The notes under the pieces were generated by a model. That model was not told where the DNA came from. It searched no databases and worked only from the letters and a program-made list of their open reading frames with translations. DNA of 64,000 bases from Alphaproteobacteria bacterium. GTDB lineage: Bacteria; Pseudomonadota; Alphaproteobacteria; JBFXJJ01. Shown one piece after another: positions 1 to 64,000 of this stretch. The stretch is from positions 1-64,000 of the forward strand of contig JBFXJJ010000009.1 in the NCBI GenBank assembly GCA_050175015.1. The letters are read 5' to 3'. Made by a program: the position numbers and the translations under genes. Within the stretch, counting starts at the first letter, position 1. Every line of letters begins with the position of its first letter.

Positions 1-19
1 AGCATAATAGTTTTTTCAT
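1..19 (-). CDS. 5' start of a CDS running off the left edge (MKKLLC..., signal-peptide-like)
   Basis: ATG AAA AAA CTA TTA TGC on the minus strand starting at 19; only 6 codons visible. Confidence 0.3.
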
Positions 20-543
20 AAATTTACTTTAAGGTTTACATTTATAATCGTCGTAATTAAAAGCTTCAATAATTTCATATTTCGTAATTTCCAGAGGCTT
101 TTATCCATAACCGCTTGCTATAAATTGTCCCCATTCTTCCAAATTTAGATCTTTTTTCAATTTTATGGGCAACAACGGAGTTTCTATTATCGTTGCATGG
201 TTTCGTAACAAGCTTTAGTTTTGTTGCTGGCTTTGATGCCTCTCGGCGTTTTTCACCGATAAGGTAATCATTAATAACATCACTTACCGCTACTCTGGAG
301 TTTTTTAACATCTCCTACAGAAAAAGTGTCCCCAAGTTCTTGCAGGGTTCCTTCTCCGCTGACAATCTTATCCCACTTTACTTCCCAGTCTGAACGTTCT
401 TTTTTTTCTTTAGTTTTAGGCTTTCCGCCTATATACATTAGAATTTCTTTGCTTTTAGCCAATGTGAAAATCCTTATAATCATAATCTGATTAAAACTTT
501 GAAATACTTTAGTTTAAATTGATATAAGATACAATAATATTAT

Positions 544-582
544 AAAAAAAGCCCCCTAAACAACGGTCTAAGGGGCTTTTTT
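544..582. terminator. Bidirectional intrinsic terminator
   Basis: A7-GCCCC...GGGGC-T6 hairpin downstream of the minus-strand ORF ending at 618. Confidence 0.7.
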
Positions 583-617
583 ATTTGATAAAGCAAACAA
601 TAGTTTTTTAAATCAAA

Positions 618-866
618 TTACTGAGGATTGGTTTCATCTGTTGTTTCAGAATCAAATTCTGTTTCTGGAGCAGCAAAAGAATCTTCATTCTCTTCCATAT
701 CAGTTTCAACGCCTGTTTCTGGAGCAACAGCTTCATCACCAGTAGCAATAGCTGGATCATATTCTGTTGTTGCTTCTGTTGTTGCAGGTGTTTGTGCATT
801 TACAGCAAAACCAGCAGCAATTAAAAGAGCGATAGAAAGAAGAGCATACAAAAAATTCTTATTCAT
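618..866 (-). CDS. Small secreted acidic low-complexity protein
   Basis: Signal peptide MNKNFLYALLSIALLIAAGFAVNA-Q, then an E/D/T-rich chain; start moved to the ATG at 866; terminator follows. Confidence 0.75.
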   Translation of the reverse strand: MNKNFLYALLSIALLIAAGFAVNAQTPATTEATTEYDPAIATGDEAVAPETGVETDMEENEDSFAAPETEFDSETTDETNPQ

Positions 867-999
867 TTTATTTATTCCTAAAAAAGTTTCAACTAGCTCT
901 AGGAATAGTGTTTTGCACAAGTCAGCATCACAGCTAAGCAGAGCGGAACTCTTCTACGTTAAAATATTTATAAAGTCAATCTACCTATAAAAAAATTAA

Positions 1000-2124
1000 T
1001 TACTTGAAAGCTTTAAAAGATTCTATAATGTAATCTTGGGTGTTTTCGTTCATATATGGGTGCATAGGTGGACTGATTACTTGCTCTGCAAGGCGTTCAC
1101 ATACAGGCAATGCCCTTTTGGAATATTTAGCATAAGCGGTTTGCATATGAACAGGTTTTGGATAATATGCAGCGGTTGGCACACCTTTTTCTTTCAAGAA
1201 TGCTTGGAGCTCATCTCTTCTGTCAGTGAGCATTGTATATTGAGCCCATACCGATGTTGCATTACTCATTACGCTTTGATGCGAGTACATAGGCAGACCT
1301 TCACGATACTTTTTAGCAACAAGATTTCTCTGAGGAAGTTCATCATCAAAAATGTCCATTTTTAATAATAAAATTGCAGCTTGCATAGTATCCAACCTGC
1401 CATTTATGCCAATTCGTATGTTGTCATATTTTTCTTTGCCCATACCGTGAATGCGAATAGACTTTAAAGGTTCAACTAAATTGTCATCATTATAAAAAAC
1501 CGCACCGCCATCACCATAACAGCCAAGAGGTTTTGCAGGGAAAAAGCTTGTACAGGTTATATCAACAATATTTCCAACCTTTTTACCATTGAGAGTTGCA
1601 CCAAAACTTTGAGCGGCATCACTGATAATAAACATATTTTCATCTTTTGCTATTGGAGCAATCGCATCATAGTCAGCAGGCTGACCAAAAATATCAACAG
1701 GAATAATAGCTTTGAGATTTAAGCCGCTTTTTTTGGCAAAGCTTATTGCTTTCTTTAAATCTTCAACGTCCATATTAAAGGTGTCTGGGCGAACATCAAC
1801 AAAAACAGGAGTTGCGCCAAGTAAAACGACAGCTTCTGCCGTTGCAACAAAGGTAAAAGATGGAACAAATACAGCATCACCAACGCCAACATCTTTAGCC
1901 ATAAGAGCAAGAACTAATGCATCAGTTCCGCTGGCACAAGAAAGGGTATGTTTAACTCCACAGTATGTAGAAAGCTTGTTTTCAAGTTCCCCAACTTCTG
2001 GTCCCATTATAAAAGCACAGCTATCTACAATTTTATCGAGAGCTTTGTTAACTTTGTTACCTAACACTTTACGCTGAGCATTTAGGTCAATAAACGCTAT
2101 TGGTTCTACTGGTTTTGCAGTCAT
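1000..2124 (-). CDS. DegT/DnrJ/EryC1/StrS family PLP-dependent sugar aminotransferase (WbpE-like)
   Basis: Motifs SGTDAL, FTFVATAE, DAAQSFGA, SFFPAKPLGCYGDGGA (PLP lysine), NGRLDTMQAA. Confidence 0.93.
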   Translation of the reverse strand: MTAKPVEPIAFIDLNAQRKVLGNKVNKALDKIVDSCAFIMGPEVGELENKLSTYCGVKHTLSCASGTDALVLALMAKDVGVGDAVFVPSFTFVATAEAVVLLGATPVFVDVRPDTFNMDVEDLKKAISFAKKSGLNLKAIIPVDIFGQPADYDAIAPIAKDENMFIISDAAQSFGATLNGKKVGNIVDITCTSFFPAKPLGCYGDGGAVFYNDDNLVEPLKSIRIHGMGKEKYDNIRIGINGRLDTMQAAILLLKMDIFDDELPQRNLVAKKYREGLPMYSHQSVMSNATSVWAQYTMLTDRRDELQAFLKEKGVPTAAYYPKPVHMQTAYAKYSKRALPVCERLAEQVISPPMHPYMNENTQDYIIESFKAFK

Positions 2125-2318
2125 TTTTTTATCCTTAATCTAGGTTGTTTATTTATATTTAGTAGTTTTCTACGATTTTTATGTAATTGACAACACACAA
2201 ATAATTACGCTTTGTAACAAAAATAACCTATTGTTTTGCTTAATTTTTTGGTTAAATAAAAGTAAGGGTAAAGTTTTATGAAATCAAAGTTGAGAAGAAG
2301 TTTTTAAAAATAGGTGTT

Positions 2319-3098
2319 ATGACGAAAAATTCTAAAATAGCAGCAATATTTTTTGCAGTATTTAATGAAAGCAATCTAATAGAAAAAGAAAAAAACAATA
2401 TAAATAATATAATAGCAGAAAATAACGGTAAAATTATAGAAAGCAACGATGTTGCTCTTAATGCTTCCTTTCCCGAAGCAGATGCAGCAGTTGATGCGGC
2501 ACTAGAATTACAAGATTTTATGACATCTAGAAACATTAGTATCCGTATTGGGCTTCACTTCGCTTCCAATACGTCTAAAAATTTTATTGTAGCTTATAGA
2601 ATAGCTGAAAAAACACAGTTTAATCAAATAATGCTTACGGAAAATTTTTTCATTAAGCTTTCAAATCATTATAAATCGCAAGCAAGCTTTGTTAGTAAAA
2701 TAATAGGCTGTGATGAAAATCCTCTGAGTTTGTATACCTTTAATAAAACTGTTTATGATTCTAATAAACATCTTAAACTTTTGCTTTCACATAAAAACCA
2801 AGAGACAATCCTTATTGGACTTTATGATTATGTTTTAGGTAAAAGTGATGATTGTGATTTGGTTATAAAATATAGTGAAGCTTCTGATCACCACGCAGTT
2901 ATAACTCGTAAGAAAGACTCTTTTATCATTAAAGATATGAGTGAAAAAGGGACGTATATAAAAGCAGTTTTTGCCATAGAAGAAAGTTTTATTAAGAATG
3001 AAGAAACCGCCCTTTGTGATACCGGAGTAATCTCATTGGGCGGTTCTTTAAAAGATAATAAAAAAGAAATTATAAAATATAAAGTTATTAAATCATAA
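2319..3098 (+). CDS. Degenerate class III adenylate/guanylate cyclase-like domain fused to an FHA domain
   Basis: N-terminal GKII..ALNASFP..DAAVDAALELQ..IRIGLH; C-terminal LGKSDDCDLVI..ASDHHAVI..IKDMSEKGTYI (FHA pattern). Confidence 0.75.
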   Translation: MTKNSKIAAIFFAVFNESNLIEKEKNNINNIIAENNGKIIESNDVALNASFPEADAAVDAALELQDFMTSRNISIRIGLHFASNTSKNFIVAYRIAEKTQFNQIMLTENFFIKLSNHYKSQASFVSKIIGCDENPLSLYTFNKTVYDSNKHLKLLLSHKNQETILIGLYDYVLGKSDDCDLVIKYSEASDHHAVITRKKDSFIIKDMSEKGTYIKAVFAIEESFIKNEETALCDTGVISLGGSLKDNKKEIIKYKVIKS

Positions 3099-3107
3099 AA
3101 TTTCTAA

Positions 3108-4505
3108 TTATCTTTGTGTTTGCTTCTTCGCAATAGCTTCTTTAGTAGCATCTTTCTTTGGTGCGGCTTTGGTCGTTGTTTTTGCCGCAGCTTTTGCTAC
3201 CGTCTTTGTTGCTGCTTTGGCAACTGTTTTTGTTGCAGCTTTTGCCTGTGCAGGATTAATAATATTTTTAATCGCTTTGTTTTGTAATTTTGTTTGCATA
3301 GACAATTTATCAATTGCTTTAACAATATGACGGACTTCAACTTTTCCAGGTTCCTGACCTTTTTCAGAAGCAACTGCTGTATTAATAGTGTGCATTACAG
3401 CATTCTTAAAGGTTTCTTTGTTAAGGTCTTTATCAACGTCTAATTTCCCAAAATTAGGATTTTTGTTATCAACGATAGATAATTTAAGGCTAGATGTTAA
3501 AGCATCAATAGCGACTTTGTTTAAAGTTAAGCTTTTCTTAAAGTTGCCGTATTCGCCAGCCAAAGCTTTATCAAAGTCTTTAGCAACAATTTTGACATCT
3601 TTAGGAAAACTGTTGTTTTCAGCTTTATCATAACCGTATTTGAAAGAATTCTTAACAATCTTCTTCTCGCGAGCAGATAGTTTTTTCTCTGGATTAGCTT
3701 CAAGAGCAGTTTTAATTTCTGCAAATTCATTTTTCCAGACAGCGAACTGTTTGTCACGTAATTTTGCAATATCACCATCAAATTTGCGTTTGTTGTTTTT
3801 AAGAAATTCTCCGGCAAGATTTTCGATCTTAGCGAAAGATTCTTTGTATTCAGCAGGAACGTCTTTTGCAGTTTCAGGAGCTTCTTGTTTTTTAGCTTCT
3901 GGAGTCTGTTTGTTCTGCATTTCTTTTTCGCTTGGATTGTAAATCATACCGCCTTCTTTGTCTTGAGCAGTCTTTTGCTGTTCTTGCTCTGCGGTTTGAC
4001 CTTTAGCTTGGGCATAAAGCTGCTTGGCTAAAGATTTAAGTTCTTCAGGAGGGTTGTAGCCATTGAGTAAGCAATCAACGCCATTTTTAGCGCAGGCTAA
4101 ATAAAGATTGGCTTTAAATTCATCACTGCAGTTAGGTCCAATAGCAACGGCTCTCCAACCTCTATCTAAGCTGGCTTTAACAATTTTGTCGAAGTCTTCA
4201 GGCTGAGGAGTTTGACCGTCTTTGCCAGACATAGTCATTGATGAACCTTTATCTTTAATAGAAGTTCCGCTTTCAAGAGTAACATCTATTGCATCACCTT
4301 CAACAGCAGGCTCAGCATTGGTAATTCCAGCTTGTTTTTTCCAGTAATCAACAAGTTGCTCTAAGTCATACTGTTTTGGTTTAAATTCTTCTTGAAGATC
4401 GTAAGCAAGATTTTTGGTATTTCTTCTTTCTTTCTTCTTTTTTGCTTTTATTGCTTCTTCTGAAAGTTCATCTTCACTGTCGTAAATTTTGTTTTCTTCA
4501 GCCAT
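3108..4505 (-). CDS. LPD7-like domain protein with K/A/T-rich basic C-terminal tail
   Basis: GTSIKDKGSSM...LDRGWRAVAIGPNCSDEFKANLYLACAKNGV...GYNPP resembles the LPD7 pattern; start taken at ATG 4505 (MAEENK). Confidence 0.6.
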   Translation of the reverse strand: MAEENKIYDSEDELSEEAIKAKKKKERRNTKNLAYDLQEEFKPKQYDLEQLVDYWKKQAGITNAEPAVEGDAIDVTLESGTSIKDKGSSMTMSGKDGQTPQPEDFDKIVKASLDRGWRAVAIGPNCSDEFKANLYLACAKNGVDCLLNGYNPPEELKSLAKQLYAQAKGQTAEQEQQKTAQDKEGGMIYNPSEKEMQNKQTPEAKKQEAPETAKDVPAEYKESFAKIENLAGEFLKNNKRKFDGDIAKLRDKQFAVWKNEFAEIKTALEANPEKKLSAREKKIVKNSFKYGYDKAENNSFPKDVKIVAKDFDKALAGEYGNFKKSLTLNKVAIDALTSSLKLSIVDNKNPNFGKLDVDKDLNKETFKNAVMHTINTAVASEKGQEPGKVEVRHIVKAIDKLSMQTKLQNKAIKNIINPAQAKAATKTVAKAATKTVAKAAAKTTTKAAPKKDATKEAIAKKQTQR

Positions 4506-4622
4506 ATCTTGTAACTCCAAATAATTAAGCACATCTTTAACTATACCCAAGTTAGCATAAATTTTAGTGCAGTTCAAGACACAATAAAAATTTTTTTGTT
4601 AAATTTTTGAGACACAATAGAC

Positions 4623-4664
4623 AAAAACACCACATCAAATTTTGTTTGAAATGTGGTGTTTTTT
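4623..4664. terminator. Intrinsic terminator after pgk
   Basis: AAAAACACCACAT...ATGTGGTGTTTTT inverted repeat. Confidence 0.75.
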
Positions 4665-4715
4665 AAGGTTACGAGTCTAAAAAAGTCAAAATATAGACAA
4701 TTAAATTTTCATAAA

Positions 4716-5918
4716 TTAATGATAAAGCGCAACAACTCCAGGGAGTTCTTTTCCTTCCATCCATTCAAGAAAAGCGCCGCCTGCGGTTGAAATATATGAA
4801 AAATCAGATTTCACGCCAGCACAGTTAAGAGCAGAAACGGTATCTCCGCCGCCAGCAACAGTCAAAAGCTTGCCTTCTTTAGTAAGCTTTGCCGCTGCTT
4901 TAGCAACAAGATTGGTTGCGGCATCAAAAGGTTTCTTTTCAAAAGCGCCTAAAGGACCATTCCAAACAAGTGTTTTGCAAGATGAAAGTTTTTCAGCCAA
5001 AACTTTAGCACTTTCTGGACCAACATCTAAAATCATCATATCTGATGGCACATCATTTACACCTACTACTTTGTTAGGAGCGTTATCAGCAAATTCTGAG
5101 GCAACAACAACATCAGTAGGAAGTACAATTTCACATTTTGCAACTTCAGCTTTTTTGATAATTTCTTTAGCAGTATCAGCCATTTCTTTTTCGCATAATG
5201 ACGCACCAACATTTACACCTTTAGCATAAAGGAAGGTGTTAGCCATACCGCCACCAATTACAAGAACGTCAACCTTAGAAACAAGATTTCCTAAAAGATC
5301 AAGTTTAGTAGAAACTTTAGCGCCTCCAACAAGGGCGGCAACAGGACGTTTTGGAGTACCAAGAGCAGCGTCAAGGGCTTCTAGTTCTTCTTGCATAAGC
5401 AATCCAGCGGCATTAGGAAGAAGTTTTGCCATACCCTCGGTTGAAGCGTGAGCTCTGTGGGCTGATGAAAAAGCATCATTAACATAGATATCAGCAAGTT
5501 TAGCTAATTTTTTAGCAAAATCAGCATCATTTTTTTCTTCTTCGGCATAAAAACGCAAGTTTTCAAGAACTAAGACTGAACCTTCTTTTAAGTTCTTTAC
5601 CATTTCTTCAACTTCTTCTCCAATGCAATCTGGAGCGAGAGTAACATTTACAGAACCGCCTAGAGCTTTTTTCATAGGTTCAATTACTGGTTTTAAAGAG
5701 TATTTCGCATTTTTTTCACCTTTAGGACGACCTAAGTGAGAAGAAACTAAAACTTTAGCGCCTTTTTTTAATAAGGCTTGAATTGTTGGGGCTGTTCTAT
5801 CAATTCGAGTCGTACTGGTAACATTTAGGTTGTCATCAAGAGGAACATTTAAATCAGCTCTAACAAAAACGGTTTTGCCTTTAACATCTAGGCTATCAAT
5901 GGTATTAAATTTAGACAT
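4716..5918 (-). CDS. pgk: Phosphoglycerate kinase
   Basis: [44 protein letters not shown]. Confidence 0.98.
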
Positions 5919-5951
5919 TATAAAAAAATCTCCTTTAAAAGTGTTTTTGGC

Positions 5952-5984
5952 AAAAAGCCCTCTAAATCAATAGAGGGCTTTTTT
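5952..5984. terminator. Intrinsic terminator between gap and pgk
   Basis: AAAAAGCCCTCTA-loop-TAGAGGGCTTTTTT. Confidence 0.7.
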
Positions 5985-6019
5985 AGTGTCTTTTTTATTT
6001 TCTTAAAAATTTTTAAGAA

Positions 6020-7030
6020 TTACAAAAATTTGCCCATAGCAACTGCTGTATCGAGCATGCGGCCAGAGAAGCCCCATTCGTTGTCATACCAAGAAACAAC
6101 TCTTAAGAATTTGCCGTCGATAACTTTGGTTTGACCGGCGTCAAATGTTGAGCTGTGTGGATCATGGTTGAAATCAGAAGAAACGAGAGGTTTATCATTG
6201 TAAGCAAGAATGCCTTTTAATTTGCCTTCGGCAGCTTCTTTAAGAGCAGCATTTACAGATTCATCTGTTGCTTCTTTTGAAAGAGTGCAGCAAAGATCAA
6301 CTAAAGATACGTTAGGAGTTGGAACTCTGATAGCTGAACCTTTTAATTTGCCAGAAAGTTCAGGTAAAACAAGACCAACAGCTTGAGCTGCACCTGTTGT
6401 TGTAGGAATCATGGAAAGAGCAGCAGCTCTTGCACGATAGAAATCTTTTTTGTGAATGGTATCAACAGTTTTTTGATCGCCAGTATATGAGTGAATGGTT
6501 GTCATATAACCGCATTCAATACCAAATTTTTCTTGAAGAACATAAGCAACTGGAGCGAGACAGTTGGTTGTGCAAGATGCATTAGAAACAACTTTGTGTT
6601 CTGCGGTTAATTTGTCATGGTTAACACCATAAACAACTGTTAAATCAGCACCTTTTGAAGGAGCAGATACTAAAACTCTTTTAGCGCCAGCATCAAGGTG
6701 AACTAAAGCTTTTTCTTTATCTGTGAAGATACCTGTGCATTCCATGCAAACATCAATATTTAATTCTTTCCAAGGAAGATTTTTTGGTTCTTTTTCAGCT
6801 ATAACTTTAATGGTATGTCTACCAACTTTGATTGAATCGCCTTCAACTGATACATCATATGGGAAAGTTCCATGAACTGAGTCATATTTAATTAAATGGG
6901 CGTTAGCTTCTGCTGAACCGAGATCGTTGACGGCAACGATTTCAATATCTTTTCTATCTTGTTCAACAAAAGATCTCAGAACCAAACGGCCAATGCGTCC
7001 AAAACCATTGATTGCTACACGAACTGTCAT
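6020..7030 (-). CDS. gap: Type I glyceraldehyde-3-phosphate dehydrogenase
   Basis: [30 protein letters not shown]. Confidence 0.98.
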
Positions 7031-7149
7031 TTTATTATATTCCTTTCTATTATTAACATGATAAAAACATTTTGGTTGTTTTTATATGCTTCTTTCTCTC
7101 ACAAAATTAATTTAAAATCCAGAATTATCGTCTACTAAATGTAATTTTT

Positions 7150-7659
7150 TTACCAAGTGTTGTAATGAATCAATTTTTCATCATATCTACTCTCGGTTTT
7201 AGGATTACCAATGGGATAACCAATCACAGCAATACCAAGGGGAAGAATGTTTTCAGGCAGATTAAGTAGCTCTTTTAAGCCTTTCATTCTATCTTCTTCT
7301 GGGTAAATACCAAGCCATACGCCGCCAAGGCCTAAGCCATGAGCTGCAAGCAGCAAGTTTTCCATTGATGCCGAGCAATCTTGAATCCAAGTACCTTTAT
7401 GTTTTTCTTTGTCAGGATTGCCGCAGACAACGATGCCAAGAGGAGCTTCTTTAGTCATAGAGGCCCATTTGTGAAAATTGCCGATTTGATCTAGTTTTTC
7501 TCTGTCAGTCATAACAACAAATTCCCAAGGCAGCTGTCTCCCTGCACTTGGAGCCTGCATTGCAGCTTCTAGAATTTTGGTTAATTTTTCATCTTCTATT
7601 TTAGATGGGGTAAAACTTCTAACACTTTTCCTTGTAATTAGGGCTTCAAAAAGTTCCAT
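7150..7659 (-). CDS. Nitroreductase family protein
   Basis: RKSVRSF, APSAG..PWEF, ENLLLAAHGLGLGGVW, IGYP. Confidence 0.9.
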   Translation of the reverse strand: MELFEALITRKSVRSFTPSKIEDEKLTKILEAAMQAPSAGRQLPWEFVVMTDREKLDQIGNFHKWASMTKEAPLGIVVCGNPDKEKHKGTWIQDCSASMENLLLAAHGLGLGGVWLGIYPEEDRMKGLKELLNLPENILPLGIAVIGYPIGNPKTESRYDEKLIHYNTW

Positions 7660-7740
7660 AAGATTACTCTCCTTTATTTGATGTTTAAATTTAAAGCATA
7701 TATGTTATATTTTTATTTTTTTCCTATATAGGGTGGAGTT

Positions 7741-8049
7741 ATGATAAAAACAACAGCAATAAGTTTTTTATTTTTAATAATCTCTAGCTGTACTTTTAAG
7801 CCTTTTGTTGACGCTAGGCGGGAAGCTGGTTCTGAAGATATTGTTGGTATTTCGACTCCTGATTATCCTGCGGTTTGTTATAATTCTCACTATACAACTC
7901 CGAAAGAGGTGTATGAAATGGCGGACAAAGAATGTGCAAAAACAGGACGCAAAGCCGAGTTCTTTATGCAGACAAAGTTCACCTGTAAATTATTTATACC
8001 AAATCACGCTATTTATCGTTGTGTTGGGGGGCAGGCTCAGACCCCTTAG
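7741..8049 (+). CDS. Small lipoprotein with four further cysteines
   Basis: Lipobox IISSC, GGAG ribosome-binding site; VCYN...A..EC...CKL...YRC. Confidence 0.7.
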   Translation: MIKTTAISFLFLIISSCTFKPFVDARREAGSEDIVGISTPDYPAVCYNSHYTTPKEVYEMADKECAKTGRKAEFFMQTKFTCKLFIPNHAIYRCVGGQAQTP

Positions 8050-10453
8050 TTACAAGCGGAGTTGCAAAATGAACGACTCTTTGAGGGAATGGGATTTCAA
8101 TATGAGTTTCAATAAAGAGCTTGTTAATTTCAAAACGCAATTCGCTGGCAACAAAACGTTTGTCAACAACGTTGGCGGTAAAACAGTGGAGCTCAAAATT
8201 TAAGCTGCTTTCTCCAAAGTCCATAAATAAGACTCTAGGAGAAGGAAACTTTAGAACACGTTCATTAGAGCGGGCAGCTTTTAATAAAACACTTCGTACC
8301 TTTTCGACATCAGAGCCATAAGAAACCCCAACAGGTATTTCTATTCGTCCATAGCGATCTTTGTGAGTCAAATTGACAAGATAATTAGATATAATATCAG
8401 CATTAGGAACAATAACAGATGCCCTTTGAAAGGTTTCTAGTTCGGTTGCTCTTATGTTTATTTGTTTAACAAGTCCTTCTTTATCACTGACAATAATCCA
8501 ATCTCCGACCTTTATGGGGCGTTCTAAGAGAATAATTATGCCTGAGACAAAGTTATTAACGAGATTTTGAAGACCAAAACCGATACCAACTGATAAAGCA
8601 CCAGCAACGAGAGCAAGATTGGTTAAATCTATCCCCATAACGATAACAGCCAGCGCCGCAGCAATAATAACGCCGATATATCCTATTCCTGCTGCTAAAG
8701 AATGCTGAATACTTATATCTAATTTAGTTTCAGACAAGACTCTTTCAACAAGGCGTTTTCGAGCAAATTTTGAAAGAAAAATAACCGAAACAAAGACTAT
8801 CATAGCAAGGACGATGCCTATGAGTGAAATGTTAACACCGCCGACAGAAAATCCGGTTAGAGCTTTGATAACCCAATGCATCATATCTTGTCTAGGTACA
8901 CCCCAAGCAGGGAGCAGCAACATTAAAATCAAGAAAATAAGAATAGGGTCAACTGCTAAAGCTAAGAAAAATTTTAACTTTCGCAGACCTTTAAAGCCGA
9001 TGCCTAATTTCTTTCTGATAATTCCTGAAAACATAAGGAAACGGATCATTTCTAATAAAAGACCACGGAACAGCAAGAAAACAATGGCAGAAAGCCCTGT
9101 ATATGCAAGTCTTGTAATTAAGAAGCGTCCAAATGCCATATATCCAATTAAATAGGCAGCCAGACCAGCTACAGAAACAAAGCCAACTAAGAACCTGACA
9201 AATGACCAGTAGTCTTCATCTTCATATTCTTCTACATCTTCACCATTTTCCGATATCTTAAGATGAGAAGTCTTCTCATCATCTTCGTCATCGTTAAGTT
9301 TATCGCTCCAAAGACGAGCATTCATTAATGATATGATTAAAAACGCTTGAAAACAGCCCAAGACAGCGGATCCAAAAACAATTAAGTCGGAAGAACTGTC
9401 AAACTCGCTGGTCGCTGTTAGAAATAGCCCTTGAGTGGCAAAAACTAAAACTAGAAAATCAATTAAATGTCCTAACGACTTAGTCTTTTCAAGAGGAATA
9501 GGAAACAAGTTCCATTCTGGTGATGGGGGGGAAAAAAAGGATTTTGAAAAAATAAAGACAATAGATGTTATTAGAAACCAAAATAAGAAGCTTTTAGAAA
9601 GATTAATGATTGTCTCTGAGAAAATATCATTAAATTCTGATATCCAAAAATAAACACCCATAACAAAAGTTGCGTAAACAAAACTTTTGCCGCAAGCTTC
9701 AATAAAAGCTACAACCAATCTTCGACTATAGCTAGGCTCTGTTGTTTTACATCTTACGCAAAACTTTTTTAAAAGCATTCGGCTAGCAAACCAGACGAAA
9801 AATGAAGACAGCAAAATTAGGAAAATAACAGGAGTGGAATCAATGAAGAGTCTTTTCTTGTGAGTGCTATCAGTATGGCGGTACCAATCAATAGGAGTGG
9901 TAAGAATTTTGCCCAGCAGATCAATGAATTCAGGAACAGCTTTAATAACAATAGATGGATATATAGGTATAGGACCACGCTCAGTTAATTTGCTGATAAG
10001 CATTTTGCGATTTATTACTGATAAAACACTGTCATTTTTGTTGATTTCTGCAATTATATCATCAATTTCTTCAAGTTTGGATAAATCAGTATTGTAATCC
10101 TTATCCAAGGCTTGTTTCTTAGCTGAAAATTCTTTTGTTATACTTTTTTCGTTTCCACTTTGTGCTTGATTTTGAGTTATCGTTTCAATACGTTTTTGCA
10201 AGATATCGGCATCGTATGTTATCTGCTCTTTTTCAGCATAAGAATCCTGCCTTATTTGTGATAAAAGTTCACGATTTGCCGTAATAGTTTCTTGAGTAAA
10301 TTGAGCCTTATCAATAAAAGTTTCAACCGAAAGGAGTTTTTCTTTTATGGTTGAAAGTTCATCAGATTTTGTTGATACACAAAAAAGGTTGTTGAAAAAA
10401 ACGATAAAAGTGAAAATAGATAAAATTTTCAGATTTTTAAGAATGAAACCCAA
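8009..10453 (-). CDS. Large MscS-family mechanosensitive channel (MscK-like)
   Basis: GALSVGIGFGLQNLVNNFVSGIIILLERPIKVGDWI, VGVSYGSD, IEIPFPQR; N-terminal coiled coil and many TM helices. Confidence 0.93.
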   Translation of the reverse strand: MGFILKNLKILSIFTFIVFFNNLFCVSTKSDELSTIKEKLLSVETFIDKAQFTQETITANRELLSQIRQDSYAEKEQITYDADILQKRIETITQNQAQSGNEKSITKEFSAKKQALDKDYNTDLSKLEEIDDIIAEINKNDSVLSVINRKMLISKLTERGPIPIYPSIVIKAVPEFIDLLGKILTTPIDWYRHTDSTHKKRLFIDSTPVIFLILLSSFFVWFASRMLLKKFCVRCKTTEPSYSRRLVVAFIEACGKSFVYATFVMGVYFWISEFNDIFSETIINLSKSFLFWFLITSIVFIFSKSFFSPPSPEWNLFPIPLEKTKSLGHLIDFLVLVFATQGLFLTATSEFDSSSDLIVFGSAVLGCFQAFLIISLMNARLWSDKLNDDEDDEKTSHLKISENGEDVEEYEDEDYWSFVRFLVGFVSVAGLAAYLIGYMAFGRFLITRLAYTGLSAIVFLLFRGLLLEMIRFLMFSGIIRKKLGIGFKGLRKLKFFLALAVDPILIFLILMLLLPAWGVPRQDMMHWVIKALTGFSVGGVNISLIGIVLAMIVFVSVIFLSKFARKRLVERVLSETKLDISIQHSLAAGIGYIGVIIAAALAVIVMGIDLTNLALVAGALSVGIGFGLQNLVNNFVSGIIILLERPIKVGDWIIVSDKEGLVKQINIRATELETFQRASVIVPNADIISNYLVNLTHKDRYGRIEIPVGVSYGSDVEKVRSVLLKAARSNERVLKFPSPRVLFMDFGESSLNFELHCFTANVVDKRFVASELRFEINKLFIETHIEIPFPQRVVHFATPLVTKGSEPAPQHNDK

Positions 10454-10640
10454 ATGAAAAAACTCCTAAAAATAAATTTTTTTATTTTTATGCTGTTTAA
10501 ACATTACCGTAAAGTTTGATGTTTTTTAGCAAAAAAATCTTTAAGAAATAGAATACAAACAAAGTTTATTTGTTGCAAGCCGTCCCTTTTAATATAGTAT
10601 GTTTTAAACACAAAAATATTTTTAGTAAAATGTGTAAAAA

Positions 10641-11492
10641 ATGTCTGTAATTTCGATACAATCTCAAGTTTCTTATGGTTACGCAGGGAATTCTGCAGCC
10701 GTTTTTCCCTTGCAGCTTCTAGGGTTTGATGTTTGGGCGATTAATACTGTAAATTTTGCCAGCCATACAGGGTATGGCAAGCCTGTCGGCAAGGTTTTTG
10801 ATGGCAAATTTATTTTAGAAATAGCGGAAAATTTAAAAAATCTTGGTGTTTTTTCTAAAACAAAGGCTCTTCTTTCAGGATATCTTGGTGATTTAGATAT
10901 TGCTGATGCCGTTTTTAAAGTGGCATATGATTTGCGCCAAGCAAACTCCGATTTAGTTTTTTTCTGTGATCCTGTAATGGGAAACCGCAAGGCTGGCTTT
11001 TTTGTTAAAGATGGAATAGCTCAAATTTTTAAGGAAAAAGCTCTTACAAATGCGACAATAATGAAGCCTAATCACTTTGAGCTTGAAGTTATTTGTGAAA
11101 GTAAAATCGAAAATTTGCAACAGGCCAAAAAGGCATTACTAAGTTTGACAGCCAAAGGACTAAAATGCGTAGTTGCAACAAGTATGTCCTTTGCTGATAA
11201 TCCTGATGAAATTATGATTATGCTTGCAAGCTCTGATAAAGTCTATGTTGTTACTACTCCTAGAATAGATACTCCTTTTAAGCTTTCGGGGACGGGCGAT
11301 GTTTTTGCCGCCGTTTTTTTAGCTCATTATTTAAAAGGAACCGAACTTTCCAAGGCCTTGCAAAAGACGGTAGCATCAGTTTTTGCTGTCATTGAGAAAA
11401 CGTTTGCAGCTAATCAGTCCGAAATTTTGTTAATAGCCAATCAAGGCGAAATAATTCAACCATCAAAAACATTTCTAATCAGAGAAATATAA
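10641..11492 (+). CDS. pdxY: Pyridoxal kinase
   Basis: SIQSQVSYGYAGNSAAVFPLQ, HTGYG, LSGYLG, CDPVMG, PNHFELE, GTGDVF. Confidence 0.9.
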   Translation: MSVISIQSQVSYGYAGNSAAVFPLQLLGFDVWAINTVNFASHTGYGKPVGKVFDGKFILEIAENLKNLGVFSKTKALLSGYLGDLDIADAVFKVAYDLRQANSDLVFFCDPVMGNRKAGFFVKDGIAQIFKEKALTNATIMKPNHFELEVICESKIENLQQAKKALLSLTAKGLKCVVATSMSFADNPDEIMIMLASSDKVYVVTTPRIDTPFKLSGTGDVFAAVFLAHYLKGTELSKALQKTVASVFAVIEKTFAANQSEILLIANQGEIIQPSKTFLIREI

Positions 11493-11538
11493 CTAAATCA
11501 AAGTGTTTTGATTGTTAGTTTGAGTATATAAAATTAAA

Positions 11539-12639
11539 TTACTTTTGATTTAAGTGTTTTTTTATGACCGCTTGAATAATTTTGGAATCATCGTTAGTTC
11601 GAGATTTGCTAGCTTTTTTAGCCGCCTCAAGTTTTATATTTTTAATGACATTTGAAGCTGTTTTATAATATGGCAGGATTAAATCGAGATTAATTTCCCG
11701 TGATTTGCTTTGTTCTAAGTGATATTCCTTAGCTTCTTTTACTAAATTGCTAAAAAGTTTATCTGCAATATCAGCAACACCTGTTTCAGGGTGGCTTTGT
11801 ATGGTTAATATTTTTTTATATTCTGCGGCTTCAATAATTTCAGTGTTTACGGAGCCGTCTTCTCTGACAGCATAAGCTACAGGGGTTAATTGTGGGGCTA
11901 AATTTTTAGGTCCCATTCCTTGATTATGAAAACTGAAACAGCCAATCTCATCATTTCCTACAATTTGATGCATTTTAGAATTTTTTGTAATTTTGATATT
12001 GTGAGAAGAAGTGAAAGGGGGGTCTTTTTTTATGCCTTTATCCATATCTTCCTGCCAGATAACGGTATCAATAGGGCGGTAGAAAAAAGCATTTTCATCT
12101 CTATGGACTTTATCATTAGGAAATTTTTCTGGTAGAAACTGAATTAAAGTTCCCCTATCCCCTAATTTTTCTAATGGGTTATCTTTCTGCCACAATCTTC
12201 CTAAGATTACATTCGTTGCCTGCATTCCTCGGCAAATAGCAAGAGCTGGTTTGTCATTTTCTACAGCATCAGTAATGAAGCTTTCTTCTAAATGAAATCG
12301 TTCTGTTTCTTTTTCATCGTTAACCCAAGTTTTGGCGTGGCGTTCTTTATTATAAAACTTGGGATCAACGGCTGTTCCGCCGGGCAGGGCATAGCCATCG
12401 GTATTTTTTATAACTTCTTTAAGGTTGCTTTCTCTCGGCACTAATATTGGGATTCCGCCATTTCTTTCAATGTAATAGCACAGGAGCTGTGTTTTTCCGA
12501 TGCGTTCAACTTTTCCATTTTTTTCAATAGGATCATCATAAACCGCAATTAAGGGCTTGTTTTCAGACAGAGCTTTAACTAAAGCTTGATACTGACTTTT
12601 ATGATTTGTAATAGCTTGTTTTCTATCGTTATAATTCAT
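11539..12639 (-). CDS. Peptidase C26 / gamma-glutamyl-GABA hydrolase-like glutamine amidotransferase with C-terminal extension
   Basis: LPGG..VDP..Y, AICRGMQ nucleophile, FHNQG, QSHPE triad; about 60 extra C-terminal residues. Confidence 0.8.
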   Translation of the reverse strand: MNYNDRKQAITNHKSQYQALVKALSENKPLIAVYDDPIEKNGKVERIGKTQLLCYYIERNGGIPILVPRESNLKEVIKNTDGYALPGGTAVDPKFYNKERHAKTWVNDEKETERFHLEESFITDAVENDKPALAICRGMQATNVILGRLWQKDNPLEKLGDRGTLIQFLPEKFPNDKVHRDENAFFYRPIDTVIWQEDMDKGIKKDPPFTSSHNIKITKNSKMHQIVGNDEIGCFSFHNQGMGPKNLAPQLTPVAYAVREDGSVNTEIIEAAEYKKILTIQSHPETGVADIADKLFSNLVKEAKEYHLEQSKSREINLDLILPYYKTASNVIKNIKLEAAKKASKSRTNDDSKIIQAVIKKHLNQK

Positions 12640-12669
12640 CTAAGCTCTTAATTTATTTTAGTTATGAAA

Positions 12670-12703
12670 ATACCGTTTTTAATTGTTATCTCAAAAACGG
12701 TAT
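12670..12703. terminator. Probable terminator hairpin
   Basis: ATACCGTTTTT...AAAAACGGTAT downstream of the ORF ending at 12725. Confidence 0.5.
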
Positions 12704-12724
12704 TTAGTTTAAAAAATAAAGATA

Positions 12725-13480
12725 CTATTTGGCAATAGTTTCATTGCTGTTTTTGTCATTATTGACGGCAGAATTTTCTGTATCTTGCATTTTTTCATCA
12801 TTGGCATCGCCTGAAGTTGCGGTGTCATCGCTATCAATAGCTTCTTCTTTTGCTTCTTCTTCCATAGCTTTTTCCATACCTTCAGCTTCTTCAGTTGGTT
12901 GATTAATAAAAGCATCAGCGTCCATTTCTGGTTCATCTTCAGGTTCAAGCTCATCACCTTCCGTTGGCTCTGCCATATCTTCAGCATCTTCGATTGCATC
13001 ATTTTCTAAAGTTTTTGAATCTTCCAAATTCTCTGAATCGCCAGTATTATCAATGCTTTCTTCTTCAATGTCACCATCATCTGTTCCTTCAAGGTCTTCA
13101 GGAGCAATGGGTTCTTCGATAGTATCAGGAACGCCGCCTTCAGAGCTTTCTACTGTAGAATCGGAAGGGGCAACATCTGTACTTTCTGCTGTTGCTGCAG
13201 GAACAACTAAATCTTTTTCATTGATAACAAGCTCATTATTTTGGATTAGAACTTCTTGCTTATCTTTTACGAACAAAGGCTCTTTTTCATCAATTCTAAG
13301 CATACATTCTGAACAGACTTTGTACATGCTGTTTGGTTCAACATTTAAAAAGCTTTTATTGTTTTCGTTTTCAACAATAAAAATACGGTGAGGAACATCA
13401 TCTTTATTAATTAAAATAGAAGAAGCTTGAGCAGAAGAATTAAAGAAAAAAGTAATAGTTAGAATAAGAAACCATTTCAT
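12725..13480 (-). CDS. Secreted CxxC beta-domain protein with long acidic tail (paralogue of 13719-14168)
   Basis: Signal peptide, SSILINKD..RI...LNVE..Y.VCSEC, D/E-rich tail. Confidence 0.75.
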   Translation of the reverse strand: MKWFLILTITFFFNSSAQASSILINKDDVPHRIFIVENENNKSFLNVEPNSMYKVCSECMLRIDEKEPLFVKDKQEVLIQNNELVINEKDLVVPAATAESTDVAPSDSTVESSEGGVPDTIEEPIAPEDLEGTDDGDIEEESIDNTGDSENLEDSKTLENDAIEDAEDMAEPTEGDELEPEDEPEMDADAFINQPTEEAEGMEKAMEEEAKEEAIDSDDTATSGDANDEKMQDTENSAVNNDKNSNETIAK

Positions 13481-13718
13481 TGTGATGCCCTCTTATATTA
13501 GGAGTGTTTAAAAAAATATTTTTATCAGAGTATTTTCTTTTTGTATAGATGATTTAGAAATCAAGCCTATGTAATAAACACCTTAATAATCGATAAAATA
13601 AATCGATATAAAAATTATGGAATTGTTGTTTTTAGTTAAGCCTTTTTTTAAGATAAAAAAATGCCGCCATTTACGGTTAAATAAAAAGCGGCATTAAAAA
13701 ATAAATTCTAAATCAAAA

Positions 13719-14168
13719 TTATTTAGAGGCAGGAGTTGAACTTGCTGCTGGTTCTGTAGTTTCGGCAGCAGGAGTTGCTGTGTCTTCAACTGTTTCTCCA
13801 CCAGGAATTTCATTTGTTCCAGCGCTTGCATCTACAGCTACAGCTGGTTGATCATTTACTTTTGTAAAGGCTGTAGGAGCACCTTCATTGACAGCAAGAA
13901 TGCCGCCTTCAATAATAATTTCCTGTCCTTCGGTTACAAATAAAGGATCTTTTGCGGTATCGCCTTCTTTAGGCTCAATCTGAACGGAACATTCTGAACA
14001 TACTTGGTAAACTTTCTCAGATTCAACGTTTAAAGCTCCTTTGCCGCCATCTTCGGTTGAAAGAAGAATACGATAAGCATCTGGATCTTTATTTACTAGT
14101 ATAGAAGAGGCATTAGCTTGAGCGCTAATCATTAATAAAGGAAGTCCTAAAATAAAAAACTTTTTCAT
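13719..14168 (-). CDS. Secreted CxxC beta-domain protein (paralogue of 12725-13480)
   Basis: Signal peptide, SSILVNKD..RI...LNVE..Y.VCSEC..PLFV. Confidence 0.78.
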   Translation of the reverse strand: MKKFFILGLPLLMISAQANASSILVNKDPDAYRILLSTEDGGKGALNVESEKVYQVCSECSVQIEPKEGDTAKDPLFVTEGQEIIIEGGILAVNEGAPTAFTKVNDQPAVAVDASAGTNEIPGGETVEDTATPAAETTEPAASSTPASK

Positions 14169-14293
14169 TGTTTAAACCCTTAAAATTGTTAGTAATACTA
14201 CATTTTTCAAGACTATGGGATATTGAATATGTATTAAAGCATATTTAGCAAAAGTTTAGTCTTTTGTATAGAGAATTTTTTTGATGTTTAAGT

Positions 14294-14306
14294 TCGAAAA
14301 AATCGA
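14294..14306. promoter_or_regulatory. Candidate LysR T-N11-A box
   Basis: TCGAAAAAATCGA dyad in the divergent intergenic region; related ATCGAT-N7-ATCGAT at 13589-13607. Confidence 0.45.
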
Positions 14307-14353
14307 TATATTAAAAATAACAAAGGTTTCTTATTTTTAAGGTTACATAGAAT

Positions 14354-15199
14354 ATGGATATCGAGCTAGCAAAAACATTCTTAATCATTGCGGAAGAAGG
14401 CAGTTTTCGTAAAACGGCAGAAAGACTTAATGTAACCCAGTCAACAGTTAGTACAAGAATGCAAACACTTGAATCAGCTTTAGGAAAACAAGTGTTTTTA
14501 AGAGGAAAAAAAGGTGTTTTTTTTACTGCGGCAGGTTTGGAGTTTAAAAAATATGCTGAAAATATGGTTAGCTCGTGGCAGCAAATTAAACAGAAAGTAA
14601 TGTTGTCATCGGACTGCCAAAAGATGATTAATCTTGGATATGAAAACTCTATTTACAATGATTTTATCATTAATTGGACAACTTGGAGTCGGAAAGAAAA
14701 TCCTGATGTTGCGGTAAAAAGCTATATTGGTGAACCAAGAGAGCTGATAAGTAAAATTTTAGAAACTAAAATTGATTTCGCGATTATAAGTTCACCTCAA
14801 AATCATTTTGGAATAATGTTTGAAGAAGTTGTTGAAGAAAAATTTGTGTTGGTATCTAGTGTTGAAACATTAAAAACTTCTTTTGCAGATAGATATATTT
14901 ATATTGATTGGGGAGAGGAGTTTCGTTTGCGCCATAGCCTAACATTGGCAGATTTCGAATTGGCTGCAGTTTCATTTAATCAGGGAGAACCTGCATTAAA
15001 ATATATTTTACAAAACGATGCGGCTGGATATTTTCCAGAAAGAATAGTGAAAAAATATATAAAAGATAAAAAGCTTTTTATAGTAAAGAAAACACCCAAT
15101 TTTAGCATTCCAACATATTTGTGTTATCTTAAGGATCGTAAAGGTGATGATTTCGTGAGAAGTCTAGAGGGATTACGTAATATTATAAGAACAAAGTAA
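14354..15199 (+). CDS. LysR family transcriptional regulator (HdfR-like)
   Basis: MDIELAKTFL..SF.KTAERLNVTQSTVSTRMQTLE HTH; YIYIDWGEEF is typical of HdfR-like members. Confidence 0.92.
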   Translation: MDIELAKTFLIIAEEGSFRKTAERLNVTQSTVSTRMQTLESALGKQVFLRGKKGVFFTAAGLEFKKYAENMVSSWQQIKQKVMLSSDCQKMINLGYENSIYNDFIINWTTWSRKENPDVAVKSYIGEPRELISKILETKIDFAIISSPQNHFGIMFEEVVEEKFVLVSSVETLKTSFADRYIYIDWGEEFRLRHSLTLADFELAAVSFNQGEPALKYILQNDAAGYFPERIVKKYIKDKKLFIVKKTPNFSIPTYLCYLKDRKGDDFVRSLEGLRNIIRTK

Positions 15200-15210
15200 T
15201 GTTAATAAAC

Positions 15211-15314
15211 TTGTTTTAAGGTAATCATGCGGGCAGCTTTACTTTTGTAAAAGTAAAATCAAAACGTTTTCTACATCGCTATCATAGCTACAACTAAGCG
15301 CAAAACACTCTAAG
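15211..15314 (+). repeat. REP/MITE-like repeat, copy 1
   Basis: Core TTTACTTTT-GT-AAAAGTAAA at 15238-15257; flanks resemble the 56.8-57.2 kb copies; ends ACTCTAAG. Confidence 0.6.
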
Positions 15315-15332
15315 TATCATCTGCTATAAAAT

Positions 15333-15372
15333 AAAAAAAGCTTCTTTAAATTAATAAAGAAGCTTTCTTTTT
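15333..15372. terminator. Terminator between LysR and tRNA-Leu
   Basis: AAAGCTTCTTTA-AATTAA-TAAAGAAGCTTT. Confidence 0.7.
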
Positions 15373-15459
15373 TGGTAGGGGCGGGGAGACTCGAACTCCC
15401 AAGAACATACATTCGGTGGATTTTGAATCCACTGCGTCTACCAATTCCGCCACGCCCCC
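15373..15459 (-). tRNA. tRNA-Leu(CAA)
   Basis: GGGGGCG acceptor stem, GGAATTGGTAGAC D arm, GTGGA-TTCAAAA-TCCAC anticodon arm, long variable arm, GTTCGAGTC T loop, encoded CCA; 87 nt. Confidence 0.96.
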
Positions 15460-15494
15460 AAAATAAGAGCTAAAAAGCAAGCTAAGCATAAAGC

Positions 15495-15538
15495 AAACTT
15501 AAAATATTGCAATTAAAAAAATGCAATATTTTAAGTTT
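15495..15538. terminator. Perfect 17-bp inverted repeat, probable terminator of the virB-like operon
   Basis: AAACTTAAAATATTGCA-N10-TGCAATATTTTAAGTTT. Confidence 0.6.
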
Positions 15539-15577
15539 TATCCCATCTATTTTAGATTTAATAGTGTTCGTTCAAAT

Positions 15578-16303
15578 TTATCTAGCGCTGCTTGAGCCTT
15601 CATCGACCATTCTAGATACGGCAACTTCCACATCATTAGCATAAAGATTAAGCATTTGTTGGAAGTAGAAAGCACTGGTCAACTGAAGAAGGGTATTGCC
15701 AACAACATCATCTCTTACTGACTCAGCATTGGAAATTACACTCTCAATATCTTCAAGAGGTTTAGCTCTGTTTTCCGTTTCACCTTTAGAAGCAATAGCT
15801 GTGGCATAGCCGTTTTTAGCAGTATCAAGCATAAAGTTTTTACCAGCTAATTTATGCTCTTTAAGATTTTTCATATCGCTCGTAACGTTTGTTCCCGCAA
15901 CACCTTCTTTGTTGATAAAACTCACAAGAGCATTTTCAACTTTTTTGCTGTCTCTGTTGTCATATTTGTAATCGTCAGCGCTTAGGTTCCATTTTGAGTA
16001 AGATCCTCCAGATAAAGGAGATTCACTCATAGGAAGCATTTTTTCTTCCAAATTTTCTTTCATGGACTTTCTTGCCGCAGTAAAAGTTGCCATACTGCCC
16101 TGTCCAATTAATTTGGAAGTTTTATCTATGGTTTTTTGAATGTCTTCCACATTTTCTTTTTGTTTCTTTGAGTTTTTAGTATTAGCTTTTATCTGCTGGA
16201 TTGCAAAGCTATCTTTGATTGCGACTTGAGCGCCAGCTCTTTGCGGCATTAAAACAGTAATGGCAAAAAGAGCTAAAGTAATAACAGAAAATCTTATTTT
16301 CAT
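15578..16303 (-). CDS. VirB5/TrbJ-like secreted protein (putative T4SS minor pilin)
   Basis: Signal peptide then AQVAIKDSFAIQQ (like the VirB5/TrbJ 'V.D' N-terminus); helical body; directly downstream of virB4. Confidence 0.5.
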   Translation of the reverse strand: MKIRFSVITLALFAITVLMPQRAGAQVAIKDSFAIQQIKANTKNSKKQKENVEDIQKTIDKTSKLIGQGSMATFTAARKSMKENLEEKMLPMSESPLSGGSYSKWNLSADDYKYDNRDSKKVENALVSFINKEGVAGTNVTSDMKNLKEHKLAGKNFMLDTAKNGYATAIASKGETENRAKPLEDIESVISNAESVRDDVVGNTLLQLTSAFYFQQMLNLYANDVEVAVSRMVDEGSSSAR

Positions 16304-16402
16304 GAGAAGACCCCTTCAAAAAAACATTTTTCTATCTTTAATAATAGCAAAAAAACATTTATAAAGCGAATTATTTTTGATTAAATTTTATTTAAAATTT
16401 TA

Positions 16403-18838
16403 TTAAGCTATTTCGAGAAATTTCTCAATAAAGCCTTCTCTGCCGTATTCTCTGGCTAATTCCTCGGCTAAAAGCACGTGTTTACGTCCAGAAGAATAGA
16501 GCTTCAAATAAGGTCCAAGACCACCTAAATCAACATCAAGAACCACAGACTCCCCAATTGCAGGACGACTTACAAGGATAGCATATTTTAAATCTTTGAA
16601 GGCTCGACCAAAAATAAAGTTCTTTTCGGCTTGGGTTAGTTTCCAATTTTCATAGTCTTCTTCCATAGCTTGAGGATTTCTAAAGAAGATAACGGTTTGA
16701 CATTGTCCACGAATAACTTCGCCTAAACCCAAATTATCAACAATATTAGGTTGTTGAAATGCGCAAAGATATGCCTGACGTTTTTTTCTTCCTTCTTGGA
16801 GTCCAACAACAAAGCTGTCTTTAAACATCGGGTGTTTTAACATAGGGGCGGTTTCGTCGATCATAATTAAGCTTGGATCACCTGTTTCGCCTGTTGTCGA
16901 TTGAATTCGGTGCATAATATAACTGATAACAGCAGGGGCAAGGGTTTCATCTTCAAAGATATGGGTAAAATCGAAAGCCATAAATTTAGAAGAAAGCTCT
17001 AAGTTGTCATCTTGGGAATTAAATAATGGGCCATATTGATCCATATTAACCCATCTATAGAGTTCTCGGCGCATAAAACCTGTTGGAGAAAAGCAAGCCT
17101 TGTGAAGGTTAACCAGTGTTCTTTCTTCTGGTCTTAAATATTCAAAAGCGGTTGTAACGGCTCTCGCAATTTCTTTTTCGGACAAGGCATCGCTTGCCAG
17201 AGTAATAGCTTTCAGCCATCTTCTTAAGAAAGCTCTGTTTTCAGATGTATCTCTGCAAGCAAAAGGATTTAAGGCAACAACATCACGTTCTTTATCATCT
17301 TCACCATCACTGCTGTCGAAATTAACATAAGAGCCCCCGACTGCACGGGTAAAAATTTCAACACCCCTATGTCTATCAAAAAAGTAAACCCGCAAATTGC
17401 GATGGCGCATAGCCTGTCCCGCAAGAAAAGCAAGGAGGGTCGTTTTACCTTGTCCCGTAGGACCAATAATACAGCAGTGAGCAACGGCGTTGTCTTCTTG
17501 AGTGACGTGAAACTGCCACTGATAAGAGGAACCTGTGACGGTTCTAAAGATGGAAATAGCTCCTTCACCCCAGTCGCTTTTGGGTAAGCCCTCAGTTGTT
17601 TTTTCAAGGCAGACGGAGCAAGCCACAACCCTTGATAAGTAACGATAAGTTCGAGGATAAATCTCATAAGTGGGGAATTGTGCAAAGAAAGTTGCCTGAG
17701 CTATCCAGCCTTCTCTTACTGGGGTCATACCAAACATACGGCAAATTCTTTCAACCTCAGATTCCCCAAAGTTTAGCTCTTCTTCATCATCTCCAAAAAG
17801 AAATATTGATAAACCATAAAAGGCAATAGTTTGGAAATCTTCATCTGCATCATTTAATGTTTCTAAGGCTTTATCATATTGAGCCCATGTTGGACCAAAA
17901 AGAACCATTTTCTTTTGTTGGAGCAGCATAGCAATAGCTTTTGCTTTTGGAATAGGATTAACGTTGTGAACGACGTTTAGTTCACAGTCAATTGATAAAA
18001 GACTTGCGACCAATTGTTCGTCCATAGCATCTGAAGACGCTCTTATTCCCATAACAATACATTTTTTTTCTCGATCACCAGAGAAAAATTTAATTATTCC
18101 TTTTTCTTTAGTGAAATGAATATGATCAGCAGTTAATAAGGAATTCAAATCCTCGCCATCAGAATACCGTGTTTTGGGAGCTGGTCTGGTTACAGGGCTA
18201 CATAGAGTTGCAAATAAATGAAATGGACTATCTGTTGCTTTGCTGGTTTCGGTTTCAAACATTACCTCTATATGGTACTCATCAAGAGTAGCGGTTAAGG
18301 CTTGAGAAGCTTGATTTAAGTCTCTTTCATTGTTTTTGCGGTCGGCAACAGAGAGCACAATATAATGGTTGTTACGATAAATACGGCTTAAGTTTGCGGC
18401 CCACATTCTAGCGATTTGAGCCAAAATAGAAACTTCATGTCCCCCTTTTTCATTGGCAGGCATTTTTTCTCTTATAGTTATAATTCTGGCAATTACTTCA
18501 AGCTCGGCTAAACTGTCAATCCATGCTTTTCGTGCTTCTAGCATAGCCTCTCTTATTTGAGGAGCAACAAAAGTCATATCAGCACCGACAACTTTGAAAA
18601 CGCGAACCAACGAGCCGTTTTTACAGCGTATTGTAGTGCCATCGTGCATCAATCTGTCGAAAGGTAGAAAATCTGCGACACGGCTTTCTTTCGGTTTAGG
18701 TAAAATAAGATAGCCGAGCCTAGTCGCAAACAAGCTCGCAAATGCAGCGGCAGAAACAAAACCTATGATACCAATAAGAGTTTCAAATGTTGTAACATTT
18801 CTAACAAAGGCATCTATTGCATTAATATCAGGGTGCAA
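16403..18838 (-). CDS. virB4: VirB4 family type IV secretion ATPase
   Basis: Walker A IIGPTGQGKT, FFDRHRG, LNPF, Walker B LIMIDET, GRKK, QCQTVIFFRNP; likely TTG start at 18838 seven nt after GAGGA (ORF track start is 18898). Confidence 0.92.
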   Translation of the reverse strand: MHPDINAIDAFVRNVTTFETLIGIIGFVSAAAFASLFATRLGYLILPKPKESRVADFLPFDRLMHDGTTIRCKNGSLVRVFKVVGADMTFVAPQIREAMLEARKAWIDSLAELEVIARIITIREKMPANEKGGHEVSILAQIARMWAANLSRIYRNNHYIVLSVADRKNNERDLNQASQALTATLDEYHIEVMFETETSKATDSPFHLFATLCSPVTRPAPKTRYSDGEDLNSLLTADHIHFTKEKGIIKFFSGDREKKCIVMGIRASSDAMDEQLVASLLSIDCELNVVHNVNPIPKAKAIAMLLQQKKMVLFGPTWAQYDKALETLNDADEDFQTIAFYGLSIFLFGDDEEELNFGESEVERICRMFGMTPVREGWIAQATFFAQFPTYEIYPRTYRYLSRVVACSVCLEKTTEGLPKSDWGEGAISIFRTVTGSSYQWQFHVTQEDNAVAHCCIIGPTGQGKTTLLAFLAGQAMRHRNLRVYFFDRHRGVEIFTRAVGGSYVNFDSSDGEDDKERDVVALNPFACRDTSENRAFLRRWLKAITLASDALSEKEIARAVTTAFEYLRPEERTLVNLHKACFSPTGFMRRELYRWVNMDQYGPLFNSQDDNLELSSKFMAFDFTHIFEDETLAPAVISYIMHRIQSTTGETGDPSLIMIDETAPMLKHPMFKDSFVVGLQEGRKKRQAYLCAFQQPNIVDNLGLGEVIRGQCQTVIFFRNPQAMEEDYENWKLTQAEKNFIFGRAFKDLKYAILVSRPAIGESVVLDVDLGGLGPYLKLYSSGRKHVLLAEELAREYGREGFIEKFLEIA

Positions 18839-19118
18839 ACTTGTTTCCTCTACATTTATATAAATTCTTTGAAGGCCTTGACATTGGCCCAAAAGCATTG
18901 GTCATAGTTGAGATATGGGGTTCTTTTGTTCCCCAGAATATAATGAAAAAATGAACAATAACAATAGAAAAACAAAAAACTAAAGGGTTGAAATCGCCCA
19001 GTCCAAGAAACATAAACATAACAGGAAACTGAACGCCCAAGTTTGCTAAAGCAATAACAAATGGAGCCCAAAGAAGTCTAGGCGGTGCTGCAACTGCTTT
19101 TAGTATAGGAACTCTCAT
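18828..19118 (-). CDS. virB3: VirB3 family type IV secretion protein
   Basis: PILKAVAAPPRLLWAP, two TM segments, KEPH, C-terminal GNKFAP; immediately upstream of virB4. Confidence 0.8.
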   Translation of the reverse strand: MRVPILKAVAAPPRLLWAPFVIALANLGVQFPVMFMFLGLGDFNPLVFCFSIVIVHFFIIFWGTKEPHISTMTNAFGPMSRPSKNLYKCRGNKFAP

Positions 19119-19428
19119 TTTTTTACCTGATCTTTAAAGGTTTTTATGCTGCTTAATATATATATAATATTTATTTTAAATAGAAACCATAAAAATTCAA
19201 AATTAATTTAAAAAATATTACAAAACAACATCGTAGCACAAATATGATTAATTTAGAGTTAGTCGATTAAAAAAAATTTATACACAAAGATAATTTTTTT
19301 AGAACAAAAATAATTATCTTTTTTGACAATTTATATTAAATAACACTATATATTGTTATTAAAGTTGTTTACTTATACAATAATGTGTTTTTGTTTTTAA
19401 CGGTATTTTTTAAGAGAGCTCCTGTTTT

Positions 19429-22365
19429 ATGAGGTTAGCTAAAACCAAAATTGTAATTGCTGTTTTGATTTTAGGTGCGTTTTTGATAATGGCTTCAGGA
19501 CGTATGCTTTGGGCTAAAGATGCGTCTGAAACAAACAAAAGTGAAAAATTAAATGATTTTTCGGTTTTTCAGGGCAATAGTTCCAAGGGATTTTTTGCGT
19601 CTAAAATAATGCCAATTCTTAGCTTGAGTAAGAAAATTAAGCCTTTTCCTTATAATTCTGCGGATAATTTAACTGAAGGCGAAGATAATATTGTTCCTAG
19701 GACGAAACCTGTTGTTGCGGTTGAGGTTAATAATCTTGAAGACAATAACAAGAAAACTGAAAAAGCAGGTTTAGTTAAGGGTGATTTTTTAAATGAAGCA
19801 AACCAAGACAGTAGTCTAATTACATTATCTCCGCTTGATTTTGTCTTAGTTGATAATGATACTTTAGATATGTCTCTTGTTGATAAAGATGCGATTAAAA
19901 AAGAAAACGCTGAAAATAATGATAGTAGCGGGGCATCAAAAATAGTTTCTGAAGAAAATCTTGCCTCAACGTCTTCTCCAGAAAGATTGAGTTATCCTTT
20001 GCCGCCACCTTTACCGCCTCGTTCATTCTCTGATGCTGGCAATTATTCTAAATTGCCGTTGCCTCCGCATCTTCCGCCAAGCCGGCAGCAAGAAATTGCT
20101 TTAAAGGCAATAGAAAATAACAAATCACAAACCACAAACAGCGTCCTTAATAGTCAGGGCGCTAAAGTTGCAAATGCAGAATTGGAGGAATTGAAACCTT
20201 TAATTCCAGCTGAATTTGCTGCAGATAATTCAAACATTAATAAGTTTAAGAAGAATAGCGGGCAAAGTGCAGATGAAGCCCTTTTGGCAGAAAAAAGAAC
20301 CTTTATCCCTATTAATACTAAGCGTTCTCAAAAAGAAACAAATGTTTCTGCTAACTTAAAAAAGTTTACGGCTTCGGTTGATGACGCTAATCAAAGAAAT
20401 GAAGACAAAAGCACAGTCATTGCTAGTAGTAATGATGACTTAGACAAGGGTTCTTTGCAAACAGTTGAAGGAACATATCTTCAGCCGAAGAAACCCATTG
20501 GCGAAACTTGGCAGCCATATAATTTAGATAATCAAAATGAGGCTACGTCTACATGGGGAGAAGCTCGAATTTCTTCTCAAGAAGCTGACAATAAGGAAGA
20601 AGAATTAAAAGCTGAGCGACAAGCAAAAGCAGATATTGTCGTCCAAAAAACCCAGAATTATGAGGAAGAAGCAAAAGAAATAGCCGCATCTAATAATAAA
20701 ATGCTTGAACAAAACAAAAATGGCACTGGCATCAAAGAAGAGGTATTAGCTTCTAATCAAGATATTAGAAATAGTGAGAAATCTAGGTATGGTTTAAAAA
20801 CTTGGGAAAATCGTTCAGGATTAGATGAGCATAATTGGCAGCCTGTAAAGCCATATGATTTGAATGAAGACAAAACCGAGGAACCAGATTTTCAATTTGG
20901 CAGCAAAGATGGCAAGGTTGCTGTGGCGCCTGACAATAGCATATACGGCGAAAGATTAAGACCCGTTAACAGAGATGAAAACACGAACCTAAATAACAAA
21001 TATCAAGCATATAACAATCAAATAGATAACAAACCTAAACAGTTTGCAGCAAATGTCGTTAAGCTTGGTAACAATTCTGTGAATAATGATAAACAAATAA
21101 AAAAGACATCTAATTCTAATGCGTTTATCTCCGTTTTTCCCAATCAAAATGCGGCTTGCGATTTATGCGATGAGTATCAAGATTTAGACAGTGATGCGAT
21201 TATAACGGCTAAGGCAATTCCTGTGTTTAAAGAAAAAGATATTGTCTCCAGAGAGATTTTGGAACCAACCTATAACAGTGGAAAAGAATTAGTACAAACA
21301 GCATCAAAGCAAAAAATGTCTTATGATGAAAACAAAAAACAGGTTTTAGAGGTTGCGGGGAATTATGCCGATGGAGCTTCTATGGTTGACTATGATAGGC
21401 AGACATCTTACTTGGTCACAGATAATAACCAAGATAATGCAAAAACTGAGATTGCAGCAGAGTTAGACAATCATAATGCTTCAGAAGTAGATATGAGCAG
21501 TGTTAACTTAGATAATGAAGAAAAAGATATTGCTTTATCAGAGAAAATGGAAGAAGACGCAACGTATTTGAATAAAAGAGCCGAAATTAATGAGAGTATA
21601 AATAAATATCGTGAAGATGGCAGTGAAACTCATTTTGCTAATGCGGGAGATGCTGCGGCTACAACGGCAAAAAAACAACCGCTTTTGAAACCTATTGAAG
21701 ACGATATGCCGTCTTTTGCTCCTGATGGCAAGGGCAATATTGGTAAAGTTGATGCCCCAGTTCCAGTTAAAGCTGATAATTATGGTGGCAGTGCAGCAGA
21801 AAGTGGTTCTGATGAAATCGCATCAACATCTTTTATGGATAAACTTTCAGCGTTATTTGGAGGGGCAGATACAGGAGCTGCTCAGAATTCAGAAAAAGGG
21901 ACATTAGAACAAGCAAGCGCTATGGCTGGTGGGCAAAGATATGATAGGGCTAATGATTTGCTGGATCAAATAGATAGGCCTAAATCAAATATCTCAAAAA
22001 TAAGCAATGAAGAAGAAGAGGCTAACCAAAAAGTAATTCCATCTGAACTAAGATTGTTTTTTGATCCTGGAAAATCAGAAATGTCTGGAAATACGCTTGT
22101 TTGGCTAGATAAATTTGCAGAGAAAGCTGCGATTGACCGCTCACAGTTAATTGAGGTTAGAATGGCAATTGATTATACTGGAAATCTTCAAGCTCGAAGA
22201 TTTGCATTGCTTCAAAGTACCTTTGTTGCCAAAGGAGTTAAAGCTAATCAGGTGGTTCCGATTTTTTCATCAAGACCTTCTGATAGTATTGTTTTAAGAA
22301 TGACAAAAGACCAAACTAAACGTATGACAGAAAAATTAGAAGATAAGGGATATATTAACTGGTAA
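19429..22365 (+). CDS. Large secreted low-complexity protein with C-terminal OmpA-like domain
   Basis: N-terminal hydrophobic signal; N/E/K-rich linker; C-terminal LFFDPGKSEM...LDKFAE...ARRFALLQSTFVAKGV. Confidence 0.65.
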   Translation: MRLAKTKIVIAVLILGAFLIMASGRMLWAKDASETNKSEKLNDFSVFQGNSSKGFFASKIMPILSLSKKIKPFPYNSADNLTEGEDNIVPRTKPVVAVEVNNLEDNNKKTEKAGLVKGDFLNEANQDSSLITLSPLDFVLVDNDTLDMSLVDKDAIKKENAENNDSSGASKIVSEENLASTSSPERLSYPLPPPLPPRSFSDAGNYSKLPLPPHLPPSRQQEIALKAIENNKSQTTNSVLNSQGAKVANAELEELKPLIPAEFAADNSNINKFKKNSGQSADEALLAEKRTFIPINTKRSQKETNVSANLKKFTASVDDANQRNEDKSTVIASSNDDLDKGSLQTVEGTYLQPKKPIGETWQPYNLDNQNEATSTWGEARISSQEADNKEEELKAERQAKADIVVQKTQNYEEEAKEIAASNNKMLEQNKNGTGIKEEVLASNQDIRNSEKSRYGLKTWENRSGLDEHNWQPVKPYDLNEDKTEEPDFQFGSKDGKVAVAPDNSIYGERLRPVNRDENTNLNNKYQAYNNQIDNKPKQFAANVVKLGNNSVNNDKQIKKTSNSNAFISVFPNQNAACDLCDEYQDLDSDAIITAKAIPVFKEKDIVSREILEPTYNSGKELVQTASKQKMSYDENKKQVLEVAGNYADGASMVDYDRQTSYLVTDNNQDNAKTEIAAELDNHNASEVDMSSVNLDNEEKDIALSEKMEEDATYLNKRAEINESINKYREDGSETHFANAGDAAATTAKKQPLLKPIEDDMPSFAPDGKGNIGKVDAPVPVKADNYGGSAAESGSDEIASTSFMDKLSALFGGADTGAAQNSEKGTLEQASAMAGGQRYDRANDLLDQIDRPKSNISKISNEEEEANQKVIPSELRLFFDPGKSEMSGNTLVWLDKFAEKAAIDRSQLIEVRMAIDYTGNLQARRFALLQSTFVAKGVKANQVVPIFSSRPSDSIVLRMTKDQTKRMTEKLEDKGYINW

Positions 22366-22623
22366 TAAAAATATTGTTGACAACTATACTGTTTTGTGGG
22401 TCAACCATAGAACTTTAAGGCTTTTAAGCAATAATAACGAGTCGCAAAAGAATTATGACAAAATTTTTTTTTCGATTCTATTATAGTAAATATTGCTCTT
22501 TTGAAAAAACTCTGTTACAAGATTTAGTATTATAATAATATTATTATGACTTTATATAGAGAAATCTAAAAAACATATAAAAATCAATATGATAGATTTT
22601 TCTGATTGGGAGAAGCAAGAACA

Positions 22624-23283
22624 ATGTTGTTATCGACAGCCAAAAAACAACTCTTAAAATGTAGGACATTTGCCGTCTTATTTTTGCTATTTTTGACAGC
22701 GTCTTGTGCTGGGCCTTTAGGTTGGCCGTGGCAAAATGTTTCATCTTATCAGGTGCCAGATTACACACAGTCTCCAATGGCAAATGTTGTGCCACAAGGC
22801 GAATTAGGGGAAAGAGCCCCTGCTGATCATTTGGTTTCGGACAACGATGTTGGGGCTACTTATGGCTCTTCTCTGCCTCCAGGTTATCCACAGCCTATGA
22901 ATGGATATTTGCCTGATCAGGTTTTTGGTGAAGAAAGCCTAAATGGTGATCAGATGGCGGCCCTTGGCTATCAAGAAAATCCTCAAAATGGTGATGCTGT
23001 AGAGGATTTTGCTGATCCTGTCGAAGATTGGCTAGTACAGGAAGGGGCAACCTTGAAGCAGCTTCTTAGTGATTGGAGTGATCGTTCGGGGTGGCGTTTG
23101 GTTTGGAAGTCAAAAAGAGATTTTAAAATAGAAGCAGGTGCTATGCTTCGTGGTCGTTATGTCGATGTTGCATCGGCTGTAATCAGAAATATGGCTAGGG
23201 CTCGCCCAGCGCCAATGGCAACGTTTTTTAGAGGAAACAGGGTGTTGTTAATTGAAACACTGGAGGACGAAAATGCGTATTAA
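22624..23283 (+). CDS. TcpQ-domain lipoprotein (PilL/TcpQ-like type IVb pilus protein)
   Basis: Lipobox LTASC; WLVQEGATLKQLLSDWSDRSGWRLVW is the TcpQ pattern. Confidence 0.8.
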   Translation: MLLSTAKKQLLKCRTFAVLFLLFLTASCAGPLGWPWQNVSSYQVPDYTQSPMANVVPQGELGERAPADHLVSDNDVGATYGSSLPPGYPQPMNGYLPDQVFGEESLNGDQMAALGYQENPQNGDAVEDFADPVEDWLVQEGATLKQLLSDWSDRSGWRLVWKSKRDFKIEAGAMLRGRYVDVASAVIRNMARARPAPMATFFRGNRVLLIETLEDENAY

Positions 23284-24907
23284 ATTTTTTTTGAAGCCGA
23301 TTATTTTTGCATTATTCGTTGCTGCTTTTCCTTTGTTCTTTCTTTCAAGCTGTGCTGATATTTCCGATGCAGAGGCTACTGTTGCCCGCGATACCGATAT
23401 TATTACTGCAGCTTTAGATAAAAGCTCACTTCCAACAAAACCAAAAGATTTGGATTTTATTAAAATCAGAGATGATATTTGGCTTGGAGATACTAGTGTT
23501 CGTCACCAAGCTAGCGGTTTGCTTCCGTCTCAGTTCGAAAGATCTGATGGAATTACCCTTGTGAGCAATAAAGCTGTTGGTTTTTCAGAAATTCTTAAAA
23601 AAATTGGAGATTTAACAAAGCTTCCAATTAGGTATAGTGAAGAAGTTACAACGCTTTTAAATAGCGGTTCAACCTCATCAACATCAACGACGACTTCAAC
23701 CTCAGGTTCTGCAACCTCTGGTATTCCAGAAGATGGTCCGGGAACTATGATTTTGTCTTATAACGGTCCTTTAAGTAAATTGCTTGATCAGGTTGCTGTT
23801 AAATTTGGTGTCTGGTGGCGTTATGAATATGATGAAATTTACTTTTATACGATGGAAACTAAAACGTTTACTTTGTATTCACTGCCTTCCAGCCACAGTG
23901 TAAGTTCAAATCTTTCCAGTTCTAATGGATCTGGTGGTGCTTCTATTGATCAGTCTTTGGAAATATCTCTTAAATCTTGGGATACTGTTAAAGAAACTTT
24001 GACTAGTATGCTTAAATCCGATGGCAAGCTCGTAGTAGATCAAACGTCAGGTACAATAACGGTTACTACAACTCCTAATAATATGAGAGAGATAACAAGA
24101 TTTATTAATGAGCAAAACGAAAGATTATCAAGACAAGTTGCAATTAATATTAAATTGCTACAAGTTGATCTTGAAAGCACATCAAAATTTGGTTTGGATT
24201 TAACGGCTGCTTTTGCTTGGCCATCAGCTACTGGTTTAACCAGTACTTTAGATGGTCCGTATTCTGCTACTGATTCTACTACAGGTGTCACAATGGCTGT
24301 TGTTGGTGCTACAGGAAAGCATTGGGAGCATTGGAATGGTTCGACGGCTATTATGGACGCTTTAGCAAAACAAGGCGATGTTTCTTTGCTTACAACGTCT
24401 ACTGTTACAACTCTCAATAATAAACCAGCACCTATTCAGGTTTCTAAAACACAGAGCTATGTAAGAAGTATAACTTCAACAATTCGAGATAGTGGTTCAT
24501 CTAAAGACGTTTCTATTGAGCCTGCTGATATGGAACTTGGTTTAACGATAGATGTTCTTCCTAGAATTTTAGATCACGGCAGGGTGCTTTTAATGTTTTC
24601 TATGAACTTGATTGAGCTTTTAAACCTTGATAAATTTGAATCTTCTGATTCTGTGGTTCAGCTTCCAACGATTGAGACCCGTGGTTTCTCTCAAGAAATA
24701 GCGATGCGTTCAGGTTCTACTTTAGTGTTAACTGGTTTTGAAAAGATTCAAAACAAGTTTGATAAAACAGGTATGGGGCAACCAGACTTTCAGCTTTTAG
24801 GTGGGCTTAACAGTTCAGAAAAAACACGAAACGTTTTGGTTATTTTGATAACCCCTGAAGTTCTTGATTCTCCGCTTTCTCCTGAATCTAGAATATCTGG
24901 TTTTTAA
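23273..24907 (+). CDS. pilN: Type IVb pilus outer-membrane secretin lipoprotein (PilN/BfpB family)
   Basis: GGAGG-ATG, lipobox LSSC, Ser-rich N-region, YNGPLSKLLDQVA, TLNNKPAP, SGSTLVLTGFE, VILITP. Confidence 0.88.
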   Translation: MRIKFFLKPIIFALFVAAFPLFFLSSCADISDAEATVARDTDIITAALDKSSLPTKPKDLDFIKIRDDIWLGDTSVRHQASGLLPSQFERSDGITLVSNKAVGFSEILKKIGDLTKLPIRYSEEVTTLLNSGSTSSTSTTTSTSGSATSGIPEDGPGTMILSYNGPLSKLLDQVAVKFGVWWRYEYDEIYFYTMETKTFTLYSLPSSHSVSSNLSSSNGSGGASIDQSLEISLKSWDTVKETLTSMLKSDGKLVVDQTSGTITVTTTPNNMREITRFINEQNERLSRQVAINIKLLQVDLESTSKFGLDLTAAFAWPSATGLTSTLDGPYSATDSTTGVTMAVVGATGKHWEHWNGSTAIMDALAKQGDVSLLTTSTVTTLNNKPAPIQVSKTQSYVRSITSTIRDSGSSKDVSIEPADMELGLTIDVLPRILDHGRVLLMFSMNLIELLNLDKFESSDSVVQLPTIETRGFSQEIAMRSGSTLVLTGFEKIQNKFDKTGMGQPDFQLLGGLNSSEKTRNVLVILITPEVLDSPLSPESRISGF

Positions 24908-24927
24908 CAGATAGAGGTGTTTAGGCT

Positions 24928-26259
24928 TTGGTTGAAGATTCTACAGAAACAGGACAAGATGTAGCAGATAATGAAAATCCGCCTTGGGGAGCGACGATTA
25001 CTCTTGGCGAAACGGTTTATGCTGCTAGTTTGTTCTGGCAGCCTTTGCAAGATCCATCAGACCCTCTCCCTGAAATTAATGAAACAGCAGAAGGTGTTTT
25101 CTTAAAACCTGCAGATGTTTATTGTGTAAGAACAGGAAACACCCCTCAATATGGTCTTGGTGTTAACGAGGAAGGACATAAATCTGGTCAGGTTTCTGCT
25201 GCTATTGCTTTAGCAGAGGCGTTTTCTGAATTTTCATCTTTTGTTTCTGTTTTTAAGGTAAAAGAAGGCTGGTGGTTTTTAGCTGTTCGTAATGATCTTA
25301 TTCTTTCTGAAGAAGATGTTCTCTATTTAAACGAAGATGATGCGCAAAGAGCATTCTTTTCTATGATGGCAGTTCCTGACTGGGGACGTAAAATAGCTCC
25401 CGCAAGTTGGGGCGTTGATGGCACAATAGAAATGGATTTGGAAGCTGTTTTAGCTAACAGCCGGCAAGTCAAGCTGCGCAATTTAAGAGGCATAAAAGAG
25501 AAAAAAGCTTTAATTATTATTGGTGCAGGAGCTTTACTCGCTCTTTGGATTTTAGTGAAAGTTTTTGGCTCGTTATTTGGAGGCAATAGCAACCGTATCA
25601 TTGCTGTAGCACCGCCGTCTAAAGTAAAAAAAGAAGTGCAGGTTAAAGAAACAATCTTTCAAAAAGAAGAGGTAAAAAAACCTTGGGAAGATTTGGCTGT
25701 ACCTGATGATGTTTTGAAGTATTGCTTAGAAACAATCAACCAGTTGAAGCAGGTTACTATTCCAGGTTGGGGTGTAAATGAATTTGCATGCAATCCTGTT
25801 GGTGTTTCTGCTTCATGGAAGAGAGAATGGGGCAGGATAGAATGGCTTAATAGGTCATTTGATGAAAATAATATAAGGTTTGCAAATAGGGTTCTTTCTC
25901 CTGATGGCAATAGTTTTTTTGGTGTTATGCTCCTAACAAATGTAAGGTTTGCACAATCAACACCGAATTTATCTAAAACTGAAATTGTCAATGAGCTAAA
26001 TGAGTTTTTCCATAGCGTTAATGTGCCAGTTACGGTAACAGAAACTAAGATTGACAGAAAAGAAGCAAAAAAAGGCTTTTCACTTAAAACAGAAGAAAGT
26101 ATTGTTAGTATTAAATTTAGCTTTAATTCACAATATGATCCTTTAATGTGGTCTCGTGTCTTGACGATGTTTCAAGGTCTTGAGATTATTACTATAAGGT
26201 ACACTCCTAGCACCAACACTTGGGTTTATGAAGGACAAATCTATGAACGGGCATCTTAA
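24928..26259 (+). CDS. Type IVb pilus accessory protein (PilO2-like)
   Basis: YAASLFWQP, SAAIALA, GWWFLAVRNDLIL..D, one TM helix, KPW...C...PGW...C; located after the secretin. Confidence 0.75.
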   Translation: MVEDSTETGQDVADNENPPWGATITLGETVYAASLFWQPLQDPSDPLPEINETAEGVFLKPADVYCVRTGNTPQYGLGVNEEGHKSGQVSAAIALAEAFSEFSSFVSVFKVKEGWWFLAVRNDLILSEEDVLYLNEDDAQRAFFSMMAVPDWGRKIAPASWGVDGTIEMDLEAVLANSRQVKLRNLRGIKEKKALIIIGAGALLALWILVKVFGSLFGGNSNRIIAVAPPSKVKKEVQVKETIFQKEEVKKPWEDLAVPDDVLKYCLETINQLKQVTIPGWGVNEFACNPVGVSASWKREWGRIEWLNRSFDENNIRFANRVLSPDGNSFFGVMLLTNVRFAQSTPNLSKTEIVNELNEFFHSVNVPVTVTETKIDRKEAKKGFSLKTEESIVSIKFSFNSQYDPLMWSRVLTMFQGLEIITIRYTPSTNTWVYEGQIYERAS

Positions 26260-27679
26260 TAAATATTTCTTTATAATGTTAGTTTTACTAACTTTTTCTC
26301 TGATGGCGGTACAAAACAAATCGATATCACAAGATTTGTTTGATGACTCGTTTTTAGGAAGTGCAGTTACAGATAAAACAACACCTAAGATTGGTTCAGA
26401 AAAAACTTCTGAGGCTGACAGTGAAAATGCGGCGAGTAAAGCTGTAGAAAAAATTAATAATAAAGCGGTTGAAGCTAAAGAAAAAACAGCAATTAAAATA
26501 CCTTCTATTATTAAGAACTCTGAGAAAAAAGATGATGCTAAGAAGAATACAAATGGAAAAGATCCTTTAGTAAATTTGAATGCCGAGAAAAAAACCTATA
26601 AAACAGTATCAGATTTAGCGTCTTCTAATCTAAAAAAGGATTTGCTGGCACAAATAGCAAAACCTAGTGTTGATATTTTAGGGATAACTCCATCTGAAAT
26701 CTTTAGGCAGATGGCTGATTTAGAAAGAGAAAATGCCCTTTTAAATTTAGAAATACAAAGACAGAAACTTCAAACTACGATTGAAGAAATTGAAAGAGGA
26801 AGAAGAGCTGCGGAAGAAGAAGAAAATGCTGCTCAAAAAGAAGCTGAGCTTAAAGAACAAGAACTTCAGCTTCAAAAAGAGCGTGATGATCAAGAATTTT
26901 TGTTAAAACAGCAAGAACTTGAGAATGAACAAAAGAAAATCTTCTTAGCTGATGAAAAAGATAAATATATTGCAACGCTAAAGAAGAGCTTGGAAGATCA
27001 AAGACGTGTTCTTATGGAAAGAATAAACGATCTTGAAAAGCAAAATACCGATGAAAAGAAAATAAAAGAGGCCTTTATTAAGCAGACTGGCGAGACTATA
27101 AAAGCCCTTTCTCAGATTGCTGAAAAGAAAATTGTTGATGTTGAAACTGTTGCTAAAATGTCTTGTCCTGTATGTAAGGTTTGCGAGGTATGTCCTGTTT
27201 GTGAGGAATGCCCAGATGTCGAAGAGATCTTGGAGCAGCATAAAGAAGAATTTAAATGCAAAAGTTCTGGTGGCAGTGGTGAAAACGGTGAAAATAGAGC
27301 TGCAGATCTTTATTCTATAGTTGAAATCAAAGGTCAGAATGATGACTTGATAGTAAGGTTAGCTACAGCGGAAGGTTTGAACTTCTTTGTTAAGAAAGGC
27401 ACCGTTCTTAACAGTGGTCATATTGTAAAAGATATAAAGAAAAACCAAATTGTTTTAGAAAAGGACGGTCAAGAAGAAATTATAGCTTTCCCTGTTGGTG
27501 GAATAATGGCAGTAGAGCCGGCATCAAAAGTTGAAGATGAAGACGTTGACTCTGAGACAACAGAAGACCTTGCTCCTGCTAAAACGGAAGAGAAACCTTC
27601 AGGAAGGCCAACAAAGAAAGCTAAAAATCCTAATGATACCAATGTTAATGTTAGAGCGCCGTTTACTATGAAAAAATAG
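26243..27679 (+). CDS. Extended PilP-like protein with coiled coil and Cys-rich repeat
   Basis: Signal peptide, long coiled coil, CPVCKVCEVCPVCEECP, C-terminal IVEIKG...VKKGTVL.SG..VKDI beta domain; sits between pilO and pilQ. Confidence 0.6.
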   Translation: MNGHLNKYFFIMLVLLTFSLMAVQNKSISQDLFDDSFLGSAVTDKTTPKIGSEKTSEADSENAASKAVEKINNKAVEAKEKTAIKIPSIIKNSEKKDDAKKNTNGKDPLVNLNAEKKTYKTVSDLASSNLKKDLLAQIAKPSVDILGITPSEIFRQMADLERENALLNLEIQRQKLQTTIEEIERGRRAAEEEENAAQKEAELKEQELQLQKERDDQEFLLKQQELENEQKKIFLADEKDKYIATLKKSLEDQRRVLMERINDLEKQNTDEKKIKEAFIKQTGETIKALSQIAEKKIVDVETVAKMSCPVCKVCEVCPVCEECPDVEEILEQHKEEFKCKSSGGSGENGENRAADLYSIVEIKGQNDDLIVRLATAEGLNFFVKKGTVLNSGHIVKDIKKNQIVLEKDGQEEIIAFPVGGIMAVEPASKVEDEDVDSETTEDLAPAKTEEKPSGRPTKKAKNPNDTNVNVRAPFTMKK

Positions 27680-27712
27680 TTTTTTACAAATTTATTTTTA
27701 AAGAAGTAAAAA

Positions 27713-29461
27713 ATGCCAAAAATAAGAAAAAGATTTGATGCCCCAGATGGTACAGAACCAAGCAGTTCTGGTGGAGGTGTCGGTCTATCTGATTTAGCCA
27801 ACCAAGCGGCTTCTGGCGGAGAAGGGCAACCAGGTCAACCTTCTTCTGAAGATACGGCAATTAAAGCTTTAGAAGGTTCTGATGTTCAAGGTCAAGTAGC
27901 AGAATTTTTTGCAGATGGTAATGAGCTTATAACAGCGGTTGAGGGCTCCCTTAATTTAAAAGAAGACACAAGAAGTTTATTAGCGTTATTTTCTAATGGT
28001 CGCTTTTTAGTTTGCGATACACATAAGTTTGACGGCCGTGTTTTAAGCTTTGAAGTTATGGCAAGAAAACGCCGACTTCAAGTTGCTAAGCCAGAATATG
28101 TTCCGATGGCTTTAGTTAAAGCTGTTTATCAATATGCTGCTGATGCTGCTAATAGCAAAATACAAATAGGTGTAAGTAATGGCGAAGATGATCAGCTGCA
28201 GATGCAGCGAGATTTCGTTACAATTATTTCTCGAGCGGCTAAAATTAAAGTTTCAGATATTCATATCATTGTGGCTGACCATACGCAGGTTATTTTTAGA
28301 ACCAACGGCATTATGCAGACTGAAATGGAGTATAATAAGGATTGGGGAGAATCGTTTGTTAGAGCGGCTTTTGCTTCCGCTGATATTTCTGATGCTAACT
28401 ATAGCCAAAACGAATATCAGGGAGCCCAAAAATTGGGCAGAACACCTCTTAGGGGGTCCAAGGGACGCTTAATGCTTCCTAAAAACGTGCTAGCTATCAG
28501 ACTTCAATTTAACCCGATTGCTTTTGGTTCACAGTATCTTGTTATGCGTATTCTTTATGCCGATGATGACCCTGAGCATGCCGGCGATTTAACCAGTTTG
28601 GGTTATACCGAAGTTGAAGCCGAAATGTTTTTCCGTATGAGGTCAGTGCCTATTGGTCTTTGTATTGTTGCGGGTCCTACGGGATCTGGAAAGTCAACGA
28701 CGCTGCAAAGAAATATGATTAGTCTTTTACAGGAAAGAAACTTTGAGTGTAATCTTTTGACGGTGGAAGATCCCCCTGAATATCCTATTCCTGGTGCAAG
28801 GCAGATGCCTGTTACCAATGCGAATACGGAAGCTCAAAAAGATGAACAGTTTACCAAAGCATTGTCCGCAGCGCTTCGTTCCGACCCTGATATTATTATG
28901 GTGGGAGAAGTCCGAACGCTTTCCGCAGCCCAGCTTTCGTTTAAAGGCGCTCTTTCAGGGCACGGTATGTGGACAACCTTGCACGCTAATAGTGCGCCTG
29001 CGGTTGTGATGCGACTTCGAGATATGGGAGTTGAAACGTTTAAACTTAACGATCCTGAAATTATGAAAGGGCTTATATCTCAGCGTTTGTTCCGAAGGCT
29101 GTGTCCTCATTGCCGCATACCTGCATTAGAGCAGTTAAACCACCCCGCGGTTGAACGTTTAAAGATAGCCTTGGGGGATTTCGGTTTGGAGCAGAGTTTC
29201 TTAAAAGGGCCAGGTTGCAAGCATTGCGATTACCGAGGTATTAAGGGAAGAGTTGTGGTTGGAGAACTGATTATGCCTGATGCAACTTTTTTGGAACTTT
29301 TAGTTTCGAACCAAACGAGAAAGGCAATAGATTACTGGACAGGTGATTTGAATGGCAGAACAATGAAAGATGCTGCTATTGAGCGTATGCTTAGAGGAAA
29401 GTTGGATATTGAAGAGGTCGAACGTTGGTGTGGTCTTTTGGATCAAAAACCTGTGTATTGA
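27713..29461 (+). CDS. pilQ: Type IVb pilus assembly ATPase (PilQ/GspE family)
   Basis: SDIHI, GPTGSGKST, TVEDPPE, LRSDPDIIMVGEVR, GH..WTTLHANSA, CPHC/CKHC zinc motif. Confidence 0.9.
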   Translation: MPKIRKRFDAPDGTEPSSSGGGVGLSDLANQAASGGEGQPGQPSSEDTAIKALEGSDVQGQVAEFFADGNELITAVEGSLNLKEDTRSLLALFSNGRFLVCDTHKFDGRVLSFEVMARKRRLQVAKPEYVPMALVKAVYQYAADAANSKIQIGVSNGEDDQLQMQRDFVTIISRAAKIKVSDIHIIVADHTQVIFRTNGIMQTEMEYNKDWGESFVRAAFASADISDANYSQNEYQGAQKLGRTPLRGSKGRLMLPKNVLAIRLQFNPIAFGSQYLVMRILYADDDPEHAGDLTSLGYTEVEAEMFFRMRSVPIGLCIVAGPTGSGKSTTLQRNMISLLQERNFECNLLTVEDPPEYPIPGARQMPVTNANTEAQKDEQFTKALSAALRSDPDIIMVGEVRTLSAAQLSFKGALSGHGMWTTLHANSAPAVVMRLRDMGVETFKLNDPEIMKGLISQRLFRRLCPHCRIPALEQLNHPAVERLKIALGDFGLEQSFLKGPGCKHCDYRGIKGRVVVGELIMPDATFLELLVSNQTRKAIDYWTGDLNGRTMKDAAIERMLRGKLDIEEVERWCGLLDQKPVY

Positions 29462-29526
29462 TTTTTTATTCATTATAACTTATTAATAATACTTGTGTTG
29501 AAAATAGTTTAAAATAAGAAGAACAG

Positions 29527-30651
29527 ATGGCAAAAGCAGTCTCAAACGAGAAAAGAACGTCACTAGCAAAAGCTGCGAAACAACTGAGTGTTGCGGAACA
29601 GTATTATGCTAGGCTTATATGTTCTATGAGCAGTAAAACAAGGTTAAAAATTTATCGTAAACTTGCTTCTTTGCTTCATAACCGTTTTTCTCTTATGGAC
29701 GCTTTGGAACGTGTTCATAATATTATCACAAACAATGGAAAAAAACCTAACGAACCTATGGCTTTAGCTCTTGCTAGCTGGTCAAAAAATCTATCAAATG
29801 GTCAATCTTTTTCCGAAGCGTTAAAAGGCTTTGCCCCTAACCGAGAAAGACTGATGCTTTCTGTGGGTGATGTTTCCGATCTTGAAAGCGCTTTAAACAA
29901 CCTTATTAAGGTGGCAGAGGGTTCTGCCAAAATGATTGGTCCTATCATCTCGGCGTTGGCATATCCAGCGTTCTTGGTGATTATGACGGTTGCTGTGGTT
30001 TATGCTATTGGTGCATACATGGTTCCTCCTATGATTGAGGCGGCTCCTGATACGATTTGGCGAGGCGTTGCAAAAGATGTTGTTGGCTTGTCTAACTGGA
30101 TTATTAAATATTGGGCTTTAGCTTTTGCTGTGCCTCCTACTTTATTCATAATTATATATTTCACCTTAGGAAACTGGACAGGATTTATAAGAGTTATTTT
30201 TGATAGGTTTCCTCCTTGGTCAATTTATCGAGTATTTACTGGGGTTTGCTGGCTTTTAGCGCTAGCTGCTTTGGTTAAAGCAGGAACGCCAGTTTCTATT
30301 GCTTTGCGTTCTTTGCGGGCAGATTCTAATCGTTACTTAAGGGAAAGAATTGATAAAGCCTTAGTTTACGTTAATAACGGTGATAACTTAGGTGATGCTT
30401 TGTTTAAAACAGAAACAGGGTTTCCTGATGAAGAGATTATTGGAGACCTTAGAATTTATTCAGAATTGGATAATTTTGAAGCCGCATTGGATCAAATGGC
30501 TAATGATTGGCTGGAAGAAAGTGTAACGGGTATTGCTGATAGAGCCGCTCTTCTTAATACAATCGCAATCTTAATGGTCAGTGGTGTGATTGCTTGGGCG
30601 GTTATGGGTGTGTTTGAAATGCAAAACCAAATCACGAATTCGATGAAATAA
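29527..30651 (+). CDS. pilR: Type IVb pilus inner-membrane platform protein (PilR/GspF family)
   Basis: NGQSFSEALK, ALAYP, PPWSIYR, GDNLGDAL...FPD; three TM segments. Confidence 0.87.
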   Translation: MAKAVSNEKRTSLAKAAKQLSVAEQYYARLICSMSSKTRLKIYRKLASLLHNRFSLMDALERVHNIITNNGKKPNEPMALALASWSKNLSNGQSFSEALKGFAPNRERLMLSVGDVSDLESALNNLIKVAEGSAKMIGPIISALAYPAFLVIMTVAVVYAIGAYMVPPMIEAAPDTIWRGVAKDVVGLSNWIIKYWALAFAVPPTLFIIIYFTLGNWTGFIRVIFDRFPPWSIYRVFTGVCWLLALAALVKAGTPVSIALRSLRADSNRYLRERIDKALVYVNNGDNLGDALFKTETGFPDEEIIGDLRIYSELDNFEAALDQMANDWLEESVTGIADRAALLNTIAILMVSGVIAWAVMGVFEMQNQITNSMK

Positions 30652-30675
30652 AATCAATAATTTTTGAAGAATTGT

Positions 30676-30706
30676 TAAAGGAACTTTTTTTAAAAAAGTT
30701 CCTTTA
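30676..30706. terminator. Hairpin ending the pil operon
   Basis: TAAAGGAACTTTTTT-T-AAAAAAGTTCCTTTA. Confidence 0.6.
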
Positions 30707-30779
30707 ATTTTGTGTAGGTAATAATATTTATGCTTATGTAGAGAATAACGATGCTCTAAAAGCTGTCGCTTTTGTCCTA

Positions 30780-30821
30780 GCGGACGGCTTTTACTTTTAT
30801 AAAAGTAAAAACAAAACTTTT
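30780..30821 (+). repeat. REP/MITE-like repeat, copy 2
   Basis: Perfect 22-bp palindrome TTTTACTTTTATAAAAGTAAAA at 30789-30810 followed by CAAAACTTT as in the other copies. Confidence 0.6.
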
Positions 30822-31493
30822 TTAAGGAATATCAGCAATAATCTGAGCTAAATCTTTCATATCTGAAAAAACACATCTTGCCCCAGCGTCTTTTAGCACG
30901 TCATTATGACCAGTTTGACAGTGGCTTCCTCCAGTAAAACCAATAACATTCATACCAGCTTTTTTGGCGCCCTTTATACCCGATGGACTATCTTCAACAA
31001 CGAGGCATTTAACAGGGGCTATCAGCATTTTTTCTGCGCAATAATAAAAAATATCAGGGGCAGGCTTACCGTTTCTAACAAGGTTAGTGCTGAAAATATG
31101 AGGGGCAAAAAAGTCATATAATTTGGTTATTTTTAAAGTGCTTTCAAGGCGTTCTGGCTTGCTTCCAGAAGCGATGCATACTGGAAGAGTATTTTTTTTA
31201 AGGAATTGCTTAATACCTTTAATAGGTTTTAAAGTTTTGGCAAAAACGTTTAAAGTTTCCTGCATAACGTCGTCTTCGAAATTATCAGGAATAGTAATGC
31301 TTTGCTCTTCTTGCAGGATCCTATACATTTCTTCGGTTTTCATACCAGTAAAACGTTTTACAATATCTTGATATGTTATTTTAAAACCTAAACTAGAAAG
31401 CATTTTGGCTTCCGTTTGGCAGCCGCCTACTTCACTATCAATTAACACTCCGTCGCAGTCAAAAATAATTAATTCAATCATTGTTACTTCCAT
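30822..31493 (-). CDS. HAD family hydrolase
   Basis: IIFDCDGVLIDSE, IASGS, GKPAPDIF, VVEDSPSGI. Confidence 0.92.
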   Translation of the reverse strand: MEVTMIELIIFDCDGVLIDSEVGGCQTEAKMLSSLGFKITYQDIVKRFTGMKTEEMYRILQEEQSITIPDNFEDDVMQETLNVFAKTLKPIKGIKQFLKKNTLPVCIASGSKPERLESTLKITKLYDFFAPHIFSTNLVRNGKPAPDIFYYCAEKMLIAPVKCLVVEDSPSGIKGAKKAGMNVIGFTGGSHCQTGHNDVLKDAGARCVFSDMKDLAQIIADIP

Positions 31494-32043
31494 TACTACA
31501 AGTTAAGTCAGATTCCGTTGCCGCTAAGACAATTTTTTTAGATGTTTCATAATCAAAGCCGCCTCTTGCCATTTTACCTAGTTCTTTTTTTATGCTATTT
31601 TCAAGCAGTTTTTTGCGAAAAGGCCCGATTTTTTTCTTGCGAGCAAAATTAACAGCGGCAATAAAATCGGTATTATAATTATTGGCATCATCTAAAGAAG
31701 AAAGAACTTTAGAAATAGTTTCGCTTTTTATGCCTTTTAAAGCTAGCTTTTGTTCAATTATCTTTTTTGATTTTCCCTTTGCAAAAAGTTCTTTTACCTT
31801 ATTTTCAGCATAGCGTTCATCAGATAGGTAGTTATATTCTTTCATTTTAGAAATGATATTATTAATAGAGTTTTCAGCATTTTGAACATCTATGCCATTG
31901 TTTTTTGCTTTTTCTATGCGCCTTTTTAGGACATCTTTAAGACTTTTTTCGGTAGCTTCATAGCGGCTTAAATAAAAAAGAGCAATTTTTTGCAATTTTT
32001 CTGCGGATAAGGTATTTTGTTGCTTTTTGCTTGAGGACATCAT
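31474..32043 (-). CDS. recX: Regulatory protein RecX
   Basis: ALFYLSRY, YLSDERYAE, GKSK..I..KL..KGI, FARKKKIGPFR, ARGGF. Confidence 0.85.
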   Translation of the reverse strand: MMSSSKKQQNTLSAEKLQKIALFYLSRYEATEKSLKDVLKRRIEKAKNNGIDVQNAENSINNIISKMKEYNYLSDERYAENKVKELFAKGKSKKIIEQKLALKGIKSETISKVLSSLDDANNYNTDFIAAVNFARKKKIGPFRKKLLENSIKKELGKMARGGFDYETSKKIVLAATESDLTCSNGSNND

Positions 32044-32101
32044 AAAAGCGTATTATCTCCTTGTTGATAGTCTTTTTTATTTATATGGGATTTTAAAAAC
32101 T

Positions 32102-33004
32102 GTGAATAGTAGTAATTTTGATATAATTCTGCCTTTTTTAATTGAAAATGATTCTATAAGGGGTCGTTTTTCAAGATTAGATGAAACTGTTAATGTCATT
32201 TTGAGCCAGCATCAGTATCCTTTAGCAATCGGCGGCGCTCTTTGTGAGTCTATGGCATTAGCTGCGATTTTGGCATCAACACTTAAAATTGATGGTACTT
32301 TCACACTGCAAGCCCAAGGAAACGGTATTATATCTCTGCTTGTGGTTAATATTTTTCAAGATGGCAAAATGAGAGCTTTTGCTAAATATGATGAAGAAAA
32401 GTTAAAAACAGCACAAATAAAGAGAAAAACTGAGAATATGTTAGAGCCTACACCTCATCTGCTAGGAGGAGGTTATTTAGCCTTTACCGCGGAACAGGGA
32501 GAAGAAAGATATCAAGGAATTGTTGCTTTAGAGGGAAATACTTTGGCAGAATGTGCTAATAAGTATTTTATAAAATCAGAGCAGATTGATACAGCTATTA
32601 AAATTGCCGTAAAAGAACCTAACGACAAGAGAGGTTGGCAGGCAAGCGCTGTGATGGTTCAAAAAATGCCTCAAGAAAAGAAAGATGCAGTTATTTCTCA
32701 GGACGACGATGATGATGTTTGGCGCAGTGCTGTTATTTTCTTAAGTTCGCTTCAAGATAATGAAATGCTTAGCTCTAGTAATAGTCCAGAGGAAATCATT
32801 TATCGTATTTATCATGATAATAATTTAAAAGTTTTTGAGAAAAAGCATATTAGTTTTGGTTGCAGTTGTTCTAAGGAACGAGTTGAAAATACGCTTAAAA
32901 CATTTTCGAAAGAAGAGCTGGCTGATATGAAAGAAGAAGGTAAAGTAAAAGTTAAATGTCAGTTTTGCTCCAGAGAATATATTTTTAATGATGGAGACTT
33001 ATAA
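32102..33004 (+). CDS. hslO: Hsp33 redox-regulated chaperone
   Basis: IRGR, YQGIVAL, YF..SEQI.T, CSCS..R and CQFC zinc motif; GTG start assumed at 32102. Confidence 0.92.
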   Translation: MNSSNFDIILPFLIENDSIRGRFSRLDETVNVILSQHQYPLAIGGALCESMALAAILASTLKIDGTFTLQAQGNGIISLLVVNIFQDGKMRAFAKYDEEKLKTAQIKRKTENMLEPTPHLLGGGYLAFTAEQGEERYQGIVALEGNTLAECANKYFIKSEQIDTAIKIAVKEPNDKRGWQASAVMVQKMPQEKKDAVISQDDDDDVWRSAVIFLSSLQDNEMLSSSNSPEEIIYRIYHDNNLKVFEKKHISFGCSCSKERVENTLKTFSKEELADMKEEGKVKVKCQFCSREYIFNDGDL

Positions 33005-33573
33005 TGAAAAAGATTCTATGTGTTTTATTAATGTTTGTAATGACGGCTTGTGCCGCAGTGAAAAAAACAGAAATAAAAAATTATGATATTTCATTCGATG
33101 ATGGCGAAATCATTACTTTAGATGCCAAGGAAATGAAAATAAAGATTCTGTATGAGCCGCCATTTAAAGCTCCTAATATTGAACATTTAATGCCATATCC
33201 TCTAGAAAAAGCTATTCTTGGTTGGGCTAAAGCTAAACTTAAGGTTTCAGGAAAGGGCGAAAATATTGCGGTATTTACCATAAATAATGCCAGTGTTGTT
33301 CAAGCGATAACAGATGAAGGGCTTTTAAAAGGCGGAGATAGGGAAACTTATAAAGCAAATGTTGAAATATCATTAGAAATTCAAGACTATAAAGGCGGCA
33401 AAACAGAAGCCGTTGCAAATGCCTGGCAGGATTATACCCGTCCTTTGGTTATGACATTAAGCCAAAGAGAAGAAGTTTGGTTTAATATGGTAAAAGACGT
33501 TACAAATGATGCTGGGGGTAAACTTGAGGCTACTATAAAAGAGTTTTTATCAAGTTATATTGTAGAAGAATAA
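33004..33573 (+). CDS. Lipoprotein of unknown function
   Basis: Lipobox MTAC; YEPP..APNIEHLMP; TAATG coupling to hslO. Confidence 0.7.
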   Translation: MKKILCVLLMFVMTACAAVKKTEIKNYDISFDDGEIITLDAKEMKIKILYEPPFKAPNIEHLMPYPLEKAILGWAKAKLKVSGKGENIAVFTINNASVVQAITDEGLLKGGDRETYKANVEISLEIQDYKGGKTEAVANAWQDYTRPLVMTLSQREEVWFNMVKDVTNDAGGKLEATIKEFLSSYIVEE

Positions 33574-33741
33574 CAGCACATTTCTTATCATAAATTTATA
33601 GCAATCAAGGGATAAGTTTTTTCTTATCGGTTTTGGTTGCTATAAATTTTTTTAATATTATAATTATGTCTAATTTTTTGCAGTTCAGTCTTTTTGCGAA
33701 AAAGAATAATAATGTCTAATAAATATAATCTCAGGTGAAAA

Positions 33742-34932
33742 ATGAATAAAATTGATGCTTTAATATCTAAAGTTAAAAGTCTTGACTCTAATCTTTCAAA
33801 CAAAGATTTCCTGCTTACTTGGGAACAAACAAAAGATGAGCTTCTCTCTGTTTTAACAGTTGCAGAAGCTTTAAAAACATTTAGAGATAACAACGTGTCT
33901 CCTAAAATTTTTGATTCTGGCATAGGTGTTTCTTTATTCCGTGACAACTCAACTAGAACCAGATTTTCTTTTACATCTGCTTGTAATTTGCTCGGTTTAG
34001 GTATGCAAGACCTTGACGAAGGCAAATCACAAATCGCTCATGGTGAAACAGTTCGTGAAACTGCAAATATGATTTCTTTTTTAGCCGAAGTTATAGGAAT
34101 TCGTGACGATATGTATTTAGGTGCAGGAAATGCCTATATGCGTGAAGTTGGTGAAGCTCTTGATGACGGTTTTGAAAGTGGTGTTTTACCTCGCCGTCCA
34201 GCTATTGTTAACTTACAATGCGATATCGATCACCCAACACAGGCAATGGCTGATTTTGCTTGGCTCATAGAGCATTTCGGTTCTCTTGAAGCATTAAAAG
34301 GTAAAAAAATTGCAATGACTTGGGCTTATTCTCCAAGTTATGGCAAGCCTTTATCTGTACCTCAAGGTATAATCGGTCTTATGACAAGATTTGGTATGGA
34401 CGTATCTTTAGCGCACCCAGAAGGCTATAACCTTATACCTGACGTGGTTGAAGTTGCACGTAAAAATGCCAAAGAATCAGGCGGCAATTTTACCGCTGGT
34501 AATTCTATGGAAGATGCATTCAAAAATGCTGATATTGTTTATCCAAAATCATGGGCACCTTATGCTGTTATGGGCAGAAGAACAGAATTGTTAAGAAATA
34601 ATGACCATGCAGGTCTTAAGGATCTCGAAAAAGAATGTCTTGCCAACAATGCTAAGTTTAAAAACTGGGAATGCACAGAAGAAAAAATGAAGCTTACTAA
34701 AGACGGTAAAGCTCTTTATATGCATTGCTTACCTGCAGATATTTCTGGTGTTTCTTGCAAAGAAGGTGAAGTTGCAGCTTCTGTTTTCGATAGATATAGA
34801 ATCGAAACTTATAAAGAAGCAGGCTGGAAACCTTATATCATTTCTGCTATGATTCTTTGTCGTAAGTTCAAAAATCCTGCTGAAGTACTCGAGAACATTA
34901 AAAAACAAGCTCCTAAGAGAGTTATGTACTAA
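33742..34932 (+). CDS. ygeW: Knotted carbamoyltransferase YgeW
   Basis: FRDNSTRTRFSF, QIAHGETVRETANM, NLQCDIDHPTQ, WAYSPSYGKPLSVPQG, MHCLPADI. Confidence 0.93.
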   Translation: MNKIDALISKVKSLDSNLSNKDFLLTWEQTKDELLSVLTVAEALKTFRDNNVSPKIFDSGIGVSLFRDNSTRTRFSFTSACNLLGLGMQDLDEGKSQIAHGETVRETANMISFLAEVIGIRDDMYLGAGNAYMREVGEALDDGFESGVLPRRPAIVNLQCDIDHPTQAMADFAWLIEHFGSLEALKGKKIAMTWAYSPSYGKPLSVPQGIIGLMTRFGMDVSLAHPEGYNLIPDVVEVARKNAKESGGNFTAGNSMEDAFKNADIVYPKSWAPYAVMGRRTELLRNNDHAGLKDLEKECLANNAKFKNWECTEEKMKLTKDGKALYMHCLPADISGVSCKEGEVAASVFDRYRIETYKEAGWKPYIISAMILCRKFKNPAEVLENIKKQAPKRVMY

Positions 34933-34968
34933 TTTTTATTGATTAAATTTTTTAGAAAAGAGAGAAAA

Positions 34969-36171
34969 ATGGAAAATAAAATAATGGAAGCGGCAAAAGG
35001 TTATGCCGATGATATGACACAATTTTTGCGTGATATGGTTGCTATTCCTTCCGAAAGCCGTCAAGAAAAAGAAGTTATCTTAAGAATTAAACAAGAAATG
35101 GAAAAAGTTGGCTTTGATGAAGTTCGCATTGATAAAATGGGAAATATTCTTGGCCGTGTTGGTAGTGGTAAACATGTTATAGCAATGGATGCCCACATAG
35201 ATACCGTTGGTGTTGGTGATCCTGAAGCTTGGAGACATGACCCATATAAAGGCAAACTTGAAAACGGCGTTATTTATGGCCGTGGCGCTACTGACCAAGA
35301 AGGCGGAATGGCTTCTATGGTATATGCTGCTAAGATTATTAAAGATCTTAAACTTGAAGATGATTTTACACTTTGGGTAACTGGCACTGTTAATGAAGAA
35401 GATTGCGATGGTCAATGCTGGCAGTATATTCTTAAAGAAAAAGTTTTGAATCCTCAGCCAGAAGTTGTTGTTATTACTGAACCAACCAATCTCAATATTT
35501 ACCGCGGTCATAGAGGCCGTATGGAAATCGGAGTTACAACCAAAGGCGTTTCTTGCCATGGTTCTGCTCCTGAGCGTGGCGTTAATGCTGTTTATAAAAT
35601 GGCAAAAGTTATCAATGAAATTGAAAAACTTAATGATCGTATCAAAGATGATGCTTTCTTGGGTAAAGGCACGGTTACGGTTTCTTACATTGATTGTAAG
35701 ACCCCATCACTATGCGCTGTTCCTGATAGAGCATACATTCACCTTGATCGCAGACTTACTGCAGGCGAAACCAAAGAAAGCGCTGTAGCTGAAGTCAAAG
35801 AAGCTGTTAAACTTGCTGGTGTTGAGGCTGATGTTGAAGTTCTTCGTTATGACGTTCCTAGTTATACAGGTTTCTCTTATGAAGTTGAAAAATATTATCC
35901 AACTTGGGTTTTAGAAAGAGAGCATAAAGCTTGCAAAGCGGCAGTTGAAGCCTATAAATCAACCATTGGCGGTGAGCCTAAAGTTGACAAATGGACATTC
36001 TCAACCAATGGTATTGCTACCATGGGTATGATGGGAATTCCAACGGTTGGTTTTGGTCCTGCAAATGAGATTTATGCGCACTCCATTGATGACCAATGCC
36101 CTGTTGAACATTTAGTTAAAGCAGCTGCTTTCTATGCTGCTTTCCCTCAAAAATATTTAGCTGAAAAATAA
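34969..36171 (+). CDS. ygeY: YgeY family M20 metallo-hydrolase
   Basis: DAHIDTVG, GRGATDQEGG, EEDCDG, GHRGRMEI, SCHGSAPERG, WTFSTNG. Confidence 0.92.
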   Translation: MENKIMEAAKGYADDMTQFLRDMVAIPSESRQEKEVILRIKQEMEKVGFDEVRIDKMGNILGRVGSGKHVIAMDAHIDTVGVGDPEAWRHDPYKGKLENGVIYGRGATDQEGGMASMVYAAKIIKDLKLEDDFTLWVTGTVNEEDCDGQCWQYILKEKVLNPQPEVVVITEPTNLNIYRGHRGRMEIGVTTKGVSCHGSAPERGVNAVYKMAKVINEIEKLNDRIKDDAFLGKGTVTVSYIDCKTPSLCAVPDRAYIHLDRRLTAGETKESAVAEVKEAVKLAGVEADVEVLRYDVPSYTGFSYEVEKYYPTWVLEREHKACKAAVEAYKSTIGGEPKVDKWTFSTNGIATMGMMGIPTVGFGPANEIYAHSIDDQCPVEHLVKAAAFYAAFPQKYLAEK

Positions 36172-36212
36172 AATTTGTTTTTTTAAATATTTTTTAAATG
36201 TGACATAAAAAC

Positions 36213-36253
36213 AATATAGCCCGTTTTTCTATAGGAAGACGGGCTATATTTTT
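36213..36253 (+). terminator. Terminator after ygeY
   Basis: AATATAGCCCGT...ACGGGCTATATT followed by a T run. Confidence 0.75.
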
Positions 36254-36331
36254 ATGTTTTAGTTGACAATTAGATGTTTTTGTCCAATATACTGGAATTA
36301 TGAAAGCCACTTTCTTTAAAGAGGATTTGAG

Positions 36332-37144
36332 ATGTCAAAAAGAAAAGATAGTGCTGAAGCTAGATTTTTAGCTTTTAAAAGCAGGGGTGTGGCCGGAGAG
36401 TTTCTTAGCGGCGCTAAAAATATATTAAAAAAAGCACAAGAAGATAATAAGTCTTTAGAACCACAAGATTTATCGAAGACAAACCTTGTTGCTGTTGTGC
36501 GCAAATATTTTCCAGATTTTTGGAATAGTTCAGAATGTGGAATTCGTTGGAATAACAATTGTTATTCATATGCTTGTAACGATCCTTTTGGTCATAAAGG
36601 TAAGCCTCAGCCAGGAGAAAAAGCTGGACACTGCTGTGAGAATATGACTATCGCTGATGTTACTAGAGCATCTATCAAAGATGGATTAGTTAAAGCTGAG
36701 TTAGATAAAAAAGGCAATCCTATTCCTAAAGACGGCTGCTATGTTGTAGCTTTAGTCGTAGCCGAAGATTATGATTATCATTGGTATCGCCAAGATGAAA
36801 ATGGGAAATGGACTCACAAAATGGGTTCATCAGACACTTTTGATGTTGATGCTGGAGGGCAAGTAATTACAGACCCTAGATATTGCAATCGTGGCTTGTA
36901 TGATCAATTTGGCGGCTTCTTTTATGTTCCTAATAACGGAATTAGGATTGGTGAAAAAGCAAGAAGATATAAAAAAGCAACATTTGAAGATGATTATAAA
37001 CGTCATTTAGATAAACTTGATGAAAAATCTCGCAAAAAACTAAGCAAAGTTGTTGAAAAATGTGGAGTTTTTGTTGATAAGAAAAATATAGCAAATCAAA
37101 ACTCTAGTTTTATAAATATGGTTAATAGAGGGAAAAGCCGTTAA
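36332..37144 (+). CDS. Hypothetical protein with putative papain-like Cys-His dyad and basic C-terminal tail
   Basis: NNCYSYA, PQPG, DYHWYRQD..G.WTHK.G; GAGGA ribosome-binding site. Confidence 0.6.
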   Translation: MSKRKDSAEARFLAFKSRGVAGEFLSGAKNILKKAQEDNKSLEPQDLSKTNLVAVVRKYFPDFWNSSECGIRWNNNCYSYACNDPFGHKGKPQPGEKAGHCCENMTIADVTRASIKDGLVKAELDKKGNPIPKDGCYVVALVVAEDYDYHWYRQDENGKWTHKMGSSDTFDVDAGGQVITDPRYCNRGLYDQFGGFFYVPNNGIRIGEKARRYKKATFEDDYKRHLDKLDEKSRKKLSKVVEKCGVFVDKKNIANQNSSFINMVNRGKSR

Positions 37145-37231
37145 AAAGCTTCCTCTTTATTAGAGAATTTGATATTTTTCTTTCTTAATAAAAAAGATAA
37201 CTGGTATTTAACAAATACTAGTAAATCCTAG

Positions 37232-37849
37232 TTGGAGTTTATTACATTGCTTGAAGAAAAAATAGTCAAAGCTCTGCAAAGTTTAAATGGCGGAGAATTT
37301 AAACCTAAAAATAAAATAGGATTTAATGAGGCAAAAGATATTTTGAATGATATTCTGCAAGGCAAGTATCAAAAAGAAAACTATTTTTTGAATGAGAAGT
37401 ATGAAGGCTCAAATAAAAGCCAAGAACAATTTAGCACAGGAGATATAAGCGTTTTCAGACTTTGTGCGGTCACCAAACTTGGCGAAGGGGTTAGTGTCAA
37501 TTTGGGCGGCATAGTTTATGATGAACCTTTTTTTGCGGTTCTTGCGGCTTTAAATGCTAATAATAAGGAAGTCTTACCTGTAGCTAAGAATTACGATACT
37601 TATAAAGCGTTGTTAAAAAAAGCAGAAATGGGTCTAAAAAAAGGTGTTTTCCAGTCTGACTTTTTGAGCAAGATTCAAATCTTTTTTAAAGAAGGCGATT
37701 TTATCGACGGCAAGGCCGAGCCTATGTTTGATGTTATAACTATTAAAAAAGAGCAATTTGAAAAACTTCAAGCCAAGGGTTTTGCATCATTTTCTCAAAA
37801 CGGCAGCATCAAGTTGTTTGAGCTTTACAAAAATCCGGATTTTAAATGA
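37232..37849 (+). CDS. Hypothetical protein
   Basis: 205-codon ORF overlapping the dtd start (ATGA). Confidence 0.6.
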   Translation: MEFITLLEEKIVKALQSLNGGEFKPKNKIGFNEAKDILNDILQGKYQKENYFLNEKYEGSNKSQEQFSTGDISVFRLCAVTKLGEGVSVNLGGIVYDEPFFAVLAALNANNKEVLPVAKNYDTYKALLKKAEMGLKKGVFQSDFLSKIQIFFKEGDFIDGKAEPMFDVITIKKEQFEKLQAKGFASFSQNGSIKLFELYKNPDFK

Positions 37850-38289
37850 AAATAGTTTTACAGAGAGTTTCTAAAGCATCTGTTGTCGTAGATAATAAAA
37901 TGATAGCAGATGTAGCTAAAGGCTTTTTAATTTTGTTTTGCGCAGAGATTGACGATAAGGAAGAAGATGCCAAATATCTTGCGTCAAAGATTATAAAAAT
38001 GCGTATTTTCAGCGATGAACAAGATAAAATGAATCTTTCTATCAAAGATGTTGGGGGACAAATTCTAGCGGTTAGTCAATTTACACTTAGCGCTGATTGG
38101 AGAAGAGGCAACCGCCCCAGTTTTTCGAAAGCGGAAAAACCAGAAAGAGGCAATGACTTATATAATAAGTTCTGCTCTTATCTTGAAGAAGAGGGAATTG
38201 AGGTTCAAAAGGGCATTTTCGGTGCTAAGATGGAAGTCGAACTTCTTAATGATGGACCTGTTACCATTATAATGGATTCAAAAAATTAG
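37846..38289 (+). CDS. dtd: D-aminoacyl-tRNA deacylase
   Basis: VLQRV, SQFTL, GNRPSF, FGAKM, NDGPVT. Confidence 0.96.
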   Translation: MKIVLQRVSKASVVVDNKMIADVAKGFLILFCAEIDDKEEDAKYLASKIIKMRIFSDEQDKMNLSIKDVGGQILAVSQFTLSADWRRGNRPSFSKAEKPERGNDLYNKFCSYLEEEGIEVQKGIFGAKMEVELLNDGPVTIIMDSKN

Positions 38290-38340
38290 AATTGTCCGTG
38301 TCTAGATATCTATAACATTAATTGTTTTTTGCCTTAATGC

Positions 38341-38823
38341 TTAGCGTCCGTTTTTAGCATTTTTTATAACAGCGATGTTAATAGCCGAGTTACTTGCTTC
38401 GGTAATCGGAGCGGGCTTATTATCATTAGATTTTTCTTCAAGATAACGCTGTTTGTTATCTAATATTTTACGGTTTATTTCTGACTTGTCAGGTGAGACA
38501 GACGCTTTTTCTAATGTTTTTGCTCTATCTAAGCCCTCTTTTTTAGTTGAGGAAAGCTTATCATCTTTAGGATTATGATGTTTTTGATCTTGTTCTTTTA
38601 AAACAAATTTCATCAATCTTGGAAAAATAGGTTTAAGTTTTTCTGCTATGCTTCGTCCTAGTTCTGTATTGCGAGCCAAAAAAGTTAAACAAACAAACTG
38701 TAATGAGCTAGAAAAAGGAACGCCAACCAAAATCACACTCGTTGTACAAACAAGAGCAACTTTAACTTTATGTGGTATTTTATTCCAATATCTTTTAAAG
38801 AATCCGGGCTTTTTTTCTGACAT
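38341..38823 (-). CDS. Hypothetical membrane-associated protein with basic C-terminal tail
   Basis: One hydrophobic region (about aa 22-49); ends INIAVIKNAKNGR. Confidence 0.6.
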   Translation of the reverse strand: MSEKKPGFFKRYWNKIPHKVKVALVCTTSVILVGVPFSSSLQFVCLTFLARNTELGRSIAEKLKPIFPRLMKFVLKEQDQKHHNPKDDKLSSTKKEGLDRAKTLEKASVSPDKSEINRKILDNKQRYLEEKSNDNKPAPITEASNSAINIAVIKNAKNGR

Positions 38824-38867
38824 TATAAAGCTTTCATATTGTTTTTTCTTTAAAAATAATAATACAC

Positions 38868-39317
38868 TTATTTAACATTATTACTATCTTGATTTCTAGG
38901 TGTTACGACTAAAGATATTGTGGTATCATTAGTTCCAGAATTTTCTAATTGGATTGTAACAACCCTGGCTCTGCGTACATAGGTCATACTGCTGATTTTG
39001 GAACGTATGATGGCAACCTCCTGCCAATTAAACTTAGGCATTTCCGACATATAAAAATCAAACATTGAGCTTACATTGTATGGTGCAGAAAAAACAATTT
39101 TGCCTGTCCAAGATTCGCCGCTTCCTAAAACAACGGTGCTGTCTAAATCCATAATAGTTTTCTCAGGGAAAGGCAGGTCAGGAAATTGAGCAAAAGAAGC
39201 AGGAATCGCTTCTTCTTCTGTTCCCGATATGCTTCGGTTCGAAGCAACAGGGGCAAAACTGCTGGTGCAGCCTTGAATAACCATTAACAGAGAAAAAACA
39301 CATATAATTCTAAACAT
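38868..39317 (-). CDS. Lipoprotein of unknown function
   Basis: Lipobox IQGC; FAQFPDLP, GESWTG, FDFY..EMP...W. Confidence 0.75.
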   Translation of the reverse strand: MFRIICVFSLLMVIQGCTSSFAPVASNRSISGTEEEAIPASFAQFPDLPFPEKTIMDLDSTVVLGSGESWTGKIVFSAPYNVSSMFDFYMSEMPKFNWQEVAIIRSKISSMTYVRRARVVTIQLENSGTNDTTISLVVTPRNQDSNNVK

Positions 39318-39517
39318 AAGTTTTCCACCTTAGACATATACTAAAATATTTATAATCCTTTTTAAAATACACAAAAAAGAAAAAATATCAAAGCAGTTGT
39401 TTAAAAATAGGGAAATCTTTTTATGTTTTTTTTACCTTTATGCTTGCTTTGATTGTGGATTCAAACATAAACTAAAAACCATCTTATTTTTTTAAATTTT
39501 TTGGGAGTAGTTAAGAT

Positions 39518-40822
39518 ATGCGTATTGCTATGATAGGCACAGGCTATGTTGGTTTGGTCTCTGGTGCCTGTTTTTCAGAATTTGGAATAGATGTTATCTG
39601 CGTAGATAAAGATCAAGAAAAAATTACAAAATTAAAAAACGGAATTATTCCTATTTATGAACCTGGTTTGGATAAGCTTGTTGAAAGCAATAAAGAGGCA
39701 GGACGTCTTAATTTTTCAACCGATATTAAAAGCGCAGTCAAAGGGGCTGACGCTGTTTTTATTGCTGTGGGAACACCGACTCGCAGAGGTGATGGTCACG
39801 CTGACTTGTCATATGTTTATCAAGCTGCAAAAGAAGTGGCTGAAGCGATTGAAGGTTATACTGTAATTGTTAATAAATCGACCGTTCCTGTCGGCACAGG
39901 TTCCGAGGTTGAAAAAATTATTAAAGAAACTAACCCTAAAGCTGATTTCGATGTTGTTTCTAATCCTGAGTTTTTAAGAGAAGGCTCGGCAATTAATGAC
40001 TTTATGCGTCCAGATCGTGTTGTAATTGGCACATTATCTGAACGTGCTCGGGAAGTTATGCGCAAGCTTTACAGAGTGTTATATTTAATTGAAACACCGA
40101 TCGTTTTTACTTCCAGAGAATCTTCGGAGCTGATTAAATACGCATCTAATGCCTTTTTAGCCGTTAAAATTACCTTTATTAACGAAATGGCTGATATTTG
40201 TGAAAAAGTTGGGGCAAATATTCACGATGTTGCTAAAGGAATGGGGCTTGATAACCGTATTGGCAAAAAGTTTCTGCACGCAGGTCCGGGGTATGGCGGT
40301 TCTTGCTTTCCTAAAGATACTTTGGCTTTAGTTAAAACTGCTCAAGAAGCCAAAGCACCAACAAAATTGGTTGAAGCAACCGTTGAAGTTAATAACACTC
40401 GTAAAAAAGAAATGGCTAATAAAATTGCTAATGCCTGTGATGGTTCAGTTGAAGGCAAAACGGTAGCTATCCTTGGTTTAACATTTAAACCTAATACTGA
40501 TGATATGAGAGATTCTCCTAGTTTAGATATTGTTCCTGCGTTGATTGCCAAGGGTGCGAATGTTAGGGTTTTTGATCCTCAAGGTATGGAAGAAGCTAAA
40601 AAGCAAATTTCTGATGTTATATGGTGTGAAGATGCGTACGATGCTATGAAAAATGCAGACGTTATGGCGATTGTAACCGAATGGAATGAATTTAGAACGT
40701 TGAATATTGAAAAAACAAAGGCTGCAATGAAGGGAAGAGTAATTGTTGATTTACGAAATGTCTTTGATCCTGAAGATATTCGTAACGAAGGCTTTACCTA
40801 CTATAGCATTGGCAGAAAATAA
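39518..40822 (+). CDS. ugd: UDP-glucose 6-dehydrogenase
   Basis: GTGYVGL, SNPEFLREG, GYGGSCFPKD, FKPNTDDMR. Confidence 0.95.
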   Translation: MRIAMIGTGYVGLVSGACFSEFGIDVICVDKDQEKITKLKNGIIPIYEPGLDKLVESNKEAGRLNFSTDIKSAVKGADAVFIAVGTPTRRGDGHADLSYVYQAAKEVAEAIEGYTVIVNKSTVPVGTGSEVEKIIKETNPKADFDVVSNPEFLREGSAINDFMRPDRVVIGTLSERAREVMRKLYRVLYLIETPIVFTSRESSELIKYASNAFLAVKITFINEMADICEKVGANIHDVAKGMGLDNRIGKKFLHAGPGYGGSCFPKDTLALVKTAQEAKAPTKLVEATVEVNNTRKKEMANKIANACDGSVEGKTVAILGLTFKPNTDDMRDSPSLDIVPALIAKGANVRVFDPQGMEEAKKQISDVIWCEDAYDAMKNADVMAIVTEWNEFRTLNIEKTKAAMKGRVIVDLRNVFDPEDIRNEGFTYYSIGRK

Positions 40823-40832
40823 TAAAATTTAA

Positions 40833-42479
<1,647 letters not shown>

Positions 42480-42571
42480 TAAATTTTTTACTTAAATTTA
42501 ACGGCTTATCATTCATAATCGTTTCTTAAAATGAATTTTCTTTAGGCTCTTTTTAAGGAAGAGGAATAGCT

Positions 42572-44848
42572 TTGCGTTTGATTGTATCATTATTGTTATT
42601 TCTGATTACAGGTTGTGTTAATCTTGAACAGCCTTCACAGGGTGTAAAGTACACTGAAGAAGATTATCAAGATTTAGCAAAATACGGCGATCCTTTTTCC
42701 AGATGGCAGGTTAGCGAGCAAGATTTAATAGGAAACGCTTCAAGCTTAGAAGATTGCAGAGCTGTCTGGAGTGAGCTTAAAGCGGGTAAAAACAAAGCTA
42801 AAAAAGAAGCATATTTCAAGATTTTAAAGCTAGCAGAAAAGGGTCTGCCCGAGGCGCAGGAGCTCGTGCTTGGGGTTTATGAAAAAGGCGAGAATATTTC
42901 TACCAAAAGGGGTGATTATGTTTGGCTTAAAAAGGCTTCTAATCAAGATTCTGATCTAGCGACATATGAGCTTATTAGGTGGGATAATAAAACTGCTGTT
43001 GCGGGACAAGAATTTATTGATAAGTTTATGCCTTATAACAAAATTGGTTTTGCAAGATGGTTTGGTAAAACTTCGAAAGATATTGATGAAATAAAGCTGG
43101 CTTTTGCACTTGGTCGTATGTATGACGAGGGAATTGTGGTCAAGAAAGATTATGCTAAAGCGGCGCTATGGTACAATTTTGGTTTTGATTATGTTTTAAA
43201 ACGAGTAGCTTTTTTAGGAAAAAGCAAAGTTAATTTCGAAGAAGAGCTTTTCTGGGCTTATTCTCTTTATGATGCAACCGATGCTGGCAGTCGGCATTTG
43301 GCACGGTGGATTTTAGAAAATAATAAGGACGGCGGCAAATTCGAATATGATTTAGCTAAAGCTTTTTATTTTGGAAAAAACGAAATTCCGCAAGATCGTG
43401 AAGCTGCCTATAAATGGTATTTCAAAGCAGCTTATAAAGGCTATCCCGATGCAATGTATCTTATCGGTGCGGCTTATGATTTGGGTGGTCAGGTCGAAAA
43501 AGATAGTGAAGAAGCCGCCAAATGGTATCAAAAAGCCGCTGATGCAGGACAGGAATATGCGATGGTTGCACTGGCTAATATTCTTGCTAAAAGTGATAGG
43601 AATCAGGCTCAAATTCTGCTTCAAAAGGCGGTAGATAAAGTTTTAAAATCTAACTCTAGTGAGATTAAAGAAGAAGCCGTCGGCGATCTTTTTACCGCAG
43701 TTGTTTCTAAGGGCGAAAATATTTCTAACGCTGTTAACTGGTATCAAAAAGCTGTGGCGGAAGGCAGTGATTCGGCAGGATATAAACTGGGGCAGATTTA
43801 TGAAAGTGGCAAAGGTGCCGATGTTAACTATCAAGAAGCTGCAAAATGGTATCAAATTTCCGCAGACAGAGATTTTGGAGCGGCTCAAGTTGCATTAGCT
43901 AAGATTTATCTAAAAGGTTTAGGAAACGTTAGAAAAGATATTAATTATGCGGTTAAGCTGCTTATGGCAGCGGCAGAAAAGGGAAGTGTAGAAGCTCTTG
44001 TTTATTTAGGAAGGATTTATTTAAACGGCGAAAATGTTGTACCTAATTATGACTGGGCAGAAAAATGGTTATTAGAAGCTGCCAGAAGGGATAAAATTGA
44101 AGCCGAGGTTTTATTGGGCATTAACTATTTTACAGGAGAAAAGCTGAATAAAGATTTGGATAAAGCATATTATTGGCTAGAAATTACTTCTGACAGGGCT
44201 AAGAAAGAAGCTTTAGACATTCTTAATGAAGCATATAATCTGAGAACGGATAAAACCAAGGAAGCTCAAAACAGTTTGTTTTTAGCGTTAGATTTAGCGG
44301 TTAATAAAAACAATCCTCAAGCTCAGATGCTTTTAGCAAAATTTTTTGATTATGGTATAACCGATGATTTTGATAGCCAAGAAATAGCGAAATACTGGTA
44401 TGAGAAAGCAGGTTTAGGCGGCATATCAGAGGCGCTTTTTACGGTTGGCAAAAAATACTTCAAAGGAACTTACGGCTCAGTAGACTATGATAAAGCAGCA
44501 AGATATATTGCCGAAGCGGCAAAACAAGGAAACCTCGATGCTGAAGTTTATCTAGGCTGGATTTTGTTAAAAGGGTATGGTTTTACACAAAACACAACAA
44601 GAGCCTATGCCTTGTTTGCTAAAGCCGCAGAAAAGAAAAATTCTGCTGCGGAATACTATTTGGGGCTTATTTATGAAAAAGGTCTATTAGGTCAGATAGA
44701 TATTGAAGAAGCGGTTAAACATTATTTAGAATCATCAAAAGGTGATAATATCTTTGCCCGCAAGAGTTTTTGTGAACTTTATGATAAATCCTTTGTGGAA
44801 TCGGCAGATAGATTTGCTGCAATTTGGTGTAAAGGAAAAGAGGAATGA
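42572..44848 (+). CDS. Sel1-like repeat lipoprotein
   Basis: Lipobox ITGC; many A..LG..Y..G.GV..D..EA.KWY.KAA repeats. Confidence 0.88.
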   Translation: MRLIVSLLLFLITGCVNLEQPSQGVKYTEEDYQDLAKYGDPFSRWQVSEQDLIGNASSLEDCRAVWSELKAGKNKAKKEAYFKILKLAEKGLPEAQELVLGVYEKGENISTKRGDYVWLKKASNQDSDLATYELIRWDNKTAVAGQEFIDKFMPYNKIGFARWFGKTSKDIDEIKLAFALGRMYDEGIVVKKDYAKAALWYNFGFDYVLKRVAFLGKSKVNFEEELFWAYSLYDATDAGSRHLARWILENNKDGGKFEYDLAKAFYFGKNEIPQDREAAYKWYFKAAYKGYPDAMYLIGAAYDLGGQVEKDSEEAAKWYQKAADAGQEYAMVALANILAKSDRNQAQILLQKAVDKVLKSNSSEIKEEAVGDLFTAVVSKGENISNAVNWYQKAVAEGSDSAGYKLGQIYESGKGADVNYQEAAKWYQISADRDFGAAQVALAKIYLKGLGNVRKDINYAVKLLMAAAEKGSVEALVYLGRIYLNGENVVPNYDWAEKWLLEAARRDKIEAEVLLGINYFTGEKLNKDLDKAYYWLEITSDRAKKEALDILNEAYNLRTDKTKEAQNSLFLALDLAVNKNNPQAQMLLAKFFDYGITDDFDSQEIAKYWYEKAGLGGISEALFTVGKKYFKGTYGSVDYDKAARYIAEAAKQGNLDAEVYLGWILLKGYGFTQNTTRAYALFAKAAEKKNSAAEYYLGLIYEKGLLGQIDIEEAVKHYLESSKGDNIFARKSFCELYDKSFVESADRFAAIWCKGKEE

Positions 44849-45954
44849 AATCGTTAGTAGTTTATATATTTATATTGGTAATGTTTAGTTCTTCTTTAGC
44901 AAAGGCTCAAGTTAACATCAGAAGGAATATTCCTGAAGCCGATTTTTTGGAAGAGCATATTGATGTCCCTATAATGCTGATACCAAATTATCGTGATGTT
45001 ATGAGAGATATGGTTTCTGATTTGTCGGTTTATTTAAAGGGCAGAAATCCAGAATTTGATGTTTTGGCACGGGAAGGTTTATATCTTCTGTTTAGAGGTG
45101 AGTGGGAACAAAATTTATATGAACTTAGGCAAGCCCAGCAAGAGGGGTTGGTTTATGATGATGAAAAGTTTATAGCTAGTCTTTTTCGCAATGAGGAAGA
45201 TGCTCCACCCAAAATAGGGACGCCGATTAGAAGATATTTGCAAAGCATTGATGCCGAAGTGATAGAGGGCATTTTTTGTGATAATAATCCACCAGATAAA
45301 GAGACATCTAAAATTATAAAAGATGCAGGGCTTATTACTTTTGGGATAGAACATTGCCGCAGTAAAAATGATGAAGCAAGTGCGGTTAAAGATGCCGCAG
45401 TAAAAGAGATTGCTTTGCATATAGACAATGATTTAAAGGCTAAATTTGATAATGTTCCTGAAAAAGCAATGGCATTTGAGAACCCAGAGAATATCAAGTC
45501 TTTAAAAGATGTTAGAAATTTTTTAATGGTTGAAGATACAAAAAAGTTTGGCAATCGGGGAGAGTTTATTCTTGCGCTTTCTAATACTAATTACGATATG
45601 TTGGTTATAGACCCATTTTTTAAGGGTTCTGAAGCGTTATTGAAAGAAGATATTACCGCTTTAAAGTTTAAAAAGCTCGGGGCAAGGCGTAAAGTTATAG
45701 CAAGAGTGAATCTTACAGAAGCAGAAGACTTTAGATATTATTGGAAAAGAGGCTGGAGACTTGGAATCCCTTCTTGGTTGAGAATGATTTCTAAAGAAAA
45801 TCCTTATGCGATTGTAGTTGAATACTGGAATCCAGAGTGGAAAGAAATTATCGGTAATTATGTTCGTGCGATTTTCGATTTGGGCTTTGACGGCATAATG
45901 TTTGAAGGACTTGACGCTCATTTGCGCTTTGAACGATTAACCCCAATTGATTAA
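44845..45954 (+). CDS. GH114-like (endo-alpha-1,4-polygalactosaminidase-related) secreted protein
   Basis: YDMLVIDPF, EAEDFRYYW, VEYWNPEWKEII, LGFDGIMFEG. Confidence 0.65.
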   Translation: MKSLVVYIFILVMFSSSLAKAQVNIRRNIPEADFLEEHIDVPIMLIPNYRDVMRDMVSDLSVYLKGRNPEFDVLAREGLYLLFRGEWEQNLYELRQAQQEGLVYDDEKFIASLFRNEEDAPPKIGTPIRRYLQSIDAEVIEGIFCDNNPPDKETSKIIKDAGLITFGIEHCRSKNDEASAVKDAAVKEIALHIDNDLKAKFDNVPEKAMAFENPENIKSLKDVRNFLMVEDTKKFGNRGEFILALSNTNYDMLVIDPFFKGSEALLKEDITALKFKKLGARRKVIARVNLTEAEDFRYYWKRGWRLGIPSWLRMISKENPYAIVVEYWNPEWKEIIGNYVRAIFDLGFDGIMFEGLDAHLRFERLTPID

Positions 45955-45976
45955 TATTTTTTAGGAAATAAAATAA

Positions 45977-46969
45977 ATGTCAGAGAAAGATACTTGTTCT
46001 TGTCATCATTGCCATTCAGATGAACATCATCACCACACAGAACACGAACATCATCACGAAGGTCATAGCTGCGACCACGGAATTACAGGGCATTGCCACG
46101 TATCGGACTTCTCCAATAAGAAGCGCATAATTTTTGTTATGATAATATCATTTCTTTATATGCTTTTAGAGATAGTTTTTGGCTTTTTATCTGGTTCACT
46201 GTCTCTTTTAGCGGATGCAGGACATGCCTTTATTGATTCGGCATCTTTGTTGCTGGCATTCTTAGGGTTTCATTTGGCGGGTAAGGAAATAGATGAAAAA
46301 AGAAGCTATGGCTATCATAGATTTGAAATTCTAGCCGCCTTTGTTAATGGGCTTTTTTTGGCAGCTATTATCACTTGGATTTTTATCGAAGCGGTACAAA
46401 GGATATTAAATCCTGTCGATGTTAATGGCGAAATTGTGTTTGTCGTTGCTTTAGGCGGTTTTATTTTTAATGGAGCATCATTTTTTGTTCTTTTCAAAGG
46501 TGATAAGAAAAATCTTAATATGCAAGGCGCTCTTTTGCACGTTGCAGGCGATGCCCTTGCCTCACTGACGGCGATGATTGCGGGAGCGGTCATTGCATAT
46601 ACGGGCTATACAATTATCGATCCCATTTTATCGTTATTATTAGTCGTTATTCTTGGCAAGGGAGCTTATGAAGTTATCAGAAAAAGCGGACATATTTTAC
46701 TTGAAGGAACGCCTGCGGGTTTTAATCAGGAAGAAGTTAAAAAAACGCTTGAAGAAATTGATGGTATTGAAAACATTCACCATATTCACGCTTGGTCGCT
46801 GACTTTAGAAAAACCACTTCTAACGCTTCATATAAAGATAAAAGACAATCATAAAAACGATGACATTTTAAACAAGACCAAAGAAATTTTAAAAGAAAAA
46901 TGGAATATTGTTCATACTGTAATTCAAATTGAAAAAGATGATTGTCCTGATTCTGAAGGGACATTTTAA
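45977..46969 (+). CDS. Cation diffusion facilitator (ZitB/CzcD-like) with His/Cys-rich N-terminus
   Basis: SLSLLADAGH, SYGYHRFEILAAFVNG, LNMQGALLHVAGD, HHIHAWSL, HTVIQIE. Confidence 0.92.
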   Translation: MSEKDTCSCHHCHSDEHHHHTEHEHHHEGHSCDHGITGHCHVSDFSNKKRIIFVMIISFLYMLLEIVFGFLSGSLSLLADAGHAFIDSASLLLAFLGFHLAGKEIDEKRSYGYHRFEILAAFVNGLFLAAIITWIFIEAVQRILNPVDVNGEIVFVVALGGFIFNGASFFVLFKGDKKNLNMQGALLHVAGDALASLTAMIAGAVIAYTGYTIIDPILSLLLVVILGKGAYEVIRKSGHILLEGTPAGFNQEEVKKTLEEIDGIENIHHIHAWSLTLEKPLLTLHIKIKDNHKNDDILNKTKEILKEKWNIVHTVIQIEKDDCPDSEGTF

Positions 46970-46986
46970 ACGTTGTTTTAGAGTTT

Positions 46987-47385
46987 TTATTGCTCTATTT
47001 TATCTTCCCAGAAAGTTCTCATAACGCAATCATCTGATAAATCATTTTGCAGGCAGCTGTTTAAGGCATTTTGTTTAGCGGTTTCAGCGTCACCAACACC
47101 GCAAGTAGCGCCGATAGATGTAATTAAACCATCAACTCTTTCCGTAAAGCTAGCGCCAAAGCCGGCTTTCTCACATTTTAAAAGAAGTACACAATTGTTA
47201 TCTGTTTTAGAGCAATTCTCTAAAACGTTCTGAACCGCATCTGTAATATTTTTAAGATTAGACGATGAATAAACGGATTTTGTTCCATAAGCTACCGCAG
47301 AGGCAGCAAAAGAATGATTTATAGTGGTTATATTAAATAATAAAGCAAAAACTGTTATCTTAAATTTGATAGAGTTGTTAATCAT
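46987..47385 (-). CDS. Secreted Cys-rich protein (DUF4189-like)
   Basis: Signal peptide; AVAYG...DA...VLENC...NC; A...ALNSC...C. Confidence 0.55.
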   Translation of the reverse strand: MINNSIKFKITVFALLFNITTINHSFAASAVAYGTKSVYSSSNLKNITDAVQNVLENCSKTDNNCVLLLKCEKAGFGASFTERVDGLITSIGATCGVGDAETAKQNALNSCLQNDLSDDCVMRTFWEDKIEQ

Positions 47386-47573
47386 AAAAAATATTCCTAA
47401 AGTCTAAAATAAATATAACCTATTTTATTAATATGTAATGAAAAAAAAATCAAATACGAATATAAAGCTTGCAATATTTATAGTTTTAATTTACATAAAA
47501 AAGATGCAAGCTTTTGCTTTTTAGAAAGTTTTGGGTGTTTAAGATATTTTAAAATGGGAATGAGGGATATTTT

Positions 47574-47963
47574 ATGAAAAAGATTTTAATAGGTGCAGCT
47601 GTTGCTGCTTTATTTTCGGCGTCATTAGCTGTAAGTGCTAATGCTCAGTCCGCAGGTGCTGGTTATTATGGTGCTGGAGCTGTCCAAACTGGTGGTGCTA
47701 GTGGTGCTATTGGTGGTGCTGGTTATGGTGGTGCTGGTTATGGTGGTGCTTATGGGGCTGGTAGTAGTGCTGGAATGGCTGCTGGTGCAGGCGCTGGCGC
47801 TGCTGGTGCTGCTGGTGCCGCAGGTGTTGCTGCTGGTGCATTAGGTACTGGTCTTGTCGCTGGTGGTGTTGTTGCTGCTGCTGTTGGCGCAGCTGTTGCT
47901 GTTTCAGGCAACGATAGCAAGACAACAACAACTTCTGCTACAAGTGCTACGGCAGACCAATAA
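47574..47963 (+). CDS. Gly/Ala-rich secreted protein, YjbE/GfcA-like
   Basis: Signal peptide, GAG/GYG repeats, VAAAVGAAVAVSG..TTTTSATS; next to yjbF and yjbH. Confidence 0.7.
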   Translation: MKKILIGAAVAALFSASLAVSANAQSAGAGYYGAGAVQTGGASGAIGGAGYGGAGYGGAYGAGSSAGMAAGAGAGAAGAAGAAGVAAGALGTGLVAGGVVAAAVGAAVAVSGNDSKTTTTSATSATADQ

Positions 47964-47983
47964 AATAGTTTTTTAAACTTAAT

Positions 47984-48018
47984 AAAAAAGACTGCCTTTC
48001 TGAGGTGGTCTTTTTTTT
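47984..48018. terminator. Bidirectional terminator
   Basis: AAAAAAGACTGCCT..AGGTGGTCTTTTTTTT. Confidence 0.7.
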
Positions 48019-48102
48019 ATGCTTTTTAAAACTAAACAGATATTATGCTCTAAAATAATTTATCTGATTGCAATCTGTGGATAAGTTGAGACGTTTTAGT
48101 GC

Positions 48103-48777
48103 TTATGGGGCTTCATAAGGCGTTAATACCTGAATTTTTATCGACGGCGTGTTAGGCAGGAAATGTTGAACGCTCTGCCATATGAAACCTGTTTTTAAGT
48201 CTTTCCAAAAAAGATTTTCGAAATGCCAATCAAGTTGTTTAGCATAAGATTTTTCTTTAATTACATAAGTTTCGTGCAAAGTATCTACTATTTTTATTTT
48301 GCCAACGCCCATAAATTCATAATCCGAATCGATTTTGATGCCATAATTATTATCCTCAGCAAAATCAACAATTCTTTGTGATGTTTGGGGTATAGGTTGT
48401 CCGTAAAGATGGCTTGCAATAGGATCATTATGAGCCCAAGCCGTATTAGATAAATTATGCTCAAAACCAATCGTCTTTACTAATCTTCCTTGGGAAGTAA
48501 TTAAAATGGCATTATCAGCAGAATACCATATTAAATCCTGATTAGAAGCTTGACCTAAAACTAAGACCGAATTTTGTCCTTTGCCGATTTTTGCCGCGAT
48601 GCAGGCGTATGGAATATTATCCACAACCTGCTTTGTTATTTCAAAATTATCGGGACCATAAAGAGAATATTTAGCTGTTTTGATAACATTGCTAAATGTG
48701 CTGTTTTGACACGAAGTAATGAAGAAAAACGTAAATAAAATCAAAACAATAGTTAATCTATTTTTGGATAAAGTCAT
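48103..48777 (-). CDS. YjbF/GfcB family lipoprotein
   Basis: Lipobox ITSC; IPYA, VLVLG, W.SAD..LIT..GRLVKT.G, ENLFW.D..TG. Confidence 0.82.
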   Translation of the reverse strand: MTLSKNRLTIVLILFTFFFITSCQNSTFSNVIKTAKYSLYGPDNFEITKQVVDNIPYACIAAKIGKGQNSVLVLGQASNQDLIWYSADNAILITSQGRLVKTIGFEHNLSNTAWAHNDPIASHLYGQPIPQTSQRIVDFAEDNNYGIKIDSDYEFMGVGKIKIVDTLHETYVIKEKSYAKQLDWHFENLFWKDLKTGFIWQSVQHFLPNTPSIKIQVLTPYEAP

Positions 48778-48893
48778 AAATTTTTTAAGCCTTGTTGAAA
48801 ACGGGTATTATTTCGAAATATAATTATCGTAAACTACAAGCTTGTGGTATATCAACATTAGAGTTTTGTTTTATAAAAAAAGGTTCGTTGTTT

Positions 48894-51731
48894 ATGAAAT
48901 TTCATAGTCGTTTTTTTCAATCATTGTTAATTTGCAGTCTTCTTTTGTGTTCCCTAAGCGCTGAGGCACAGAATTTGGGCAGTTTTAATGATAATTTGCT
49001 AAATTCTTTGGGTGAGCAGTTACAGACTAATGCCAAAAATGCCAATAACGCATCAAGCCAGCTAGACAATGCAAGAAACAGGCAAACGACAAATAACGTT
49101 AACAATGACAGAATCATAAACAACCAAAACCAAATACCCGCGCCAACTAGAATAGAAAAGGATTATTTAAAGCGCCTAAAAGCAGTTTACTTTGATAATT
49201 TTGAAAAGAATACCAATAAAGCAAACAGTTCAGCACAGGAAGAAAATCTAAATAACAAAGATGCTAATAATCCAGAGTCTTATTCTGAAGAAACTCTTAA
49301 ACAGTTTGGATATGACTTATTTGATGGTTCTCAAGATGGGGAACAAAATTTTGGAGCATTATTTAATTCTGTTAGAGATAGTTATGTTTTGGGAATCGGT
49401 GACGAGCTTATTCTTACCTATCGTGGGCAAAAAAGTGAGACCGAAACGGTTAAAGTAAATACTGAAGGGCAGATATTTTTAGAAGATTTTTCTCCGTTTG
49501 TGGCTTTGGGCCGTAAATTTGCGGATGTTAAAAATCAGATAAAAGATTTAGTTGCTAACAATATGGTAAAAACCGATGTTTTTGTATCTTTGGGTTCAGT
49601 CAAAGATTTATCTGTTGTGGTTAGTGGCGAAGTTGAAAAAGCTGGCGTTTATACTCTATCTGGTGTTGCCAATCTTTTTGATGCTCTTCTTAAAAGCGGC
49701 GGTATAAAGAAAACAGGTTCACTTAGAAACATTAATATCATTAGAAAGGGAAGAACAATCAATCTTGACCTTTATAACCTTTTGCTTGGTAAAGGTGACG
49801 TTAAAGATGTTGCTTTGGCTGACGGTGACCGTATCGTTGTTCCAACAATAGGAAAAACCGTTGCTGTTTTAGGTGATGTTAATCGTCCTGCTATTTATGA
49901 GTTAAAGCAAGATGAAATTAAGCAAGACGACGCTTTAGATTATGCAGGAGGAACTTTACGAGGAACCAGCTCAGGCTATAGGTATGTTACGATTTCAGGC
50001 AAAGAGAATGGTTTAGACGTTGTTAAAGAGCAAAAATCGGCTAGCTATACAATGAAAGCCAGCGATATCTTAATTGTGATGAGAACGAGGGACAAACAGA
50101 CGGAAGCTGTATTTTTGGAGGGACACGTTAATGTCCCAGGCGTAAGATCTTTATCTGCTTCATCTAATATCTCATCAATTATCAATGATGTTGAAATTTT
50201 TAAAGATAATCCTTATTTGCTTTTTGGTTTGGTTCAAAGACGAGATCCCGCTACTTTATCAAGATTTTTTATCCCTGTTAATTTTTTGCAGGTATTAAAT
50301 GGCAGTGAAGATTTCTCTCTTGAAGACGGCGACAGAATCATTGTTTTTGGTAGAGATGATATTAAATGGCTGACATCAAAAGATGTGCAAGATGTGTTGA
50401 ATAAAGAAACGTTGGAATCCAAAAATCCTTGCCTAAATAGGCTTATTTCTGCGGTCTCCTCTGGTTGGACAGATCGTTTTACAGCGGCTACACAGATAAA
50501 CAGCAAAAATGCAATTAAGAAAGAAGATAAAGAAAATCTTCGTAATACCTCTCGTAATAATAGCGACAATTATGATGATGATAATTATAATAACAATCAG
50601 AACAATCGTAATAATTTGAATTCTCAGAGAACAGATAATTCAGATTTTGCTAATAAAACTGATGAAGAGGTCTACTTTTGCCCGGCAATATTTGAAAAAT
50701 ATTTAGATGTTTTACCTTTTATATTAACTAATGTTGTTAATGTTAATGGTGAGGTTAATTTGGTTGGAATTTACCCTGTTGTTGGAAAAGCTCCAGTTTC
50801 TTCATTGGTTACAGTCTGCGGAGGTTTAAGTCCTAATGCTGATTTGTCAGCAATTGAGATTACGAGATTTTCTAATAGGGAAGCTTCAGAGAGAGATGTT
50901 ATCAATGCTAACAAGCAGCCTTTAACCGAAGTTTTTGTTTCAGCTAACGATTATATAAGGTTTAATCAGACCTTTACAGATAGAGAGTCTGGCCACATTA
51001 ATTTGGTAGGTGAGTTTAAAAGACCTGGATTTTATTCCATTAAGAAAGGGGAGAAACTTTCTGATGTTATAAACAGGGCTGGAGGACTTACTGATGAGGC
51101 CTATCCTATTGGCTCAGTCTTTACTAGAGAGTCTGTAAGGCAAGCAGAATATCAGATGATACAAATAGCTGTAAATAATATGCAGTCTGGCTTTATGCAT
51201 TCGATGGCAAGTATGGAATTAAAAAACATTTCTCCTAACGCTGTGGTATCAATGATGTCAGAGTTAAAAAATTTAATGTCTGATACCGAACCATTAGGGA
51301 GAATTGTTGTTGAAGCCGATCCTTTAAAACTGCAATTAAGTCCAGAGTTAGATATGATTTTAGAGGCTGGGGATAATGTTTATATGCCTAAGCGTCCTAA
51401 CCATGTTTTAGTTAGTGGCGAAGTGCTTCATAGTGGGGCATTGCAGTTTATTTCAGGAAGATCTCCTCGTGAGTATATAAAACTTGCAGGAGGAACAACC
51501 CAAAGCGCTGATAAGTCAAGGACGTTTATGGTTTTACCTAATGGTACAGCTAAACCAGTTAGCCTTTCCTCTTGGAACTTAGGTAAAGTCAATGTTCCAC
51601 CAGGAAGTACAATATTGGTTCCAAGGGATACGGCTCCTGCAAACTTTATGATATTTACAAAAGATATTCTTGATATTGTAAGTAAAGCAGCTGTTACCGC
51701 CGCATCAATTAAAGTTCTTAACGATGATTAA
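48894..51731 (+). CDS. Multi-SLBB polysaccharide export protein (WbfF/OtnA/KpsD-like)
   Basis: FGYDLF, YVLGIGDEL, GEV.K.G.Y, GGIKKTGSLRNI, repeated SLBB units, VPPGSTILVPR; start at ATG 48894. Confidence 0.88.
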   Translation: MKFHSRFFQSLLICSLLLCSLSAEAQNLGSFNDNLLNSLGEQLQTNAKNANNASSQLDNARNRQTTNNVNNDRIINNQNQIPAPTRIEKDYLKRLKAVYFDNFEKNTNKANSSAQEENLNNKDANNPESYSEETLKQFGYDLFDGSQDGEQNFGALFNSVRDSYVLGIGDELILTYRGQKSETETVKVNTEGQIFLEDFSPFVALGRKFADVKNQIKDLVANNMVKTDVFVSLGSVKDLSVVVSGEVEKAGVYTLSGVANLFDALLKSGGIKKTGSLRNINIIRKGRTINLDLYNLLLGKGDVKDVALADGDRIVVPTIGKTVAVLGDVNRPAIYELKQDEIKQDDALDYAGGTLRGTSSGYRYVTISGKENGLDVVKEQKSASYTMKASDILIVMRTRDKQTEAVFLEGHVNVPGVRSLSASSNISSIINDVEIFKDNPYLLFGLVQRRDPATLSRFFIPVNFLQVLNGSEDFSLEDGDRIIVFGRDDIKWLTSKDVQDVLNKETLESKNPCLNRLISAVSSGWTDRFTAATQINSKNAIKKEDKENLRNTSRNNSDNYDDDNYNNNQNNRNNLNSQRTDNSDFANKTDEEVYFCPAIFEKYLDVLPFILTNVVNVNGEVNLVGIYPVVGKAPVSSLVTVCGGLSPNADLSAIEITRFSNREASERDVINANKQPLTEVFVSANDYIRFNQTFTDRESGHINLVGEFKRPGFYSIKKGEKLSDVINRAGGLTDEAYPIGSVFTRESVRQAEYQMIQIAVNNMQSGFMHSMASMELKNISPNAVVSMMSELKNLMSDTEPLGRIVVEADPLKLQLSPELDMILEAGDNVYMPKRPNHVLVSGEVLHSGALQFISGRSPREYIKLAGGTTQSADKSRTFMVLPNGTAKPVSLSSWNLGKVNVPPGSTILVPRDTAPANFMIFTKDILDIVSKAAVTAASIKVLNDD

Positions 51732-51745
51732 AAAGGACTTAGTAG

Positions 51746-54718
51746 TTGGGCTTTGGGGAGCATAAAAGAGATAGATTTAACTTATTTTTAAAAGCAGGGA
51801 CAAGTTTAACTGCCGCTGCTTTTATCTCTGGTGTGCCTTCAAAAGCAAAAGCTGTTCCGTTGTTTTTCGAAGATGATGCTATGGCGCCGTCATATTCTGA
51901 TTGGGGCGATACAGGGCTTCTTCAAATGCCTAACGCTAGAATGATGTCTGATGGCGATTTTGGTGTTGGTACGAGTTATATCGATCCCTACACCAGATAT
52001 TTTATCAATATTCAAGCTCTTCCTTGGCTTCAAGGCGTTTTTAGGTATACCTCGATTGATGGTGTTAGTTATAGTGCCAGCCACCCAGATCAAGACTACA
52101 AAGATAAAAGTTTAGATCTCAAAATAAGGCTTCTAAAAGAAAGAGAATATTTTCCAGAAACGTCAGTGGGATTAAGAGATATTGGCGGTACGGGGCTTTT
52201 CCAAAGTGAATATTTTGCATTTAGCAAAAGGTATCTTAACCTTGATGCAACCTTGGGGTTTGGCTTTGGCAATATGGGAACAAGGGAACAGATATCAAAT
52301 CCGTTTAAAAGTCTACTTGGAGATAGCTTTGGAACCAGAACAAGATCAAGTGGCACAGGAACGTTAAGTAACAGCTTTTTTAAAGGTGATAAGATTGGCG
52401 TTTTTGGTGGTTTAGAATACCAAACTTTTTATAAGCCAATAAGGTTAAAGTTAGAGTATGACAGCAATGATTATGCATCGGAGCCGAAAAGCGGATTAAA
52501 ATCAAATAGCTCGGTTAATTATGGCGTTCAATATAGTCCTACGGAGTGGCTCGATATTACGGGAGCATATGAACGTGGTGACCAATTTATGCTGCAAGCT
52601 AGCTTAAAGACAAACTTCAATAAAATTAAACCTATGCCAAAGTTCGATGAAAAACCTGCTCCGGTTTTAGCTGTTAGAAATTTAGGCAGAATAGCCTCTC
52701 GAGATGATGTCGAAACAAATTTAGATAAAAAACTGCCTGCTATTTCAAAAGATGACGGTTCATTTACTCAAAATACTAGAATAGAAGATGATTCTAAAAA
52801 AGCTAGAGAACCTTACTATGATAAAAAAGTTGATGATTTCTTTAGTGTTGTAGAATCTAAAGGTTTAGAAATACAGAATGTTATTTTTGAAAATAAAGAA
52901 ATAAAAATTTATGTTGCTCTTGCTGGAGAAAAGATTCCAACTTCTGGTGATATGGCGTACGCAGCAGACAAAATTCTGCTTTCTGAAATGGCTGACGGCT
53001 GCAATAAAGTTGTTTTTGTTGCTGTTAACAATAGTGGTGATGAAGCCGCCACGTCATATAGCAGGAGTGACATTAAAAGATCAACAGCTCTTACAGGAAG
53101 CCCTATCGCATTGGCTCCAGCCCTGCCAGCTAAATGGGCAGCTAATCTAATAAACAACAATACTTCTGACAATATTGAGGCAATATCTAATCAGGTTTTA
53201 GACAGCTTGGAAGGTCAAGGTATAACTTTTTCAGATATAGCGGTTGAGGGAAGCAAAATTGAAATTGAGGTTGTAGTTTATAATAATGTAAACACCTCAG
53301 CATACGATTTGACGGTTTCTCAAATAGATCAAAAAATAAATTCAGGTGTGTCGGATATAACCTTTGTTGAAGTTACGCCTGAGGGGAAAAAGGTTAGAGA
53401 AATTAACCGCTCTTTGACACTTAAGCACAACTTTGTTGCTGTTAATAATTATAATATTAATGGTGATGACAATGTTTTGCAAACAGGAGCAGTGCCTCGC
53501 GTTGAAACCAAAAAGATAGCAGAGAAAATTTTTGCTGATTTAGAAAAAATAGATTTTGAAGGTATAAATTTCGAAATCAAAGGCAAAGAGGCAACTCTTT
53601 ATTTTTCACAAAATGTTTTTAGAAATAAAGCGATTGCAATTGGCAGAGCTGCTAAGATAGTTGCTAATAACAGCCCTTATGATGTTGAACTTCTTTCCTT
53701 AGTCTTGGTTAAAAAGGGGCTGGCGACAACCAAGACAACAATTTATCGCAAAGATTTAGAAAAAGCAGCACTTAACAATATAAGTCCTGAAGAAATGATT
53801 ATTAATACGAGTTTTAAAGCGGTTGATTTTTCAGATGTTCAAAATTCGGTATCAAATGATAAAGTTTATCCTAAAATAAAATATGCACTTGAGCCTAAAC
53901 TGAGACAACATATCGGCGGTGGTGACAACTTCTATTTCTGGCAGGTTTTTGGAAATCTGGGAAGTGAAGTAGCTTTTGATAGAAATTGGTCTGTTGCAGG
54001 TAATCTTGGTATAAATATTTTTAATAACTTTGACGATATGGAAACAAAGCCGTCTAATAGTGTTCTGCCTCACGTTAGAAGTGATGTATCTCGATATATT
54101 AAAGGTAATGACATTTGGATAGATAATTTAAGCACGAGTTATGTTACTAATTTAGCGCCGAATTGGTATGCGGGAGCTTCAGCTGGTATTTTTGAAATGA
54201 TGTATGCGGGTGTTGGCGGCGAGATTTTATATTTTGATGAATTAAGAGATTTTGGAATAGGACTTGATGTTAATAGAGTAAAGCAGAGAGATTATTCTGG
54301 TGTTTTTGAATTCTTGCCGTATCAAACTACGACAGGACACCTAAGTCTTTATAATAAATGGCCAGTTTACAATATAGAAACAACGCTTAGTATTGGACGT
54401 TATTTAGCAAAAGACAATGGTGCAACGTTAAATGTTGCTAGAAATTTTGAAAGCGGAGTTAAGCTTGGAGTTTTTGCAACTAAAACTGATGTCTCGGCGC
54501 ACGAATTTGGTGAAGGCTCTTTTGACAAAGGCGTTTATGTTACAATTCCTCTTGACTTCTTTACGCCGAAATCAACGGCTAGTGTAAGTTCGTTCTCTTG
54601 GCGGCCATTATCACGTGATGGAGGTCAAATGTTAAGCAGACCAAAATCTTTATACGATATAGTATCTGATACCTCTAAAGATGATATTACCAAAGATTGG
54701 AATAAAGTAATGAAATAG
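51746..54718 (+). CDS. YjbH/GfcD family outer-membrane protein with internal expansion
   Basis: GLLQMPNARM, DKSLDLK, FGGLEYQT, LPHVRSD, FEMMYAGVGGE, GEGSFDKG, RDGGQML. Confidence 0.9.
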   Translation: MGFGEHKRDRFNLFLKAGTSLTAAAFISGVPSKAKAVPLFFEDDAMAPSYSDWGDTGLLQMPNARMMSDGDFGVGTSYIDPYTRYFINIQALPWLQGVFRYTSIDGVSYSASHPDQDYKDKSLDLKIRLLKEREYFPETSVGLRDIGGTGLFQSEYFAFSKRYLNLDATLGFGFGNMGTREQISNPFKSLLGDSFGTRTRSSGTGTLSNSFFKGDKIGVFGGLEYQTFYKPIRLKLEYDSNDYASEPKSGLKSNSSVNYGVQYSPTEWLDITGAYERGDQFMLQASLKTNFNKIKPMPKFDEKPAPVLAVRNLGRIASRDDVETNLDKKLPAISKDDGSFTQNTRIEDDSKKAREPYYDKKVDDFFSVVESKGLEIQNVIFENKEIKIYVALAGEKIPTSGDMAYAADKILLSEMADGCNKVVFVAVNNSGDEAATSYSRSDIKRSTALTGSPIALAPALPAKWAANLINNNTSDNIEAISNQVLDSLEGQGITFSDIAVEGSKIEIEVVVYNNVNTSAYDLTVSQIDQKINSGVSDITFVEVTPEGKKVREINRSLTLKHNFVAVNNYNINGDDNVLQTGAVPRVETKKIAEKIFADLEKIDFEGINFEIKGKEATLYFSQNVFRNKAIAIGRAAKIVANNSPYDVELLSLVLVKKGLATTKTTIYRKDLEKAALNNISPEEMIINTSFKAVDFSDVQNSVSNDKVYPKIKYALEPKLRQHIGGGDNFYFWQVFGNLGSEVAFDRNWSVAGNLGINIFNNFDDMETKPSNSVLPHVRSDVSRYIKGNDIWIDNLSTSYVTNLAPNWYAGASAGIFEMMYAGVGGEILYFDELRDFGIGLDVNRVKQRDYSGVFEFLPYQTTTGHLSLYNKWPVYNIETTLSIGRYLAKDNGATLNVARNFESGVKLGVFATKTDVSAHEFGEGSFDKGVYVTIPLDFFTPKSTASVSSFSWRPLSRDGGQMLSRPKSLYDIVSDTSKDDITKDWNKVMK

Positions 54719-54811
54719 GGTAAAAAACCTATTTGAAAAAAAAAGTAAAAGATGATAAACCTAAAATCAGATTATTTTTTTGTTACAACCTAAAAATTGA
54801 TAGGAATTTTT

Positions 54812-55210
54812 ATGCCTTTAAAAATAGAACTAAAACCACATGAAAAGATTATAGTTGGCGAAGCTCTTATTACTAATGACAGCGAAAGAACTCGTCTTTA
54901 CATTGAAGGAAATGCTCCTATTCTCAGAGAAAAATTTATTATGAGAGAAGCAGAAGCAAACACTCCTTGTAAAAAAGTTTATTATGTTGTTTTACAAATG
55001 TACCTTTCTAAAACGCCGATTAATCTCCATAATACTTATTTTAAACTTATTGGTGAAGTTCAGTCTGCGGCTCCAAGCTTAATGCCGATTATCCTTAAAA
55101 TAAATGATTCTATTCAAAGTGGTGAATATTATAATGCTATTAAACACTCTGATGAATTGATTAGTAAAGAAAAAGAAATTTTTGAAAAAGTAGGAATAGT
55201 AAATCCCTAA
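54812..55210 (+). CDS. flbT: Flagellin translation regulator FlbT
   Basis: MPLKIELKPHEKIIVG.ALITN, APILREK, ANTPCKKVYYVVLQMYL, GEYYNAIK. Confidence 0.85.
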   Translation: MPLKIELKPHEKIIVGEALITNDSERTRLYIEGNAPILREKFIMREAEANTPCKKVYYVVLQMYLSKTPINLHNTYFKLIGEVQSAAPSLMPIILKINDSIQSGEYYNAIKHSDELISKEKEIFEKVGIVNP

Positions 55211-56085
55211 TGTCCTCTAAGATAAAAAAAGTTATTTTTCCTGTTGCAGGTCTTGGCACAAGGTTTTTGCCAGCAACCAAAGCTATGCCTAAAGAAATGC
55301 TGCCAGTTGTTGATAAACCTCTTGTTCAATATGCGGTAGAAGAGGCAAGAGCTGCTGGTGTTGAACATTTTATCTTTGTTATAAGCAGAGGAAAATCAAT
55401 TATAGAAGACCATTTTGACTATGCTTTTGAATTAGAAAACACTCTTAAAGGCAAAGGTCGGGTAGATATTCTTGATAATCTTAAAGGATGCAGCCCTATA
55501 GCAGGCTCTTTTGCTTATACTAGGCAAGATGAAGCTAAAGGTTTGGGGCACGCTGTTTGGTGTGCTCGTAAGATGATTGGAAATGAACCTTTTGCTGTCA
55601 TTTTACCAGACGATTTATTTTTATCAAAAACACCAGTTTTGAAACAAATGGTTGATGTTTATGAGAAAAACGGCGGCAATTTGGTTGCGGTTGAAAATGT
55701 TCCAAGAGAACATACTTGTCGTTATGGTATTTTAGACATTGAAAATGACGATGGTATTCTTGCTAAAGCCAAAGGGTTAGTAGAGAAACCATCTCCTGAA
55801 AATGCCCCATCAACACTTTCAATTATAGGGCGATACATTTTAGATGCTAGCGTTTTTGATGAGCTGGAAAAACAGCAAAAAGGCGCAGGTGGAGAAATTC
55901 AGCTAACAGATGCTATTGCAAAAACAATGAGTAAAGTACCTTTTTATGGCTATCGCTTTGAGGGAAAGAGATTTGATTGCGGAGATAAAGTAGGGTTTTT
56001 AATGGCTAATGTGGAATTTGCACTTCAAAGAAGTGATTTAGGTCCTGAGTTTAAAAAAAGATTAAAAAAATCGCTAGATTTTTAA
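55210..56085 (+). CDS. galU: UTP--glucose-1-phosphate uridylyltransferase
   Basis: PVAGLGTRFLPATKAMPKEMLP, GLGHAVWCA, VEKP, GEIQLTDA. Confidence 0.96.
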   Translation: MSSKIKKVIFPVAGLGTRFLPATKAMPKEMLPVVDKPLVQYAVEEARAAGVEHFIFVISRGKSIIEDHFDYAFELENTLKGKGRVDILDNLKGCSPIAGSFAYTRQDEAKGLGHAVWCARKMIGNEPFAVILPDDLFLSKTPVLKQMVDVYEKNGGNLVAVENVPREHTCRYGILDIENDDGILAKAKGLVEKPSPENAPSTLSIIGRYILDASVFDELEKQQKGAGGEIQLTDAIAKTMSKVPFYGYRFEGKRFDCGDKVGFLMANVEFALQRSDLGPEFKKRLKKSLDF

Positions 56086-56091
56086 AAAGAT

Positions 56092-56121
56092 AAAAAAACA
56101 CCTAATTTTAGGTGTTTTTTT
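56092..56121. terminator. Terminator after galU
   Basis: AAAAAAACACCTAA-TT-TTAGGTGTTTTTTT. Confidence 0.75.
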
Positions 56122-56284
56122 GTTTTGCTGTTATTATTACAGTAAAGTCAAGGAAACTAGTATTTTACAGTTAATTTATAACTAAATAATATAGGTTTCA
56201 TTTTTTTGCCAAAAAGCAAATCTTAAAGAATAATTTTCAAAAAACAGCTAAATATATTGCTTCTAAAAAACAAAGGGATAGAAA

Positions 56285-56806
56285 TTGGATTTAAGTAATA
56301 TCAAATATAAAAATAAAAGCCCTCAGATTGCAGAGAATGTTTTTATCGCTCCTAACGCCGTTGTTGCTGGCGATGTAACAATTAATGATAACGCTAATAT
56401 TTGGTTTAATGTTGTTTTAAGGGGTGATGTTAATAAAATAACCGTCGGCAAAAATACTAACATTCAAGATGGTACCGTAGTTCACGTTGGTAGAAATGAA
56501 GGGGGTGAAACGGTCATTGGCGATAATATTACGATTGGACATTCGGCAGTAATCCACGCTTGTAAGTTAGAAGATGGTTGTTTTGTTGGTATGCAGGCTC
56601 TTGTTCTGGATAGAGCGGTTGTTAGAAAAAATGCGTTTGTTGCGGCAGGTTCTCTGGTTGTTGGCGGGACTATAATTCCTGAAGGGGAATTGTGGGCAGG
56701 GCGTCCAGCTAAATTTTTAAGGAAAGTAAGACCAGAAGAATTTGATTTTATGAAAGATAATATTGAGGTTTACTTGAATCTTGCTAAAGAATATCAAGGA
56801 ATTTGA
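56285..56806 (+). CDS. Gamma-class carbonic anhydrase family protein (YrdA-like)
   Basis: Hexapeptide repeats; VLRGDVN, NIQDGTVVH, IGHSAVIHAC, GRPAKF.R. Confidence 0.92.
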   Translation: MDLSNIKYKNKSPQIAENVFIAPNAVVAGDVTINDNANIWFNVVLRGDVNKITVGKNTNIQDGTVVHVGRNEGGETVIGDNITIGHSAVIHACKLEDGCFVGMQALVLDRAVVRKNAFVAAGSLVVGGTIIPEGELWAGRPAKFLRKVRPEEFDFMKDNIEVYLNLAKEYQGI

Positions 56807-56808
56807 GC

Positions 56809-56924
56809 AGCATATAGCTAAAAGGTTCTTGTTTTTGCCTTAAGGACAAGCATTAACAGGTAAGTTTTTACTTTTGTAAAAGTGAAAGCAAAACTTCTAT
56901 ACAACAAAATGAAATATGCTCTAA
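56809..56924 (+). repeat. REP/MITE-like repeat, copy 3
   Basis: 56833-56898 aligns to the reverse complement of 57101-57166; ends TGCTCTAA; left boundary uncertain. Confidence 0.6.
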
Positions 56925-56952
56925 GACAATGAAAAGTTTATTTTGCTAAATT

Positions 56953-57203
56953 TTAGAGCAATGTTCATTTAAATAGAAACACTTTATTAAAAAATTTGCT
57001 TACGCAAACTAAGATTTTTTTTGTAAAAAAATCCTTAGCAATCTCAAAAAACTATTTTTATTACTTTCAAATCTTTGTTTACAAAAAGGGTTAAGAATAA
57101 TAAAAGTTTTGCCTTTGCTTTTATAAAAGCAAAAACTGCCTGCTTAAGGCTTGCCGTAAGGCAAAATAAAAAGGTGCGTACAATTAAATGCACAATGCTC
57201 TAA
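56953..57203 (-). mobile_element. MITE-like element (251 bp) with TTAGAGCA terminal inverted repeats, containing repeat copy 4
   Basis: Left end TTAGAGCAATGTTCATTTAA versus right end (reverse complement) TTAGAGCATTGTGCATTTAA, 18/20; no ORF. Confidence 0.55.
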
Positions 57204-57207
57204 TGAT

Positions 57208-57240
57208 AAAAAAAGGGCAACTTATTAAAGTCGCCCTTTT
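57208..57240 (-). terminator. Terminator after pepF
   Basis: AAAAAAAGGGCAACTT..AAGTCGCCCTTTT. Confidence 0.6.
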
Positions 57241-57297
57241 AAATCGTTATACATAGGCGGAAAGTCCTATAAAACGCTATAAGTAGAGTTAATATTT

Positions 57298-59184
57298 TTA
57301 ACGCTGCTTGTTATTTAAGGCTTTGGCCGCAACATTTTTTTCAACTTTAGCTGGAGCCTTGGCTGGTTGTTGCGTCTTTGTTTTATCCATACCTAATTCA
57401 TCAGTAAGTTTTTCAAGTTCATCAACAAACCCAGAAATAACTTTTAAGCCTTTGTCCCAAAAATCTGGTTTAGAAGCATCTAAGCCAAAAGGAGCAAGCA
57501 TTTCTTTATGTTTTTCGGTGCCGCCCTTAGAAAGCATTTCTAGGTATTTGCCTTGGAAGTCAGAAACTTTGCCATCTTCATAAGTTTTATAAAGAGAGTT
57601 AACAAGGCAGTCTCCGAAAGCATAAGCATATACGTAGAAAGGGGTATGAATCATATGAGGGATACGTCCCCAGCCTGTTTCAGACACTTCCGTTTGATTA
57701 ACACTTGGGCCAGAGCTGTCTTTTTGATGTTTTGACCAAATAGCATTTAAACGTTCAACTGAAAGCTCACCATTCTCGCGGCGTTCTTTATGCACATCGG
57801 TTTCGTAACTATGAAATGCTATTTGTGTTACGGCGGTGCCTAACATATCGCTGGTTTTTTCAGCTAACATCGAAAAACGTTTTTTAGGATCTTTTTCTTC
57901 TTTGAGCATTGATTTAAAGGTAAGCATTTCACCAAAAACTGAAGCCGTTTCAGCTAAAGTTAAAGGAGTATCTGCCATTAAATCGCCACGTTCTTTCGCA
58001 AGATATTGGTGAACACCGTGCCCTAATTCGTGAGCAAGCGTCATAACATCACCAGCTCTGCCTTGGAAGTTTAAAAGAATATAGGGGTGAGATTCTTGTA
58101 CTCCGGGCATTGAATAAGCTCCAGATCTTTTTCCTTCTTTCGGTGCAACATCAATCCAGTTGTTATCAAAGAATTTTTTCCCAATCTCTGCCATTTCAGG
58201 CGAAAATTCACCAAAAGCCTTAAGAACGATTCTTTTAGCATCATCAAAAGAATACTTGGTTTCTGGAATATCTGGAATTGGAGCGTGCTTATCCCAAGAT
58301 TCTAATTTTTCAAGTCCCAGCCATTTTGCTTTTAAGGCATAATAGCGGTGAGAGGTATTCGCATAATTGTTTTTAACTGAAGAAACAAGAGCATCAACAA
58401 CTTCATTCTCAACATTATTGCCAAGATTTCTTGATTCATAAGGTTCTTTGAAACCGCGCCATTCATCATCAACTTTTTTATCAAGAGCAAGGGTGTTGGT
58501 AACAAAAGCAAAAAATTTAGCCTTTTCGTTAAGAACTTTGCTTCTGGCCTTGGCTGCTTTTTCGCGCATTTCACGATCTGGGTTTTCAAAAAGTGCGCTG
58601 ACTTCTGTTTCGGTATACTGCTTGCCGTCGATGTTATAACGTAAATCGGAAAGGGTTTCATCATAAAGACGAATAATTGCAGAATGACCTGTCATAGCTT
58701 TTTGCTGTGACATTTTTTCTAAATCATCAGATAAGTCGTGTTTGCGGAAAGATCTAACATTATCAAGCCAAGGTTTGTAATGGGCAACATTAGGATTTGC
58801 CATTTTTTCTGCTAAATTTTCGTCAGAAAGACGATTGATTTCTAGGCTGTAAAAAAGGGTTTTGCTTCCAATATCGGTCGACTTTTCTTCGAATCCTTGA
58901 TAAAAGCCCATAATCTTTTCATCATTAAGGCTGGTTGAGCGTAGCAAGTAGGCGTATGCTCCCATTTTGCCGAGAAGACCTGATATTTTTTCATATTCTT
59001 CAACCGATTTGGCAAAATCTTCACCAGAAAGATTTTTAAGATTGCCTTGATACCTTTTAGCAAATCTTTCGGAAAGAGTTGCGGCTTTGGCTAAATCATT
59101 TTTGAATTCTTGTGAATCTGGGCTTGGATAAAGGTCTGTTAAGTCCCAGTTTGGCATTGCTTGGCTGTTATCTTGTTCGCTCAT
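57298..59184 (-). CDS. pepF: M3 family oligoendopeptidase F with extra basic C-terminal tail
   Basis: PNWDLTDLY, GKRSGAY, HPYILLN, AHELGHGVH (HExxH), AETAS, PFYVYAYAFG. Confidence 0.9.
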   Translation of the reverse strand: MSEQDNSQAMPNWDLTDLYPSPDSQEFKNDLAKAATLSERFAKRYQGNLKNLSGEDFAKSVEEYEKISGLLGKMGAYAYLLRSTSLNDEKIMGFYQGFEEKSTDIGSKTLFYSLEINRLSDENLAEKMANPNVAHYKPWLDNVRSFRKHDLSDDLEKMSQQKAMTGHSAIIRLYDETLSDLRYNIDGKQYTETEVSALFENPDREMREKAAKARSKVLNEKAKFFAFVTNTLALDKKVDDEWRGFKEPYESRNLGNNVENEVVDALVSSVKNNYANTSHRYYALKAKWLGLEKLESWDKHAPIPDIPETKYSFDDAKRIVLKAFGEFSPEMAEIGKKFFDNNWIDVAPKEGKRSGAYSMPGVQESHPYILLNFQGRAGDVMTLAHELGHGVHQYLAKERGDLMADTPLTLAETASVFGEMLTFKSMLKEEKDPKKRFSMLAEKTSDMLGTAVTQIAFHSYETDVHKERRENGELSVERLNAIWSKHQKDSSGPSVNQTEVSETGWGRIPHMIHTPFYVYAYAFGDCLVNSLYKTYEDGKVSDFQGKYLEMLSKGGTEKHKEMLAPFGLDASKPDFWDKGLKVISGFVDELEKLTDELGMDKTKTQQPAKAPAKVEKNVAAKALNNKQR

Positions 59185-59372
59185 AAAAAACTCCCACTAG
59201 TTATTTTTTTGAATATAGCAAAATACGTTGAATAATAATTCAAAGATAACCACTAAAACCAGCATAAAAAGGTTCAGTTTTTTTCTTAAAACTTCTATGC
59301 AAATATTTTTTAATAGCTACATCTATTAATATTAATAACCGTTTTTGTCTTTTTTTGCAAACGTCTTTTGTC

Positions 59373-59412
59373 AAAAAAGTCCTGCTGTTGCAAAAATACC
59401 GCAGGACTTTTT
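59373..59412 (-). terminator. Terminator after trxA
   Basis: AAAAAAGTCCTGC...GCAGGACTTTTT. Confidence 0.75.
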
Positions 59413-59441
59413 AATTTATTTAGCGATGATATAATGAAATA

Positions 59442-59759
59442 TTATTTAATTTCAGAATTAAGCCATTGTAAAATTTGAGTTTTAGGAAGAGCTCCTACTT
59501 TAGTAGAAACCTGTTGACCATCTTTAAAAAGAATCATAGTTGGAATGCCTCTTATTCCATATTTGGTCGGAGTTTCTGGAGCGTGGTCAATGTTCATTTT
59601 GACAATCTTAACTTTGCCTTCTAATTCTTTTGAAACTTCTTCTAAAACAGGGCCAAGTTGGCGGCAAGGGCCACACCATTCTGCCCAGAAGTCAACTAGG
59701 ACATTGGTTTTTTCATTTAAAACTTCGGCCTCAAAGGTGGTATCATTAATTTCTTGCAT
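59442..59759 (-). CDS. trxA: Thioredoxin
   Basis: VDFWAEWCGPC, GIRGIPT. Confidence 0.97.
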   Translation of the reverse strand: MQEINDTTFEAEVLNEKTNVLVDFWAEWCGPCRQLGPVLEEVSKELEGKVKIVKMNIDHAPETPTKYGIRGIPTMILFKDGQQVSTKVGALPKTQILQWLNSEIK

Positions 59760-59834
59760 AGGGGTTTTTACCTTTCAAAAGTTATTTAGATATATCTAAT
59801 GTAGTTAGTCGGTATAAAAAAATCAACCCATCTT

Positions 59835-62800
59835 TTATAATATATTATCAGGAATTTCCATAAGTATTGGAATTGCTGTCCAAATTATAGCACATTTTAT
59901 TTTTTTTCTAGGATATATCTGCATAATGGCATCTTTATAAGAAGACATTTGATAAAGATAAATGGGCGGTATTTCGGCAATAGTTTTAGGCGGCATACGT
60001 GAAGTTTTATAATCTATAATAAAGACTTCATCATCTGTTACTAAGAGTCGATCGATTTTTCCTGAAATAATATTCTTGCCAACTAATCCTGTTATTCCGA
60101 CTTCTGCTCTTGACTGCGCGTTTTTAAAAATTTCACAAAAACTGGGATTGTTAATAACATCAAACGTTTCTTTTATAATGTTATTAAGCTCTATTTCAGT
60201 GCAGTTTCCCGCATTTTTTCTTAAATAAAATAATGCAGATTTTTCTCTTTGCGAAGGTTCTATTTCAGGCAGAATTTGTAGTAGTTTATGTATCAGGTTA
60301 CCTTTTAGAAACTTTTTGCCCGCATCATCTCTTAAGGGAGAAAAAACAGACGGTTCTTCAAGATTTGGTTTGGAAGGAGCCAACGGCCTTGGCGGGGTTG
60401 GTTCTTTTTCAGGGTTGCTGGTTAACCACGATGGTAGATTAAGGTTTGTTGCGCTGATTACTAAGGGGGTGTTTTTTTCAGGCAGAGTAATTTCTTGAGG
60501 ACAAGATAGCCGCAGAATCTCACTTGGAATTTCATCGTTGTAATTTTTTAAAAACTCATTTGTTTCTTTTTCTGCTATAGGTTCGATTCCTTTTTTAACT
60601 AAATCAATCCAAGAATCGTTTTGAAGTTTGCCGTAACCGCAAATGTAAAGCCTATCCTCAGCCCTAGTCATAGCAACATATAACAGCCTTTTGTATTCTT
60701 CAAAAAGACGGTCTTTTCTATATGTAATCAAGCTATCAATAAAGTCATTTTTTAAGCTTGAATATGGTTTCCATATCAAAACATCATTAAGCGTAAAAAT
60801 GTTTTTTTCTTTCGAATATGATGGTTTTTTGGTTGTGTCTGGAAGAAAAACAATCGGAGCCTGTAAACCTTTAGCTCCGTGAACCGTCATAATTCTAACC
60901 ATATTAGAAGAGTTTTTTTCTAAATCTCTTTTAATCATAGTTTCATCAGTTTCCAGCCATAAAACAAAACTTTGCAGCGATGGAATATGTTCTTTTTCAT
61001 ATAACAAAGTCAGATTTAAAAGCTCATCAAGGCAGTCTTCGGCTTCAAAACCAAGTCTTGAGACAATCTTTTTTCTGCCATTTAAGACGTTTAGAATATA
61101 AGCAAACAGTTCATATGGACGTATAAAATCCGTTTTATTTAAAAGATGGTTTAAATAATCATACGCCTTGCCAAGATTAGAGTTTTCTCCGTTATGTTTT
61201 TTCAAACTTTCCCATAAGGTCAAATGACCTCGGTTATATGCAACTTCAAACAACTCTTCTTCACTAATATCTATCAGCGGACTTCTCAGAGCTTCGGCTA
61301 AAGAAAGATTATCCTCTGGAAGCAGCAAAAATTTAGCCAAAGATAACAAATCCATAACGGCGATTTGTTCGGTTAGCTTCATACGATCTGCGCCAGAAGT
61401 AGCGACTTTAAGATTTTTTAATTCTTTGATTAAATCTTCAACCAAACCGTTGCGCTGTTTTACCAAAATCATAATATCTTTAGGTTCAATCGGTCTGTTT
61501 TGAGATAATAAAAGCTCCTTATTATCAATCATATCAGCAATTTTTTGTGCTATGAGTTTTGCCAGTCTTTTTTGTGGTGAAGGCAGAGTAAAACGTTCAA
61601 CTGGCGGCTGCCAAGGTTCTGCGGGCTGTTCCTTATAAGGTTCAATAACGGGCCACAACTCAACAAGTCCGCTTTCGCCAACACGGAAAGGAATATGAAT
61701 CGGACTTTCATCTTTATCTAGAACCCCTTTTTGGTTTTCTGGAATAGAAAAAGTTTCATTTACAGCTTGAAGAACAGCTCGAGTTGAACGGAAAGAAATA
61801 TCAAGATTAATATCATTCCAATGATGATTAGAACTTTCAGCCTTATCTTTTAAAAGATTCTTCATCAAAGAAAAGCCCGCTGGATCTGCGCCTTGAAAAC
61901 TGAATATTGATTGTTTCTTATCACCAACAGCAAAAATAGTTCGATTGTTCTTTTTGGCGCCATCTCCTGCAAAAAACTCAGAAGACAAAGCTTCAATTAT
62001 AGACCATTGTTGAGGATTGGTATCTTGAGCCTCATCAACTAAAATATGGTCTATGCCAGCATCAAGTTTATATAAAACCCAAGCCGCCGTTTCTTTATTT
62101 CTTAACAAATCCGATGTTATGGCAATTAAATCATCATAATCAAGCAAAGCATTTAATTTTTTGTGTTTTTCATATTGCATTATGATTTCTTTGCTTATCG
62201 CAAAAAGCGCCGATGACGCCTTATAAATCGTTAAGGTATCAATCTTAGAAATAAATTTTAGATGTTTGTCCGCTTCTTCATATAAAAGTTCTTTTATGTC
62301 AGGGTGTTTTTTTAGAGCATTAGATCTTTCCCTGCTCCTTACATCTAAATCTTTTCTTAAAAAGCAGTTGCGATATTCTTCATAAAGCTGTTTTTTCCCT
62401 TCCAAAGATGCCTCAAGCCAAAGCTTTATAGTTTTACCGTCTTCTATTTCCGTCTTTGCTGAACTGCTTAAAAAGGCATCTGCCATTTTAATAAGGTTGG
62501 GCTTATTATCTTGTTCTATGAAGAAACTTAAGAATAAAGAATCAAAATTTTCGCCTTGTGATATGTTTAACTCTTTTTGCAAGGCGGTTTCAAACTGTTC
62601 AATATTTTCATATTTTATTGCCAAATCTAATATCTGATGGCGATTGCTTAAAACATTGTTGATAATATCATCAAAACGGCTTTCAGGCGAAAGTTCGGCA
62701 ACGGTTTTTAAGGCATCAGCAATTTCAACATAATTTTTATATTGTGATTTTAAAAAGACATCATTTTTAGCATCGCTCATAATCTCTAAAGCATCACGGT

Positions 62801-63278
62801 CATTCATAACTTTAAAATGAGGCGATATTCCAGCTTCAAGCGGAAATCTTTTTAAAATATGCTGGCAAAAAGCGTGAATGGTCTGAATCTTTATATCGTT
62901 TACAGCATCAAGCATAATCGCAAAAAGCTGCCTTGCTAGTGCGATTGTTTTGGCTTCATCTTTAGGAGAAGCGGCACATATTTTTATAATATCATCTAAA
63001 ATAGCTTTATCATTTTTAGCCGTTGCCCACTCTTGCAGTTTGAGTGAAATTCTATCGTGCATTTCTGCGGCGGCGGCATTGGTAAAAGTCAGACACAAAA
63101 TTGTTTTGGGATTAACGCCTTCAAGCAAAAGTCTTAAATATCTATCGGCAAGAACTTTAGTTTTTCCAGAACCAGCCGAGGCAGTAACCCAAGATGATGT
63201 TAAAGGATTTGATGCTTTCTGCTGTTTTTGGGAGGCGCTCTTTTTTACCTGTTCTTGGGTGGTTTTTATATCCATCAT
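59835..63278 (-). CDS. addA: Double-strand break repair helicase/nuclease AddA
   Basis: ASAGSGKT, LTFTNAAA.EM, LVDEAQDT, VGDKKQSIFSFQGA, MTVHGAKGL, YVAMTRAED, IDRL..IDYKT. Confidence 0.95.
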   Translation of the reverse strand: MMDIKTTQEQVKKSASQKQQKASNPLTSSWVTASAGSGKTKVLADRYLRLLLEGVNPKTILCLTFTNAAAAEMHDRISLKLQEWATAKNDKAILDDIIKICAASPKDEAKTIALARQLFAIMLDAVNDIKIQTIHAFCQHILKRFPLEAGISPHFKVMNDRDALEIMSDAKNDVFLKSQYKNYVEIADALKTVAELSPESRFDDIINNVLSNRHQILDLAIKYENIEQFETALQKELNISQGENFDSLFLSFFIEQDNKPNLIKMADAFLSSSAKTEIEDGKTIKLWLEASLEGKKQLYEEYRNCFLRKDLDVRSRERSNALKKHPDIKELLYEEADKHLKFISKIDTLTIYKASSALFAISKEIIMQYEKHKKLNALLDYDDLIAITSDLLRNKETAAWVLYKLDAGIDHILVDEAQDTNPQQWSIIEALSSEFFAGDGAKKNNRTIFAVGDKKQSIFSFQGADPAGFSLMKNLLKDKAESSNHHWNDINLDISFRSTRAVLQAVNETFSIPENQKGVLDKDESPIHIPFRVGESGLVELWPVIEPYKEQPAEPWQPPVERFTLPSPQKRLAKLIAQKIADMIDNKELLLSQNRPIEPKDIMILVKQRNGLVEDLIKELKNLKVATSGADRMKLTEQIAVMDLLSLAKFLLLPEDNLSLAEALRSPLIDISEEELFEVAYNRGHLTLWESLKKHNGENSNLGKAYDYLNHLLNKTDFIRPYELFAYILNVLNGRKKIVSRLGFEAEDCLDELLNLTLLYEKEHIPSLQSFVLWLETDETMIKRDLEKNSSNMVRIMTVHGAKGLQAPIVFLPDTTKKPSYSKEKNIFTLNDVLIWKPYSSLKNDFIDSLITYRKDRLFEEYKRLLYVAMTRAEDRLYICGYGKLQNDSWIDLVKKGIEPIAEKETNEFLKNYNDEIPSEILRLSCPQEITLPEKNTPLVISATNLNLPSWLTSNPEKEPTPPRPLAPSKPNLEEPSVFSPLRDDAGKKFLKGNLIHKLLQILPEIEPSQREKSALFYLRKNAGNCTEIELNNIIKETFDVINNPSFCEIFKNAQSRAEVGITGLVGKNIISGKIDRLLVTDDEVFIIDYKTSRMPPKTIAEIPPIYLYQMSSYKDAIMQIYPRKKIKCAIIWTAIPILMEIPDNIL

Positions 63279-64000
63279 TCACTTTCTCCCTCATTATCTT
63301 CAGAAGAAGCCCATTCTTTAACTCTAGCAAGATGTTGATAATCAGAATATTTAGGGGCATAAGTTGGGTGTGGTCTGGATTGATATGGCGTAGCAGGATT
63401 ATCAAAAGCATTAATAAGAGCTTTGAGTCCTTCAAAGGCTCTTTCTGCTTGCTCAATTACTTCTGTTTTTGAGATTTTTTTGCTTTTTTCTCGCCCCTTT
63501 AATTCCCAAAAACAAACATCAGAAACGAGGTATCCTTGCAGTTCCTTGAAGCCGCCTTGCTCCGCAATAACAACCTCTAAAGGCAGTTGGGGAGAAAATC
63601 CGGCTAAAATATGTTTTTTGCTGGGAATGGTTCCTGTTTTATAGTCAACAATTTCAAGAGTATTATCGGTTAAAAGATTAATTCTATCGGCTATGGCATA
63701 AAGTTCAAAAGGCGCCAAAGATGCGGCAAAATTAAAACCGCCTTTAATTTCACAAAAAGACTTTTTTATAGCTCCTTGATGATTGTTTTCTTCATTTATG
63801 AGCCAGCTAGCAATCGAAAGGAAATCTTGCCACCAGAATGATTTAATCGATGCAGGATATTGTTCAGCATCAAATTTTGAGCGCCCTATTTGAAGCAGAT
63901 TTTCCAGACTGCGACTAGAACCTGCTAAGAAATCAGCAATAATTTCGTGGATTAGCGAGCCAAACTCCTTGGCTTCAGGTTCTTTGGCAATATTATCGAG
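63275..64000 (-). CDS. addB: AddB nuclease subunit (3' part; gene starts beyond the window)
   Basis: Frame open to the edge: FGSLIHE..FWW..ADRI..IVDYKTG..PQLPLE..YQHLARVKEW; overlaps the addA start. Confidence 0.9.
   Translation of the reverse strand, partial: LDNIAKEPEAKEFGSLIHEIIADFLAGSSRSLENLLQIGRSKFDAEQYPASIKSFWWQDFLSIASWLINEENNHQGAIKKSFCEIKGGFNFAASLAPFELYAIADRINLLTDNTLEIVDYKTGTIPSKKHILAGFSPQLPLEVVIAEQGGFKELQGYLVSDVCFWELKGREKSKKISKTEVIEQAERAFEGLKALINAFDNPATPYQSRPHPTYAPKYSDYQHLARVKEWASSEDNEGESE

Follow-up and report, generated by a model that had tools for sequence, protein, structure and literature searches.

A virB3/4/5-like cluster and a type IVb pilus operon stand back to back in an alphaproteobacterial genome as putative islets of two scattered machines

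Why should three VirB-type type IV secretion system (T4SS) genes stand back to back with a type IVb pilus operon in a bacterial chromosome, and where is the remainder of each machine? The question is raised by a window of 64,000 nucleotides on contig C9 of a 2.5-Mb genome bin from an uncultured alphaproteobacterium (completeness 99.4%, contamination 0.56%). As the original prediction had it, virB3/4/5-like genes on the minus strand (15578-19118) diverge across 310 bp from pil genes on the plus strand (19429-30651), and 10 of the 10 ORFs of this block are open and full length at the positions given in Table 1. We scanned these ORFs with Pfam and NCBIfam models, comparing bit scores to the model cut-offs, and compared the block with 40 sampled relatives (labelled G0xx), 80 related VirB4 loci and, for VirB4, the 72,556 plasmids of PLSDB. 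We hold it moderately probable that the block represents two neighbouring chromosomal islets, each from an envelope machine whose full gene set is in the genome but dispersed over several contigs, with a putative role in attachment followed by transfer.

Table 1. Positions of the features in and beside the block, with the basis of each assignment
Feature	Coordinates	Strand	Basis
tRNA-Leu(CAA), left flank, belongs to neither machine	15373..15459	-	ARAGORN; Rfam RF00005, 55.2 bits
241-aa secreted all-helical protein, VirB5/TrbJ position	15578..16303	-	directly downstream of VirB4
VirB4-family T4SS ATPase, 831 aa	16403..18898	-	TIGR00929, PF03135
VirB3-like small membrane protein, 96 aa	18828..19118	-	pairwise plasmid matches, place beside VirB4
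AT-rich divergent intergenic region, 310 bp, virB3 / pilus operon	19119..19428	.	sequence read
978-aa protein, C-terminal OmpA-like domain (Pal/MotB-C fold)	19429..22365	+	translation, AF2, Foldseek
TcpQ-domain lipoprotein, PilL position	22606..23283	+	PF10671, 60 bits, E 2.1e-16; lipobox-like LTASC
PilN-family type IVb pilus secretin	23252..24907	+	TIGR02520, PF00263; lipobox-like LSSC
PilO (PAP_PilO family) assembly protein	24928..26259	+	PF06864, E 5.2e-18, near-full model
PilP-like protein, 483 aa, long coiled-coil insert	26228..27679	+	TIGR03021; sits between PilO and PilQ
PilQ-type assembly ATPase (T2SSE; GspE/PilB superfamily)	27713..29461	+	PF00437, E 4e-66
PilR-type inner-membrane platform protein (T2SSF; GspF/PilC family)	29527..30651	+	PF00482, E 4.1e-28
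terminator-like hairpin	30674..30708	+	consensus scan: 16-pair stem then T run

The gene content predicted for the block was confirmed: VirB4, TcpQ, PilN, PilO, PilQ and PilR are backed by family models and VirB3 by pairwise matches, while PilP stays under its cut-off and the VirB5-like protein, which matches no family, has indirect support. In the T4SS half, VirB4 scores above the cut-off of PF03135 and reaches 354.7 bits (E 1.1e-105) with TIGR00929, under that model's cut-off of 643 bits. Its Walker A motif GPTGQGKTT is invariant (alignment A1), and a search of the genome with the block VirB4 as query returned a single match, making it the sole VirB4 found by that query. The VirB3-like protein, whose ORF overlaps the VirB4 start, has two hydrophobic stretches and no Pfam or NCBIfam match, and it resembles a protein annotated as VirB3 on a Microvirga plasmid (35% identity, pairwise E 2e-8) and the VirB3-position gene of an Erythrobacter plasmid (E 5e-7); its gene adjoins VirB4 in 75 of the 80 related loci. 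Pfam and NCBIfam searches with the 241-aa protein were likewise without match, and PF07996 was matched by 0 of 25 post-VirB4 proteins. Its N-terminus resembles a signal peptide, and the ESM Atlas returned a structural match to a "TrbJ" cluster (TM 0.68 across 190 residues), the single-sequence fold itself being unusable (pLDDT 36.8). When a profile of 24 post-VirB4 proteins was aligned by hhalign with the post-VirB4 protein of the Erythrobacter plasmid, the match (probability 94%, E 1.3e-7) covered the N-terminal 71 columns only. From its position, the N-terminal motif and the Atlas lead, the 241-aa protein is probably a VirB5/TrbJ analogue.

In the pilus half, PilN passes the TIGR02520 cut-off (289.7 bits against 287.65), whereas PilP, at 28.2 bits (E 3.1e-6), lies under the 34.65 of TIGR03021; the best plasmid relatives of PilQ share 36-38% identity, two of them being annotated bfpD. 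The 978-aa protein at the head of the operon had been called OmpA-like, which applies only to its last ~110 residues, the remainder being an N-terminal hydrophobic membrane anchor and a low-complexity linker of ~830 residues. None of the Pfam or NCBIfam models matched it. The AF2 model of the C-terminal domain (pLDDT 79) has 66 PDB matches at E<=0.001, with Pal, OprF-C and MotB-C at the top, and Foldseek places Pal, OprF-C and an A. baumannii OmpA-like domain at E 3e-6 to 1e-5. The domain is conserved, and placed alike, in 25 related loci. The protein is presumably a peptidoglycan anchor for the pilus machine. An ESM Atlas lead was also obtained for the 978-aa protein. The terminator-like hairpin starts 23 bp past pilR and probably marks the end of the pilus operon. 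At the other end, the 310-bp region presumably holds promoters for both the virB and the pil side; it contains 35 promoter-like hexamers on both strands against 40.4 expected from shuffles, which is no excess, and an Rfam search of it returned no family.

No pilin, peptidase, relaxase, integrase or coupling protein (T4CP) family was matched in the block with Pfam or NCBIfam, in agreement with the predicted absence of relaxase, integrase, coupling protein, prepilin and prepilin peptidase, and searches of the whole genome for relaxases, T4CPs and A24 peptidases gave zero matches on C9. The prediction that the remaining virB and pilin genes lie elsewhere was borne out on C24, C3, C4 and C7. C4 carries two VirB8 genes, the one VirB9 found in the genome, VirB11 and a VirB10 of 1760 aa with beta-flower repeats (PF21785/PF21784), preceded by a 1563-aa beta-flower repeat protein; VirB10 is read here as giant and split. 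A 748-aa VirD4 is encoded on C3, as are four tandem ORFs of 706, 414, 694 and 676 aa, three of which were scanned and matched TrbL/VirB6 weakly, all under the Pfam cut-off. The neighbours of the two VirB2 genes on C24 are an HldE-like gene on one side and a SpoU methylase gene on the other. For the pilus, a PilS-family pilin (C7:198-785; PF08805 42.2 bits, above cut-off) adjoins a PilT-like ATPase gene, a second pilin on C24 shares its processing motif G|R(S/T)MIEM, and one of the genome's three A24 peptidases, on C2, is a candidate prepilin peptidase. Neighbours were annotated for the block and for the islet of VirB2 and the second pilin, and are housekeeping genes in both. The genes of both machines are thus spread over at least six contigs, and since contigs can be misassigned in genome bins, the membership of the islets in one genome depends on the binning. 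Our literature search found nothing on the pilus motor, the VirB3/VirB4 pair or the split giant VirB10 for this lineage.

Taken together in this way, one machine would be a P-type (VirB/VirD4) T4SS to which the block supplies VirB3, VirB4 and the VirB5/TrbJ-like protein, its other parts lying on C24, C3 and C4, and the other an R64/PilS-type type IVb pilus whose assembly core is in the block and whose pilins, PilT-like ATPase and peptidase are on C7, C24 and C2. The pilus would extend via the PilN secretin and bind another cell, the PilT-like ATPase would retract it, and the VirB machine, powered by VirB4, VirB11 and VirD4, would then carry macromolecules, whether DNA, protein or both, through the cell-cell contact. 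Both machines might be regulated jointly from the 310-bp region that they share. Such a putative joint function, in which the pilus attaches and the T4SS injects, is plausible, and the parasitic, epibiotic or predatory lifestyle of the original prediction may go with it.

The pairing proved to be old and conserved instead of patchy. The 80 related loci comprise 46 of clade A and 34 of clade B, the latter including Ca. Enterousia, with genomes under about 1 Mb (PMC12306168). The divergent layout occurs in 24 of the 46 clade-A loci. Limited to the 35 that have 9 kb or more of upstream flank, which stem from genome bins of gut and rumen Alphaproteobacteria, the count is again 24, and the other 11 are without the pairing; in clade B, PilO/Q/R lie within 10 kb downstream in 13 of 34 loci, with DUF374, LpxK and LpxC genes between the two clusters. 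On the VirB4 tree, no major branch of a clade of 43 rows (support 99) is without the layout, which persists down to ~56% VirB4 identity. It takes 9 changes to explain, where shuffles average 21.5 and 0 of 500 come as low. Gene order and orientation in G023 and G018, which belong to other families, are identical to those of the block, and in G023 a pilin lies directly 3' of pilR. The three relatives with the most similar PGK, G018, G002 and G023, are also those with the closest VirB4. Identities to them are, in this order, 67%, 58-81% and 67% for VirB4 and 71%, 76% and 70% for PilQ, against 70%, 68% and 67% for PGK, the single housekeeping marker of this comparison, on which G031 (61%) and G038 (59%) rank lower. 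VirB4 and PilQ (58-81%) thus track PGK (59-70%), which fits vertical descent of both. Both gene sets, which are intact, pass down together in a lineage of small-genome, uncultured Alphaproteobacteria, most of them from gut or rumen, and for much of it the pairing of virB3-4-5 with the pil operon is the ancestral state. Four of the 40 sampled relatives (G002, G018, G023 and G038) each have a close VirB4, PilQ, PilO, a giant VirB10, PilS pilins and a PilT-like ATPase, a co-occurrence that is weak evidence because these genomes are kin.

Because the genome has eight relaxase genes but a single VirB4, we also considered a resident conjugation apparatus, a reading outside the original prediction, in which the chromosomal T4SS is a mating pore, the pilus stabilises mating pairs, and the DNA moved includes relaxase-bearing mobilizable elements without a pore of their own; we regard this as unlikely. 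It would accommodate the eight PF03432 matches above cut-off, all off C9 (the one on C35 is also the sole MobA/MobL match), the three T4CP genes beside one VirB4, the nearest plasmid VirB4s (34-37%), whose conjugative clusters are compact and come with MobA/MobL relaxases, and the IncI2 plasmids, described in the accessible parts of the sources as coupling a T4SS with a mating-aiding PilS/PilV pilus (PMC13729200, PMC9045228). However, the system is retained in Ca. Enterousia, whose genomes are very small (under about 1 Mb in PMC12306168). Moreover, PF03432, the only relaxase family searched there, gave no match in G023 (87% complete), G038 (94%) and G031 (63%), all with close VirB4 and pilus genes, or in G021 (99%) and G032 (84%), where VirB4 is at just 42% identity and PilO is unmatched, and no PilV-shufflon-like gene was seen in our genome. 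Effector-translocating T4SSs are also able to mobilize plasmids, and conjugation is therefore compatible with attachment and injection.

The two machines could instead be functionally unrelated neighbours by descent, the pilus serving adhesion, motility or DNA uptake independently of the T4SS, which we consider decidedly improbable. The loss of the pairing in some clade-A loci and its interruption by lipid-A genes in clade B mean that adjacency could be inherited synteny without joint function, the nearest plasmid T4SS clusters are without pil genes within 16-20 kb, and separate Tad/Flp loci in the genome indicate that pili are not generally tied to the T4SS; set against this are the persistence of the divergent layout across the VirB4 tree and, weakly, the six markers shared by the same four relatives. 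A decaying remnant of a plasmid or ICE integrated at the tRNA-Leu gene, suggested by the adjoining tRNA, by the pilin, peptidase and most virB genes missing from the block and by a 2-kb GC of 0.38-0.42 over VirB4 and pilN-pilR (0.33-0.35 immediately outside), is highly improbable and largely refuted, as the ten ORFs are intact, the missing genes are found elsewhere, the block sits 5' to the tRNA, integrase and relaxase families are unmatched in the block and its immediate flanks, and across-family identities keep step with PGK. The repeat scan found no tRNA-derived repeat at the far end, and the sole flanking repeat (33 nt) is a dispersed hairpin element with 13 sites on 7 contigs; the block is without an att-like boundary, is not an island and, as predicted, lies among a tRNA-Leu(CAA) and housekeeping-type flanking genes (LysR, HAD hydrolase, RecX, Hsp33 and an OTCase-like gene).

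Two scattered, cooperating machines would have partial counterparts among known systems. The nearest plasmid VirB4s, on Microvirga pMVF16-3 (37.5%) and an Erythrobacter aureus plasmid (34.2%), share the local order VirB3, VirB4, VirB5-position gene with the block, but their clusters run contiguously from VirB2 to VirD4 beside a MobA/MobL relaxase. The R64 (IncI1) thin pilus and the PAPI-1/ICE pil clusters have the same families PilN (TIGR02520), PilO (PF06864), PilP, PilQ, PilR and PilS (PF08805) in the order L-N-O-P-Q-R; here, in contrast, the pilin is relocated, the operon begins with the 978-aa OmpA-domain protein, none of PilV, PilM and the PilT transglycosylase was identified, and the host is a chromosome instead of a mobile element. 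Helicobacter pylori CagY is likewise a giant VirB10 in which repeats account for over 1000 additional residues; in our genome these are beta-flower repeats, and a separate repeat protein precedes the gene. A type IVb pilus partner is not known for the T4SS of the Rickettsiales vir homologue (rvh) type. The comparison with Rickettsiales islets holds as an analogy only: as far as the accessible part of PMC11077975 goes, two of five rvh hallmarks are found here and two are not, the likeness lying in a chromosomal P-type T4SS in islets, duplicated VirB8, multicopy VirB6-like genes and small-genome Alphaproteobacteria; what bears on the other three hallmarks is that one VirB4 and one VirB9 were found and that a probable VirB5/TrbJ-like gene is present. 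The same part of that source proposes that rvh attacks other microbes in extracellular rickettsial lineages. For the IncI2 plasmids R721 and TP114, the accessible parts of PMC13729200 and PMC9045228 describe a pilus that draws cells into contact for the T4SS and is of importance in the gut, and both there and here a P-type T4SS goes with an R64-type pilus whose parts are PilL/N/O/P/Q/R/S homologues. Our locus differs in having no relaxase, oriT or replication gene and in a VirB4 whose identity to every plasmid VirB4 of PLSDB stays below 40%, and the system as a whole in its chromosomal place among housekeeping genes, its PilT-like ATPase and its giant, split VirB10.

The genome to which the window belongs (2.53 Mb, 99.4% complete, 0.56% contaminated, in 49 contigs named C1, C2 and so on, the window lying on C9) carries two complete gene sets, both intact and jointly conserved, one for a VirB-type T4SS and one for a type IVb pilus; the islets that were annotated lie amid housekeeping genes. 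Both are represented in the block at 15578-30651, where the ten open reading frames named in the original prediction were all found open at the positions it gave and where, as it had also claimed, there is no pilin, peptidase, relaxase, integrase or coupling protein. The VirB4-family ATPase scores 354.7 bits against TIGR00929, below the equivalog cut-off of 643, and lies above the cut-off of PF03135. An AT-rich gap of 310 bp separates the virB3-like gene from the divergent pilus operon; promoter-like hits were no commoner than in shuffled sequence, an Rfam scan of 15000-31500 matched solely the tRNA, and no PilV-like gene with a shufflon was found in the block. Genes for a LysR protein, a HAD hydrolase, RecX, Hsp33 and an OTCase-like enzyme flank the block immediately, with PGK, phosphoglucomutase and UDP-glucose dehydrogenase farther out. 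The window also holds a 758-aa Sel1-repeat protein (42572-44848) and two adjoining ORFs of ~980 aa each (48792-54718), the first with many SLBB domains.

Features of the block and of related genes elsewhere in the same genome
Feature	Location	Strand	Evidence or remark
tRNA-Leu(CAA)	C9:15373-15459		left of block
241-aa gene	C9:15578-16303	-	ORF
VirB4-family ATPase	C9:16403-18898	-	TIGR00929, E 1.1e-105; PF03135
96-aa membrane protein	C9:18828-19118	-	overlaps VirB4 start
978-aa gene	C9, first across gap	+	ORF
TcpQ-domain lipoprotein	C9	+	family match
PilN-family secretin	C9	+	TIGR02520, 289.7 bits (cut-off 287.65)
PilO (PAP_PilO)	C9	+	PF06864, 65.5 bits, above cut-off
PilP-like protein	C9	+	TIGR03021, 28.2 bits, under 34.65 cut-off
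PilQ, GspE/PilB-type ATPase	C9	+	PF00437, 223.6 bits
PilR, GspF-type platform protein	C9	+	PF00482, 98.3 bits
PilS-family pilin	C7:198-785		PF08805, 42.2 bits, above cut-off
PilT-like ATPase, 335 aa	C7, directly after PilS-family pilin		
Second pilin, candidate minor pilin	C24:17744-18340		same G↓R(S/T)MIEM motif
A24 peptidase, 245 aa	C2		stands alone
VirB2, two genes	C24, between HldE-like gene and SpoU methylase		PF04956, above cut-off
Four tandem ORFs (706, 414, 694, 676 aa)	C3		
VirD4, 748 aa	C3, away from tandem ORFs		PF02534, 181 bits
VirB8, two genes	C4		PF04335, both above cut-off
VirB9, 484 aa	C4		PF03524, above cut-off; single match in genome
Beta-flower/RHS-repeat protein, 1563 aa	C4, between VirB9 and VirB10		
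VirB10, 1760 aa	C4		PF03743, above cut-off
1563-aa repeat protein and giant VirB10, region	C4:43417-53394		equals 2418-12395 of locus L119
VirB11	C4		TIGR02788, E 6.6e-42, 143.6 bits, under 249.95 cut-off
PF03432 relaxases	C10, C3:14.7 kb, C2:80.8 kb, C4:200.9 kb, C8:60 kb, C21, C34, C35		C33 weak

The other T4SS genes lie on C3, C4 and C24. The VirB10 protein carries ~1400 residues of beta-flower repeats (PF21785/PF21784) ahead of its TrbI domain, and the first three of the four tandem ORFs on C3, which were the ones scanned (the 676-aa fourth fell outside the scan), match PF04610 (TrbL/VirB6) at 19-21 bits, under the 25.9 cut-off. With VirB4, VirB8/VirB9/VirB10, VirB11 plus VirD4, and VirB2 plus a VirB3 recognized through pairwise similarity only, the genome holds the components of a P-type (VirB/VirD4) T4SS. 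It likewise holds those of an R64/PilS-type type IVb pilus: a PilN secretin, PilO and PilP, an assembly ATPase with its platform protein, and a pilin with a prepilin peptidase. Both pilins, located by PF08805 and a relaxed motif, have an arginine directly after the cleavage glycine. All three A24 peptidase genes of the genome lie off the block. Two of them adjoin Flp-type pilins (C1:101.6-108.0 kb and C15:16.6-17.4 kb), and one has a 475-aa T2SSE ATPase less than 7 kb away; because of these neighbours, the two loci are probably Tad loci separate from the type IVb pilus.

Three block genes were assigned by other means than family models. The 96-aa protein matches no family model and is 35% identical to the annotated VirB3 of a Microvirga plasmid (pairwise E 2e-8), with a further match to the gene in VirB3 position on an Erythrobacter plasmid (E 5e-7); among the 80 related loci listed, 75 have a homologue ahead of VirB4, and these similarities suggest that it is VirB3-like. 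The 241-aa protein begins with what resembles a signal peptide, and a helical structure is predicted for it. In relatives the product of the gene after VirB4 is secreted too, varies widely in length (173-927 aa among loci with VirB4 at least 50% identical to that of the window) and shares an '(I/F)PT(F/L)D' motif directly after the signal peptide. A Pfam scan of 25 such proteins gave coiled-coil noise only, with the VirB5 family matched by none of the 25, a PDB sequence search with their profile returned nothing specific, and the single-sequence fold of the 241-aa protein (pLDDT 36.8) is too low in confidence to use. Its ESM Atlas model aligns to a TrbJ-named cluster (TM 0.68), and a profile of 24 post-VirB4 proteins matches the Erythrobacter plasmid counterpart with an hhalign probability of 94% over the first 71 columns only; on account of these two matches and its position after VirB4, the 241-aa protein is a probable VirB5/TrbJ analogue.

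The 978-aa protein consists of a hydrophobic N-terminus, ~830 low-complexity residues and a C-terminal domain that is kept at the same position in 25 related loci. The predicted fold of this domain (pLDDT 79) retrieved 66 PDB chains at E<=0.001, among them Pal, the OprF C-terminal domain, the A. baumannii OmpA-like domain and MotB-C, and it is the fold search that is clear, as the best hit of a PDB sequence search with the domain profile was Pal at a non-significant E of 0.23. Since the fold matches concern the C-terminal domain, the label 'OmpA-like' that had been given to the whole protein holds for its last ~110 residues and not for the remainder.

We compared the locus with 40 sampled genomes of the same class, all of other families and none from the order of our genome. 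VirB4 was present at 58-81% identity in five (G002, G018, G023, G031 and G038) and at 42% in two (G021 and G032), and the genomes with a close VirB4 also carry PilQ at 60-76% and PilO at 32-48%. In G023 and G018 the entire layout recurs in the same order and orientation between different flanking genes; in G023, moreover, a PilS/bundlin-family pilin lies directly 3' of pilR, and genes for VirB11 and a giant VirB10 share the contig of VirB4 at a distance of 18 kb from it. VirB10 is an open frame of 1280-2838 aa in G002, G018, G023 and G038 and was not found in G031 (63% complete), and the former four also encode the PilT-like ATPase at 58-65% identity. PilS-type pilin paralogues are numerous (13 matches in G038, 5 in G018 and 4 in G023, in genomes of 1.2-2.0 Mb) and could reflect variation of the pilin or make up a minor-pilin set. 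PGK, a housekeeping enzyme encoded in the window, is 70% identical in G018, 68% in G002, 67% in G023, 61% in G031 and 59% in G038; because the divergence of the VirB4 and pilus genes is about that of this core enzyme, the sequence comparison, made with one marker only, fits vertical descent.

A scan of species-representative genomes yielded at least 80 loci (at least 87 confirmed). All 80 listed are from metagenome bins, mostly titled Alphaproteobacteria and in several cases Candidatus Enterousia, and the sources named in titles are rumen, caecum and human or animal gut. Five bins (L043, L050, L056, L104 and L117) titled Lactobacillaceae, Lachnospiraceae, Bacteroidaceae, Muribaculaceae or Bacteroidales fall inside alphaproteobacterial VirB4 clades and are probably mislabelled. 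We grouped the listed loci by VirB4 identity to the window into clade A (at least 50%, 46 loci) and clade B (less than 50%, 34 loci). The divergent pil operon was found in 24 of the 46 clade-A loci; if loci with less than 9 kb of upstream sequence are set aside, the count is 24 of 35. In 13 of the 34 clade-B loci, PilO/PilQ/PilR follow on the same strand no more than 10 kb downstream (12 of 29 when loci with less than 9 kb of downstream sequence are set aside), and one clade-B locus has DUF374, LpxK and LpxC genes between the virB and pil clusters. On a VirB4 tree of 80 rows (FastTree; the partial locus L101 was left out) the divergent layout occurs in the window, L071, L064, L061/L067 and most of a 32-row subclade. 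It requires 9 changes, where shuffles average 21.5; this reflects the clustering that descent produces and does not amount to an independent test. The ancestral arrangement has the virB3-5 cluster next to the pil cluster.

Judging by what these protein families are known to do, PilS pilins processed by an A24 peptidase would be assembled by PilQ and PilR into a fibre that would exit by way of the PilN secretin, partnered by the TcpQ-domain lipoprotein, while PilO and PilP would join the inner- and outer-membrane parts and the OmpA-like protein would anchor the machine to peptidoglycan. The PilT-like ATPase could pull the fibre back, and the VirB machine could then move a substrate chosen by VirD4. 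The attach-and-inject function and the contact-dependent lifestyle of the original prediction are hypotheses. A bolder proposal, which we consider unlikely, is that throughout the lineage the retractile type IVb pilus and the VirB T4SS, with its split, giant, repeat-bearing VirB10, form one co-regulated, contact-dependent apparatus for feeding on or attacking other cells, with the divergent virB3-5/pil unit as its regulatory core. If true, it would explain the metabolite supply of metabolically deficient, uncultured, small-genome Alphaproteobacteria in guts, rumens and comparable habitats without oxygen.

The leading alternative is conjugation, with the chromosomal T4SS serving as pore for the mobilizable elements of the genome, an explanation that is compatible with attachment and injection. 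Eight PF03432 relaxase matches above the cut-off (one doubling as the sole MobA/MobL match) and three T4CP genes accompany a single VirB4 match, so that, judged from its gene content, the genome appears to combine many mobilizable elements with one possible mating pore, and these elements would have no other available to them. However, a search for PF03432 only found no relaxase in G023, G038 and G031, two of these three being incomplete genomes, and all three keep both machines. An unlikely alternative is that the block belongs to an ICE or integrated plasmid: no relaxase, integrase or T4CP family match was found in the block and its immediate flanks, and a profile search of the genome placed no relaxase or T4CP on C9. 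The block sits 5' of the tRNA, and a repeat scan of its surroundings found no repeated tRNA fragment. Measured in 2-kb windows, the block has a GC content of 0.34-0.42, peaking at 0.38-0.42 at VirB4 and pilN-pilR, against 0.33-0.35 just outside. A 33-nt direct repeat (15238-15270 and 30790-30822, 30/33 identical) brackets the block, and its reading as an att pair was rejected because the same hairpin element is dispersed over 13 intergenic sites on seven contigs (C1, C2, C4, C6, C9, where it also occurs at position 89679, C12 and C15). This element, a 9-bp-stem hairpin (TTTACTTTT..AAAAGTAAA) followed by AATCAAAACTTTTT, looks like a terminator or REP-like repeat. The original reading of a chromosomal apparatus, not an ICE, with its remaining genes elsewhere is thus supported by the parts on C2, C3, C4, C7 and C24 and by the lack of ICE features at the locus.

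Part of the relatives found here belong to the Rs-D84 order (Ca. Enterousia), whose members are common in gut and rumen and have no known route of acquiring the metabolites that they cannot make. PMC12306168 describes Rs-D84/Enterousia as reduced genomes that are probably partner-dependent; the word 'secretion' never occurs there, and where pili come up it is in connection with a different lineage. Our literature search on RF32, Rs-D84 and Enterousia, which went largely by titles, found no paper on a T4SS/pilus system in these lineages. A conserved, complete T4SS that is chromosomally scattered and adjoins a type IVb pilus, in our genome, four sampled relatives and dozens of related bins, provides a concrete and testable candidate machine for a partner-dependent lifestyle.

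The best plasmid matches of VirB4 are to conjugative plasmids of Microvirga (37.5%), Sphingosinicella (35%) and Erythrobacter (34%), and PilQ shares 36-38% identity with plasmid ATPases of the PilQ/BfpD type. In contrast to the islets described here, the two conjugative plasmid regions that we inspected each form a compact MobA/MobL-VirB2...VirB11-VirD4 cluster, and neither has a pil gene within 16-20 kb. Compared with the hallmarks of the Rickettsiales vir homologue (rvh) T4SS given in PMC11077975, our genome has one VirB4 and one PF03524 match where RvhB4 and RvhB9 are duplicated, and a probable VirB5/TrbJ-like gene after VirB4 where rvh has no VirB5 analogue, whereas the duplicated RvhB8 and multicopy RvhB6 find their likeness in two VirB8 genes and in three weak TrbL matches among the four tandem ORFs. 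The same source raises the idea that in extracellular rickettsiae the T4SS serves against other microbes. After the Rickettsiales, ours is a second alphaproteobacterial case of a VirB system in chromosomal islets with duplicated parts, here with the T4SS/type IVb pilus pairing in a non-plasmid setting, and what is new is that the parts make up two complete systems in one genome, that the adjacency of the virB3-5 and pil clusters is ancestral and that this host genome is relaxase-rich.
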